Part shown: one piece after another, positions 1 through 41,044 of the stretch
Position numbering within the stretch: the first letter of the stretch is position 1
Layout of the letters: each line of letters opens with the position of its first letter
From: a virus
Lineage: Duplodnaviria > Caudoviricetes
Strand: one strand, 5' to 3'
IMG/VR virus record: IMGVR_UViG_3300044723_000587
Coordinates: 1 to 41,044 of that record
DNA: 41,044 bases
The notes under the pieces: generated by a model
What the model saw: only the letters and a program-made list of their open reading frames with translations
Told to the model about the DNA's origin: nothing
Databases searched by the model: none
Made by a program: the position numbers and the translations under genes

Positions 1-2
1 AG

Positions 3-476
3 ATGAAAAAAGATGAGATGTTAGTACCAAGATTAGATTTCCTTATGCCGAAGAATTTTTTCCTTAGCGAAGAATGGCAGTTAAACTTTGGAGTAGATGG
101 TAATACTGCAATAGGTAGAGTAGCAGAATTGAATCCAGAATGGGTAATAGAAGTAGTAAATAACTTAAACCATAGGTTAACGGATGTACTGCATGATTTT
201 AAAGGTATATACTCAGAGGATGAGCATTTCGTACCAAGAATATCTACTGAAGTTTCTGATGATAGGGTTAACGGATACACTAACCTTCAAACCTACCGAT
301 TATGTTTAGTATTAGATAACGAGCAAGTAGTACCTAATCCCTTAACAAGATTCTTAGAATTAGTACAAGAGAATGAATTTGAATCTAATGATATTGATAT
401 TATCAATTGGAATGAGGTAATTGAGAGATACTCTGATAGCATTCTTTTAGAGCATGATTTTTACGCAAATAAATAA
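3..476 (+). CDS. Hypothetical early protein (start may lie outside the window)
   Basis: 157-aa ORF at the window edge, acidic, no recognised motif. Confidence 0.6.
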   Translation: MKKDEMLVPRLDFLMPKNFFLSEEWQLNFGVDGNTAIGRVAELNPEWVIEVVNNLNHRLTDVLHDFKGIYSEDEHFVPRISTEVSDDRVNGYTNLQTYRLCLVLDNEQVVPNPLTRFLELVQENEFESNDIDIINWNEVIERYSDSILLEHDFYANK

Positions 477-532
477 GATACTCTGATGAGGATTTAATAT
501 CCGAAACTACTCTTAATTGAGTAGTCAGTATC
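477..532 (+). ncRNA. Type I hammerhead self-cleaving ribozyme
   Basis: Stem I GATACT(477-482)/AGTATC(527-532); core CTGATGA(483-489); stem II GGAT/ATCC with TTAAT loop; GAAA(503-506); stem III CTACTC/GAGTAG with TTAATT loop; GTC triplet 524-526, predicted cleavage after C526. Confidence 0.95.
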
Positions 533-559
533 ATAAGATACCAATTTAAATAACACACA

Positions 560-925
560 ATGAAATACGCAAGAAAATGTGATTACACAGGGAAAGGAAT
601 GAATACAGGATATGTATTTATTGATGATTCCTGTATGATAGATGATAGAGAATTATTTATCAAAGAATTAAGACAAGATAGAGAAGGTATTATTAACTTG
701 ATACCAAAAGATATCAATGATATTAAAGAATTTGATAATTCTTGTTATCTAACTGAAAAAGAGATAGAGCAGTTATCTAATAAAGTAGCAAATGCATTTA
801 ATAATACTGAAACTGATGAAGAATTATGCGATATAGCATATGCAGTAGATTATTATTATTGGACAGAATGGGAAGATGAATATGAGTATGAAGAAATTAA
901 TGGAGTATTAACTGAAATAGAATAG
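560..925 (+). CDS. Hypothetical acidic phage protein
   Basis: 121-aa ORF with AT-rich start context; ARKCDYTGKGMNTGY N-terminus and YYWTEW C-terminal motif. Confidence 0.75.
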   Translation: MKYARKCDYTGKGMNTGYVFIDDSCMIDDRELFIKELRQDREGIINLIPKDINDIKEFDNSCYLTEKEIEQLSNKVANAFNNTETDEELCDIAYAVDYYYWTEWEDEYEYEEINGVLTEIE

Positions 926-927
926 AT

Positions 928-1086
928 ATGAAAGATATATTAGGATTACCGATAAAATGGTTAGCAAGATACTACTACACAATATTGATAGTATGGTTAA
1001 CATTAACGATGAGTAGCTGTGGATTAAGATTTGGAGACTACCATGCATGGGAAAAAGATTATAAACAAAAATGTATAAGAAAATGA
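928..1086 (+). CDS. Small putative lipoprotein (52 aa), absent from the ORF track
   Basis: MKDILGLPIKWLARYYYTILIVWLTLTMSSCGLRFGDYHAWEKDYKQKCIRK*; hydrophobic stretch ending in lipobox-like MSSC; fills the gap and its TGA overlaps the next ATG. Confidence 0.7.
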   Translation: MKDILGLPIKWLARYYYTILIVWLTLTMSSCGLRFGDYHAWEKDYKQKCIRK

Positions 1087-1385
1087 TGAGATTAAAATTA
1101 AGTATGATAACATTTAATATGTTAGAGAGTCATTTCAGTAATGACTACGGGAAAAAGAATGGTAATGGTGTAGCTATGCCACTTGGAGATGATAGCTTAC
1201 ATATGATTCATAATGAAGGTGCATTAGAGAATTACAAAGAGACAATAACAAAAAAGTTTGGAGATGTTATGGTGTTATTACAGGATCCTGACGAGGTATG
1301 GTTTAACAAGGTAAAGATTGATGACGGAGTATTTCAAGATTATCATAGAAAATATATGCATAAAGCAATGAATAATAGGAATTAA
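1083..1385 (+). CDS. Hypothetical protein (start probably 1083 or 1086 rather than 1071)
   Basis: ORF track 1071..1385; ATGATGA overlap with the upstream stop. Confidence 0.7.
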   Translation: MMRLKLSMITFNMLESHFSNDYGKKNGNGVAMPLGDDSLHMIHNEGALENYKETITKKFGDVMVLLQDPDEVWFNKVKIDDGVFQDYHRKYMHKAMNNRN

Positions 1386-1386
1386 C

Positions 1387-1459
1387 GTGTGTGTTTCCAT
1401 CATCTAACCTCACTACGAAAGTAGTGGGGATTTGGTGGTAGAGGGATGTTCCTCACACA
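1387..1459 (+). ncRNA. Candidate structured intergenic RNA, class unknown
   Basis: CCTCACTAC-GAAA-GTAGTGGGG hairpin nested in a CCATCA/TGGTGG stem, then a GAGGG/TCCTC hairpin, possibly closed by GTGTG/CACAC; G-U pairs favour the + strand. Confidence 0.55.
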
Positions 1460-1475
1460 ATTAAATTAAATTATT

Positions 1476-1973
1476 ATGAGTAGAGAAGAATTAGAAGCAA
1501 AGTTTATGGAATTTCCTAAACTGGTGGTAGCAAAGTATAATGTATCTGACCATATATCCAGTCAGATAGAATACTTTCAAAAAAACAAAGGAGAGTATCA
1601 AGAAAACTATACCAATGGATTTGATGACAGAAGTTTAGATTTAATCACTGACAAAGAGATATCAAATTATTTCTTTTCAGCTGATAGTGAAGAACACCAT
1701 TATCACTGGGAAGACTTTCTTGAGGATTTAGAAGAAGAATTTAGTCAGTACATAGGTAAAAAAGTTTATGTAGAGGGAAGCAATATGGGATGGAGAAATA
1801 GAAGTGGAGAGAAGACTTTTAAAATTAAATCTACTGAAGATATTTTTAGACAGATAGCACCTGAATGTGAACTGACTTATGAAATGGAGAAAGTAAACGA
1901 TAAAGAGTATGAGGTAAGAATTGCACACCACGACTCACCAATGGGAGAATTGTATAACTTAAAAATTAAATAG
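1476..1973 (+). CDS. Hypothetical phage protein
   Basis: 165-aa ORF; MGWRNRSG and AHHDSPMGE motifs; TTAAATTAAATTATT-ATG start context. Confidence 0.8.
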   Translation: MSREELEAKFMEFPKLVVAKYNVSDHISSQIEYFQKNKGEYQENYTNGFDDRSLDLITDKEISNYFFSADSEEHHYHWEDFLEDLEEEFSQYIGKKVYVEGSNMGWRNRSGEKTFKIKSTEDIFRQIAPECELTYEMEKVNDKEYEVRIAHHDSPMGELYNLKIK

Positions 1974-1975
1974 AT

Positions 1976-2221
1976 ATGAATTGGAAAGAAATGAAAAGTA
2001 AGATACTATCAAATAGTATATTATTAGAGAAACTAAAAAAGTTTCCTAACAGAAAGTTTATTCAGAAGTGTCAGCAAAAATTAGATGCATACAAGAAACC
2101 TAAACCAAATCCTTTAGATTGGTTTAATTATTTTGTAGATTACATTGAAAATACAGATAGTAATCTTTATAATCAAGCGTGTGAGTATGCCGACAATAAA
2201 GAAAAGCAAGAAAATGAATAG
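1976..2221 (+). CDS. Hypothetical protein
   Basis: 81-aa ORF packed against its neighbours. Confidence 0.65.
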   Translation: MNWKEMKSKILSNSILLEKLKKFPNRKFIQKCQQKLDAYKKPKPNPLDWFNYFVDYIENTDSNLYNQACEYADNKEKQENE

Positions 2222-2285
2222 AGAATTAACATACAATAAGTGGATAAAGTATATCCATGATTATCAATTAAATAAAAATAAAATT

Positions 2286-2621
2286 ATGAAAAAAGATCAA
2301 GCGTTAAAAAAAATCAGTAATATGTTGGGAGACAAACATATACATATATCAGATGAGGTAAAAATAGATGATATAAAGGGAACAAAAGGGAAAGTATATG
2401 TAGATAATTCATTGTTAATGGAATTAATAGATGAGATTGCTACTCAAATGACAGAAGAAAAATTTGGAGAATACTATCACAATACGGGATTTGATAATGT
2501 TAAAGATAGAACGTACACTTTAACAGATGAAGCACAGGATTTTTACAATAAAAAGTATGATGAGGTAGAGGGTATGATAAATAACATTACTAACATATAT
2601 TCAAATAATGATGAGCGATAG
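2286..2621 (+). CDS. Hypothetical protein (start 2286 or 2214 more likely than 2145)
   Basis: AAAATAAAATT-ATG context at 2286; alternative ATG at 2214 overlaps the upstream gene end. Confidence 0.65.
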   Translation: MKKDQALKKISNMLGDKHIHISDEVKIDDIKGTKGKVYVDNSLLMELIDEIATQMTEEKFGEYYHNTGFDNVKDRTYTLTDEAQDFYNKKYDEVEGMINNITNIYSNNDER

Positions 2622-2691
2622 ATTAGAAAGTAGTTTTACAGAAATAATAATAGTAATTTTAATAACATTAATAATTTTAATATCAATATGA
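2608..2691 (+). CDS. 27-aa single-transmembrane micropeptide, absent from the ORF track
   Basis: MMSDRLESSFTEIIIVILITLIILISI*; TGA overlaps the ATG at 2688 (ATGA). Confidence 0.5.
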   Translation: MMSDRLESSFTEIIIVILITLIILISI

Positions 2692-2984
2692 AACAGACAA
2701 GCGAATTAATTAAGGAAGTAGGAAGAGAGGTAGTAATTCTACTACTTGAAAAGAATAAAGCGTATGGAGACACTGCAAATGATCCTCCTAAAATATTTTC
2801 TAAACTATCAGCAAAAGAGGGAATACTTGCGAGGATAGATGACAAGTTAAGTAGGATTAAAACAAGTGGGTTAAACGATAAAACTGAGGATACAATGCTT
2901 GATTTAATTGGATACCTTATACTATATAGAGTACAAGTAAAAAAAGATGCTTGGAAAGATATTAATTATTCTAAAAAGAAATAA
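2688..2984 (+). CDS. Nucleotide modification associated domain 1 (Nmad1/DUF1599-like) protein
   Basis: KNxxYGD, RIxDKLSRI and EDTxxDLIGY motifs characteristic of this family. Confidence 0.8.
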   Translation: MKQTSELIKEVGREVVILLLEKNKAYGDTANDPPKIFSKLSAKEGILARIDDKLSRIKTSGLNDKTEDTMLDLIGYLILYRVQVKKDAWKDINYSKKK

Positions 2985-2985
2985 A

Positions 2986-3288
2986 ATGGGAATAAAATAT
3001 AAAGTGCCATTATGTGAGGCATACGATATAGAGATTGATGTTGAAGTGGGAGGAGTAGAATGGCAACATGTGATTTTTAATTTACATGTTTCAGAAGACT
3101 GGGAACATCTTAATCCAAGAAATCCTGTAAATATTAATGCTGAACTAAATATATTTATGGTAGATGACTTAATTAAAGCACTTGAATTAGCAAAGAAAGA
3201 TTATAATTATTATTTAGAAAATGGAAAGAATGATTATTATAAGTATAGAAGACAAGTGTTAAGGAAAAAGAAAATAAATAAAAGTTAA
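2986..3288 (+). CDS. Hypothetical protein
   Basis: ORF track 2947..3288; probable start at the ATG just after the upstream stop. Confidence 0.65.
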   Translation: MGIKYKVPLCEAYDIEIDVEVGGVEWQHVIFNLHVSEDWEHLNPRNPVNINAELNIFMVDDLIKALELAKKDYNYYLENGKNDYYKYRRQVLRKKKINKS

Positions 3289-3295
3289 ACATAAT

Positions 3296-3326
3296 TTTGC
3301 TATTAATTGAAAAAGAATTATATTAG
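3296..3326 (+). promoter_or_regulatory. Bacteroidota primary-sigma promoter
   Basis: TTTG(3296-3299)-N19-TATATTAG(3319-3326), one mismatch to TAnnTTTG; an exact TAATTTTG also occurs at 3292-3299. Confidence 0.6.
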
Positions 3327-3340
3327 CAACCTAATAAAAT

Positions 3341-3418
3341 TAATATTGAGTGTAGTAGGGATTGGAAGGAATATCAATAGAATGGCTAACGAGATTTAGA
3401 CTACTACACTTGATATTA
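3341..3418 (+). other. Long stem-loop in a 5' leader
   Basis: TAATATTGAGTGTAGTAG(3341-3358) pairs with CTACTACACTTGATATTA(3401-3418): 18 bp including two G-U pairs, 42-nt loop. Confidence 0.7.
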
Positions 3419-3434
3419 TATAATTAAATTAAAT

Positions 3435-3728
3435 ATGAAAAAAGAAATATTTGACTCCTATGCTGAGTCAATAGCAAAGCAATTCCACCTTAGTTTAGAC
3501 CAGATGTTTGATAAATCTAAGCGTAGAGATATTGTAGATGCAAGACAAATGCTTTACTACTTATGTATGGAAAGACCAATTAGAATATCATACATCCAGA
3601 GGTTTATGAATGAGCAAGGTTTAGATGTTGCACATTCAACTATTATACATGGCTACAATAGAGCTAAAGGTATGGTAGATAAAGATCCAGACTTTAAGAA
3701 TGTAGTAAATAAACTACAAAATGTATAG
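3435..3728 (+). CDS. DnaA C-terminal (domain IV)-like HTH DNA-binding protein
   Basis: KSKRRDIVDARQMLYYL and AHSTIIHG match the DnaA_C pattern (R..iv.aRq..mYl ... dHsTv.h). Confidence 0.8.
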   Translation: MKKEIFDSYAESIAKQFHLSLDQMFDKSKRRDIVDARQMLYYLCMERPIRISYIQRFMNEQGLDVAHSTIIHGYNRAKGMVDKDPDFKNVVNKLQNV

Positions 3729-4137
3729 TATAGAGGAAGTTTATTCTCAATCCTTATCTGATGAGTTTTCTATACAAGTTAAAAAGCCGTTAGGATTTAG
3801 TGTAGTAAATTATGGAGTAAAGATTCAAAAGTTTAATAGTAAGATTGAATTATTAAACTGCTCTAAGAGTGGTAATTATTTCCAAGAATTTACAGAGGAT
3901 GAGTATAATTTATTTTATCAATACGGATGGAAGGAGGGAGGAGTAAGACTATCTTTATTAAATTACAAAAGAAAGTTAAATTTAGTAAACGATAAAATAA
4001 GGATAGAAATTAATACTCGAAAGAATAATAAACATATATCTAAATTAAAGTCAACAAGAGAAAATTTGTTGGTTAGATATGCAACCAGAAATAAACAATT
4101 AAATAAAATTAAATCAAATGAAAAAAAACATTTTTAA
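3721..4137 (+). CDS. Hypothetical protein, basic C-terminal helix
   Basis: 138-aa ORF overlapping both neighbours. Confidence 0.75.
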   Translation: MYSIEEVYSQSLSDEFSIQVKKPLGFSVVNYGVKIQKFNSKIELLNCSKSGNYFQEFTEDEYNLFYQYGWKEGGVRLSLLNYKRKLNLVNDKIRIEINTRKNNKHISKLKSTRENLLVRYATRNKQLNKIKSNEKKHF

Positions 4138-4720
4138 AGAATTATCTGCAGTTTCCATAAAAGGAAAGACAGATAAAAAAGGAAAGTTTGATTATATGTC
4201 TTGGGCTACGGCTTGGAGTATGATCAAGTCAGAGTACCCTAATGCACAGAGAAAAGTATATGAGTCAGAACACACTGGACTAAACTTTTTTACTGATGGT
4301 AAGACTGCATATGTTAAGGTAGGAATTATAATTAATGATATGGAACATATTGATTACCTACCAGTTATGGATTTTAGAAATAATTCTATAACAATGGAGA
4401 AGTTAACATCTATGGATGTAAATACTGCAATACAAAGATCAACTGCTAAGGCAATTGCTATGCATGGATTAGGATTATCATTATGGATTGGAGAGGATAC
4501 AATTATAACTACTCCAGCATCTAATGTAGTTAGTAAGAATCCATTACCTACAAAGCAAAAGTCAGTACAATTAAATATTGGAGATGCTAACTGGGATAGA
4601 GTTATGAAGTATATTGTAGATAATAAAGAGTTAGGATTACCTAAGATTGTTAAGGCACTTGAGACTAAGTATGATATTAAGGCAAGTGTTAAGAAAGAAC
4701 TATCAAAGCTTATCAAGTAA
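4118..4720 (+). CDS. Sak3/DUF1071-like single-strand annealing protein
   Basis: YMSWATAW, LPVMDFRNN, DVNTAIQRSTAKAIAMHGLGLSLWIGED motifs; lies near exonuclease and SSB. Confidence 0.85.
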   Translation: MKKNIFKELSAVSIKGKTDKKGKFDYMSWATAWSMIKSEYPNAQRKVYESEHTGLNFFTDGKTAYVKVGIIINDMEHIDYLPVMDFRNNSITMEKLTSMDVNTAIQRSTAKAIAMHGLGLSLWIGEDTIITTPASNVVSKNPLPTKQKSVQLNIGDANWDRVMKYIVDNKELGLPKIVKALETKYDIKASVKKELSKLIK

Positions 4721-5055
4721 TGGAAGACATTACTTTATACGATCTACTTAACTTAAAACTATCAAAGTTAACGTGGACAGAAAAAATTCATGAGAGTAAA
4801 ATTTCAAGTGAAGAAGGATTCTCTATAGAATTAGATTATTATAAAAATATTGGTAAGAATAAAGATAAAGACCAGTTACTTGTAAATATTTACTATAAAC
4901 ACATAAACATAGGTGCATTTGGATCTATAGAAAAAGAAGAGTCGGACCAATTTGCTAAGTGGTTTATTGATCAAGCTGAATTAATTGACAAGTCTGATGA
5001 GCAACATGAGAAATTTTTAGAGATTGAGGGTAAGGATAAATTTAAAAACTTATAG
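4720..5055 (+). CDS. Hypothetical protein
   Basis: 111-aa ORF, TAATG coupling with the upstream gene. Confidence 0.7.
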   Translation: MEDITLYDLLNLKLSKLTWTEKIHESKISSEEGFSIELDYYKNIGKNKDKDQLLVNIYYKHINIGAFGSIEKEESDQFAKWFIDQAELIDKSDEQHEKFLEIEGKDKFKNL

Positions 5056-5056
5056 T

Positions 5057-5794
5057 ATGTATCAAATATTAGAAAAATTAAAAGATGATAAGAATTATTA
5101 TGGAGAGTTTGGTCAGCAGTATCTATCAAATTCTGATATAATAACTTTATTAAACGATCCTAAAGAATTTAGGAAGCCAAAGGAGGTAACAAAGGCAATG
5201 CTACTGGGGAGATATTTCCATACTGCTATGTTAGAGCCAGATAAGTTAGATTCTAATGAGTTTATAGATATAGATGTGTCAAGTAGGAATACTAAGAAGT
5301 ATAAGGAAGAATTACTTATACAAAATAAAAGTATTATAATGCTTTCTAAGGAAAAGTCTGGTATTAATAATGCAATATCTACTATGAAGAACAATTTAGA
5401 ATTCTATGATGCTATTTATGATTTAGATAATACATATGAAGTACCTGCGGTACATGAAGTTATGGGTATTATGTGGAAAGGTAAGGCAGATATTGTAGCT
5501 AAGGATATGCTAATAGATCTTAAGACTACCTCAAACATCAAAGACTTTAAGTATAGCGCACGAAAATATAATTATGATAGTCAGGCATACCTATACCAAC
5601 AATTCTTCAACAAACCTCTTGTATTCTACGTTGTAGACAAGTTAACGTTGGAGTTAGGAGTCTATCATCCATCACAAAAGTTTTTGGAGTATGGAAAAGA
5701 GAAAGTAGAGCGAGCAATCGAAGTGTATAACAAATTTTATAGTAAAGATGCTAAAGAAGATATTGAAACGTACGTCATTAAAGAGGTACTTTAA
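5057..5794 (+). CDS. PD-(D/E)XK exonuclease (DUF3799/RecE-like)
   Basis: LSNSDI, GRYFHTAMLEP, KGKAD, IDLKTT, YNYDSQAYLY; probable start 5057. Confidence 0.85.
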   Translation: MYQILEKLKDDKNYYGEFGQQYLSNSDIITLLNDPKEFRKPKEVTKAMLLGRYFHTAMLEPDKLDSNEFIDIDVSSRNTKKYKEELLIQNKSIIMLSKEKSGINNAISTMKNNLEFYDAIYDLDNTYEVPAVHEVMGIMWKGKADIVAKDMLIDLKTTSNIKDFKYSARKYNYDSQAYLYQQFFNKPLVFYVVDKLTLELGVYHPSQKFLEYGKEKVERAIEVYNKFYSKDAKEDIETYVIKEVL

Positions 5795-5909
5795 AAAGAA
5801 AAGTGTGGTGTGGTTGCAAATTCCAACCGACCTCAACACACAAGCTGATAGAGATAATCTCATGGAAGCTACAATGAATCAGTTGGAAAAAATTATTTAT
5901 AAAAATTAA
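5748..5909 (+). CDS. Small hypothetical protein (53 aa), absent from the ORF track
   Basis: MLKKILKRTSLKRYFKKKSVVWLQIPTDLNTQADRDNLMEATMNQLEKIIYKN*; fills the gap and ends 3 nt before the SSB start. Confidence 0.55.
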   Translation: MLKKILKRTSLKRYFKKKSVVWLQIPTDLNTQADRDNLMEATMNQLEKIIYKN

Positions 5910-5912
5910 ATT

Positions 5913-6170
5913 ATGGCAGAAGAAAAAATTTATGTAGGAAACGGGACAACTAAATTTGATGGAAATCAAATTGCTTGTAGCGTATGTTTAACAGACTTAC
6001 CTCAAGAACACATGTTTGAGTACAACGGAAAGAAGTACATCAAGCTAATTGTACAAGAGAAAAAGTCTGTAGATGAGTATGGAAAATCTCATTTTGTTGC
6101 GGTTGACACATGGAAACCAGAACCAAAGAAAGAAACTGCACCAGCAGTGGAAGAAGATCTACCTTTCTAA
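5913..6170 (+). CDS. Small phage single-stranded DNA-binding protein
   Basis: Beta-rich 85 aa ending in acidic EEDLPF; located in the recombination module. Confidence 0.75.
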   Translation: MAEEKIYVGNGTTKFDGNQIACSVCLTDLPQEHMFEYNGKKYIKLIVQEKKSVDEYGKSHFVAVDTWKPEPKKETAPAVEEDLPF

Positions 6171-6190
6171 TAAAGGTAAGGTTATGAAGT

Positions 6191-6222
6191 AGAAGAGGGA
6201 CTTATTGTCCCTTTTCTTTTCT
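6191..6222 (+). terminator. Rho-independent terminator
   Basis: AGAAGAGGGAC-TTATT-GTCCCTTTTCT followed by a T run. Confidence 0.75.
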
Positions 6223-6228
6223 CTTATA

Positions 6229-6407
6229 TATGACGAGATGACGACTTGGTCCTAACTTTTTAGCACTATATAGTTTTTTATATATAATCTTTATTTATTT
6301 ATATATATTCTATATATTTTCTTATCATCTTGTCATAAAAAAAGAATATATAAGTAGTAGTTAGTAGAAAAAGTAAAAAATAACTTGTCATAAAGTTATC
6401 ATAAATT
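6229..6407. promoter_or_regulatory. Putative replication origin
   Basis: Non-coding; imperfect inverted repeat 6229-6244/6322-6337 around a very AT-rich spacer; TTRTCATAAA repeats at 6385 and 6396; directly upstream of the primase-helicase. Confidence 0.6.
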
Positions 6408-6420
6408 AAAATAAAATAAA

Positions 6421-8823
6421 ATGGAAATAACAATATTTAAAGATATTAAAGATACTGCTCAACCTTTTTATAGAGATGTAGATATAATAATAGAAAGGAT
6501 AAGAGAGGGAGCATCACAAGAAATAGTACGAGCAATCCGATCAGAGAAAGATAAAGAAAAAAGAAATCAATTAAAGCAATCATTACCAGCAATATGTTTT
6601 AGTGGTAAATTTACAAAAAGAAATGACTCATCTTTAGTCAATCATAGTGGTTTAATTTGTTTGGACTTTGATAACTTTCCTTCTGAGAAGGAGATGCTGG
6701 AAGAAAAAGAAAACTTAACTAAGGATAGGTACACCTATTCTGTATTCGTATCACCAAGTGGATTAGGATTAAAGGTATTGGTAAAGATTCCTAATGAGGT
6801 AGACACTCATAAACAATTTTTTACATCCCTTCAGCATCATTACAATAATGAGTTTTTTGATATAACATGTAAGAATGTATCAAGAGTTTGTTATGAATCA
6901 TATGATCCATTAATTTATATTAATGAGCAGTCAAGTATATTTAATCAAATACTTGAGCAAGAGTATCAGGAAGTTGTAAAGCATAAGGATGTACAGACTA
7001 TACCAATAACAGATGAGAATAAGATAGTAGAAATTTTAACTAAGTGGTGGGAAAGAAAGTATGGATTAAATAGTGGAGAGAGAAATAACAATGTGTATAT
7101 ATTAGCAGCAGCGTTTAATGATTTTGGTGTAACTAAAACGTTAGCTGAATATGTGATGGGTAACTTTGTTAGTAAAGACTTTTCTCAAAGCGAGATCAAA
7201 AGAACAATACATTCAGCGTACAAACAGGTACAAAACTTTGGTACTAAGTACTACGAGGATGAGGAGAAAGTTAATAATGTAAAACAAAAATTAAGAAAGG
7301 GAGCTACTGCATCAGAAATTAAAAAACAAATAGCTGAAGAATTAGATGTAGAAGATAGTGTTTTAGACAATGTGGTACGAAGACTCGAGGAGGAGCAAGA
7401 CAAACAAAAGTTTTGGACTAAGAGTGATAAGGGAGTAGTTAAAATAATTCATATTTCATTCAAACAATTTTTAGAAGAGAATGGATTCTATAAATTTAAT
7501 CCTGAAGGAAGTAAGAACTATGTTTTTGTTAAGGTTACTAATAATTTAATAGACCACACATCAGAGAAAGAGATTAAAGACTTTATCCTAAACTACTTAT
7601 TAGATGTAGATGATAAGAGTATATATAATTACTTTGCTGAGTGTACAAGATATTTTAGAGAAGAGTTTCTAACCTTACTATCATCTATAAATGTTTACTT
7701 TATAGCGGACACTAAAGATAATGCTTATCTGTACTACACAAATTGTGCAGTTAAGATTACTAAGAATGAAATAATACCAATAGACTACTTAGACTTAGGA
7801 GGTTATGTTTGGAAGGACCATGTTATTGATAGAGTGTTTGATGTTTGTGAGGTTACAAATTGTAATTATAAAACTTTCATTCATAATATATCAGGATCAA
7901 ATGATACAAGAATAAAGTCTATGGAGTCAACAATGGGTTACTTACTACATGGATGGAAGAACTTATCGTACTGTCCAGCTACCATATTAAACGATGAGGT
8001 TATATCAGATAATCCTGAAGGTGGTACTGGTAAAGGTTTGTTTATGAATGGGTTATCTCATATGAAAAAGTTAGTAGTTATAGATGGTAAATCATTTAAC
8101 TTTGAGAAGTCATTTGCTTATCAATTGGTTTCTGCTGATACTCAGATACTATGCTTTGATGATGTAAAGAAACATTTTGACTTTGAGAGATTGTTCAGTG
8201 TAGTAACAGAGGGACTAACTTTAGAGAAGAAAAATAAGGATGCAATTAAGATACCATTTAGTAAATCTCCAAAGGTTGCCATCACTACTAACTATGCTAT
8301 TAAAGGTAAGGGATCTTCTTTTGAGAGAAGAAAGTGGGAGTTAGAACTTAGTCAGTATTACACTAAAGAGTTTACACCACTTGTAGAGTTTGGTAAGTTA
8401 ATGTTTGGTGAGTGGAATGATAATGACTGGTGTCAGTTTGATAATTATATGATAACATGTCTGCAATTATACTTAGATAAAGGATTATTAAAGAGTGACT
8501 TTGTTAATCTTAAGACACGTAAGTTTTCTGCTGAGACATCTCATGAATTTATAGAGTGGTGTGGAATTATAGATGGAATGCATAATCCTAAGTTAACTAA
8601 AGACTCAAGAATTTATAGTAATGATTTATATATGGATTTTGTTAATGAGTATCCTGACTATGGACCAAAGGCTAAGATGACGGTGAGTAGAATTAGATTT
8701 GGAAAATGGTTAGTGTCTTATTCTGTTTATAAATACGATTGTAATCCGTTAGAAGGTAAGGACATGATGGGTAAGTGGATAAAATTTGTTGACAGTACTC
8801 ACTATGAAAGTGATACGGTATGA
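6421..8823 (+). CDS. Primase-helicase (BT4734/VirE_N-like primase domain, PriCT-like region, P-loop helicase)
   Basis: LKQSLP..FSG.F..R, SGLICLDFD, FVSPSGLGLK, SRVCYESYDP; GERNN; Walker A GGTGKG; Walker B ILCFDD; ITTN. Confidence 0.88.
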   Translation: MEITIFKDIKDTAQPFYRDVDIIIERIREGASQEIVRAIRSEKDKEKRNQLKQSLPAICFSGKFTKRNDSSLVNHSGLICLDFDNFPSEKEMLEEKENLTKDRYTYSVFVSPSGLGLKVLVKIPNEVDTHKQFFTSLQHHYNNEFFDITCKNVSRVCYESYDPLIYINEQSSIFNQILEQEYQEVVKHKDVQTIPITDENKIVEILTKWWERKYGLNSGERNNNVYILAAAFNDFGVTKTLAEYVMGNFVSKDFSQSEIKRTIHSAYKQVQNFGTKYYEDEEKVNNVKQKLRKGATASEIKKQIAEELDVEDSVLDNVVRRLEEEQDKQKFWTKSDKGVVKIIHISFKQFLEENGFYKFNPEGSKNYVFVKVTNNLIDHTSEKEIKDFILNYLLDVDDKSIYNYFAECTRYFREEFLTLLSSINVYFIADTKDNAYLYYTNCAVKITKNEIIPIDYLDLGGYVWKDHVIDRVFDVCEVTNCNYKTFIHNISGSNDTRIKSMESTMGYLLHGWKNLSYCPATILNDEVISDNPEGGTGKGLFMNGLSHMKKLVVIDGKSFNFEKSFAYQLVSADTQILCFDDVKKHFDFERLFSVVTEGLTLEKKNKDAIKIPFSKSPKVAITTNYAIKGKGSSFERRKWELELSQYYTKEFTPLVEFGKLMFGEWNDNDWCQFDNYMITCLQLYLDKGLLKSDFVNLKTRKFSAETSHEFIEWCGIIDGMHNPKLTKDSRIYSNDLYMDFVNEYPDYGPKAKMTVSRIRFGKWLVSYSVYKYDCNPLEGKDMMGKWIKFVDSTHYESDTV

Positions 8824-10052
8824 TAGAGTATAGAGATTACCAAAAGAATATTATATCAGATGGTGTTGGTATAATAAAAGAGAATAGGTTTTTATATTTA
8901 GCAATGGAGGTAAGAACTGGTAAAACATTAACGAGTTTAGGAATATGTGATAAGCTAAATGTAGATAAAGTTTTATTTATAACTAAGAAAAAAGCTATAT
9001 CAAGTATACAAAATGATTATAATTTATTACAACCATCTTTTAGTATTGAAATAATAAACTATGAATCATTACATAAGGTTAGACAGACTGGTTGGGATGT
9101 TGTAATATGTGACGAGGCTCATGGTATGGGAGCATTTCCTAAACCAAGTGGCAGATCTAAGAAGGTAAAGAACATTATATTCAGATCTAATCCTTATGTT
9201 ATATTATTAAGTGGAACTCCTACACCTGAGGCTTACTCTCAAATGTATCATCAAGTATATTTTATACCTAACAATCCGTTTGCTATGTATAAAAACTTTT
9301 ATCAGTTTGCTAATGATTATGTTGGTGTTGTTAAGAAAAAGATAGGTGGAATGTATATCAATGATTACTCTAAGGGTAGTAAAAAGATTATAGAAACCAT
9401 GTCACCTTATACTATTAACTTTAGTCAAAAGGATGCGGGTTTTGTAGTTGACACTACTGAGCATGTGTTAGAGGTAGACATTAAAAAATCTACACTGGAC
9501 CTTATATCTAAGTTAAAAAGAAACTTAGTAGTTGAGGGTGAAAGCGAAGTAATTTTGGCTGATACATCGGTTAAGCTTATGACTAAGGTACATCAGATGT
9601 GCAGTGGTACTATTAAGTTTGAGAGTGGTAACTCAATGGTGTTAGATCTTAGTAAGGCTGAATTTATAAAGAAGAAGTTTCACAATAAAAAGATAGGTAT
9701 ATTCTATAAGTTTAAGGAAGAGCTTAATGCTATAAAGGAGGTGTTCGGTGATGATATATGCACAGACTTAGATTGTTTTAATACTACATCTAAAAACATT
9801 GCCCTTCAGATAGTTAGTGGTAGAGAAGGGATATCTTTACGCCAGGCTGATGCATTAGTTTATTACAATATTGACTTTAGTGCTACATCATATTGGCAGA
9901 GTAAAGATAGGATGACTACTAAGGATAGGCTGAAGAATAATATCTATTGGATATTCAGTAAAGGTGGTATTGAGAGGGATATTTATAAAGCGGTAATTAA
10001 AAAGAAGGACTATACCCTTACTCATTTTAGAAGAAAATTTATAAATTTGTAA
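8820..10052 (+). CDS. Superfamily 2 (SNF2-like) helicase
   Basis: YRDYQ, EVRTGKT, INYESL, DEAH, LSGTP, GREGISL, QSKDR. Confidence 0.9.
   Translation: MIEYRDYQKNIISDGVGIIKENRFLYLAMEVRTGKTLTSLGICDKLNVDKVLFITKKKAISSIQNDYNLLQPSFSIEIINYESLHKVRQTGWDVVICDEAHGMGAFPKPSGRSKKVKNIIFRSNPYVILLSGTPTPEAYSQMYHQVYFIPNNPFAMYKNFYQFANDYVGVVKKKIGGMYINDYSKGSKKIIETMSPYTINFSQKDAGFVVDTTEHVLEVDIKKSTLDLISKLKRNLVVEGESEVILADTSVKLMTKVHQMCSGTIKFESGNSMVLDLSKAEFIKKKFHNKKIGIFYKFKEELNAIKEVFGDDICTDLDCFNTTSKNIALQIVSGREGISLRQADALVYYNIDFSATSYWQSKDRMTTKDRLKNNIYWIFSKGGIERDIYKAVIKKKDYTLTHFRRKFINL
10042..10049 (+). promoter_or_regulatory. Possible -7 promoter element
   Basis: TAAATTTG 14 nt upstream of the ATG at 10064; no clear -33 element. 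Confidence 0.4.
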
Positions 10053-10063
10053 AACATAAAACA

Positions 10064-10249
10064 ATGAAAGAAATAGGAAGTTTAGAAATAACAAGGTACA
10101 ATTACGATGAGGTAGATGGCGATCCAAAGATTATTATATCTATGGTAAAAGTATTAGATAAAAAAGGAAAGTATATAAAATTTGCCAAGTTAAAAGAGGT
10201 AGAGAAATACCTTTCAAAGTACCCTGTTATATTTAAAGAGATAGGTTAG
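10064..10249 (+). CDS. Hypothetical protein
   Basis: 61-aa ORF with A-rich start context. Confidence 0.65.
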   Translation: MKEIGSLEITRYNYDEVDGDPKIIISMVKVLDKKGKYIKFAKLKEVEKYLSKYPVIFKEIG

Positions 10250-10251
10250 TA

Positions 10252-10497
10252 ATGACCGAACAACAAATACAATCAAAGAGGATTAAGCAATTGGAGGCGG
10301 AAGGATACTATGTTCTTAAGCTAATCAAGACTAATAAGAATGGCATCCCCGACCTCCTTGCAATCCCTCCAAATTGTGATGTATTATTTTCAGAAGTAAA
10401 AAAACCAACAGGTAAGTTATCAAAATTACAAGAGTATAGACTAAAAGAATTAGATAAACATGGATGTAAAACAGAGGTATACAAGGGAGACAGATGA
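10252..10497 (+). CDS. VRR-NUC family nuclease / Holliday junction resolvase-like
   Basis: TEQQIQ, GIPDL, FSEVKK, GKLSKLQ. Confidence 0.88.
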   Translation: MTEQQIQSKRIKQLEAEGYYVLKLIKTNKNGIPDLLAIPPNCDVLFSEVKKPTGKLSKLQEYRLKELDKHGCKTEVYKGDR

Positions 10498-10804
10498 ATA
10501 TAAAGTAGAAGATGATTTTATTGAAAGCATTCAGCGATTTGATATTAGAACAGGAATTAAGATAGCAAATTACATTAATCAAAAATCATTATACATACCT
10601 GAAAGTACTTTAGTATCTACCATAATGGGTGGCCTTGTAATCAATGATGATAATGAGCCAGTAACATTTGCAGTAGAAATAATAAAAGACTTTTCTCCAA
10701 AAATAAAATTAACAGATCTAAAACCTGTAAGCATGGACGAGTATTTAGATTTGTACAACTTAAATTTAAAATCAAATGGATCACTTAAAAGTAAAAGCAG
10801 TTAA
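10460..10804 (+). CDS. Hypothetical protein
   Basis: 114-aa ORF overlapping neighbours. Confidence 0.65.
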   Translation: MDVKQRYTRETDEYKVEDDFIESIQRFDIRTGIKIANYINQKSLYIPESTLVSTIMGGLVINDDNEPVTFAVEIIKDFSPKIKLTDLKPVSMDEYLDLYNLNLKSNGSLKSKSS

Positions 10805-11225
10805 GAATTTAGTGGTGTCCCATACAGGACTAAATTTAGACAGTAGATTTAAAACAGATCCTTTAATAAAAGCAAGAGCTATTTGTTATAAGATATTAAA
10901 GGACGAGTGTAATATGTCTTACACTTACATAGGAAAACAATTTGGTAAACATCATGCAACAATTATGCATTCACATAGAGAGTTTAAATGGATGGTGAAG
11001 GCTGATAAAGACATGGGGAGAAAGTATAATTTAATTTTAAATTTATACAAAGAAGAGAAAGACCAATACACAGAATTAACACCAGCTGAAATAAAAAAAA
11101 CTTTAAAAGATTTGGCTGAACAAAATAAAATGTTAAATTTGTCTGTGATTAATGTTCAAAAAGAGTTGAAAGAAAGATTAATACAGTTAGAAACTAAAAT
11201 TGATAAACTAATTAGTAGCGTATAA
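10776..11225 (+). CDS. Second DnaA-C-like HTH protein with C-terminal coiled coil
   Basis: KARAICYKIL, MSYTYIGKQFGKHHATIMH; heptad-rich C-terminus. Confidence 0.75.
   Translation: MDHLKVKAVKNLVVSHTGLNLDSRFKTDPLIKARAICYKILKDECNMSYTYIGKQFGKHHATIMHSHREFKWMVKADKDMGRKYNLILNLYKEEKDQYTELTPAEIKKTLKDLAEQNKMLNLSVINVQKELKERLIQLETKIDKLISSV
11111..11141 (+). promoter_or_regulatory. Consensus Bacteroidota promoter internal to a CDS
   Basis: TTTG(11111-11114)-N19-TAAATTTG(11134-11141). Confidence 0.6.
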
Positions 11226-11229
11226 TTAA

Positions 11230-11421
11230 ATGCCAAGAGTAGCACCAGAAGATGTACAAGCAATATCGCATATAAACCATACATGTGATAGCATCCACGA
11301 CTTTGCTGATAACCTATATGAAGACTTGATGGATAGAGAACATGAGTCTATTAAAAAATCAGCCCAAGAACTAATCAATCATCTTAATGACTTAATTTAT
11401 TCCATGTCTGATGAGATATAA
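11230..11421 (+). CDS. Hypothetical helical protein
   Basis: 63-aa ORF, TAATTAA-ATG context. Confidence 0.7.
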   Translation: MPRVAPEDVQAISHINHTCDSIHDFADNLYEDLMDREHESIKKSAQELINHLNDLIYSMSDEI

Positions 11422-11461
11422 AAAAGAAAGTTGTGTTGTAATATGGCCATCTTAATTTGTT

Positions 11462-11815
11462 ATGGGTTACAAAAGCAAGGAAGATCAGGCTGTTAACTCT
11501 AAAAAACATTATGAAAATAATAAAGAAAAAATTAAACTTAGGTCTGCTAAAAGAAATAAAACTCAACGTAGGTCTAATGTTGATTATGTAAAGGATGTAA
11601 AAAGAACAACTCCATGTGTAGATTGTGGAGAGTCTAACCCAGTACTGTTAGAGTTTGATCATGTGCGGGGAGAAAAGGTAAAGTGTATATCTGATATGGT
11701 AAGAGGAGCTTACAGTATAGAAACTATAAAAGAAGAAATAAAAAAATGTGACGTTAGATGTGCAAATTGTCATAGGTTAGTAACACATGAAAGAAGAATA
11801 GAAAACAAAATATAA
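11462..11815 (+). CDS. HNH endonuclease
   Basis: CVDCGE, LEFDHV, KCDVRCANCH. Confidence 0.88.
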   Translation: MGYKSKEDQAVNSKKHYENNKEKIKLRSAKRNKTQRRSNVDYVKDVKRTTPCVDCGESNPVLLEFDHVRGEKVKCISDMVRGAYSIETIKEEIKKCDVRCANCHRLVTHERRIENKI

Positions 11816-12069
11816 TGGATGAAATTTTAATGCAAAAGTTAGAAGAGAATGAATGCTTATTAGCCACAGGATATGAGTCAGCTTTAATAGGAATAACTGA
11901 GGGGCCTAATCCTGTAGCTGTATATGATACTGACGAGTGTATAAGATGTTTAATGGAAGAGGATGAAGAAAGGTTGAGCCAAGAGGATGCCTTAGATTTT
12001 TTTTATTTTCAGACTGTCAATGCTTATGTAGGAGAAAAAACACCAATATTTATTAAAAGATATGAATAA
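11815..12069 (+). CDS. Hypothetical acidic phage protein
   Basis: GYESALIG..VAVYD..AYVGEKTPIF pattern, which I recall from aquatic phage hypotheticals. Confidence 0.75.
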   Translation: MDEILMQKLEENECLLATGYESALIGITEGPNPVAVYDTDECIRCLMEEDEERLSQEDALDFFYFQTVNAYVGEKTPIFIKRYE

Positions 12070-12445
12070 ACAAATAGCGAAAGAGTTACATCAGTTTAGT
12101 AAAACAATAGCCGAAAGGTTTTCTCGTAAGGACAGGGAGGGAAATGTTTCTCAAGAATCATTCAGTGTAGAAGAGGTTATACCAACTTCAGATCATACAG
12201 CAGTTATTAATTTTAAAAAGAGTAGCGGAAAGATAGGTGTGGCTTTCTGTTATTATATAGCTAAAGGAATGTCAAAGGGTTGGAAGTATTTCTTTCCTAC
12301 TGACTCACATCTTAATGGGTTCCAAGCTTTCTTATATTATAAGTTAGATGCTGAGCGCAGAAACTATGATAAGAATTTTTTAGTGGAACAGTATAATAGA
12401 AATAGAGAAACTAAAGATCAAATTAAATATGAGCATGAAATATAA
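12062..12445 (+). CDS. Hypothetical protein
   Basis: 127-aa ORF, WKYFFPTDSH motif. Confidence 0.75.
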   Translation: MNKQIAKELHQFSKTIAERFSRKDREGNVSQESFSVEEVIPTSDHTAVINFKKSSGKIGVAFCYYIAKGMSKGWKYFFPTDSHLNGFQAFLYYKLDAERRNYDKNFLVEQYNRNRETKDQIKYEHEI

Positions 12446-12626
12446 AACAATAAAAAGTGTGCTGAGAAATAATATAGAAAAGAAGGTTAATGTATTATGG
12501 ACGTGGGATAAAATTGAAAATAACTTTACTCAAATATATCAGAACTACAATAATGGCCTACGAATATACACGCCAGCACAACTATTAGAAGAAATAGAAA
12601 GAGAACTTAAGCTGCAAGCTTCTTAG
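12429..12626 (+). CDS. Hypothetical protein, last gene of the + arm
   Basis: 65-aa ORF; 3' end overlaps the convergent gene by 20 nt. Confidence 0.65.
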   Translation: MSMKYKTIKSVLRNNIEKKVNVLWTWDKIENNFTQIYQNYNNGLRIYTPAQLLEEIERELKLQAS

Positions 12627-12840
12627 CTTTTAATAACTCAGCACACTTTTCATACTCTTCAGTATATGTAAAATATTCTATAAGGGTATCGTATATATCA
12701 TCCACCATCACTACCACAGGATTTTCAGGGTTATGCATAAAATATAAAGTATCTTGTTCTTCTAACAATTCATCAACCGTTTTCTTTCCCATCAGCAACT
12801 CATAGCTACTCCTCATACATAAGTCTTCATTGAATTCCAT
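12607..12840 (-). CDS. Small protein with UVR-like C-terminal motif
   Basis: YFTYTEEYEKCAEL resembles the E.YE.AA.l coiled-coil motif; starts 1 nt after the giant ORF stop. Confidence 0.7.
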   Translation of the reverse strand: MEFNEDLCMRSSYELLMGKKTVDELLEEQDTLYFMHNPENPVVVMVDDIYDTLIEYFTYTEEYEKCAELLKAKKLAA

Positions 12841-12841
12841 A

Positions 12842-15800
12842 TTATTCCATAGGGTTTTTATATAACATAGGGTCTGTTTTATCGTTCATTGGATCTTCTG
12901 AATTCATTGGATCTCCAGAAATCATAGGATTACTATCTGCTTTTTTCTTTGCTTTTCTTTTACTTTTTTTATTACGTTTTCTTTCTGCTTCGTTTTGTAT
13001 TTGATACTCACTGAAGTTAAACAAACGCATAATTACTTTAGCTGGATCCTCTCCTCCTTCAATAAGTTGTTCCATATTTTTAAATATCTTACGAACATTA
13101 TTTACAGGAAGCCCTGTTATTTGAGATGTCTCTGCTAAAGCTTTATACAAAGCCTCTTGTTTTTTCTTAGGATCTTTAGTGTCCCTATATCTTGCAAACC
13201 TTTGGAAAATTTCTTCTCCCTGTGTTAGAATAGGAAGGTTTTTAAACTTTAAAAAACTTTGTGGCTTACCAATAATAAGGTCTTTTATTTTAACAGCAAA
13301 CTCTCCATAAATAAATAAAGCGTTTATATTTCCAAGTATAGCAGCCATACCTAAATCTTTTGCGTCCTCATCTTCCCAGTCAGCTAACAAACCTGGCATT
13401 CCATTTGCTACAAACTGAAAGAATACAGGCATAATTACATGGTAAGTTAAAAATATACGACCAGCATCTGTCTTTGTTCCCTTACCTGACTTACCTCCTG
13501 ACGACATAAGCCTGTACATATTTCGTAAAGCATAAACTTCTTTTCTTAAGTATTGCTTAGGAGTAGTTAAGAACATATTAAGTGCTCTAAATATTGGACC
13601 TTTAGTTTGATAGTAGTCTCTATCTTGTAAGTCAGTAGACTGCTGAGATCTTTTAGTGTCTCTTTCAAATTTAACAATAGCCTCATCAATTGCTTCCTGT
13701 TCTGTCTTACCAGCTTCTAATGCTTTGTTTTTATAGTACACATAGTTAGGAACTCCTCCTAAATAAATTGCACCTCTATCTCCTACCTTTGTAGTATACA
13801 TTAAAATATTTATAAGAGATTCTTTATTAGCTCCAGTCATTAATCTTTTACCCCCTATTGTTATATCAGGAAAGACTGACTCCATAGCATCATCCGAGTA
13901 CATCTCAATAGCCTTAGTCATACTCTTAGCATCCCTGTCTTGTAGGTAGGTAGAGTTTTCTGATATCTCTTTCCATATAGCTTTTACATCTTTACCTTTA
14001 CCAAATCTACTTAAAGCAGCGTTCTTCATCCAATTACCATAACCTATATCTGATGCGTAAGTTATGAATGATGTTAACTGCTTAAGAGTTACTACAGGAT
14101 TAATACCTAAACGAGATAATATAAATAAATCCTGCATAATATCTACAGCATTATCCATTTGAGCATTTTCTTTAAATGTTCCTTTATTAGCTATCTTTTG
14201 AATAGCCGCTGTAATAGCATCCATAGTAGGTTTACCATGTAACCTTTCAATCTCGGACTTTATAACGTCATTAGTAAATAATTTATTGATATCATTAACA
14301 GGACGTGCATAAGCTGAAAAGTATTCCATGTCTCTCATATAAGTATAAAGAACATTAGTACCATCCATAGCTCTAATTTTTTTCTTATTCTGTTCTCTCA
14401 TTTTAGTAGAGTTAGCTGCTACTACATTATGGTATTGGATTTTACCACCATCAGCCCCTGGTATAAGATTAACACCTTCCGCTTCTTGGCCTTCTCTATA
14501 AACCATACCTGCATAGTTTACATTATATGGCATCTGAGTTCTGTATATATCTTGATATGCTTCATTGTAATGATTATAAAGCATAGGATATAAAATATCT
14601 ACTTGCCAGTCTGCAAACTCTTTTAAGTTTTTATATTGTTCAGATTCTAACCTGGTAGTTATTTCATTCATTACTTTAGCCACACCTTTTTCATCTGTGC
14701 TAAAAGTTTTTTGTAGCCCTGGATGATTAGAAGAGTCTTTATACTGGTTGTATAAGTAATACATTTGATTAGGAGATAAAACCATTTCTGTTCCATCAGG
14801 TAAATCAATTGCTTCAGTCTTTCTACCAAAAGATGTTACTATAGATTTATATTTTTTACCAAACAACTCTTGAAACTTAGAAATTATTAGTGCATCATTC
14901 ATTAACATTCTCCCTTTCATCTCACGATTAGCAGCGTCAATTTTTTTAGTTACCTCTTCTTGAGTATTACCTTCAAATAATTCTGCAGGTAATAAAGAGA
15001 TCTTATCCATTAATAAAAATAGATCAGAGTTCTTAGCCATAACATTACCTAATCTTTGTACAATATTATTAGTTAATTTTTTAAATCTTTCTTTAACCTT
15101 TATTTTCTTTTTAGAAGTTCCAGATTCATCTCTTCCCCTACTATCTTTAGTGTCTTTAATATTCTCAATGATATCAGTTATTTTATCTTGTATCTCTGCT
15201 TCAGTTGGGTTCTCAACACCTTCCTCTTTTAATTGTTTTTTAGCCTGATCCTTAAAGCTTTCAGTTCTTCCTGTTACATCTAAGAAAACTTGCTCAAATT
15301 GTCTTTGATATTCTAAATGTGCTTTTCTTAATTGCTCTTTAAGTATAGTTCTACCTGCTGTAATTATTTGTTTTAACTCTGTCTCCACTCCAGCTAACAC
15401 ATTAACTTTAGTAATGTCTTCATTAGACATTAAGTTATTGGCTTTAACCATATTCATAATGATTTGCAGATCAGACATCGCAGTATAATCACCTTCGGTT
15501 TTTTCAGGTTGCTTATTAATATTATCGTACTCAGTCTCTAATTTATATATGTATTCTAATACTTTATCCTGAGTAGCTAAACTACCATCATCTATTCTTT
15601 TCTTTAAAGATGCTAATCTTTTTCTTGTAGTCTCATCTATCTTAACACCTTTAAGAATATTACTTATTTTCTTGAGAGTATTTTTAGGATCTAATAAATC
15701 ATCAATAGACTTATGTAGTCTTACATTGTTTTTTTGAGCAGCAAACTCCATAACTTCATTCATTATTTCATTAATGTTATCTTTATTAGCTTGCTCAATC

Positions 15801-18800
15801 TTTCTCATTAACTTAATAGCTTCTGACTTACTATATATATCTGCAGGTAAAGTCTTACGCATAAAGTTTCTAAGCTCTCTTTGTATTTTTCTTAATTCTT
15901 TTTTACCTTTAGTCTTAGCTCTTAATATTATTCTGGCTTTACGGATAGCCGCATTCAAGTTTGTACTTTGCTTACCACCTAAAGCTTTAGCAACATCCAT
16001 TTCTAATACCATCTGCTCAGTAGAAATTCCTTTCAGTACAGCATCAGCCATTTTTTTATACTCAGGCTGTGCTCTTAAGAAGTCCATAGCCTGATCCATT
16101 ATCTCTTGTTCGGATAGTTTGGTTTTAGCTTTAGCATTTTTAGTTATTAACTTATTATAATGATTAGAAACTTTATTAAATAATTTAATACCAGCCTTCA
16201 TACCCCCTACTATATTACCCATTGATGGTGGTATAATACTAAGAAGGTCTGCATTTACTTTCATTAAGTCTCTAACCTCAGTCTTAGTAAACTTTCTTAC
16301 TCTTGTTAAGTAATCAAGAATAGCAGGATCTGTAAAGTTTAAGTCTCTTGCTTTATTAATTATCTGTAATGGTGTATCAAACTTATTAAAAGTCTTTTGT
16401 GCTTTCTCATCTACACTTCTTTGTGCTTTTTCTTTAGTAGGTGTATATACCTTACCATCTGGTCGGATTAATTTATATCCAGTAAGCTCACCTATATCTC
16501 CTCTTTTTACTTCTACTTTGAACCCTAATGAGTTTGCCCAGTCTTCTAAAGCTACTCTATTAACTCCTGGCTTATTAAAGATAACACCATTCTTTTTCAT
16601 CTCATACATCTTAGCCAGTCTATCTACTGAAGCTTTCTGTGCTTTTTCAGAAGCCTCATTACGCATAGAGTATTGTGGGCGAAACACACCTTTATAATCA
16701 GTACGACCACCTATAACTATTGCATCACCATCTTTAACTAATCTTTGCCACACTCCTTGGGAAGCATCGTTAGTATACCGAGATGATACTAATGTCTTAC
16801 CTTTAGCCTCCATTGCTTTAGCTATCTCTCTATACATATCAGGAGCTAATCCTAATCCTCTGTCAAAATTTTTGATATACACTTGGGATACACTTGGTGT
16901 AGATGTTTGTAGTTCAGATGTAGAAAGTTCTCCTGCTCTTCTAATCCCTTTCATTAATACAAATTCTCCTTTACCTGTTTCTTTTACAGAATAACCATCA
17001 GGGAGTTGTGCTTTCTCACTTTTCTTTATCTTTTTATTTTTACTTAACCATTTTGCATCAGGAACAAATTTCTTTGGTTTATTTGCTTCTGTAAAGTATT
17101 CAATCTTACCTCTTCCATACACTCTGTGTCCAACAATAGTAGCCTCTTCTACAGATCTAACTGGACGGTTGCCCTCAGCTGTCACAAACAAACCACCTCT
17201 CATAGGATTAAACCTAATTTCTACACCATCAAAGTTAGTGTCAGCAAGAGACACGTCTTGGTAAAGTCCATCAACTGAAGCTATAGGAGTTTTATGAGTG
17301 TAACCCTCCTTTATCTTATATACACCTTCTTGATGAACATTGAGGTACACATCTTTTAATGTTACAGCTGGAGCATAGTTTATTGCGGTACCCTTAAAGA
17401 ATCCTGATATACCATCTACTCTTTTATATTTATCGCTAACCTGTCCTTGATGTACAGTTTGAATAGGAATCCCTTTATTTTTTAATACATTTAGATTTAA
17501 CCTAACTCCAACCTTTTCACCTTTCTTCGGTTGTAATCCTTTAGCTATAACTTCTACTGATTTTGTATCACTATTTAAGGCTGCGTCTACTTCGGCTTGA
17601 GTAAAATCAAAACTTCTTTTCTGAGCTTTCTCTGGGTATAATATTTCCAGATCTTGCTCTGTAATTACTTGTGCTTTTTCTTTTATTGGTGCACCCTCTA
17701 CATTAATATCTTTAGGAACCTTAGCAACATACTGTCCACCCATTGCAGAACGAGCAGCTACAGGTTTCGTTCTTTTACCTAAAAGAGTTTGATTACCAGA
17801 AACTGGTTTTGCTTTTGGATAAACCTTTCTAACATCTACTGCATTATTAAATACCATCATAGGTTTACCAGGTAATGCCCATGGGTATGCTGGATGATAT
17901 CCAGGATCACCTTCATTTAATTTAAAAGGTTTACCATCTTGGTCAAACTCTATAGCTGAAATTATATCTCCATATTGAATTTTCTTAAGAGATGGATCAT
18001 TAACTACACTCTCTATATCCCCATCAATAGTTTTTTTCGCTTCAAAAGGATAGATGCCAAACTTATTATATGACTCTGCACTCATAAATTTTCTTGCAAA
18101 CTGACCTCTTACTTCAAAATTTGTAGTTTTAAATAAATCTTGTATCTCTTGGTAATTTTTAATTTGTGTTGGTAATCCATTCTTTTTTAAATATGTAGTA
18201 ATTTTACCATCTCCTCCATCTTTAGTTTTATCAGCAAGTTTTTTATTTATATAATCTACCATTTCTTTTGGTGATGCACCCTTTTCTATTGCATTTTCAA
18301 TCTCTGCATTTAAGAAATCATAAAATTGTAGATTACCTGTAATACCATCTGAAGCCTGAGACATAACAAGTCCCACACCATCACTTTCTTTAGCTTTATT
18401 TAAAACTTTATTAGCTGCTGATTCAGCAGAAAATACCCAAACAGCATTACTTCCTTGAGACTCCGAGCCATAAGGATATAGGTATCCTCCGTTAAACATA
18501 AACTCTAAGCCTGATGGGCTTTCTATATTACCATAAGTAGCTTGGTCTGCAGCAAAAACAAAAGCATTCACTCCACTAAGATCGTTAATAGAACCACGTT
18601 TTATTTTACTCATATCAATACCACCCCTATCTTTTTGGTTTTTTTCTGTTACCTCTAAGTCAATAGACGGACCATCATCAGGAATATTTTCAGGCACAGG
18701 ACCTTCAGCATCTTCTACTACCTCTCCAGGAATCACTTCTATATCTCCCTCTGTAACTTCTGTTCCTTCTCTTACTTTCTTAGATACTGTGTTGAAGAAG

Positions 18801-21800
18801 TCAATCATATCAGCCTCTTCCTTAGTAAACTCTGTTATGTTAACAGGTAAACCAACAGCTTTAGCTGCTTTCTGTAACCATCTCTTTACTATATTTTTAG
18901 TTGGACCATCTAACTGCGTATAAGCTGCAGATAAATATCCAAACAACTCAGACACTTGCTCTTCATTTTGTTCTTCAATAGCATAGTCTTTAGCGAAATC
19001 TTCTATAACTTCTTTCAGATTGGAATCTTTAGGCATTGCTTTTACTACCGCATCTAACATTCGCTTTGTAACTTTACTAAAGTCTGCATTGATTCCCAGT
19101 TTCTTTAATAGCACTGCGTGCATAACCTCATGGGCAACAGTTCTGGTATTAGCCTTAGGAGCGTTGATATGAATAGTATTAGTTGTGGGAGAAAAGGTTC
19201 CTCGTGTTCCTTTGTTTGCTTCACTAACTGCTTGATTATAAGCGTCTTCTGTAGCGTGAAGCACAATATTGGCATTAGGCATTAACTTAGCAATAGCCTT
19301 ACCTGCATTCTTAGCTTGTCTTAATAAAGAAGGAAGAATCCTTACTGCTTTAGGATCACCTGCAGTTTCAGTTACACTTACATTTTCACTTACACTTACA
19401 CCTGGTAGTGTTACCTTTGTCCCATCATTTTTTTCTATAGTAACATTATCATTTTCACTATCTACTTCAACTCCTTTAGTTTTAACCTTAGAATCAGTTT
19501 GTTCAGGAGTTCCTTCTTGCTCCTGCATACCTGTTTGTTCATTAAATATAGATGTTAAATCTTCTACTTCCTCTTGCGTCTGCGAGTCAATATCTGTTTC
19601 ACTTTCGATACTTTCCTGGGTAGGCTCCCCTTGGGTGTCTCGCTCTCCCACTTCTTGGCTACCCTCGGTAGATTCTTGTACATCCACTTTCTTTGGGCTT
19701 GACTTTTGAATGGCATCTCTTTTAGTTTTAATTTGTTCAGGAGTTGGGTTCTCTACTCCCTCCTCTTTTAATTCATTTATTGCCTGAGTATTTAACTCAG
19801 TCTCTTGTGCTTCTTGTTGGTTTTGTATATTACCAGATCGAACTATTCTTTCTACATCATTCTCTAAATCTAACAACTCTTGTTGTTGTCTTTTAGTTAA
19901 TTGTTTATTATATTTATCTATATCATCTTGAAGTTCTTGCTGTCTTAAAAGATTACCAAGTAACTCTTTCTTTTGATTAGTAGGAAGGTCAGATGGTATT
20001 TGATCCATAACACCATTAACTTTATCATACATATCAATTTCACGCTGTCCTTCCTCTTTAGTAATTTCATTATTTAAAATACGCTCTTTAGTTTTTTGAA
20101 TAAATGCGTCTCTTACTACAGGCTCCTTATGAACCTGCTCATACATCTCAAAAACACCATCTCCTAAACCAGTGAAATCTCCAGCTGTTGCTGTCTGTAT
20201 AATAGCAGAAGGCGTACCAATTACAAATCCTCCCACTGCTTCCTGTAGCCCTGCTCTGATTACTTGCTTTACTCCATCACCAAAAGATTCAGGAGTTCTA
20301 AACATTTCTTTTTCTTTATTATAATTATAAGCTTCTTTAAAACCTATGTCAGCAATCTCTTGTGCAAGCCCCGTCTCAAACTCAGCTAATCCAGAAGCTG
20401 TAACTAACAGAAGTCCTTGCCCCATAAGGTTGTTAACCTCTTTCTTTACTACTTGTCTAAAGCTTTGCCCTGTAATATCTTTACCACTTTTCTTTAGTGC
20501 CAGTAATAATATTTTACTTGCCAAACCTTTCTGAGCAATAGCATTTCTAAACCCAAGGTTTTCTAATACACCTACCACTATACCTAAAGGTACAGTAAAC
20601 ATAGTCTTCTCAGCTTCACTTATATCTGCAAAGTCAGGATCATTTTCCATCTCCTCATTAATATGGTCTTCTACTTGAGATATCATATTAAATATTCTAA
20701 CAGGAGCAGGCCCTAACATAGCTGGTATAGATTCAGTTACTCCTATCAGGGCTCCTCCCCAAAAACCTTTTTTAGCTTCTTGAGTAGCCTCCTCAGTAGT
20801 TTCATCCATACCTAACCCATACCTTAAACCTCTACGCCCAGCCTCTAACATTCCCATTTTCTCGTCATACTTTGGATCGTTAGCAAACTGAGAGAACGGA
20901 TTAGCGTACACATTATCTCCAGGCTTTACATCGTACTTTATTTCTTTACGAACCTCATCTAATATTTTAGATTCTATATCATCTAATAAAGTTGTAGTTA
21001 CTTTTTGAGTAGAAGCAGATGTACCGTCTTTTATAGATCCTGCTGATTTAATTTCTGTAGTAGTTCCTGGAGTTTTTTCTATTAACTTTAAAAATCTTTC
21101 ATACTCTTCATCATTAGAAATAATTTCTTGTATTCTTTCTTCCGTATAAGTGTCTCCTAATAAACCAGCTTCTTTTGCTTTAGTTAACACTTTGGTTCTA
21201 TACTCATTCTGAGACATTAAGCCTCCTTCTGCAGGTGCCATATAAGTACCTATATCAATCATCCTATTCATTTGTTGAGTTCCTATACGAGCCGAACCCT
21301 CTAATAAAGCATTATAACCAAAACCCGCTATACTACTTTGCTCACTACGCATCTCGTACCATCCGCCTACAACCTCATCTAATTCTTTTCCTTTTACTGC
21401 TAAATTCTTTTTAGATATTGCAATATTTTGAGAGGCTAAAGCTATTTTTTCTGCAAGAACTTTAGGAGTTGTAGCCATTTGCTGCCCGTCAGGGCCTTCT
21501 ACATATACCACCTCGTTAGGATCCATGTCAGATAAATTATTTTTATCATAAAAGTTTTTAGCCATTAAGTATTCACTGTACTCATCTCTAAGAGAATTGG
21601 TTTCAGTATTTAAATCCTTAACCATATTCTCTACATCTTGCTTTCCTTGAATCTTTTGTTGTTTCTTTACATAGCCAGCCTCTAATTGGTGTAACTTAGT
21701 GCTCTCTTCTTTATTGTCTTTTAAAAATTGTTTTAACTCATCAGAATATTTACCCTTAAAAAACAAAGCATCTAATTCTACTTTTAATGTTTCTCCATTA

Positions 21801-22516
21801 GCGGCAGACACTGTCATCTCATTACCTGTAAAATCTGCTTCAGTAAAAGTAAACCCATAGTCATTAAAATGATAGTTCATTAATGGAACTACATTCTCTT
21901 CTGTCTTAGAAATAAGGTCTGGTGTAATCTGTTGCAGGGACTCATCAAAAAAATCACTTGGCTGCTCAACAACCTCTTCAGTGGTATCTACTTTAAATAA
22001 TCCTTTATAATTAGGATCGCTACGCTCCTCTTGTGTAGACTGAGTTATAAGGCTTTTTAATCCACCCCAACTTTCAGGCTCATACCCTTTAACTAATCGT
22101 GGTTTTATTAAATCTTCAGGATTTACTTGGTTGCCCTGCCCTATATTTATGGTTTCTTCTTCAGTTTCTTCAACACCAAATTCAGGGGCACCTTCAGTTA
22201 TCGCACTATCAACTTGTTCATTACTTGGCTGAAGAGAAGGCTCCGATGAGCCAGGTTCTTGAATGTCCTCGATACTTGATACCATAACTTCCTCTTCTCC
22301 AGTACCATTGCCAACGGGATTTTTTTTTTCACCGATACCAAATAAAGTTACAAAGTCATTAACAGTTCCTTTATAACCTGTATTGACAAAGTATTTATAT
22401 GTATCATTAACAGCATCTCCATTAGTATTAAGGAGTGTTTTATAATCATCTATTGTACCTTGGTATCCTGTCTTTACAAAATATTTGTACCCGTCATTGA
22501 TTGCTTCTTCGTTCAT
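12842..22516 (-). CDS. Giant internal virion/ejection protein (large polyvalent protein-like) with zincin metallopeptidase and GNAT modules
   Basis: 3224 aa, last of the ejection cluster; RGTF..IHIN..TVAHEVMH..EEQNEEQVSE; RGLGLAPDMY..VWQRL GNAT pattern; Gly/Ala hydrophobic helices. Confidence 0.8.
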   Translation of the reverse strand: MNEEAINDGYKYFVKTGYQGTIDDYKTLLNTNGDAVNDTYKYFVNTGYKGTVNDFVTLFGIGEKKNPVGNGTGEEEVMVSSIEDIQEPGSSEPSLQPSNEQVDSAITEGAPEFGVEETEEETINIGQGNQVNPEDLIKPRLVKGYEPESWGGLKSLITQSTQEERSDPNYKGLFKVDTTEEVVEQPSDFFDESLQQITPDLISKTEENVVPLMNYHFNDYGFTFTEADFTGNEMTVSAANGETLKVELDALFFKGKYSDELKQFLKDNKEESTKLHQLEAGYVKKQQKIQGKQDVENMVKDLNTETNSLRDEYSEYLMAKNFYDKNNLSDMDPNEVVYVEGPDGQQMATTPKVLAEKIALASQNIAISKKNLAVKGKELDEVVGGWYEMRSEQSSIAGFGYNALLEGSARIGTQQMNRMIDIGTYMAPAEGGLMSQNEYRTKVLTKAKEAGLLGDTYTEERIQEIISNDEEYERFLKLIEKTPGTTTEIKSAGSIKDGTSASTQKVTTTLLDDIESKILDEVRKEIKYDVKPGDNVYANPFSQFANDPKYDEKMGMLEAGRRGLRYGLGMDETTEEATQEAKKGFWGGALIGVTESIPAMLGPAPVRIFNMISQVEDHINEEMENDPDFADISEAEKTMFTVPLGIVVGVLENLGFRNAIAQKGLASKILLLALKKSGKDITGQSFRQVVKKEVNNLMGQGLLLVTASGLAEFETGLAQEIADIGFKEAYNYNKEKEMFRTPESFGDGVKQVIRAGLQEAVGGFVIGTPSAIIQTATAGDFTGLGDGVFEMYEQVHKEPVVRDAFIQKTKERILNNEITKEEGQREIDMYDKVNGVMDQIPSDLPTNQKKELLGNLLRQQELQDDIDKYNKQLTKRQQQELLDLENDVERIVRSGNIQNQQEAQETELNTQAINELKEEGVENPTPEQIKTKRDAIQKSSPKKVDVQESTEGSQEVGERDTQGEPTQESIESETDIDSQTQEEVEDLTSIFNEQTGMQEQEGTPEQTDSKVKTKGVEVDSENDNVTIEKNDGTKVTLPGVSVSENVSVTETAGDPKAVRILPSLLRQAKNAGKAIAKLMPNANIVLHATEDAYNQAVSEANKGTRGTFSPTTNTIHINAPKANTRTVAHEVMHAVLLKKLGINADFSKVTKRMLDAVVKAMPKDSNLKEVIEDFAKDYAIEEQNEEQVSELFGYLSAAYTQLDGPTKNIVKRWLQKAAKAVGLPVNITEFTKEEADMIDFFNTVSKKVREGTEVTEGDIEVIPGEVVEDAEGPVPENIPDDGPSIDLEVTEKNQKDRGGIDMSKIKRGSINDLSGVNAFVFAADQATYGNIESPSGLEFMFNGGYLYPYGSESQGSNAVWVFSAESAANKVLNKAKESDGVGLVMSQASDGITGNLQFYDFLNAEIENAIEKGASPKEMVDYINKKLADKTKDGGDGKITTYLKKNGLPTQIKNYQEIQDLFKTTNFEVRGQFARKFMSAESYNKFGIYPFEAKKTIDGDIESVVNDPSLKKIQYGDIISAIEFDQDGKPFKLNEGDPGYHPAYPWALPGKPMMVFNNAVDVRKVYPKAKPVSGNQTLLGKRTKPVAARSAMGGQYVAKVPKDINVEGAPIKEKAQVITEQDLEILYPEKAQKRSFDFTQAEVDAALNSDTKSVEVIAKGLQPKKGEKVGVRLNLNVLKNKGIPIQTVHQGQVSDKYKRVDGISGFFKGTAINYAPAVTLKDVYLNVHQEGVYKIKEGYTHKTPIASVDGLYQDVSLADTNFDGVEIRFNPMRGGLFVTAEGNRPVRSVEEATIVGHRVYGRGKIEYFTEANKPKKFVPDAKWLSKNKKIKKSEKAQLPDGYSVKETGKGEFVLMKGIRRAGELSTSELQTSTPSVSQVYIKNFDRGLGLAPDMYREIAKAMEAKGKTLVSSRYTNDASQGVWQRLVKDGDAIVIGGRTDYKGVFRPQYSMRNEASEKAQKASVDRLAKMYEMKKNGVIFNKPGVNRVALEDWANSLGFKVEVKRGDIGELTGYKLIRPDGKVYTPTKEKAQRSVDEKAQKTFNKFDTPLQIINKARDLNFTDPAILDYLTRVRKFTKTEVRDLMKVNADLLSIIPPSMGNIVGGMKAGIKLFNKVSNHYNKLITKNAKAKTKLSEQEIMDQAMDFLRAQPEYKKMADAVLKGISTEQMVLEMDVAKALGGKQSTNLNAAIRKARIILRAKTKGKKELRKIQRELRNFMRKTLPADIYSKSEAIKLMRKIEQANKDNINEIMNEVMEFAAQKNNVRLHKSIDDLLDPKNTLKKISNILKGVKIDETTRKRLASLKKRIDDGSLATQDKVLEYIYKLETEYDNINKQPEKTEGDYTAMSDLQIIMNMVKANNLMSNEDITKVNVLAGVETELKQIITAGRTILKEQLRKAHLEYQRQFEQVFLDVTGRTESFKDQAKKQLKEEGVENPTEAEIQDKITDIIENIKDTKDSRGRDESGTSKKKIKVKERFKKLTNNIVQRLGNVMAKNSDLFLLMDKISLLPAELFEGNTQEEVTKKIDAANREMKGRMLMNDALIISKFQELFGKKYKSIVTSFGRKTEAIDLPDGTEMVLSPNQMYYLYNQYKDSSNHPGLQKTFSTDEKGVAKVMNEITTRLESEQYKNLKEFADWQVDILYPMLYNHYNEAYQDIYRTQMPYNVNYAGMVYREGQEAEGVNLIPGADGGKIQYHNVVAANSTKMREQNKKKIRAMDGTNVLYTYMRDMEYFSAYARPVNDINKLFTNDVIKSEIERLHGKPTMDAITAAIQKIANKGTFKENAQMDNAVDIMQDLFILSRLGINPVVTLKQLTSFITYASDIGYGNWMKNAALSRFGKGKDVKAIWKEISENSTYLQDRDAKSMTKAIEMYSDDAMESVFPDITIGGKRLMTGANKESLINILMYTTKVGDRGAIYLGGVPNYVYYKNKALEAGKTEQEAIDEAIVKFERDTKRSQQSTDLQDRDYYQTKGPIFRALNMFLTTPKQYLRKEVYALRNMYRLMSSGGKSGKGTKTDAGRIFLTYHVIMPVFFQFVANGMPGLLADWEDEDAKDLGMAAILGNINALFIYGEFAVKIKDLIIGKPQSFLKFKNLPILTQGEEIFQRFARYRDTKDPKKKQEALYKALAETSQITGLPVNNVRKIFKNMEQLIEGGEDPAKVIMRLFNFSEYQIQNEAERKRNKKSKRKAKKKADSNPMISGDPMNSEDPMNDKTDPMLYKNPME

Positions 22517-22523
22517 ATATTAT

Positions 22524-24530
22524 TTAGTTGTATTTACTCCCATCTCCTTTAGATGATCCACCACTACCTGTAGTTCCTGAGTTTTGATTATTTACAGCGG
22601 TCTCAATAGAGTCTTGCATAAAGTTTACAATATCTTGTACACTATCTCCTTCACTATAAATATTATCATATATAAACTCTTGTCCTCCAATAGTAAAGAC
22701 ACCGTTACCATTTACAATTTTTAAACTACCACCACCTTCAAGACCACGTGGCATTATCTCGTCCATATCCATAAGTTTATTAAATTCTTGCTCTACTTGT
22801 CCTATAGGATCAGACATAGAATGTAAAGTACTACCTAACTCACCTTTCATATAATCAGAAGGGCTAACCTCTTCGCCATCCGCATTAGTTACATTCATTC
22901 TCTTATAAACAATCTTATCTTTCACTCCTTCACCTCCAGCTCCTGTATTACCTACCCCTCTTGATAAGTCGCCTGTATAATCTGATTCTGCAATATCATA
23001 CTTAGTAGCTCCCTTTGGAGTAATCTTTTCATAGATTTCTCTCTTAAGTTGCTGACCACTTTTTAGAGTACCATCATCATTATAAGCATCTATAATCCTA
23101 TCTTGTTGCCCGTCTACTTTAATAGTAAAGTCTGTGATTTTACCCTCAGTAGCTAATCTATTTTTCTCTGCTTCTAATTCTTCAGCGGTAGCATTAGGGT
23201 TAGCCTCTTTAAATGTATTTAACTTTACTTCTTGTTGTTCTTCACTTAACAGCTCTACGTTTCTATCAATATTTGTTAATCGTGGAGCATTAGGATTATT
23301 TTTATTAATATCGTCAATTAAGTTTTGAGCACCAGCCGCAGATTCAGCAGCAGATCCTGACACAACCATATCTACATTTTTAATATAAACTGAAGCAACT
23401 TTTTTTCTATCTCCTAATCCTATTTCAGAAGATGTTGCAGCTCTTGGTTGAGCCAGTCCTTTAACACTTTGTTCTTTAGAGTAATCAAGAGCTCCTGTTA
23501 TTTGTGCTCTTGCATATTCTTTAGCAGCCTTATCTTGAGTCTCATTAAACTTTGGCTTGTATAAATTATCCTCACCAAATTCCATAACAAGATATGGGTT
23601 GTTTTTTTCATCACCACCATTCTCTTCCATCCATCTGTCATAATCTTCCTCTCCACCTACCTCATACTTAGTACCATTAGGTGTTGTTAAATTACCATTA
23701 ACAATCATGGACTGAACATTATATGGAGAAGAAGTAAGCTGGTCTACCTTAAGACTTAAAAAATCATTCCCGTCTTTAGTTCCAAAAAATTCTTCCTCAG
23801 CTCTGCTTTTCATTTCTTTTGTTATCACAACATTAGGACCATACTGTTTTCTAATCATTGTAGTGGTAACAGTACCCATCTCATCCTTGATAGCTAACAC
23901 CTCTTTACCTATATCAAAATTATCAATCTGTTGCTTCATAAGTAAAGTCATCCTTTGAACACTCATACTCTCTCCAGGTATTGGGTTTCCTTCATCATCT
24001 GTTCTTAACATAACCATATCCCCCGTTTCAGGATCAGCTTGTAAACTCATATTATTCATATTAGCAAAGCCCTCTAACTGCTCAGCTATCCACTGTTCCC
24101 CTGGAGCACCTGTTCCGTCTTGCACTCTTGTGGTATACTCTTTAAAAGTATTGTCAAATTGTTCAGCATTCTTTTTAACTAAATCAAATCCAGTTTTTAA
24201 ATTGTGTTGAAACATCGTATAGTCAGCAGGCTTAGCTAATCCTCTCTTAACTAAATTATAAAACTCTTGTTCTTTATTAGCAGCATCTTGACCACCGTTC
24301 ATAACAAACTGCTGAATAGTAGGGTTGTCATACTCACCAATATCTTGTAATGCTTTTTGTTGGTCTTGATAACTTTTCTCAATTGCATCTTTTTTTGCTT
24401 GTCTTGTATCACGAATTCCTTCAAAAGTTGTCGTAATATCTTTTGCAGCTTTACCCCAATCTACTGTTGATGCTGGGTCTTGTCTTTGATATACATCAAA
24501 GTCTATTTCTTTTTTACTTGGTATTGCCAT
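22524..24530 (-). CDS. Putative internal virion (ejection) protein
   Basis: 668 aa, helical N-terminus, lies between the pilot-like and giant proteins. Confidence 0.65.
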   Translation of the reverse strand: MAIPSKKEIDFDVYQRQDPASTVDWGKAAKDITTTFEGIRDTRQAKKDAIEKSYQDQQKALQDIGEYDNPTIQQFVMNGGQDAANKEQEFYNLVKRGLAKPADYTMFQHNLKTGFDLVKKNAEQFDNTFKEYTTRVQDGTGAPGEQWIAEQLEGFANMNNMSLQADPETGDMVMLRTDDEGNPIPGESMSVQRMTLLMKQQIDNFDIGKEVLAIKDEMGTVTTTMIRKQYGPNVVITKEMKSRAEEEFFGTKDGNDFLSLKVDQLTSSPYNVQSMIVNGNLTTPNGTKYEVGGEEDYDRWMEENGGDEKNNPYLVMEFGEDNLYKPKFNETQDKAAKEYARAQITGALDYSKEQSVKGLAQPRAATSSEIGLGDRKKVASVYIKNVDMVVSGSAAESAAGAQNLIDDINKNNPNAPRLTNIDRNVELLSEEQQEVKLNTFKEANPNATAEELEAEKNRLATEGKITDFTIKVDGQQDRIIDAYNDDGTLKSGQQLKREIYEKITPKGATKYDIAESDYTGDLSRGVGNTGAGGEGVKDKIVYKRMNVTNADGEEVSPSDYMKGELGSTLHSMSDPIGQVEQEFNKLMDMDEIMPRGLEGGGSLKIVNGNGVFTIGGQEFIYDNIYSEGDSVQDIVNFMQDSIETAVNNQNSGTTGSGGSSKGDGSKYN

Positions 24531-24544
24531 AGTTTATTTATCTA

Positions 24545-25321
24545 TTAAGATTGCATATAATCCATTCCTAAATCACTTTGAAACTCAAACTGATTATCTA
24601 CTTTATTAAATAATGCTCGTCCTTTTTCAGCATCTCTAAGTTGTTTGTATTGATCTCTGGAATAATCATTAGCCCCTAACTGAGCTGCAAACTGAGCATC
24701 AGTCATACCCTCAGGTTTCTGATCTGCATATTGTGATGCTAATTTAGCACCCCTTCTATCTGCTTTACTCTGTCCATATAAAGGCACTAATGATGCTGCT
24801 GAAGTAAGAGCCCCTCCTACACCCGCAATACCCTGCTCAATACCTGCAGCTCTTGCCGCTTCTGCATCTCTCATTCTCATGTTCTGCTCTCTTGCTGCAG
24901 CTACATCCATCTGTATAAGCTGTTGGTTTATAGCGTCTTTAGATTCAGCTTTCATTTTATTTAAATCTGAAATTTCTTCCCCCATTTTAATACGAGTTTG
25001 TTCCGCTCCTGCTTGAGCCTGAGCCCCAACCCTACCTACTCCAGCTGCTAAAGCCCTTGCATCTCCTTCTTGCAAAGCCTCAACCGCTTGCTGTTGTTGT
25101 GCTAAATTAGTTTCAAACTCCGCTTCATATGCATCCATAGGAACATTCAGTCCTGCAAAATAATCTTTCTCTGCCTTTGCTTTTGCTTCAGACATTGCCT
25201 TTGCTGCTGCTGTATTTGCTTCTTCTGCTAATCTTTTTTGTTTAGCTGCTGCGCTAAATCCTTGTACCGCAGATGCTCCTGCTGACGCTATTCCTACTAC
25301 TGCTGTTGTTACTGCTGCCAT
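24545..25321 (-). CDS. Putative DNA pilot/ejection protein
   Basis: Ala/Gly/Gln-rich, hydrophobic N-terminus, coiled coils; canonical podovirus position. Confidence 0.7.
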   Translation of the reverse strand: MAAVTTAVVGIASAGASAVQGFSAAAKQKRLAEEANTAAAKAMSEAKAKAEKDYFAGLNVPMDAYEAEFETNLAQQQQAVEALQEGDARALAAGVGRVGAQAQAGAEQTRIKMGEEISDLNKMKAESKDAINQQLIQMDVAAAREQNMRMRDAEAARAAGIEQGIAGVGGALTSAASLVPLYGQSKADRRGAKLASQYADQKPEGMTDAQFAAQLGANDYSRDQYKQLRDAEKGRALFNKVDNQFEFQSDLGMDYMQS

Positions 25322-25322
25322 A

Positions 25323-25733
25323 TTATATTATTTTAATCATTTCGTGAGTGTAAGTATCACCCTCTTTAAAACCTACTTTTTTATATACATCAATTAAAGG
25401 TTTGTTTTTAATCAAAGCATATATATATTTTTTTCCTAACGCTTCTGCTTCATCACTTATAGTTTTAACTAATAACTCTAAAGCTTCTTTTCTTTTTTGC
25501 CTGTCTTTATATTTTAAATTAGAAATAATCCAATCGCACCATGCTGCTTTTGAGTTAGTTACATACATAAAGCCTGCACATATTGGAACCTTGCCATCAT
25601 AAACCATAAAGCCACCCATACCATCATCAGGCAAAAAATCTTTTGAAGGCGGTGTCCATCTCCAATCTCTCCACCAATTACATAGAATATTTTCATAGTC
25701 GTCTGCATGTAATGGTAAAATATTTAATTTCAT
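25323..25733 (-). CDS. GNAT-fold acetyltransferase-like protein
   Basis: GFMVYDGKVPICAGF, AEALGKKYIY, YKKVGF; sits between tail and ejection genes, the position of T7 gp13. Confidence 0.7.
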   Translation of the reverse strand: MKLNILPLHADDYENILCNWWRDWRWTPPSKDFLPDDGMGGFMVYDGKVPICAGFMYVTNSKAAWCDWIISNLKYKDRQKRKEALELLVKTISDEAEALGKKYIYALIKNKPLIDVYKKVGFKEGDTYTHEMIKII

Positions 25734-25738
25734 TTACG

Positions 25739-25746
25739 CAAAGATA
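25739..25746 (-). promoter_or_regulatory. -7 promoter element, probably leaderless transcript
   Basis: TATCTTTG on the - strand, 5 nt before the ATG at 25733. Confidence 0.65.
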
Positions 25747-25753
25747 GTAAATT

Positions 25754-26560
25754 CTATGGATTACTTTTCATTACACTTCCTCCTACAGCAAACAATTCAA
25801 CTGCATTGGTATTAGTATTTTCAAGCGTAAAATTTAAATAGTATCCACGTGCACCATGTGATTCTGCTACAGCATTTTTAGCAAATAAAATAAAGTCTGT
25901 AACTGAAGGAACTGTACCTGTAGTACAGTTAACAGTAATAGATCCTAATGTAGCTACACCAGTAGCAGTAGTAGAGGGTTGAGTGATAGCAGTTATTACA
26001 CCACCAAGAGTAGGCGTACCTGCTGGAGCAGGGAATGTAGTAGGGGTTACCCAATACATTTCATCACCAACACTTACTATACTTCCTATGTCTACCTTAA
26101 ACTCTATAACAACTGCTGTTACAGGACCTGTAATATTAATACACGCCCCAATCCCATTTACCGACCTGTCTTTTAAATCTAAGGTGTTTTCATTCTCTCT
26201 TAAAAACGTAAACCACTCTCCTTCCTTTTGCTCAAAGTAGGTAGACAACATAGACCCAGTCCCTAAGTCTGAGAATAAACTTGTACACGCCCACCTGTCA
26301 TCACTCTCGTACGACATGGTCTTAAACAACTTAATAGTCATCGGCTCTACATTAAACACTGAGGTAATAGTAGAACTATACTGAACACCATAATAATTAT
26401 TTCTTAGTAAATTGGTATTATGTCTATATAACTGACCACCTTTCCAGCTGTAAAAAAACCCATTCATACCACACATATAATCTGGTATAAAAGAATAGAA
26501 CGAAGGCCAGCCTTTTACGTCTTCGCTGTAGGATAATGTTTGTGCTGGGTATGATGACAT
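25754..26560 (-). CDS. Tail protein resembling the C-terminal part of a nozzle/stabilisation protein
   Basis: TLSYSEDVKGWPSFYSF, RNNYYG, KLFKTMSYE, KEGEWF, RGYY, ELFAV. Confidence 0.7.
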   Translation of the reverse strand: MSSYPAQTLSYSEDVKGWPSFYSFIPDYMCGMNGFFYSWKGGQLYRHNTNLLRNNYYGVQYSSTITSVFNVEPMTIKLFKTMSYESDDRWACTSLFSDLGTGSMLSTYFEQKEGEWFTFLRENENTLDLKDRSVNGIGACINITGPVTAVVIEFKVDIGSIVSVGDEMYWVTPTTFPAPAGTPTLGGVITAITQPSTTATGVATLGSITVNCTTGTVPSVTDFILFAKNAVAESHGARGYYLNFTLENTNTNAVELFAVGGSVMKSNP

Positions 26561-26581
26561 ATTTTTATTTTAAATATTAAA

Positions 26582-28000
26582 CTATTGTATATCAGAACAC
26601 GCTACTATAGATTTAACAATACCATCTATATACGCTCCGCTTGATTGTACATTATATCCTTGATTAGCATAATCTTCAGGAGGTAATGCTTGTTGTTGAA
26701 CAGGAGACCTTTCTACAGTACTTCCATCAAACCAAACAGGTCCTGTATCTTTATACTCTCTTACCCCAACTTCTACTATCCAGTCTCTTAACCCTCCACC
26801 ATCATTAGCATCAAAAGTCATTTTGTAAAGACCAGCAGCTAAAGGGTTTTCTCCGTTTTCATCTGTATATATCCAGTCATGCAAACCTAATACTCCATTT
26901 TGTTGCCCTATTATAGTAGTCTGAGGAAAATTTGCTGAAGCATAATAACTTGAATTAGGATTTGAACTTCCGTAAGCATCAACAGGAACATGATAATAAG
27001 TTGCTTGATTAGGAGCTGCACATACTGTGGTTGGATCAGTTCCTTTAGCAAGCCTTATACTGCCCTGTATTCCTGTTAATAATCGAGGGCAATCTACTTT
27101 AAGTCCCCACCAAGAACCACAAGGAGAGTCTACTGTAATAGTTAATATATTATTTGAAACTCCAGGAGGAGAAGGAACAACCATAGTAGCCCCCCTGTAT
27201 TCCATTCCAGGTGAAGGCCAAGGAGTTCCAGGAGTTCCAAGGGATGAATAGTAAGAGTATGGAGGTAGATTAGGAGCTAAAGCCCTGTGAGGAGCAAAAG
27301 GATTAGAAGGTACTAATAAAGAGTCAGGTAAAGTAGGAGGTCTTTCAAAATAATTCCAATTTAAAAGTGTGGACTCATACGTTCCTGCGTTATTTGACAA
27401 ACCTGTCCATCCTAAAGGTGCTACTTGAGACCCTACATTCCAAGGTCCTGTAGCAACAAACGCCTGGGTATTAGCATCCCATATATATTCTTGACCTGTA
27501 GGAGAATAATTATCACTACCAAATTCTGTAGTCATTGTCTCTGAAGTTCCAACAAAACAATCATCTGAAGAATCTGGTCTTGGAAGAGCATCAGGTGATC
27601 CTATTAATCCTGTTTGATAACCACCAACTAAAGCACTATACTCTGATGCTGTAACACCATTATAACTCCAAGTACATTGATCGGGAGAAGGAAAAGTAGT
27701 AGTGTTTAATTGCCCAGAACTAAATGTTATTATTGCAGCTCCTGAAGTAGACCCTAAATTTATATCTATAGTATACCTACCCGTACCTCCGCTATTCTGC
27801 CATTGTGTATTACATGCAAGCGAACAAGTAGGGCATGGCTGAGGAGGGCCTAAAACCCCTGAAGTCATTACTCTACTAAAAGATCCAAAAGTATATATAC
27901 CATCAGATGCAACTGTAGTTAAAGCCGCATCAGAATATAATTGTGTTGCTGAAGAAAATGATACTCCAGCCCAATATACTGTAGGTGTTGTACAAGCCAT
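26582..28000 (-). CDS. Putative tail fibre/appendage protein
   Basis: 472 aa rich in Thr/Ser/Gly/Pro with CPTC and other Cys; inside the tail cluster. Confidence 0.6.
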   Translation of the reverse strand: MACTTPTVYWAGVSFSSATQLYSDAALTTVASDGIYTFGSFSRVMTSGVLGPPQPCPTCSLACNTQWQNSGGTGRYTIDINLGSTSGAAIITFSSGQLNTTTFPSPDQCTWSYNGVTASEYSALVGGYQTGLIGSPDALPRPDSSDDCFVGTSETMTTEFGSDNYSPTGQEYIWDANTQAFVATGPWNVGSQVAPLGWTGLSNNAGTYESTLLNWNYFERPPTLPDSLLVPSNPFAPHRALAPNLPPYSYYSSLGTPGTPWPSPGMEYRGATMVVPSPPGVSNNILTITVDSPCGSWWGLKVDCPRLLTGIQGSIRLAKGTDPTTVCAAPNQATYYHVPVDAYGSSNPNSSYYASANFPQTTIIGQQNGVLGLHDWIYTDENGENPLAAGLYKMTFDANDGGGLRDWIVEVGVREYKDTGPVWFDGSTVERSPVQQQALPPEDYANQGYNVQSSGAYIDGIVKSIVACSDIQ

Positions 28001-28017
28001 AATTTATTTATTTATTT

Positions 28018-31000
28018 TTAACATGTTCCACTATTTATTACCACACCATTTTGACCAAGTTGAATCCATTTTTTTGGTGACGTTGTTGATGGGTTATTTG
28101 CGTCAACTATATAAAAACCAGTAGCTACAAATCCTTCAAAAAACAAAGTTCCATTTACATTAACTTGTGCATTTGGATTACAAGTATTAGTACTGTCCAT
28201 ATAACATATGTCTCCAATTGTAGGGGTACTATAAGCACCAGAGAATGATTTCAATCCTAAACTTAAAGGACTATTTGTATCAGTAGCACATACTTGTGTA
28301 GCATTCTGTGTTTGTGGGCCAAAGTAACATGTGTTACATGGAGGAGTACAAGTACAACAAGCTTCTTCAATAGTTGATCCCCCTGTACAATAGCATACTG
28401 ATTGACTTGTTATCATTCTTAAATCCCATATTAAATATAAATAATCATTAACAGCAGGCATATTAAAAGCTGGTTCAGTAGCCTGAAACACACCTGTAGA
28501 TGGATTAGTTATAGGACCACTAACTACTGATGATGCCGCAAGTAAACTGGCAATATCTGCAGTACTATTACTATACAAAGTACTTGAAGATAATATTTTA
28601 AAACTATGTAATGCAGGATCAAAATCAAAATTATCAGGAATAATTTTTTGAGTCCTTATATTTATATCTGAACCTGTAGATGGGAAAACACCAACTCCTC
28701 TTACCCCTGTAGATGATTGATATATTGCTGGTTGAGATGTTGTTAAAGCTGCTGCCGTTAAATTATAAGGACTTATTGTAGGAGTGTTAGTCCAATTATA
28801 AGATGTATGAATAAACTCATTAACATAATTTGGAGAATTAACCACAACCTGAACAACTGTTAAAGGTATGGTTGGCGGACACTCTATTGTTATCTCATAG
28901 CTACTTAAATTATTAACTGTAATATCTACATTAGCTTGTGCCGATGGAAGAGATTTGTTAAAACTTAATGTTCCTGCACCTGTTAATCCTACTTGATTTA
29001 TAACTACCGAACCGTTCCAAGTAATAACTATATCAATAGACCCTAAAGTTATATTGTATGGTATATTAACTTGACCTGTTACTGTTCCTAAAGAAACATT
29101 GTAATTTAAATTATCAGTAGTACTATACTGAGTTAATGTAGTACCACAAGGAACCTTAGCTCCTGGAACAAATATACCAGTGTTGTTTGTAGTTAAAACA
29201 TACTCATTCATATAAGGATCATAACCTCCTAATTTTTGAGTAGCAAGTTGAGCGTTAAATCTATCTCTAAACCAAGAGTTCATACCATATTGTGACACAA
29301 CTTGTAGTTGATCACTACCTTGAGATGCACCTCTTAAGTTAAGTACAGCTCCTCTTTTGGTATCTGTAAAAAACATATCATATCCCCAAGAGGTAAAACT
29401 TTCAGGATTAAAACTAATTCCAAATTCTTCTATTCGTGCTACCTGAGTTCCTAATATTTCACGTACAGATGCAATTGCACCACCACCTGTAGAGTCAGTA
29501 ATAACATTTTTCTCTACTAATACATATGATATTTTATCTTCTTGCAATGTAAGAATGTCTGTTTCTCTTGCGTGTAATTTCATGATAGGACCAAAAGAAG
29601 TTTCGCAATCTTTAAAGTTTACTAAACCTAAATTAAACTCATTTAAGTTATTACTGTTAGCGGCTCCACTATACACACCGCTGTATGTCATTCCTGCAAA
29701 ACGGTCAGCCTCTTTAAAGTCTTGATTAGAAACTGCTAATACTCTTTCTCCTAAATTAAAAAACTTACCTGCTGGACTATCTCCAATTCTATAACTCTCA
29801 ACACCATTTCCAAATGTATAACAATTATATGCAGTTAAGTCTGTAGTTAAATCTGTAGTTGGACTTTGATTAACAGAGTTAGGAGCTAAACTATAAGTGT
29901 TAGACTGAACGTCATATATAGTATTAGCCATATGATAAGGCTGAGCACCTGCAGTTTGAGGTTCAATATCTAATAATTCTGATGCATCATAAAATAAATT
30001 AGGGTCTGCATCTTGAGGCACAGTTTCAAATACAAATAAAGATCCACCTCTTGTAACCTCTATAAGTGTACTACAATGACCATTATAATATTCAAATGCT
30101 TCCCAACAACGAGGAATATTACAAGTATTTACAAAAAATTGTCTACCATTTGTAGCTTGTCTTATTCTACACACACTATTAAATTGATTTTCTGTACACC
30201 CACTTCCTGATGTAACCAGAACTGGATCAAAAGATATAGCCATTTCTTGAGCAGTACTTGCCTGTTGAGTTGTCATTTGACTTGCAAGATCATCTCCTAC
30301 AGCCCAAGCGTGAAAGCTTGGGTAATCTGAAGTAGAAACAAAAGACCTATCGTAAGTTAAACTCTTACTGTCACAATCGCCTCCGCCTCCGCCTCTCCAA
30401 TTACGAATTTTAATTCTTATAGTTGACCCAGCAGGAATGGTATAAGGAACACTTGGAGTAACATCATTATCATTTAAATCATAATTACTAATACATCCAT
30501 CTTTAAAATTACCTGCATCATTTGCATCTTTAGACATTCTTCCTCTAAAGTAAGAAGGCTCTGTGTTTTCAATATTAAAACCACCTGGTTTTAATAACAT
30601 ATAAAGACCAGCTAAAGAAACATCTGTTATCTCTTTAGTAGCAAAAGCCTCTACTGCTAAAACAGTTGTAGACACTTCTGATGCTACCGCACCTCCTGTG
30701 TCCACCTTTACTATTAATTCATCTCCAACTTTTACTAAGTTTTGATTATTACCCTCTAACTTAAACCACACTAAACTTGGGTCGTTTTCATTAGTCAGAC
30801 CACTACTTACTCCTGACTGTTTACCTGATCCATCTTGCTGGTAAAAAGTATTTGAAAAAATAGTCATATAATTCCCTTCACTTGGCTTTATTACAAACTT
30901 ATATTTCTTTGCCCAATAAGGAGGTAAGTTACTTAAAGTAACTCGTATTTTATTTTTATAAGTTGACTTGTCAGGTTCAACAAATACAGTGTTAGTATCA

Positions 31001-33261
31001 GAGACTAATACTGTAGATGATCTACCGTAGTCATCCATATACACAACGCCTACTTCGTAATCTCTATTTGAATGTAGACTGTTTGTTTTACTTACCTGCC
31101 TGTATCCAGCAGTACATCCATACCCTATAAAGTTATAATAAATAAATGCTTCACTATAATTTGAGGAAGCAGGTGAAGTTCCGTCTGTATAATAATATTG
31201 AGTAGCAGGAAGCTCCAGAATGAAACCACCAGCAGTTGCTGTAAACTCAATACCTGAAGGGCTACACAATGCAGAGCTTCCAGATGCAGGAGTTATTTGA
31301 TAATTTACCCCACTTGTTTCTAAAGTTACTAAACCACCATTTATATCTGTTAACCCTAAGTCATTGGCTGCTATTGAATTAACACTTGCTGTTAATCCTG
31401 TAGCCATATCCATTACTATATCTCCTACTGCTAATCCAGCAATTAAAGTAAAGTCTATATTTGAATTGGTTAAAAATCCTGCAACAGCTGCGTCTGTAGC
31501 TCCTGAAGTAATAATAGTATTACTACATGTTAAAGGAAAAGATGATGGAGTACATTGTTGTGCTACCGTTCTTCCACCATTAATTAATTCTAAGTTAGTT
31601 CCTGTCATAGGAGTTACTGCAGCTTCATAAAACTTATCTGAAAGTGTAGCTCCTTTATTTGAATTATAACAAGGATAAAGCTCTTGAATTGAGTTAGAAC
31701 TAAATCCTTGAGCAATAGAACCTCCTATTCTTTCTTTAAACTCCTGAGATGCACACATTTGTGTTACATTAGGATAGTCAACAGAACACGTAAAACTCAT
31801 TCTAATTGTAAAAGGAGACTGCTGATTAAAATTATTTCCATTATTAGTACTACACTCTACCCCTGTACCGTAATCATTACAGGTAATACTGTTTTGAGAA
31901 ATAGAAAAACCAAAGAAAAAAGTAGTCCCTGTTTTTATATCTCCTGAAGTTGGATTTGCAGCCGTTAGATCCCATGTTAATCGAGAGTCGGTACCTACAG
32001 CTCCGCCTCCTATAGTATAAGCAGAAGTCTGTACAAGTGGATTTGCAGCTACTGCAGGAACACCACCTTGAGCAGGACTTGCAACCGATCCATTTCCTAA
32101 AGGAACTCCCGCTATCTCTTCAAAGACAGGAGCTACAGTATAATTTATAGGTATTTTATTCCCATCAAAAGCAGAAAGTAAATCATAACCATCCACATAG
32201 TTTCCGTATATTAATCTATTACCTTTAATGGTTTGAGCCTTAGCAGTTCTTGGAACATTATCATAAAGTCTTAGTAATTCATCTGAACCTAATGTGGTAT
32301 AGATTTCACTATTTGTAAATCGATGAGTCATAGTATCATTATTAGGAATACCTAAGTCATCTTTTTTAAATCTTTTAATAACATTTATAACATTAGATGT
32401 AGTTTGTTTAAATAACAAATCTATTTCTACTACTCTTTTAGTACCTGTAGAGAATGTAACATCAAAAGCTTTATAAACATTATACATCCCTGCATTTAAA
32501 TAGTCATCAATACTAAATCTAAATTCACGAGGTTGAAACGCAGGATCACTAAATAAAGATATTGCACTATACCCTCCATCTGTATATCTATATCTATAAG
32601 CAAAAGTAACAAACCTGGTTTGTAAATAATTTTCTTGACCTACATAGTCCTGTATAGGAACCACTACTGGAGATCCTAACGGAGAATTTTGTCCTGCCGT
32701 AGTATCAAACTCTTCGTATCCTGGTGGCTTAACTATTACGCTAATATCTTCTTCTTTAAATATAGTATCTATACCACCTACAGGATAATCATAGTCTCTT
32801 GTTACATTAATTACTCGAGGAGGATTTATATCGTCAGTAAAAAATAATAAATCTTCTATCTTATTTATACCAGTAATTAAATGTTTTTCATCAAAATTTA
32901 AAACAGATGTACTTATACAGTGATAAGTCAAAGAAGAAGTATTAGTATTAAAAGATACTATTAAGTCAACCTTACCTGTAGGAGAGTTTGGATTATTACT
33001 ATCATGTATAAACCAATAAAGAGTTTCATTTATACCATCTTCATAAACTCCAAGTGTTTTTCCATTGACTGTTTGCCCTGCATATTCAACATTAGTTAAA
33101 AGAGAATTACCTTTAGAGTTTTCTACAGCTCCTATTTCAGTAGCTTCAGTAGACCCTAAACGAACATTTAAAGCATCTATATACTCTCCAGGTGGAACCA
33201 AGCGTTCATCAACGCTCTTATTCATTTTACCTGCTATAAAATTTGTTGAGGCTTTTGCCAT
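28018..33261 (-). CDS. Tail nozzle/stabilisation protein with accessory domains
   Basis: GKMNKSVDERLVP.GEY.DALN, LFFTDD.NPPR.IN, FAYRYRY, GNRLIYGNY, YEVGVVYMDDYGRSS, FGISFNPESF, GGYDP. Confidence 0.8.
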   Translation of the reverse strand: MAKASTNFIAGKMNKSVDERLVPPGEYIDALNVRLGSTEATEIGAVENSKGNSLLTNVEYAGQTVNGKTLGVYEDGINETLYWFIHDSNNPNSPTGKVDLIVSFNTNTSSLTYHCISTSVLNFDEKHLITGINKIEDLLFFTDDINPPRVINVTRDYDYPVGGIDTIFKEEDISVIVKPPGYEEFDTTAGQNSPLGSPVVVPIQDYVGQENYLQTRFVTFAYRYRYTDGGYSAISLFSDPAFQPREFRFSIDDYLNAGMYNVYKAFDVTFSTGTKRVVEIDLLFKQTTSNVINVIKRFKKDDLGIPNNDTMTHRFTNSEIYTTLGSDELLRLYDNVPRTAKAQTIKGNRLIYGNYVDGYDLLSAFDGNKIPINYTVAPVFEEIAGVPLGNGSVASPAQGGVPAVAANPLVQTSAYTIGGGAVGTDSRLTWDLTAANPTSGDIKTGTTFFFGFSISQNSITCNDYGTGVECSTNNGNNFNQQSPFTIRMSFTCSVDYPNVTQMCASQEFKERIGGSIAQGFSSNSIQELYPCYNSNKGATLSDKFYEAAVTPMTGTNLELINGGRTVAQQCTPSSFPLTCSNTIITSGATDAAVAGFLTNSNIDFTLIAGLAVGDIVMDMATGLTASVNSIAANDLGLTDINGGLVTLETSGVNYQITPASGSSALCSPSGIEFTATAGGFILELPATQYYYTDGTSPASSNYSEAFIYYNFIGYGCTAGYRQVSKTNSLHSNRDYEVGVVYMDDYGRSSTVLVSDTNTVFVEPDKSTYKNKIRVTLSNLPPYWAKKYKFVIKPSEGNYMTIFSNTFYQQDGSGKQSGVSSGLTNENDPSLVWFKLEGNNQNLVKVGDELIVKVDTGGAVASEVSTTVLAVEAFATKEITDVSLAGLYMLLKPGGFNIENTEPSYFRGRMSKDANDAGNFKDGCISNYDLNDNDVTPSVPYTIPAGSTIRIKIRNWRGGGGGDCDSKSLTYDRSFVSTSDYPSFHAWAVGDDLASQMTTQQASTAQEMAISFDPVLVTSGSGCTENQFNSVCRIRQATNGRQFFVNTCNIPRCWEAFEYYNGHCSTLIEVTRGGSLFVFETVPQDADPNLFYDASELLDIEPQTAGAQPYHMANTIYDVQSNTYSLAPNSVNQSPTTDLTTDLTAYNCYTFGNGVESYRIGDSPAGKFFNLGERVLAVSNQDFKEADRFAGMTYSGVYSGAANSNNLNEFNLGLVNFKDCETSFGPIMKLHARETDILTLQEDKISYVLVEKNVITDSTGGGAIASVREILGTQVARIEEFGISFNPESFTSWGYDMFFTDTKRGAVLNLRGASQGSDQLQVVSQYGMNSWFRDRFNAQLATQKLGGYDPYMNEYVLTTNNTGIFVPGAKVPCGTTLTQYSTTDNLNYNVSLGTVTGQVNIPYNITLGSIDIVITWNGSVVINQVGLTGAGTLSFNKSLPSAQANVDITVNNLSSYEITIECPPTIPLTVVQVVVNSPNYVNEFIHTSYNWTNTPTISPYNLTAAALTTSQPAIYQSSTGVRGVGVFPSTGSDINIRTQKIIPDNFDFDPALHSFKILSSSTLYSNSTADIASLLAASSVVSGPITNPSTGVFQATEPAFNMPAVNDYLYLIWDLRMITSQSVCYCTGGSTIEEACCTCTPPCNTCYFGPQTQNATQVCATDTNSPLSLGLKSFSGAYSTPTIGDICYMDSTNTCNPNAQVNVNGTLFFEGFVATGFYIVDANNPSTTSPKKWIQLGQNGVVINSGTC

Positions 33262-33262
33262 A

Positions 33263-34183
33263 TTATTTTAACCATTTATCCTGACCTCTTAAATTTTGTA
33301 AGAGTCTGCCAGGGTGTATATTACTTAATCTTAATTTAGCGTTACGAAGCAAAGAAGACTTATCTTTTCTTGCTCTGTTTACTATATATTCCTGTACTCC
33401 AAATCGGCCATTTAAAATAGCATATTTAATATATGCGTATATAAAATCTTCAAATAATTTGTTAACACTAATACTGGAGTCATCACCATTTTCCATACCA
33501 TCAGAAATATATTCTAATACCACTAACTTTCCAGCCATTCCTGAATTAAAGTTTATAACACCTCCTTTTTTATTTATACTAAAAGTAGGATTTACATTTG
33601 CTGTTTCTGTGTTTAATCCAAAGCGTGCACCTACCGCATAATCAAAACACCAATTTCCATTAATACAATAACCTTCCTGTCCATGATAAGGACCTTGTCC
33701 TAAATACATTGTTCTTTGTTGTCCTGACAATCTTTCTTTATCAAAAAAAGAATTATTAGGTTTTAATACATTTCCGTCTATATCAAATAATATTCTACAA
33801 TCATTATCTTGTAAGTATGCCCCACTCCAATTAGTTTGAATATTTTCTGTCATTGGATACAACATACCATTTTGTTCTAATGAGATTCTCACCCAGTTAA
33901 CATAGTCAGGTGGAAGTACAAATCTTAATTGATCACAAATCTGAAGTTCTAATATTTTTATTTCTTTCATTGCATCGTAATTCAATTCTTGAATTCCTCT
34001 TTTTGCATGAAACAAAACTTGATATCTATTTAAGTTATTTACAATCTCATTGTTACCTTGAAACATTAACATGAAATTATTTACAATATCTTCTAAAGAT
34101 ATGTACTGATAAGACCCCCAATTAGAATCAGTTGGTACTACCCCATTGTTTTCATAATATTGATAATCTGTAATATATGTCAT
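33263..34183 (-). CDS. Tail ring/adaptor protein
   Basis: AKRGIQELNYD, LPPDYVNWVRI, LEYISDG; position upstream of the nozzle. Confidence 0.7.
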   Translation of the reverse strand: MTYITDYQYYENNGVVPTDSNWGSYQYISLEDIVNNFMLMFQGNNEIVNNLNRYQVLFHAKRGIQELNYDAMKEIKILELQICDQLRFVLPPDYVNWVRISLEQNGMLYPMTENIQTNWSGAYLQDNDCRILFDIDGNVLKPNNSFFDKERLSGQQRTMYLGQGPYHGQEGYCINGNWCFDYAVGARFGLNTETANVNPTFSINKKGGVINFNSGMAGKLVVLEYISDGMENGDDSSISVNKLFEDFIYAYIKYAILNGRFGVQEYIVNRARKDKSSLLRNAKLRLSNIHPGRLLQNLRGQDKWLK

Positions 34184-34185
34184 AA

Positions 34186-35139
34186 TTAACTTGTTTCTTG
34201 TATTTCGTTACCCTCTTCAGTTTTCCCAAAATTATATACTTCAGCATCTCTAATTTCTATACCTACATACTGACATATCTTTGCAATTAATGTTGGCTCA
34301 TCAGACTGAGGTAATTCAAACTCTTGAAAGTCAGGCTGTGTAGGGTCAAATATTGGCTCACCAACTCCTAAGTTTTGCCAAGTCCATTTAGGTATCTTAG
34401 GATATCTTACATACTGAGCTTGTATATCTCCTACGTTTAATATAGTAGTAGGATATACTGTTATTATATTACCATCTAAAACATATGCTGGATACGTTTT
34501 AGTAGGAGCAGTTAAAGCAGAGTTTGTTAAATAAAATATTTTATTTTGATTAACCCTTTCTACTTCTCTAATATTTGTATTAGAATAAATGACATAATTC
34601 TGACCACCAACTAAAAATATATCTGCACTTAAAGTTACTACAGTACTACTAAGAACCCCTGTAATATAAGCCTGCTGTAATGTTGTAGTGTTAACCACTA
34701 AAGAACCAATCTTAGGTGTTGGTGATGATGCTGGTATTATCGTCCATCCTACAGCATTTATATCTATTAATTGATTTGCTACTGCTGCAGTATTTGTTCC
34801 TTTAAATAAAGGGACTGAATAATAAAATAATTTATTTATTAGATAATAATCATTAGGTAAGTTATAAGTATTAGAATTGTTCTGAGCTAAAAAAACTTGA
34901 TTAGAAAAACTATCCATCACCTCTACTAATCCTTTTATTACATCAGCATAACCTTCACCTGACATTCTGCTATTTTGTTTGTTGATCCAATTATTATAAC
35001 TATAAAAGTAATCTTCAAACATATCTACCTGCGCTTGTTTAGCGTACAAATTAAAATCTTGAGGAGATATATATCCGTAGTTATTTTTATTTGCTATAGC
35101 TAATACAGTATTCCTTACTTCATTTATTGATGCTGCCAT
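34186..35139 (-). CDS. Head-tail adaptor/ring protein with inserted beta domain
   Basis: ANKNNYGYISPQDFN, YNLPNDYY, YVRYPKIPKW, FELP. Confidence 0.7.
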   Translation of the reverse strand: MAASINEVRNTVLAIANKNNYGYISPQDFNLYAKQAQVDMFEDYFYSYNNWINKQNSRMSGEGYADVIKGLVEVMDSFSNQVFLAQNNSNTYNLPNDYYLINKLFYYSVPLFKGTNTAAVANQLIDINAVGWTIIPASSPTPKIGSLVVNTTTLQQAYITGVLSSTVVTLSADIFLVGGQNYVIYSNTNIREVERVNQNKIFYLTNSALTAPTKTYPAYVLDGNIITVYPTTILNVGDIQAQYVRYPKIPKWTWQNLGVGEPIFDPTQPDFQEFELPQSDEPTLIAKICQYVGIEIRDAEVYNFGKTEEGNEIQETS

Positions 35140-35157
35140 ATTATATAAACATTTCTA

Positions 35158-35165
35158 CAAAGATA
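35158..35165 (-). promoter_or_regulatory. -7 promoter element
   Basis: TATCTTTG on the - strand, 18 nt upstream of the ATG at 35139. Confidence 0.65.
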
Positions 35166-35167
35166 AC

Positions 35168-35204
35168 AAAAAAAAAGAGGCCCACTTTTTTTGTAGGCCT
35201 CTCT
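35168..35204 (-). terminator. Rho-independent terminator
   Basis: GAGGCC/GGCCTC stem followed by a T tract on the - strand. Confidence 0.8.
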
Positions 35205-35221
35205 TAATATATAATAATTAA

Positions 35222-35998
35222 TTATGCTAAAACTACAGAAGTAGCATAAAGAACTGAAGGTCTTGAAGCCAATACAGGAGCAACGACCATTGGCATTTCA
35301 GCTATAACATCTTTCCAGTCTGACTCTAAAGTTTCAATCATCACTTTTTCAAAAGCTTTTTGCCAGCTATAATTAGCTTGTGCTGCTGATATAGTAATAG
35401 TTAAAATATCATTACCTGCTGTTTTAGTTTTGTAAGTTAATACAACAGGTGTAGTACCTGCTCCACCTACTGTGGGAGTATTAGTAACTATATTATCTAA
35501 ATTAATTAATCTACCACCATAACCACTTTGAGATATAACAACCGCAGCATCAGATCCGTTATCATCAAAAATAAAGTTATCCATAGTTAAAGAAGTATCA
35601 GAATTAACCTTTGTTACTTTAGCCATTCTATCTGATGAAGTATTAATTACTAAGTCTCCTACATTTACATCAGTTAAAAAAGTTCCTGTTGCAACTAAAA
35701 AAGTATATGCGGCAGCATATGGCCATATTTTAAAAGCAGCACCTGAAACCTCTAAAGCAGTATTACCTGTTCCAGATATACTTAAAACAGTATCACTATC
35801 TACAGCTGTTACTGTAGAAATTGTCCATGTAGTAGTGTCTAAAACTTGATCTCCTACATTTACAGCAGCATTAAAGCCACCTGTAGCATAAGTTAGTTTG
35901 CCCGTAGCAGTACCAGATGTGGTACCTGCTATTGCTGGGGAAGCCATGTCCGCTGTTACACTGTAAAGCGGGAGAGGCACGTTAATAAACTTTCCCAT
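35222..35998 (-). CDS. Putative virion decoration protein with two repeated beta modules
   Basis: Probable start MGKF at 35998; two VNVGD.V.[DN]T repeats; ends resemble the 92-aa neighbour. Confidence 0.7.
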   Translation of the reverse strand: MGKFINVPLPLYSVTADMASPAIAGTTSGTATGKLTYATGGFNAAVNVGDQVLDTTTWTISTVTAVDSDTVLSISGTGNTALEVSGAAFKIWPYAAAYTFLVATGTFLTDVNVGDLVINTSSDRMAKVTKVNSDTSLTMDNFIFDDNGSDAAVVISQSGYGGRLINLDNIVTNTPTVGGAGTTPVVLTYKTKTAGNDILTITISAAQANYSWQKAFEKVMIETLESDWKDVIAEMPMVVAPVLASRPSVLYATSVVLA

Positions 35999-36000
35999 AA

Positions 36001-36279
36001 CTATGCTATAACTATTCCTGAAACTGCTTGTGGTGGTATAGCCATGTATGTTACACGAGTCCAAGAAGTTTGTAAAGCAGCAACCATTGAATCAGCAATA
36101 AATTTTCTCATACTGAAAGCTACTTGAGCAGCTGCAGTAAGTGTTGCAGTGTTACCATTTAAATAAGTAATAACTGTAGTAGTTGCTGTACCTGAAGCAG
36201 CTGTTACTGACAGGACTTCATTTACGTTTAAAAGAACGTCCCCAGAGCCTGTTACTGGGATTGATAAGAATTTTTCCAT
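36001..36279 (-). CDS. Small putative virion protein
   Basis: 92 aa, Ala/Thr-rich, downstream of the capsid cluster. Confidence 0.7.
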   Translation of the reverse strand: MEKFLSIPVTGSGDVLLNVNEVLSVTAASGTATTTVITYLNGNTATLTAAAQVAFSMRKFIADSMVAALQTSWTRVTYMAIPPQAVSGIVIA

Positions 36280-36311
36280 TTTATAAAAGTTTTTAATGGG
36301 TTAATAAAGTG

Positions 36312-36319
36312 CAAAGATA
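36312..36319 (-). promoter_or_regulatory. -7 promoter element
   Basis: TATCTTTG on the - strand, upstream of the ATG at 36279. Confidence 0.65.
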
Positions 36320-36322
36320 GAT

Positions 36323-36347
36323 AAAAAAAAACACCCTTATTAGGGTG
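36323..36347 (-). terminator. Rho-independent terminator
   Basis: CACCCT/AGGGTG stem and T9 tract on the - strand. Confidence 0.8.
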
Positions 36348-36372
36348 CTCTTTTAAATTATGTTAATAAAGA

Positions 36373-37128
36373 TTATTTCTTTTTCTTTAACATTTGTTTT
36401 AATAACTTGTAAGTCTCCAGTCCTTCATCAGTTTGTAAATAAGAAGATACAATATCATTTGGTTGTTCTCCATAAGGAACTGTTAACATTTTAGTTTTAT
36501 TTTTAGCTAAGTTAAAATAAACATCTCTTTGGTTGTTTCTTAAAGTTAATAGGTTTTTACTAAAAAACTGAACAACATCATCATACATTTGTAGTGCAGG
36601 ATCATTTAAAATATCAATAAAGTCTTCAGGATGATTTCTTGAAAAGACAAGGATATCTCTTTTTAATTCTGCGGTACTTAACTTATCTGCACCAGAACCT
36701 AAAAGAACACGTGCAACCGTTTCAAGCATTGCAATATCTAAATCTCTTGCTAACAGTTGAGCATCTAAAATTAATTCTTCAATTTCTAATTCTTCAGCCG
36801 CATCTTTTGCTTCATCTATTTCATCGAATATCATTCCGTTTCCAGGATGTAAAGATAAAAAGTGTTGAAGTACTTGGTTGGTTCTATCTACAGTTAGGAA
36901 ACCATCTTCAAAAACAATAGGCTCCATAATAGCATTACCGTCTTGCTCTTCCTCAAAAGGGCTCTTTTGGTTTCTTGCATAACGAAGAGGTTTGTTTACT
37001 CCTGACTCTTCGTCAAAATAAAGTAATGGGGATCTTTTGTTGTGGTGTGAATTTAACATGAAGCACAATGGTGCTACATCTCTCTTAAGTTTATACTGCT
37101 TAGTAACAGTGGTTTTTGGTTTTTTCAT
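36373..37128 (-). CDS. Hypothetical protein downstream of the major capsid gene
   Basis: 251 aa; LRYARNQKSPFEEEQ, PIVFEDG, FLSLHP. Confidence 0.75.
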   Translation of the reverse strand: MKKPKTTVTKQYKLKRDVAPLCFMLNSHHNKRSPLLYFDEESGVNKPLRYARNQKSPFEEEQDGNAIMEPIVFEDGFLTVDRTNQVLQHFLSLHPGNGMIFDEIDEAKDAAEELEIEELILDAQLLARDLDIAMLETVARVLLGSGADKLSTAELKRDILVFSRNHPEDFIDILNDPALQMYDDVVQFFSKNLLTLRNNQRDVYFNLAKNKTKMLTVPYGEQPNDIVSSYLQTDEGLETYKLLKQMLKKKK

Positions 37129-37151
37129 TTTATTGTAATTTAATTAAAGTT

Positions 37152-37181
37152 AAAAAAAAGGGGAGGAGGTTAATCCTCCCC
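37152..37181 (-). terminator. Rho-independent terminator after the major capsid gene
   Basis: GGGGAGGA/TCCTCCCC stem followed by T8 on the - strand. Confidence 0.85.
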
Positions 37182-37198
37182 TAAATTAGTGTTACTTA

Positions 37199-38638
37199 TT
37201 AATCTCTAAATAAGAAGAAGTTGTTTGCACCTAAAGTACATACAGCTCTTTCAGATAAGAAGTTAACTGTCATTGCATCAAGATCAGAAGTTCTTGCGCC
37301 ACCAGCTGAACCAGTGATCCAAGTTTTGTAACGTCTGTCTTCAGTCTCAGAAGCTCTGTAACGAACATGTAAGAATGGTCTCTTAGCGTTCTTACCTAAG
37401 ATTTGGTCATATACAGTTGTAGAACCAGCTGGAACCATAAGTCCATTGATTGCTCCACCTGTTAAACCACCTCTCATAGTAGGATCGTTTAAGTATTTCC
37501 AGTCTGACTTGTAGAAGTCATAACCTCTTCGGAATCCTGTGAATCCTAAGTTAAGAGCCATTTCTTCGTCATTGTCAAATAAACCATATGAAGTACCACC
37601 AGCTCCGTAAGAGTTTTGAGCAGCTAACATATCGTCAATATCAAATGAGAATTGTCTATTACAGAAAATAACATTTTCCTCGATAGCGCCTTGCTTGTCA
37701 AGTCTTTGGATTACTGAATCGAAACCTGCAAGAGCAACTGGGTTACCACCACTCCATACATTTCCTCTTGTATTTACTACATGGAAAACTCCTTCAGAAC
37801 CTTTGTTTCCTACTGGAGCTGCTGCTGCTGCTGCACCAGAACCTACCGCTGCAGGAACCGCTTCAACCATTGCAGTCTCAAGATAGTCTTCAAAACGAAG
37901 TCTTGTTTCGTGCTCAGATTTTAGGTACCATAAGTATCCTGTACCACCATTCTCAGTAGAAATTTCTACCCATCCAATTTGAGCCATGTCAGAACCGCTT
38001 ACCTCGTAAGTGTCTTTAATGATAATTGGAGAGTTTTCAAATATTAAGTCTTGAGCTTCTAAAGATCCTTGCATTCCTACTTGACCTTTTGCAAACTCAG
38101 AACCATAAATAAATATACTACAGTTTGTAGCTGCTGCCATTGCTTGACCACCTGCTTCATAGTAAGCTACAGTTACTGTATATGGAGCTACGTTTGAAAC
38201 AGCTGTTACAATAGCTTTATTGCTTAGTACAGAACCTGCAGTCTCATCAGAAATCATTACAGTTTGACCTACTCTGATTGCTGAAAAACCTCCTGTTGGT
38301 TGTGATGAAGCTGGAGCTGCTGGGTTAACTTGAGCTGTTGGAATAGTCCAAGTTGCTACGTTAGCCGCTGCTGCTGCTGCAGATGTACATGCTGTATACT
38401 TAGTGTGTAACCTTCCTTGCTCAGCCCATTTAATAAGGTCAGAGTTAGAAGGCATTTCAGCACCAACCATTCTTAAGAATGATGCTACTGTTCTATTACC
38501 ATATCTTTCAAATTCTTTCTCATATGTATCTGGAAGATACTGATTTAAGAAATCAAAGTTAGTAATGTAATTTGTTGCCAGGGCAACCTGTTGACTACTT
38601 GGTTGTAAGTCAAATCCTGGTGTTGCATTAATTGCCAT
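37199..38638 (-). CDS. Major capsid protein
   Basis: 479 aa after portal and scaffold, followed by a strong terminator; QYLPDTYEKEFERYGNR, WAEQGRLH, LNLGFTGFRRGYDFYK. Confidence 0.85.
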   Translation of the reverse strand: MAINATPGFDLQPSSQQVALATNYITNFDFLNQYLPDTYEKEFERYGNRTVASFLRMVGAEMPSNSDLIKWAEQGRLHTKYTACTSAAAAAANVATWTIPTAQVNPAAPASSQPTGGFSAIRVGQTVMISDETAGSVLSNKAIVTAVSNVAPYTVTVAYYEAGGQAMAAATNCSIFIYGSEFAKGQVGMQGSLEAQDLIFENSPIIIKDTYEVSGSDMAQIGWVEISTENGGTGYLWYLKSEHETRLRFEDYLETAMVEAVPAAVGSGAAAAAAPVGNKGSEGVFHVVNTRGNVWSGGNPVALAGFDSVIQRLDKQGAIEENVIFCNRQFSFDIDDMLAAQNSYGAGGTSYGLFDNDEEMALNLGFTGFRRGYDFYKSDWKYLNDPTMRGGLTGGAINGLMVPAGSTTVYDQILGKNAKRPFLHVRYRASETEDRRYKTWITGSAGGARTSDLDAMTVNFLSERAVCTLGANNFFLFRD

Positions 38639-38657
38639 TTTTGTTTAATTTTTTAAT

Positions 38658-39761
38658 TTATACTTTTTTTATACTTCTTATTTTGAGTCCTTTACCACTA
38701 CTATTATCACCTACGGTTCTAATCTTCAATCCATCTTTACTGAATGTCTGAGGAGTTTTACGCATGTCCATATTAATGTTTTTAGATTTCTTAGTAACAT
38801 TATCTACAGCTTCGGTCATCCCCTGATTGTAAAAAAATTCAGCAAATTTGTCGAGATTCATAGCTACCGACATAGCTCTATGATATCCTTGAGCGTCATT
38901 CATCAATCCTGACTCTGCATCCATATACTTGTTTACAAAGTTGTTTACATTAGATTGCTTACTTTTTAACTCATCTCTATCACCAGGTTTAAAGTTAAAA
39001 CTTTTTTCTCCGATATTGAACTCAAAACCTTTGAACTCATCGTTAAAAACCTCATCAGTCTTTGATAAAAAATAGTCATACCTTTTCTTCTGTGCTTCTT
39101 TAGCAGTGTTAGATTCCTCTACATAACTTTTATAGCTATTAAATTCTTCCATGTTCTCTTTAGATAAACCCTTCCCACTTGACTCAAGAGGAAGTTTATA
39201 TTTATCTTTTTGTTCATTTAAAAACTTTTTAGCTTTTACAAGTTCTCTTTTTTTGGCTAATTGCTTTTTCTTAATATCTTTAGGATCATCTAAATCTTCG
39301 TCAAACGAAAACTTATCTTCTATAATGTCTGAGATATCACTACTATCCAACCCTTCTTCTGTTGAATTGTAATAAGCTCTTAGCACTTGGTCACCATCCA
39401 TTTCATCATAGTCCTTTTGTAATTTTACAAAGTCTTCGATTCCACGTCCAGTTTCTTTTTTGTACTTAAAATATGCTGAGACATCTTCAGGTAAATCTTC
39501 ATTTGATTCTTTCGTTTCAAATAATTGATCTACTGAATCTATGTCTTTATCATATCTGCTTTTAATATATGAAAGAACGTCTGCATCATTTAACTCTGGT
39601 GCGGGAGTTTCTTCTTTTACTTCTATTTTTTCTGGCTCTGAATCTTTATTTTCTGTTGATTCAAATTTTTCTTCATGTTCTTTAAGTAGTTTTTCTTCTA
39701 TTTCTACTTTGGATTTTTCAACCCCTGTCACATCTTTTACTATAATTTTTTGCTCGTCCAT
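38658..39761 (-). CDS. Capsid scaffolding protein
   Basis: Acidic, charged helical protein between portal and capsid, with a basic C-terminal tip. Confidence 0.7.
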   Translation of the reverse strand: MDEQKIIVKDVTGVEKSKVEIEEKLLKEHEEKFESTENKDSEPEKIEVKEETPAPELNDADVLSYIKSRYDKDIDSVDQLFETKESNEDLPEDVSAYFKYKKETGRGIEDFVKLQKDYDEMDGDQVLRAYYNSTEEGLDSSDISDIIEDKFSFDEDLDDPKDIKKKQLAKKRELVKAKKFLNEQKDKYKLPLESSGKGLSKENMEEFNSYKSYVEESNTAKEAQKKRYDYFLSKTDEVFNDEFKGFEFNIGEKSFNFKPGDRDELKSKQSNVNNFVNKYMDAESGLMNDAQGYHRAMSVAMNLDKFAEFFYNQGMTEAVDNVTKKSKNINMDMRKTPQTFSKDGLKIRTVGDNSSGKGLKIRSIKKV

Positions 39762-39781
39762 TTTATTTAATTTAATTTATA

Positions 39782-39789
39782 CAAAGTTA
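39782..39789 (-). promoter_or_regulatory. -7 promoter element for the scaffold-capsid operon
   Basis: TAACTTTG on the - strand, 20 nt upstream of the ATG at 39761. Confidence 0.6.
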
Positions 39790-39815
39790 ATACTATTTTT
39801 ATAGGTTTTTCAAGC

Positions 39816-41044
39816 TTATCGAGGCTCAAATTCTGCTAAGTCAAAACCATCTAAACTATCCTCATTAGACTCAAAGTTAATCGGGGGAAGGTTTCTTTTT
39901 CGTTGTTCAATCATTTTAGATTGCTGTGTATTCCCTTGACTTATACGCTCAGCCTTTGCATCCTCTTTTTGTGTTTCTCTTGCGTCAATTTGTGATTGCT
40001 CCATACCCCTTAGTTGCATATTCATATTGAATTCAACTTGCATTAATTGACGTTTAAGGTCTGCTTCATTTTTTTGTTTCTCAATTTCAAAAGCTATCTC
40101 TGCTTGTTTGATTTGTATTTTCGCTTGAAGCTCTGCCTGTGTTTGTTGCATTTTAGATTGAGCTGCTTGTTGTTGCAATTGTTGTTGTTGTTGGTTTTGC
40201 ATTGCCTGCTTCTGCTGCTCTTGAGCTTGTTTTTCTGCAGCACTCTGTTTACGCTTAACCTTTAATAATTGATTAGCCATCTTAAGATTATTAATAGTTC
40301 TAATATCAATAGCATCTTCTAAGTCAATACCTTGTTGTTGTAATGCCATTTGTATATTAGCTTCTAATTGAGCCTTTTCTTCTTCATCAGGACTCATCTC
40401 TATAAATATTCCAAAGTCATATATATATAGATTTTTTATTTCATCTAAAATATTTAAATTGTATTTACCAATCTGCATTGCAAACTCATCTCTAAAATCT
40501 GCATACTGTAATACATCTGCAGTTCTAATAGATAAACATTCTGCTAATGTTTTAGTTATATATAAACTTGCATTTAATATATGTCTTGTTGCTACATTAG
40601 AATTTAATGCAGCTAATTTCTGTATACCAACTAAAGAATTTGGATCAGGTGTTGATGCATCACGAGCTTCATTTAATCCTGTAACCTGTCTTATCATATT
40701 TAAATAATGATTATAATTACCAATAAGCATTTGCATTTTACTTTGACCACTATTAGATGTTAATTGAGTAATTGGAACTTTAGCATTATTAAACTCACCA
40801 TCTTGAGTATAACTTCTACCTACCACACTACCTGTTTGGAAGTATAACTTTAAAGCATCTTCAGGATTATAAGCAGCACCTGTGCCTAAGTCTACCTCAC
40901 TTAATCCATCAGCATCTATAAATACACCGTCTGGAACAACCTTAGAAACAACTTGCTGAATCTTTAAATGTGATATTTGAATTAAGTCTGCAAAAGGAAT
41001 CATTCTTCTAACTAAAGACTCTAAAGTTCCTTTGTACATTCTTG
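39816..41044 (-). CDS. Portal protein, C-terminal part (5' end outside the window)
   Basis: SLVRRMIPFAD, VTGLNEARD, DFGIFIE, long Gln-rich coiled-coil barrel; frame stays open to the window edge. Confidence 0.82.
   Translation of the reverse strand, partial: RMYKGTLESLVRRMIPFADLIQISHLKIQQVVSKVVPDGVFIDADGLSEVDLGTGAAYNPEDALKLYFQTGSVVGRSYTQDGEFNNAKVPITQLTSNSGQSKMQMLIGNYNHYLNMIRQVTGLNEARDASTPDPNSLVGIQKLAALNSNVATRHILNASLYITKTLAECLSIRTADVLQYADFRDEFAMQIGKYNLNILDEIKNLYIYDFGIFIEMSPDEEEKAQLEANIQMALQQQGIDLEDAIDIRTINNLKMANQLLKVKRKQSAAEKQAQEQQKQAMQNQQQQQLQQQAAQSKMQQTQAELQAKIQIKQAEIAFEIEKQKNEADLKRQLMQVEFNMNMQLRGMEQSQIDARETQKEDAKAERISQGNTQQSKMIEQRKRNLPPINFESNEDSLDGFDLAEFEPR

Follow-up and report, generated by a model that had tools for sequence, protein, structure and literature searches.

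A conserved 3' hairpin arm is predicted to re-use the stem I strand of a putative intergenic hammerhead ribozyme in phages

The virus DNA analysed here (the whole stretch of 41,044 nt, below called the window) contains a type I hammerhead motif at 477-532, in the intergenic space between two small open reading frames (ORFs), and directly behind it a short 3' arm that can fold back on one strand of the ribozyme's own stem I. In the reading that we hold with moderate confidence, the motif likely cuts an early message after C526, and the arm hairpin likely shields the new 5' end and blocks its re-pairing. Judged by sequence comparison, the arm is a real, conserved feature that some members of a known ribozyme class carry and others lack; readings of the surrounding sequence as a translation switch, an upstream decoy or an insertion scar are unsupported. 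The original prediction had combined the stop codon, the competing hairpin and the upstream duplicate at 426-437 into one switch, with the scar as an alternative. Of these, the conserved competing hairpin stood, whereas the dependence on translation, the role of the duplicate and the scar did not.

The capsid and primase-like proteins of the window match those of phages of Flavobacterium, Cellulophaga and Maribacter, and we infer a host within the Flavobacteriaceae, which fits the A-rich leader lacking a Shine-Dalgarno sequence. DNA near-identical to the window is present in estuarine and marine sequencing runs. Among cultured phages, a blastn search with the cassette returned four weak matches only (E 0.9), and Maribacter phage Panino contained no cassette pattern. 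Flavobacterium phage elemoE_10-3D (L471, MT497078.1, approximately 27,090-27,155, minus strand) has one hammerhead-like motif, in which a TAG overlaps stem I, stem II is mismatched and the arm is absent. The features of the locus are compiled in Table 1.

Table 1. Features of the hammerhead locus, with positions in the window
Feature	Position	Strand	Remarks
Upstream ORF (gene 1)	3..476	+	157 aa, no PHROG family
Duplicate of stem I 5' strand and CTGAT (12 nt)	426..437	+	gene 1 codons R-Y-S-D; not a conserved RNA element
TAA stop of gene 1	474..476	+	adjoins stem I; arrangement class-wide
Stem I 5' strand GATACT	477..482	+	pairs with AGTATC 527-532
Catalytic core CUGAUGA (C3-A9)	483..489	+	invariant or nearly so in alignment A1
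Stem II	490..502	+	4 bp, loop UUAAU; 3/4 pairs changed on both sides
Core GAAA (G12-A15.1)	503..506	+	basis: sequence, alignment A1
Stem III	506..525	+	4/6 counted pairs changed on both sides
GUC triplet	524..526	+	predicted cleavage 526/527; basis: sequence and hammerhead consensus
Stem I 3' strand	527..532	+	common to stem I and competing hairpin
Competing/product hairpin GTATC-ATAA-GATAC	528..541	+	5 bp, AUAA loop
A/C-rich leader	542..559	+	unstructured, no Shine-Dalgarno; cleavage site to ATG 33 nt
Downstream ORF (gene 2)	560..925	+	121 aa, no PHROG family; relatives with and without cassette

The hammerhead consensus core (C3-U4-G5-A6-N7-G8-A9, G12-A13-A14-A15.1 and U16.1-H17) is found at 483-489, 503-506 and 525-526 within the three-helix layout, with helices II and III closed by loops and helix I open, and the hammerhead fold is the minimum free energy (MFE) structure of 477-532 (-15.2 kcal/mol, z -2.44). 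In 11 aligned GATACT cassettes, 99.4% of the cells of stems II and III are paired, compared to 21-45% in slid-alignment controls, and 7 of 16 pairs are changed on both sides. This covariation supports a ribozyme under selection with predicted cleavage. The letters of stem I vary among families with pairing kept, which follows in part from the construction of the search. Alignment A1 leaves out L010, which has a long stem III insert, and holds L012 off by one column in stem II. Rfam returned no match to the motif at the gathering score or at E <= 10, and the same applied to RF00163 (Hammerhead_1) alone, whose threshold of 34 bits was not reached; some relatives score 30-34 bits. A loop II pseudoknot, taken as at least four pairs with the 3' tail, was considered and rejected, as 11 of 12 GATACT cassettes offer three pairs at most and the class value of 0.21 equals that of the null (0.20) closely. 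In L149, L297, L220, L438 and L006, the core is a variant that has one more U, placed between A9 and stem II.

Relatives were collected by protein searches and by scanning viral, metagenome and genome collections for patterns. This gave at least 466 loci, from which a helix filter yielded at least 199 distinct type I hammerheads. Three of the pattern scans covered 29/64, 2/64 (metagenome) and 55/64 collection parts. The inner stem I pairs are moreover fixed in every pattern, and for both reasons the hammerhead set is a sample. In the metagenome scan, repeats failing the helix filter dominate, and new rows came from 2 of the 40 loci listed. The metatranscriptome runs X16-X19 contain 5-14% of the sequence words, as short contigs. 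Two contigs from RNA runs that start at 521-524 were discarded as evidence of cleavage, graph branching at an invariant stretch explaining them equally well.

A competing 3' hairpin had been predicted at 528-541; these coordinates are right, and the hairpin is conserved and recurs with other letters. The arm is letter-for-letter identical in all 12 distinct GATACT cassettes listed, and the hairpin is present in all 11 viral loci that had been picked on the 5' half alone. Across the 12 cassettes, positions 1.7-1.15 have an identity of 1.00, compared to 0.69 in stem II, 0.41 in stem III, 0.38 in the upstream 10 nt and 0.78 in the next 10 nt, and in ten other families the same positions range from 0.42 to 0.83. 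The genes that follow these 12 cassettes are of six kinds. The 3' 18-mer has 22 viral matches, 13 behind a hammerhead and 9 elsewhere, the latter apparently by chance. Covariation of the hairpin, suggested as a check in related phages, is not seen within the GATACT family because its five pairs never vary, and the invariance of the arm could reflect descent or homogenisation.

The arm recurs beyond this family. A strict local hairpin formed with the stem I 3' strand was counted in 34 of the 199 hammerheads listed and in 11 of 59 families, compared to 3.4 +/- 1.6 families in a tail-swap null (0 of 2000 swaps reached the observed number). The hairpin definition behind these counts was set after data inspection, related families were counted side by side, and host G+C does not enter the null. 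Counting one per family gives 7.6 versus 2.9 in the null (P 0.02), and a mirror control with upstream hairpins gives five families, which is the null level. Over twelve settings, the number of families exceeds the null two- to threefold. With the two discovery families removed, 9 versus 3.1 families remain in the main setting, while strict settings give P values of 0.03-0.27, the strictest not being significant; a looser MFE test finds 39 versus 19.8 rows and 13 versus 6.7 families. By type, the strict hairpin is present in 6/18 AGACAG rows (T4-like phages with tRNA clusters), 7/10 AGGG- rows and 5/7 AGTGG- rows listed, and in the CTGTCT, ACCCT and CCACT types its geometry is alike, with one free 5' A, 4-5 bp and a loop of 3-8. 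It is absent from 165 of the 199 hammerheads listed, including all 10 GGTACT rows, which have an identical 3' strand.

These data also bear on the possibility, in our view unlikely, that the arm arose as a neutral duplication of 10 nt, became fixed in one cassette lineage and was carried further by recombination between cassettes, with the hairpins of other families arising by chance. The lack of within-family covariation, the armless state of most cassettes, the first tail letters also kept by the GGTACT family (0.83) and an enrichment that fades at strict settings would agree with it. It does not readily account, however, for an arm identity of 1.00 beside stems at 0.41-0.69 and a following 10 nt at 0.78, nor for 11 of 59 enriched families with upstream mirror hairpins at the null level. 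As the window leader past 542 is the leader that stands directly behind stem I in the hairpin-less rows of L218 and L297, the arm (533-542) appears to behave as an insertion of 10 nt when set against cassettes without a hairpin. The distance from the cut to the ATG has a median of approximately 26 nt without the arm (84 rows) and is 32-34 nt with it (11 rows); the length of unpaired leader is kept despite the arm.

Folding was predicted with ViennaRNA, whose nearest-neighbour energies omit tertiary contacts and Mg2+. At 37 °C the hammerhead (-16.7 kcal/mol) and the hairpin alternative (-16.5 kcal/mol) are nearly isoenergetic, and the probability of stem I depends on the transcript end, with 0.99 at 536, 0.62 at 541 and 0.22 at 560. 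We propose that stem I would form first during transcription, while the RNA ends at 536 (p 0.99), and would then compete about evenly with the hairpin (p 0.2-0.6, 37 °C); such an even competition would therefore damp cleavage few-fold rather than switch it. Damped cleavage is a predicted side effect of the arm and at the same time the main rival of capping. As a rival it would mean that the arm dims the precursor and sets the uncut share, so that read-through and cut messages coexist and the product hairpin is a by-product. We regard this as fairly unlikely. The near-equal energies of the two folds, the median stem I probability of 0.23 in 12 GATACT cassettes versus 0.43 in 92 other ACT cassettes, two distributions with wide overlap, and the hairpin being favoured more at 10-20 °C in the model all speak for it. 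However, the energies omit tertiary contacts and Mg2+, a 5-bp hairpin should, by our own estimate, exchange far faster than cleavage and would slow the reaction instead of partitioning it, and weaker stems would be a simpler way to tune the rate.

Capping, the reading that we prefer, places the selected benefit in the product. After the cut, the 528-541 hairpin is predicted to form almost completely (p 0.996), leaving one unpaired 5' A, and it would give the new end a structure and prevent re-annealing or re-ligation. The hairpin itself is weak (-3.9 kcal/mol), and the cleaved six-pair stem I duplex is worth -4.5 kcal/mol. It had been suggested that the hairpin both releases the product and caps the 5'-OH end of the downstream mRNA. 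The second part agrees with its predicted formation at that end, whereas release is probably unneeded because the six-pair duplex is weak and 165 of the 199 listed relatives do without the arm. Two points speak against the cap: RNase J, the nuclease most plainly blocked by a 5' hairpin, scored above the cut-off in none of five Bacteroidota genomes, and a 5'-OH is in itself a poor end for RNase E. In Bacillus subtilis, stem-loops at the processed 5' ends of cggR-gapA and glnRA stabilise the downstream mRNA, and the 5'-OH ends of glmS ribozyme products are open to trimming and decay, according to the accessible part of one preprint (10.1101/2023.03.12.532304). Those stem-loops, as described there, follow cuts by a protein nuclease in a host with RNase J1, whereas RNase J is not detectable in the likely host group here.

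A further use of the hairpin would be to hide the 5' strand of an excised single-gene RNA from stem I of the next cassette and thus to prevent self-ligation into a circle. Two loci, L297 and L220, each have two compatible cassettes, both with hairpins, in line with such a lock. In G004 (100% complete) and G005 (98%), however, a single pattern match carries the hairpin, and arrays of three or four cassettes (L109/L193, L369-L371) are hairpin-less, which makes this explanation very improbable.

As predicted, the TAA at 474-476 directly adjoins stem I at 477, an arrangement that is ordinary for the class. For the stop statistics, at least 150 nt of upstream sequence and an ORF of at least 45 codons were needed, and contexts sharing the same 16 nt upstream were counted once, leaving 174 of the 199 listed rows. 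An upstream stop lies within 3 nt of stem I in 86 of these 174 hammerhead contexts listed; in a smaller set this was the case for 8/10 GATACT and 64/117 other contexts listed, with a sharp mode at +1. The original prediction had explained the contact by translation, in that a terminating ribosome opens stem I and leaves its other strand to the hairpin, so that the RNA is cut only when gene 1 is not translated. With 440-485 forced to be single-stranded, as under a parked ribosome, the hairpin does reach a probability of 0.995, the stop is close in the 8/10 GATACT contexts, and of 80 stop triplets at the edge, 56 are the in-frame stop of the ORF, compared to a third expected from random frames. 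Against this stands that hairpin and abutting stop are independent of each other (14/30 contexts with the hairpin versus 72/144 without it have an abutting stop, 174 listed contexts, Fisher P 0.84), so that the contact does not appear to be a translation-termination switch by design. The ORF also runs into the core in 22 of 150 contexts listed, the core TGA serving as its stop in 11 of 150, and L010, L019 and L149 keep the hairpin with stops at -53, -9 and -16. Of the five CTGTCT contexts preceded by a long ORF, those with the hairpin included, none has its stop at stem I, and short gene spacers are common in the window (12/17 are <=3 nt in this arm of it, with mechanical starts). In naked RNA, moreover, and for this locus alone, the end of the ORF is predicted to misfold the ribozyme, an upstream decoy pair having a probability of 0.955 in 400-536 and of 0.37 in 400-560; by this prediction, translation would help cleavage and not hinder it. 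Taken together, a ribosome-operated switch is clearly improbable. Next to stem I, 89% of abutting and 75% of other contexts have an A, and the abutting stop would reflect close packing against an edge where A is preferred; such packing accounts for the non-random stop frame without a switch. It is physically plausible that terminating ribosomes affect cleavage as a side effect, while selection for ribosome switching seems to have left no sign in the sequences of the class.

The sequence AGATACTCTGAT is confirmed at 426-437 and 476-487, with no other copies in the window. The regulatory role that had been considered for the upstream copy found no support, since this copy is driven by codons, is not conserved and has no counterpart in a class-wide upstream pairing. 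An upstream match of at least 9 nt within 150 nt occurs in 2 of 130 listed contexts (the window and L012), both belonging to the gene 1 ORF family. In L001 and L019 the residues R-Y-S are kept and synonymous changes break the repeat, in L234 the repeat is lost, and L017 has the cassette of L012 and no R-Y-S-D segment. Over 190 listed contexts, the own upstream sequence did not pair better with the core than swapped upstream sequences (mean rank 0.51; window 0.28). A decayed upstream hammerhead at 426 was rejected as well, as the sequence behind it has neither a stem II nor GAAA nor a 3' strand. Gene 1 itself contains an internal repeat (window 12-35 and 219-242, DEMLVPRL and DEHFVPRI), and its relatives, in loci and in public runs, change to different C-terminal modules at approximately 250.

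The 9-nt sequence ATAAGATAC was likewise confirmed at 473-481 and 533-541 and is found nowhere else in the 41,044 bases on either strand; for five of its nine letters, the repetition follows necessarily from a hairpin built on the stem I strand. The suggestion that it is an insertion scar, that is, a target-site duplication left by an inserted ribozyme, is hardly credible. An exact 9-nt direct repeat is present in the window, L004 and L019, as expected of a duplication, but the copies differ at 9/12 sites, the repeat being 8 nt long at one site and 6 nt at eight, and the 3' copy is invariant where the 5' copy varies. An empty site with one ATAAGATAC had been proposed as a check, and the gene 2 relatives without a cassette (L001/L005, L006) lack the upstream 9-mer and show no single copy; they carry other upstream genes and are thus not exact empty sites.

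The gene neighbourhoods are those of a shuffling element, in that the same cassette stands between different gene pairs. In all five lineages found, a type I hammerhead stands behind the C-terminal module of gene 1, with the arm in three and without it in two, and gene 2 follows this cassette behind another gene in L297 and lacks the cassette in L001/L005 and L006. In public runs, other genes are joined behind an identical arm. From these neighbourhoods the cassette looks like a recombination joint for gene shuffling and may double as such beside its putative role in RNA processing. The window also encodes a Sak-like single-strand annealing protein and an exonuclease VIII (4118-5794), and this pair could recombine via short cassette homologies. 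The PeSL cassettes of T4-type phages are alike in being short repeats between non-essential genes with shuffled flanks (Arbiol et al. 2010, PMC2839356, as far as accessible). They consist of a promoter and a terminator, whereas the cassette of the window consists of a ribozyme and a leader, and its recombination is deduced from gene neighbourhoods alone.

Other structured RNAs were observed along with the cassette. A second one lies in the window at 1389-1457, between a stop at 1385 and an ATG at 1476 (z -3.8), directly behind the stop and before an A-rich leader like that of the hammerhead. It has no Rfam match, and among 27 viral pattern matches there is one homolog (L507), with two compensated pairs in the inner hairpin; relatives are present in contigs of RNA runs, too. 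Its UCUA at 1403-1406 could pair with UAGA near 1439-1442, and we consider it a candidate for a ribozyme or for an element of RNA processing. Behind the CTGTCT hammerhead of T4-like phages with tRNA clusters, there is often a structured RNA with an ACCTT-GTGGTGTAG motif that ends near AAACCACA and has no Rfam family. The first helix of this RNA can re-use the stem I strand, and it stands directly 3' of the hammerhead in L022, L040, L044, L066, L093, L099, L450, L454, L457, L458, L461 and L463. Marine Flavobacteriales MAG contigs contain a conserved AATACT-type hammerhead before a gene, with a GAATTTTAA-like sequence upstream (L315, L319, L342, L345, L349, L352, L354, L378, L417, L418 and L427).

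The hairpin of the synthetic insulator RiboJ is a separate add-on. In the window, the hairpin would use the stem I strand of the ribozyme and compete with catalysis, and the cassette is natural and without a Shine-Dalgarno sequence. The layout is otherwise RiboJ-like, with a hammerhead, a 5'-terminal hairpin in the predicted product fold and a free leader, which is a likeness of working and not of membership; in RiboJ, the transcript cuts itself to a uniform 5' end, behind which lie a hairpin and a leader for ribosome loading (PMC8942793, accessible part). For the hammerheads of the viroid ELVd, which alternative pairing silences once they have cut during transcription, the accessible text of PMC8865084 likewise describes an active fold that is favoured during transcription and followed by a competing fold. 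That system differs from the local 5-bp hairpin in the mRNA of a DNA phage, where there is neither a rod-like replicon nor a rolling circle.

Type I hammerheads that flank genes have been described in phages and prophages (Perreault et al. 2011, PMC3088659; PMC6155905; PMC6765202) and are also mentioned in PMC13725137, in the parts of these papers that are openly available. It was proposed in PMC3088659, again from the accessible part, that they cut long transcripts into gene-length messages. The hammerheads described there resemble the one studied here in being intergenic among small uncharacterised genes, with several per genome in relatives, whereas the motif of the window has no loop II pseudoknot and is not scored by RF00163. 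Within the openly readable papers, we found no account of a 3' arm that re-uses stem I; the alignment supplement of PMC3088659, which is not among them, may hold such cassettes.

The cellular role of phage hammerheads is stated to be an open question in the accessible text of PMC6155905 and PMC6765202. The cassettes described here offer natural paired controls for it, given that the arm is present or absent in otherwise near-identical cassettes, by which product capping can be told from damped cleavage. A bolder reading, tentative and fairly unlikely in our judgement, is that phages repeatedly evolved a two-state part, in which a single 14-nt element, the isoenergetic 3' hairpin, sets the cut share, tipped by temperature or by ribosomes that end at the abutting stop, and then caps the message; if true, phages would possess a tunable RiboJ of natural origin, and a first concrete control mechanism for their hammerheads would be known. 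The contact of stop and stem I in approximately half of the 174 listed contexts indicates that ribosomes on stem I are compatible with these ribozymes, a point of relevance to the use of ribozyme parts in synthetic operons.

Follow-up and report, generated by a model that had tools for sequence, protein, structure and literature searches.

Positions 477–532 of the phage DNA analyzed here are, by sequence, a complete type I hammerhead ribozyme, for which self-cleavage is predicted. The DNA is a stretch of 41,044 nucleotides (hereafter the window) from the virus record IMGVR_UViG_3300044723_000587, and the motif lies between two small genes. Copies sharing its signature, namely a U-N-A-N-U loop II together with A1.7 and A2.7, recur between the genes of other phages, including cultured ones. 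We moderately favor a function in which protein-free cutting of a polycistronic mRNA gives the next gene a short standard leader.

Reading the sequence gave stems I, II and III of 6, 4 and 7 bp, stem III consisting of the pairs A15.1–U16.1 and C15.2–G16.2 and five others (Table 1). The bases required in a hammerhead core (C3, U4, G5, A6, N7, G8 and A9; G12, A13 and A14; the A15.1–U16.1 pair; H17) are all present, and both the fold and the descriptor place the three helices adjacent to this core. Stem I is an open helix, while stems II and III are closed by loops, which makes this a type I hammerhead. Minimum-energy folding of 470–540 yields the hammerhead three-way junction (−16.7 kcal/mol, z −2.56). 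A preliminary description of this DNA had claimed a complete type I hammerhead with a GUC triplet at 524–526 and a cut 33 nt before the ATG at 560; each named element was found in its place, the predicted fold agrees, and both the triplet and the distance are borne out by the sequence. Self-cleavage of the minimal RNA is very probable, and self-cleavage in infected cells is likely.

Table 1. Features of the hammerhead motif and its flanks (positions in the window)
Feature	Position	Strand	Remarks
Upstream ORF, 157 aa	3–476	+	Function not assigned; stop ends at 476, abutting stem I
A2.7, unpaired	476	+	Last A of the TAA stop of ORF 3–476; predicted partner is the first loop II base, U494
Stem I, 5′ strand	477–482	+	Pairs with 527–532
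Catalytic core C3–A9, CUGAUGA	483–489	+	Fits the consensus core given in PMC3088659 (excerpts)
Stem II, 490–493/499–502	490–502	+	4 bp and 5-nt loop U-U-A-A-U, 494–498
Core G12-A13-A14-A15.1, GAAA	503–506	+	
Stem III, 506–512/519–525	506–525	+	7 bp, 6-nt loop 513–518
GUC triplet	524–526	+	Predicted cut C526/A527, from sequence and established hammerhead chemistry
Stem I, 3′ strand	527–532	+	Would form the 5′ end of the downstream product
Small hairpin, 528–532/537–541	528–541	+	Competes with stem I; pairing probability 0.30–0.65
A1.7, unpaired	533	+	Predicted partner is the last loop II base, U498, from covariation
A-rich leader	542–559	+	No Shine-Dalgarno sequence; precedes ATG 560
Downstream ORF, 121 aa	560–925	+	Function not assigned; ATG 560 lies 33 nt past the predicted cut; has relatives

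The source record is a linear contig of viral DNA with a completeness of 68%. Across its portal fragment it shares 70% identity with MW202828 and 52% with Elemovirus phages of Flavobacterium. The phage is an uncultured marine relative of these flavobacterial phages. The relatives, together with the A-rich leaders lacking a Shine-Dalgarno sequence, point to a flavobacterial host. Searches of PHROG and Pfam returned no family for ORF 3–476 or ORF 560–925, whereas homologues of the former occur in L010, L014, L019 and L093. The left arm is encoded entirely on the plus strand: after a series of small unassigned ORFs come genes for a Sak-like annealing protein and an exonuclease, then a primase-like gene and a helicase gene. 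The genes beside the motif had been called early, a term whose one basis is this gene order. A sigma-70 promoter scan stayed at chance level (39 vs 41.3).

Several further features of the window were recorded. A strong terminator-like hairpin with a U run (6191–6217) stands between the small-gene block and the primase-like gene and may be the end of the ribozyme-carrying transcript. The next large intergenic gap (1386–1475) holds a long irregular hairpin and a small hairpin (z −3.1) before an A-rich leader; it had no Rfam match, could be an RNase III-type processing site, and resembles in shape a region before the ORF 3 homologue in L014 (3580–3672). A perfect 18-bp stem with a 42-nt loop (3289–3434, z −3.8) directly precedes a gene (3435–3728) encoding a DnaA C-terminal helix-turn-helix domain. 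The minus strand at 12842–22516 encodes a 3224-aa protein whose sole domain match is small (PF25735); a search of it for DxDxD motifs was negative, and its positional counterpart in MW202828 is a 3859-aa gene. A 12-nt repeat, 426–437 (matching 476–487), was considered as a duplication scar and rejected, being mostly coding and having its first 8 nt kept in the L014 homologue.

A type I/III descriptor matched exactly once when both strands of the 41-kb window were searched, and 300 dinucleotide shuffles gave 0.017 matches per shuffle to a loose descriptor and none with equal stem lengths (0/300). Run without filters, a covariance model built from 79 copies of relatives, the window copy included, likewise recovered this copy alone from the window, the runner-up having an E-value of 1.7. 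This count of one applies to an incomplete record that begins 476 nt upstream of the motif; close relatives carry two copies.

Infernal searches against the Rfam hammerhead models, proposed in the preliminary description as a check, did not call the window copy. No hammerhead reached its gathering score for this copy, none appeared at E ≤ 10 in a scan of window 1–7000, and RF00163 (Hammerhead_1; gathering score 34 bits) left it unmatched in every Rfam search. The only Rfam match to the copy, obtained in a 241-nt search, was RAGATH-1-hammerhead, whose cut-off of 56.3 bits is far above the 26.3 bits scored. One relative scored 31.5 bits against the RF00163 cut-off of 34. The hammerhead group with the U-N-A-N-U signature reaches the threshold of no Rfam model. 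A BLASTN search of the motif against 50,697 phage records yielded short matches of 18–35 nt, none spanning the motif, and the copies in cultured phages described below were recovered solely by the covariance model, not by BLASTN.

An exact-pattern search returned six viral loci, in which stems I and II carry compensatory changes and stem III is variable. A looser pattern, fixing the core and part of stem II alone, matched at least 132 viral loci (about 260 by estimate), and a type I fold was completed in 98 of the loci listed. The pooled set holds at least 150 distinct copies in 88 loci of viral contigs. None of the 141 copies with enough flank lies inside a sense ORF. The predicted cut falls 19–38 nt before a start codon in 116 of these 141 (median 25; window 33), and the stop codon of the upstream ORF lies within −20 to +8 of stem I in 125 of the 136 copies that have such an ORF (window 0). 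Seven array regions gave 35 descriptor matches on the gene strand, one of them an alternative reading of a neighboring copy, and none on the opposite strand. G039 carries 14 model matches within 6.3 kb, close to one for every gene, usually in the order stop codon, ribozyme, AGGAGG, ATG.

The pairing itself has been preserved through sequence change: in the alignment of 79 sequences all six stem I pairs change on both sides, as do 13 of the 15 pairs of all stems together. The rows of this alignment were chosen for pairing, and the figure of 100% paired is therefore circular. Stem III differs in length among relatives, one of which has an insertion of about 50 nt. The claim that the motif is a transcript processing site draws good comparative support from its stop–start position, its restriction to the sense strand, the compensatory changes and the arrays; the cutting itself is a prediction, and the flanks are predicted to compete with stem I, as described below.

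Deviating copies were also seen. In the G014 region, only core variants missed by the descriptor are present (L167, 2727–2785 and 4355–4413); a U-U mismatch closes stem II and a CUA triplet accompanies G15.2–C16.2. An extra base, mostly U, separates A9 from stem II in 28 of the 150 copies, L008 and L015 among them; viroid hammerheads have a similar insertion between A9 and stem II. L010 contains eight copies of a 9-nt word (152, 463, 773, 1225, 1441, 1707, 2063 and 3778), mostly intergenic and often after a hairpin, which resembles the cleavage triplet plus the 3′ strand of stem I, and its positions 411–474 look like a decayed hammerhead (11.7 bits). The words may be the remnant of an array that retained only its leaders. 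Copies of the same subfamily also occur in contigs of named bacterial and archaeal genomes from several phyla (L188, L245, L276 and others).

The motif is dispensable, and neither neighboring gene needs it: a hammerhead stands directly upstream of the ORF 560 family in two of six genomes and next downstream of the ORF 3 family in three of six occurrences. Phages reached through the neighboring proteins often hold one or two copies in the same region, but the search found none in MW202828 or in two relatives that are 95% complete. Of 52 records, 45 matched; most had been picked because they bear copies, and the figure is not a frequency. The 135 downstream ORFs fall into 113 families, and leaders near-identical to 542–559 precede five other gene families in relatives. 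The narrow spacing between cut and start, with the reuse of motif and leader before many unrelated genes, fits a device that supplies a standard leader.

The same spacing bears on a different outcome, in which the cut marks the message for decay, so that the flanking genes are expressed less or for a shorter time, as in glmS cleavage. According to excerpts of a review, cleavage followed by RNase decay is the sole well-understood bacterial case (PMC6765202), and small host-takeover genes may want just a brief pulse of expression. We nevertheless regard decay as unlikely, because the cut falls so narrowly before the starts that the ribosome-binding signals stay on the product, which fits translation better than destruction, and because RiboJ in an equivalent position increases expression in E. 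coli (PMC6206723, in part).

The variety of the downstream genes could instead mean that the motif is a DNA joint for the exchange of gene cassettes, like the PeSL elements of T4-type phages, and that cutting is incidental. One motif with its leader does join different genes: the ORF 3 family precedes three different families, of 14 upstream families seen repeatedly, 10 are joined to two or more partners, contigs show further combinations, and PeSL provides a precedent (PMC2839356, in part). We found no excess shuffling at the ribozymes, where the next gene was the same in one of 15 pairs compared with 36 of 249 elsewhere in the region, a control with a small sample and one over-merged family. 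Moreover, the stems vary by compensation whereas the core and tertiary bases are fixed, indicating selection on RNA function while DNA identity eroded. A DNA joint is therefore quite improbable.

The copies share more than the common core. Stem I has 6 bp in 137 of the 150 copies, and stem II has 4 bp with a 5-nt loop in 130, with U as the first loop base in 130, A as the third in 120 and U as the last in 120. A second, independent scan covered bacterial and archaeal genomes with a pattern that fixed the core, base 2.1 and the loop only. A type I fold was completed in 47 of 100 matches; although the pattern made no such demand, all 47 have a 6-bp stem I together with A2.7 and A1.7. Among the 196 copies with a 13-nt stem II domain, the first loop II base and position 2.7 are U/A in every case, and the last loop II base and position 1.7 are U/A in 177, A/U in 12, G/A in five, A/A in one and G/G in one. 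The 12 A/U variants trace to about five independent sources. They can also be read as lengthening stems I and II by a pair apiece, a reading that would likewise imply coupling.

U1.7 is known to make a Hoogsteen contact with the final base of loop II, as excerpts of PMC11875169 describe. The 12 A/U variants have this usual form, and so does the copy of Cellulophaga phage phi18:3, with a tetraloop ending in A and U1.7. The window copy lacks the usual orientation, having A533 at 1.7 and U498 at the end of loop II. We predict from the sequences that the majority U/A1.7 combination is the known contact with its bases exchanged, accompanied by a second U/A couple at 2.7; in the window, the tertiary pairs U498–A533 and U494–A476 are probable. 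No pseudoknot between loop II and the flanks was found by eye or by mutual information. We found no description of this signature, or of hammerheads in Elemovirus or phi18:3, in the parts of the literature covered; De la Pena and Garcia-Robles 2010 and Weinberg 2015 may include the group. What is new is the structural signature and its cultured carriers, whereas the intergenic setting in phages was already known (2011). Novelty of the signature was judged without the type I alignment of Perreault 2011, which may contain these sequences.

Cultured phages carry the motif as well. The covariance model placed one copy in elemoE_6-9C (16301–16364, minus strand, 53.3 bits), with the predicted cut 28 nt before gp66; the motif was read base by base in one Elemovirus record. 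This copy follows an unannotated 21-codon minus-strand ORF whose stop overlaps stem I. All 68 Elemovirus records (Flavobacterium sp. BAL314) match its 201-nt region with 95% identity or more. An annotated plus-strand hypothetical gene, NC_055854 gp65 (L163 16289–16396), overlaps the ribozyme on the opposite strand and was probably miscalled. In phi18:3 (NC_021794) one copy (21901–21961) lies between gp050 and gp049, with its predicted cut about 34 nt before gp049 and ardA about 0.9 kb downstream. The model search gave no match in the cultured relatives phi38:1, Panino, Gundel_1 and MW202828, and in Calle_1 no more than a weak non-hammerhead match. The model-searched records of cultured phage–host pairs with the motif hold one clear copy apiece, and function could thus be tested by altering the core once.

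Flanking sequence affects the predicted fold. Stem I pairing was 0.93 for 474–535, 0.31 with the 3′ flank and about 0 with the upstream coding sequence added, in a model of naked RNA at equilibrium that omits tertiary contacts, Mg2+ and ribosomes. Since long flanks abolish stem I at equilibrium, the ribozyme would need folding during transcription, cover by ribosomes and the tertiary contact to be active in vivo. Such competition might be used as a translation-coupled switch, the end of ORF 3–476 pairing with the core and preventing cutting unless covered by a ribosome; the fold of 420–565 pairs 440–454 with the core, and the stop codon adjoins stem I. Across 135 copies, the disturbance of stem I by native upstream flanks did not exceed that by swapped flanks (0.34 vs 0.37, p 0.11), and the stop codon touches stem I because genes here abut anyway (925/928 and 1973/1976 in the window). 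We thus hold a switch to be extremely unlikely.

On the 3′ side, the hairpin at 528–541 is predicted by folding to cap the 5′ end of the cut product. The same flank occurs in L008, L011, L019, L037 and L096, and 30 of 149 copies have a 3′ hairpin, compared with 17.0 ± 3.6 expected from swapped flanks and 20.6 ± 3.9 from shuffled flanks. It is a minority feature, modestly above the controls. RNA-library contigs of relatives cross the site: X6 record 6 covers the whole motif, and one X5 RNA-library contig begins about 10 nt before the predicted cut. These are assembled contigs, which cannot reveal ends, and the run search gave shares of at most 0.17 for RNA libraries; the site-spanning contigs may represent precursor or DNA.

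In arrays, pieces excised between two copies might be re-joined at their ends, giving circular or shuffled mRNAs. Among 150 within-group pairs, 45% share an identical stem I and 12% an identical stem III, compared with 8% and 1% between groups, and four arrays hold one stem I constant while stems II and III vary; in addition, a type I body can accept a new 3′ strand, as discussed in excerpts of PMC3088659. Duplication with faster change of the short hairpins accounts for this stem pattern, however, and the window has a single copy, whose 528–541 hairpin would block re-pairing. Perreault et al. sought circles and, in the excerpts of their article, found none (PMC3088659), and the four runs that we compared with the two-copy relative L014 contained no back-joint at thin coverage. 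Re-ligation is consequently very unlikely, and we place equally little weight on its wider form, in which the subfamily with the reversed two-pair dock serves as one-per-gene punctuation in the phages of many hosts and a shared stem I lets gene-sized pieces circularize or re-join.

For leader-forming cleavage, we propose the following course. The shared message would be cut at 526/527 without protein, and the downstream gene would gain a fixed 33-nt leader. The upstream piece would retain both closed stems, II and III, and carry a 2′,3′-cyclic phosphate at its end, while the downstream piece would begin with a 5′-OH and fold the 528–541 hairpin, which might pull the product off the ribozyme and shield its end. 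Cyclic-phosphate and 5′-OH ends resist 3′ exonucleases and 5′-monophosphate-dependent decay. Speed at cellular Mg2+ would come from loop II, which is predicted to dock against the end of the 6-bp stem I by way of U498–A533 and U494–A476. Genes of the variable region could then be translated and stabilized regardless of upstream sequence, as with the synthetic insulator RiboJ. By this analogy, we lean narrowly toward independent translation and stability of each interchangeable gene as the benefit. The ends assumed, cyclic phosphate upstream and 5′-OH downstream, are those of hammerhead products (PMC6765202, in part), and RiboJ raised mRNA about 2-fold and protein 2–10-fold (PMC6206723, in part).

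By itself, the window copy is one further example of a phage intergenic hammerhead. Two results reach further: the motif lies in cultured phage–host pairs, and a sharply defined subfamily escapes the Rfam thresholds. If the reversed contact is true, the motif would be a 56-nt scaffold for a fast ribozyme, useful as an insulator part and for annotation.

The role of phage hammerheads has been an open question since 2010–2011, as portions of two reviews state (PMC6765202, PMC6155905), and the former, from 2019, terms their purpose undefined. Among known structures, RF00163 (Schistosoma-like) shares the type I topology, a 6-bp core-proximal stem I and a 4-bp stem II, but the window copy has a long, stable stem III and exchanged bases in the contact between 1.7 and loop II. 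RF03152 (RAGATH-1) shares type I and a long stem III, but stem II is 1 bp long in its model and 4 bp long in the window copy, which is also a poor fit to the upstream hairpin that the model includes. The minimal hammerhead of O'Rourke et al., as cited in excerpts of PMC11875169, shares the 6-bp stem I and an unpaired 1.7 linked to the last loop II base; there the combination is A/U1.7, while the ribozymes described here are natural and cis-acting, with a 5-nt loop, predominantly U/A1.7 and a second U/A2.7 couple. PeSL cassettes are also small repeated intergenic elements of hypervariable phage regions, but they are promoter–terminator units shown to drive recombination (excerpts of PMC2839356), which differs from the lack of excess shuffling seen here.

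The closest natural counterparts are described in the excerpts of Perreault 2011 (PMC3088659). There, hammerhead clusters flank single prophage genes, cleave in vitro and in E. coli, and were proposed to process mRNA. The copies studied here are alike in their intact core, their intergenic position among small variable phage genes, their clustering and the proposed operon- or gene-length mRNAs; even ardA, near the phi18:3 copy, lies near some of those hammerheads. The stabilizing elements differ: a pseudoknot or U-Nm-Y-N / R-Nm-A in those clusters, and the U-N-A-N-U loop II with A1.7 and A2.7 here. RiboJ, as far as parts of PMC6206723 describe it, was engineered from sTRSV and placed after a promoter, whereas the present ribozyme is natural, type I and intergenic, with the hairpin in a minority of copies. 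Both put a hammerhead directly before a ribosome-binding region and would leave a standard leader with a 5′ hairpin.

Follow-up and report, generated by a model that had tools for sequence, protein, structure and literature searches.

Autoproteolytic release has been proposed for the polyvalent proteins of phages, with RNA-virus polyproteins as the analogy (Iyer et al. 2017, PMC5512222). N4 vRNAP, ArdC and TraC1 carry such domains and, according to the available parts of the same source, are packaged or transferred unprocessed, and the HExxH domain of N4 vRNAP is described without mention of cleavage in the available parts of PMC13434306. For crAss-like phages, cleavage of fused forms has been suggested (PMC13434306; bioRxiv 2020.03.07.982082). 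Self-processing of polyvalent proteins is already known as a proposal of 2017, and the literature searched, which had most subscription papers outside its scope, names no junction or cleavage motif for such proteins; the available main-text parts of PMC5512222 give no recognition motif and contain no occurrence of the word "linker". The Elemovirus counterpart of the protein described below is a 3,694-aa protein of Flavobacterium phage elemoA 7-9A (QLF85284.1), which is labelled a structural protein. Five other Elemovirus isolates have a protein of equal length that is 18–44 substitutions apart, and the available parts of PMC7077304 contain no proteomics for elemo phages.

The giant protein and its peptidase domain

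The window, meaning the whole 41,044-nucleotide stretch of DNA analysed, comes from a viral record that is about 68% complete. It holds a giant ORF, P0001, which is a relative of the Elemovirus Flavobacterium phage proteins (Table 1), and all eight coordinate sets given by an earlier sequence-only reading, for one HEVMH motif and seven EK[A/N]Q motifs, fall exactly in this single ORF. The gene position and the GenBank label of the Elemovirus protein suggest that P0001 is a virion protein. The chain features several unrelated domains, which are the peptidase, module A, an L5 gp82-like domain, a GNAT-like domain, module E and the tail. The N-terminal acidic scaffold is presumed to be the packaging or ejection part; Pfam searches gave no match for aa 1–1039 and nothing above the cut-off for the C-terminal tail.

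Table 1. Features of the giant ORF in N- to C-terminal order, and the candidate recombination genes in the same window
Feature	Coordinates	Strand	Remarks
Giant ORF P0001, 3,224 aa	12842-22516	minus	Polyvalent-protein-like; closes the structural module
N-terminal acidic scaffold, about aa 1-1059	19340..22516	minus	Common to relatives; tag-free
Zincin-like metallopeptidase domain, about aa 1060-1255	18752..19339	minus	HExxH and EE; fold matches
HEVMH zinc-binding/catalytic motif, aa 1129-1133	19118..19132	minus	Sequence motif; H1129, E1130 and H1133 invariant
E1185-E1186, likely third zinc ligand region	18959..18964	minus	Invariance (66/66) and position
Acidic N-arm of module A, about aa 1262-1290	18647..18733	minus	Co-inherited with the A body; candidate pro-peptide
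Tag 1, EKNQ	18635..18646	minus	Internal arm/body site of module A; ordered coil
Module A body, 318 aa	17681..18634	minus	Highly divergent; occurs widely in giant phage proteins
Tag 2, EKAQ	17669..17680	minus	Swap junction
Acidic peptide, 12 aa	17633..17668	minus	Always precedes module C; candidate pro-peptide
Tag 3, EKAQ	17621..17632	minus	Internal site between the 12-aa peptide and module C
Module C, 201 aa	17018..17620	minus	Phage_L5_gp82 domain, PF25735, E=4.1e-9, above cut-off
Tag 4, EKAQ	17006..17017	minus	Swap junction
Module D, 119 aa	16649..17005	minus	GNAT-like (weak)
Tag 5, EKAQ	16637..16648	minus	Swap junction
Module E, 68 aa	16433..16636	minus	Small and basic, alpha/beta; frequent in the family
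Tags 6 and 7 with 4-aa spacer	16397..16432	minus	Directly before the tail
Conserved basic C-terminal tail, 1,184 aa	12845..16396	minus	Tag-free; found in 442 relatives
Sak single-strand annealing protein and exonuclease VIII-like gene	4118..5794	plus	PF06378, E=3.9e-28; phrog_412

The proposed zincin motif with a downstream EE ligand region was borne out by the alignment, in which all 66 rows have H1129, E1130, H1133, E1185 and E1186. The predicted model of the domain is of medium confidence (pLDDT about 50–86) and places the downstream Glu on a second helix relative to the HExxH helix. Its topology fits a three-stranded sheet with flanking helices, and the structures that match it best are the zincins PPEP-2 (Z 8.0, rmsd 2.9, 89 aligned) and collagenase T (Z 7.1), with Foldseek E values of 0.13 and weaker. 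A complex prediction for the peptidase, zinc and a tandem-tag peptide gave a median of 0.11 and is counted neither for nor against.

The tag and the modules that it bounds

EK[A/N]Q occurs in P0001 at aa 1291, 1613, 1629, 1834, 1957, 2029 and 2037, in each case C-terminal of HExxH, and, as had been claimed, nowhere else in the protein. These seven copies compare with 0.18 expected from composition. The motif consists of four common residues only, which favours an origin as chance repeats in a lysine- and glutamate-rich protein; this explanation is refuted, as none of 2,000 shuffles contains any 4-mer at six or more copies and the tags lie at conserved positions, where modules are also gained and lost. 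Elsewhere in the window, a single further EKAQ occurs among the ORFs, in the portal ORF (40368-40379), and is probably a chance occurrence. EKAQ had been put forward as the recognition site, but the motif is not specific to EKAQ: sequence comparison shows that [K/R]xQ is the tag across the family and that EK[A/N]Q is the form it takes in P0001. A logo of 519 tags from 165 of 177 proteins is informative in the flanks only, because the sites were pre-selected as [RK]xQ, and it takes in a number of false, domain-internal sites that the junction typing removed family by family. Blind 3-mer counting recovers the tag in some distant proteins only (FMP, SFS, FSM, VGA, RYS).

The module sizes of 318, 201, 119 and 68 aa had been read correctly, and pieces of 12 aa and 4 aa also lie between tandem tags. 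The placement of the motifs in linkers does not apply to every tag: model confidence is low in the stretch preceding tag 2 and in the stretch containing tags 6 and 7, but tag 1 lies within an ordered coil (block pLDDT 94 in the predicted model). The modules adjoining tags 3–5 are poorly modelled in the whole-region fold (aa 1040–2109), whose mean pLDDT of 45.8 is too low for parsing modules A, C and D. The module A body has 86 relatives, with a conserved D, GG, W, R and HxxY, and its model is confident (mean pLDDT 88). The best structural likeness is a weak one to PUA-like folds (YTH/EVE/ASCH; Z 4–5.8, rmsd about 4, about 120 aligned), and the model has a helical insert beside the PUA-like part. 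Structure searches with module A gave no Foldseek match at E<=0.001, Atlas values of 0.85 or lower, and no match with Z of at least 8; for module C an Atlas structure search gave no usable match. The GNAT-like assignment of module D is weak, with a Pfam FR47 match at E=0.0022 and an Acetyltransf_1 match at E=0.0096 in the homologue P0065, both below the cut-off. Module D is modelled at low confidence, and a search against PDB sequences gave no meaningful match.

The comparison of homologues confirmed the proposal that the tag bounds swappable cassettes. The 27 close relatives (P0001–P0027, of which P0014 is truncated and P0024 and P0025 have an untyped first module) differ by gain, loss or exchange of modules at the tag, with 20 junction types and 13 array strings. 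Motif-blind alignment starts lie within 8 aa of [RK]xQ in 35 of 64 cases in close relatives (11 expected) and in 175 of 447 in distant relatives (52 expected), while the control motif [RK]xD gives 62 of 447 (58 expected), all counts being from a non-dereplicated set. Additionally, the cargo-free proteins P0160 and P0178 still have the tag before the tail.

The DNA crossovers map within the 11–12 bases of the tag (GARAAAGCACA). The Gln wobble base tracks the downstream module (CAA in 4/4 before the 12-aa peptide, CAG in 3/3 before module B and in 7/8 before module E), and the DNA upstream of the tag differs as far as the Glu codon. Both the crossovers and the wobble tracking favour an explanation without cleavage, in which short-homology recombination and duplication have left the tag as their footprint and the tag serves as an in-frame exchange joint in a protein that works as a single chain. 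The Sak and exonuclease VIII genes within the window, which are candidate machinery for short-homology swaps, are in line with this, as are the near-uniform DNA at the tag in the VGA lineage and the unprocessed precedents N4 vRNAP, ArdC and TraC1 (PMC5512222, available parts). Against it, the codon use of the seven window tags, with AAA in 7/7 (at 0.71) and GCA in 5/6 (at 0.37), is not clearly beyond the codon bias of the gene, and a footprint leaves unexplained the tags inside co-inherited units that are rewritten per lineage, the tag preceding the tail in cargo-free proteins, and the synonymous variation with fixed K/R and Q, and this explanation is considered unlikely. A site-specific DNA signal was rejected as unlikely, there being no constant DNA beyond the tag codons. 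The argument that codons vary between copies, so that the signal acts at protein level, stands with a reservation. Among close relatives the wobble bases differ while the encoded amino acids stay fixed, the Elemovirus tags RFQ, RQQ, RAQ and RMQ have little DNA identity, and the internal tags and the change of tag with peptidase clade agree with it, but the tag is also the DNA crossover point.

Internal tags and the reader of the tag

Tags 1 and 3 are not swap points; each parts a short acidic peptide from its constant partner module. The peptide before module C has a tag on both sides, EK[A/S]Q (10/10), REQ (7/7) or RKQ/RQQ (1). The arm/body site of module A has [KR]xQ in 50 of 81 relatives (14 expected) and lacks it in 31. 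In 53 distant proteins this site shows FMP/FSP in 11, [FY]S-x in 16 and VGA in 6 (0.9, 1.9 and 0.2 expected), these motif classes having been picked after inspection of those proteins, and the motif often has a second copy before the arm. The middle residue of the arm/body tag agrees with the host tail tag in 5 of 24 cases against 3.1, which is no excess over chance (p=0.14), and one module A subtype retains [KR]FQ regardless of host. These findings, the relatives that lack tag 1 and its ordered surroundings speak against cleavage at the tags. Since tags 1 and 3 are not swap points and are rewritten in the tags of other lineages, they point to a protein-level signal, most likely self-cleavage.

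The evidence on the correspondence of tag and peptidase points both ways. A cargo family carries the exact tail-junction tag of its host in 15 of 34 cases against 7.8 when shuffled (p=0.0007; hosts above 60% peptidase identity merged beforehand), and this host-matching is equally predicted by recombination alone. P0110/140/150/152/149 and P0120 share the tail at 45–48% and have a peptidase in a separate clade (99% SH-aLRT, in a quick tree with unresolved deep branches). The [F/L]QL proteins among them have exactly two tags, one before the arm of module A and one before the tail, and three of four copies of the FRK tag in P0120 are at junctions. Tag and peptidase do not track tightly, because P0110 and P0120, whose peptidases are sisters, differ in their tags, and P0198/203/204, with peptidases 32–36% identical to that of P0001, have LQ[L/K]. 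P0116/134/137, full-length proteins with no peptidase match that represent one event, have no such tag array before the tail. P0253, with nine SFS tags, lacks HExxH and shows only an EDxxE-like helix that is degenerate; P0231/235/236/241/243 gave no canonical zincin motif, and other lineages have EExxH. The VGA-lineage proteins were rejected as cases without a peptidase, since an EExxH variant is present.

The loose correspondence and the persistence of tags beside the degenerate motif of P0253 would be expected if the protein-level signal had a reader different from the in-cis zincin, such as a phage head-maturation protease acting in trans, a host protease, or the packaging or ejection machinery, to which it would signal unfolding or hand-over. 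In that case the substrates of the zincin would be host targets or peptidoglycan, and for the corresponding domains of phi24B gp47 and phi14:2 gp65 a peptidoglycan role has been proposed (in the available parts of the sources), and another protease may be missing from a record that is about 68% complete. Against such a reader, proteins that share the rest of the scaffold but have another in-cis peptidase also have another tag, the window tags sit only downstream of the peptidase with one copy in other ORFs, and the tag precedes the tail even without cargo. This alternative is possible but doubtful.

The favoured reading, held on balance to be probable, is that P0001 is a [K/R]xQ-joined polyvalent polyprotein whose modules are exchanged at the tag, and that the tag is the likely recognition site of the in-cis zincin, which would separate the products during or after ejection. 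The chain would probably be packaged in the virion and ejected with the DNA, and the zincin may cut at the tags on either side of Gln. Cleavage at tags 1 and 3 would rid modules A and C of a short acidic pro-peptide and so activate them. As each unit has to finish with the tag, the tag repeats of 11–12 bases would become short homologies at which recombination of the Sak/exonuclease type could delete or insert whole modules in frame. A bolder version, offered only tentatively, is a protease-and-tag code in which the zincin of each lineage reads its own tag of 3–4 residues, captured modules are re-tagged in the code of the host protein, the tags are recombination joints, and internal tags clip pro-peptides so that anti-host enzymes act only after injection. 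If true, the tags double as joints and the gene is a self-assembling effector array.

Comparison with known systems

P0001 resembles the polyvalent proteins (PMC5512222, available parts) as a giant multidomain phage protein with HExxH and a downstream Glu, in the varying domain content of its relatives, and in the matches of peptidase-linked relatives to ART-PolyVal, LPD23, LPD38, methyltransferase and GNAT-like domains. It differs in that P0001 itself matches no LPD, ART-PolyVal or MPTase Pfam model; the available parts of that source also describe neither module exchange at a constant tag nor pro-peptide sites within units. The tail profile of P0001 did not reach into the LPD38 regions tested. 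The Elemovirus protein shares the place at the end of the structural module, a module A homologue, RxQ tags and a peptidase that is 36–38% identical to that of P0001 in 68 records, but has other cargo, another tail and a tag middle residue that varies within the protein. N4 vRNAP and phi14:2 gp65-67 are likewise giant proteins that are ejected, carry a HExxH domain of the zincin type and show autoinhibition (PMC13434306; bioRxiv 2020.03.07.982082, available parts); in contrast, they carry RNA polymerases, of which none was detected in P0001, and those parts mention no repeated site motif.

The tag gives exact predicted cut sites, and the KAQ and FQL/FRK peptidases on one scaffold would offer a ready-made specificity swap. 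With the tag, thousands of residues that lack annotation can be divided into discrete candidate injected effectors, the widespread module A among them, and a cultured relative exists in Elemovirus on Flavobacterium sp. BAL314. Polymorphic toxins exchange cassettes at conserved junctions, and in RNA-virus polyproteins an embedded protease frees domains at short motifs. P0001 differs from both in its tandem internal modules between a fixed head and tail, in belonging to a dsDNA phage, and in its metallopeptidase.

Genome setting and composition of the giant protein

The record is linear, spans 41,044 bases, and has an estimated completeness of 68%. Its plus strand encodes the replication genes Sak, exonuclease VIII-like, primase, and helicase, and its minus strand carries the structural genes, among them those for the portal and for crAss-type muzzle domains; this block ends with the gene for the giant protein P0001. 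The coexistence of crassvirus muzzle domains with a Sak, exonuclease VIII, and primase-helicase replication set was observed in this phage, and no RNA polymerase was detected within the window. Among cultured viruses, only Elemovirus (Flavobacterium phages) matches the peptidase region of P0001, in 68 records at 36–38% identity, and there the gene is labeled as a structural protein. We infer that the phage host belongs to Bacteroidota and that P0001 is located in the virion.

Selected features of the window
Feature	Position	Strand	Remark
Small gene with DnaA C-terminal helix-turn-helix	10776-11225	+	PF08299, E=9e-9
Giant ORF, 3,224 aa	22516-12842	-	End of structural block
12-aa peptide before module C	17633-17668	-	Resembles last residues of peptidase domain (ITExDIEI-like stretch)
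Module A with arm	17681-18733	-	86 relatives
Two crassvirus muzzle-domain genes	25754-33261	-	PF25729, PF25731
Single EKAQ in portal protein	40368-40379	-	Probably chance

P0001 features an acidic N-terminal scaffold, a zincin-like peptidase, modules A, C, D, and E, and a basic tail. Its charge is polarised, with a net -94 for residues 1-1294, a net +34 for the tail, and modules that are near neutral to basic; the C-terminal end has short DPM repeats. The positions that the sequence-only reading had assigned to HEVMH and to seven EK[A/N]Q tags were confirmed. Composition predicts 0.18 copies of EK[A/N]Q, and across 2,000 shuffles of P0001 every 4-mer stayed below six copies; the tag array is real and non-random. 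All 66 aligned rows keep HExxH and E1185/E1186 unchanged, and the modelled peptidase domain has a zincin topology, for which the best fold matches, PPEP and collagenase peptidases, are weak.

Module A belongs to a very divergent superfamily that directly follows the peptidase in most family members and is also found in unrelated giant phage proteins (P0181-P0265). Its model is confident, yet has no clear fold match; a likeness to PUA-like base readers at Z below 6, to which a helical insert is added, is a weak lead. The residues that it conserves (D, GG, W, R, HxxY) suggest that module A may be an enzyme. Module C holds an L5 gp82 domain, and module D has a GNAT-like match below the cut-off; as clues to function these are weak as well. 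ADP-ribosyltransferase, methyltransferase, and LPD23 domains occur in relatives. The arrays of P0048, P0058-P0065, P0093-P0096, and P0147 include a further HExxH domain as a cargo module, HE[V/I/L]QH adjoining LPD23.

Module exchange at the tags

The P0001 peptidase search returned 85 relatives among 1,355 candidates and the tail search 442 relatives, 120 of them among the matches listed. Between peptidase and tail, P0001-P0027, of which one is truncated and two have an untyped first module, are arranged as slot A, which has three alternatives, the 99-aa module B, a 16-aa piece, module C in one of two variants, D, E, and an 8-aa piece. Module presence and absence switches exactly at EKxQ in this set. 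The 13 array strings and 20 junction types counted there bear out the earlier proposal that the modules are cassettes swapped at EKAQ. Non-homologous neighbouring modules have only the tag in common, so each junction type requires a crossover at the tag. In nine IMG/VR loci and the window, the Gln wobble base tracks the downstream module and the DNA upstream of the tag diverges as far as the Glu codon, which places the crossovers within ~11 bases. Motif-blind alignment ends, computed on sequences that were not dereplicated, are enriched about threefold at [RK]xQ in close and distant sets alike; for distant starts, single-residue controls gave 1.1-1.5-fold. Enrichment is also seen for patterns that overlap RQQK.

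Evidence for a possible protein-level reader of the tag

Distant relatives spell the tag RQQ, REQ, RFQ/RLQ, RKQ, RSQ, or KSQ, and a single Elemovirus gene mixes RFQ, RQQ, RAQ, and RMQ. Wobble bases vary while K/R and Q stay fixed. With hosts merged above 60% identity of their peptidases, a given cargo family was found to bear the tail-junction tag of its host protein in 15 of 34 cases (7.8 in shuffles, p=0.0007). Recombination alone would predict this match as well. Six relatives have a P0001-type tail at 45-48% identity, as in RxQ-tagged relatives, yet carry peptidases of a separate clade. P0110, P0140, P0150, P0152, and P0149 have exactly two [F/L]QL each, before the module A arm and before the tail, and P0120 has FRK before E, A, and the tail. 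These six proteins have the peptidase after module A, the reverse of the window order, with no obvious tag between the two. Three near-identical full-length relatives with no peptidase match have no such tag array.

Two of the seven P0001 tags are not swap points. A 12-aa acidic peptide, which from its sequence may be a donor-gene remnant or a mimic of the peptidase-domain end, is invariably found with module C, flanked on both sides by EK[A/S]Q (10/10), REQ (7/7), or, in one relative, RKQ/RQQ. The acidic arm of module A co-travels with the body subtype, and 50 of 81 family members have [KR]xQ at the arm/body site, against 14 expected. In 53 distant giants, whose motif classes were picked after inspection, this site is FMP/FSP (11), [FY]S-x (16), or VGA (6), far above expectation, and a second copy precedes the arm (8, 9, and 3, respectively); the tally covers 144 non-redundant rows from 167 matches. 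A recombination scar does not readily explain a within-unit tag in each lineage's own spelling, whereas pro-peptide removal fits it.

Proposed self-cleavage and known polyvalent proteins

Tags, module exchange, and co-variation are observed; as for mechanism, we lean towards a packaged and ejected chain whose own zincin cuts it at [K/R]xQ, with short repeats that could serve Sak/exonuclease. P0001 would be packaged and ejected as one chain, and the cuts would detach the tail and modules A, C, D, and E from the acidic N-terminal region. Cuts at tag 1 (arm/body) and tag 3 (12-aa peptide/module C) would remove acidic pro-peptides, presumably an activation. Selection for a tag at each joint would create short direct repeats, which the Sak/exonuclease pair could use to gain or lose whole modules.

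Several results count against self-cleavage. The expectation that every motif lies in a disordered linker does not hold at tag 1, an ordered coil in the confident model of arm and module A (mean pLDDT 88); this region would probably lose its fold while passing a narrow tail. Of 81 relatives, 31 lack tag 1, and the middle residue of this tag did not follow the host (5/24, p=0.14). Tags can differ between sister peptidases. P0253 retains nine SFS despite a degenerate metal site, and canonical HExxH was not found in P0253, P0235, P0231, P0236, P0241, and P0243, where FS-type tags persist; the metal site there may be a variant, or a protease may act in trans. The VGA lineage (P0237, P0217, P0225, and loci L016-L021) features a REExxH zincin-like motif with Glu in place of the first His, together with a VGA[S/T] tag at which a module is inserted in L020 relative to L017.

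Our literature search found no publication on a junction motif of such proteins. Such domains are mentioned, with no cuts mapped, in passages of the phi24B preprint, an N4 paper (PMC13434306), and the phi14:2 preprint (bioRxiv 2020.03.07.982082). Iyer et al. (2017) defined polyvalent proteins, proposed autoproteolytic release, and drew the polyprotein analogy; no cleavage-site motif was found in its abstract, sections 8 and 34, and further passages (PMC5512222). The tag makes this long-standing proposal directly testable. Counting against self-cleavage, section 8 of that paper reports N4 vRNAP, ArdC, and TraC1 as unprocessed, whereas P1 DdrB is processed (PMC5512222).
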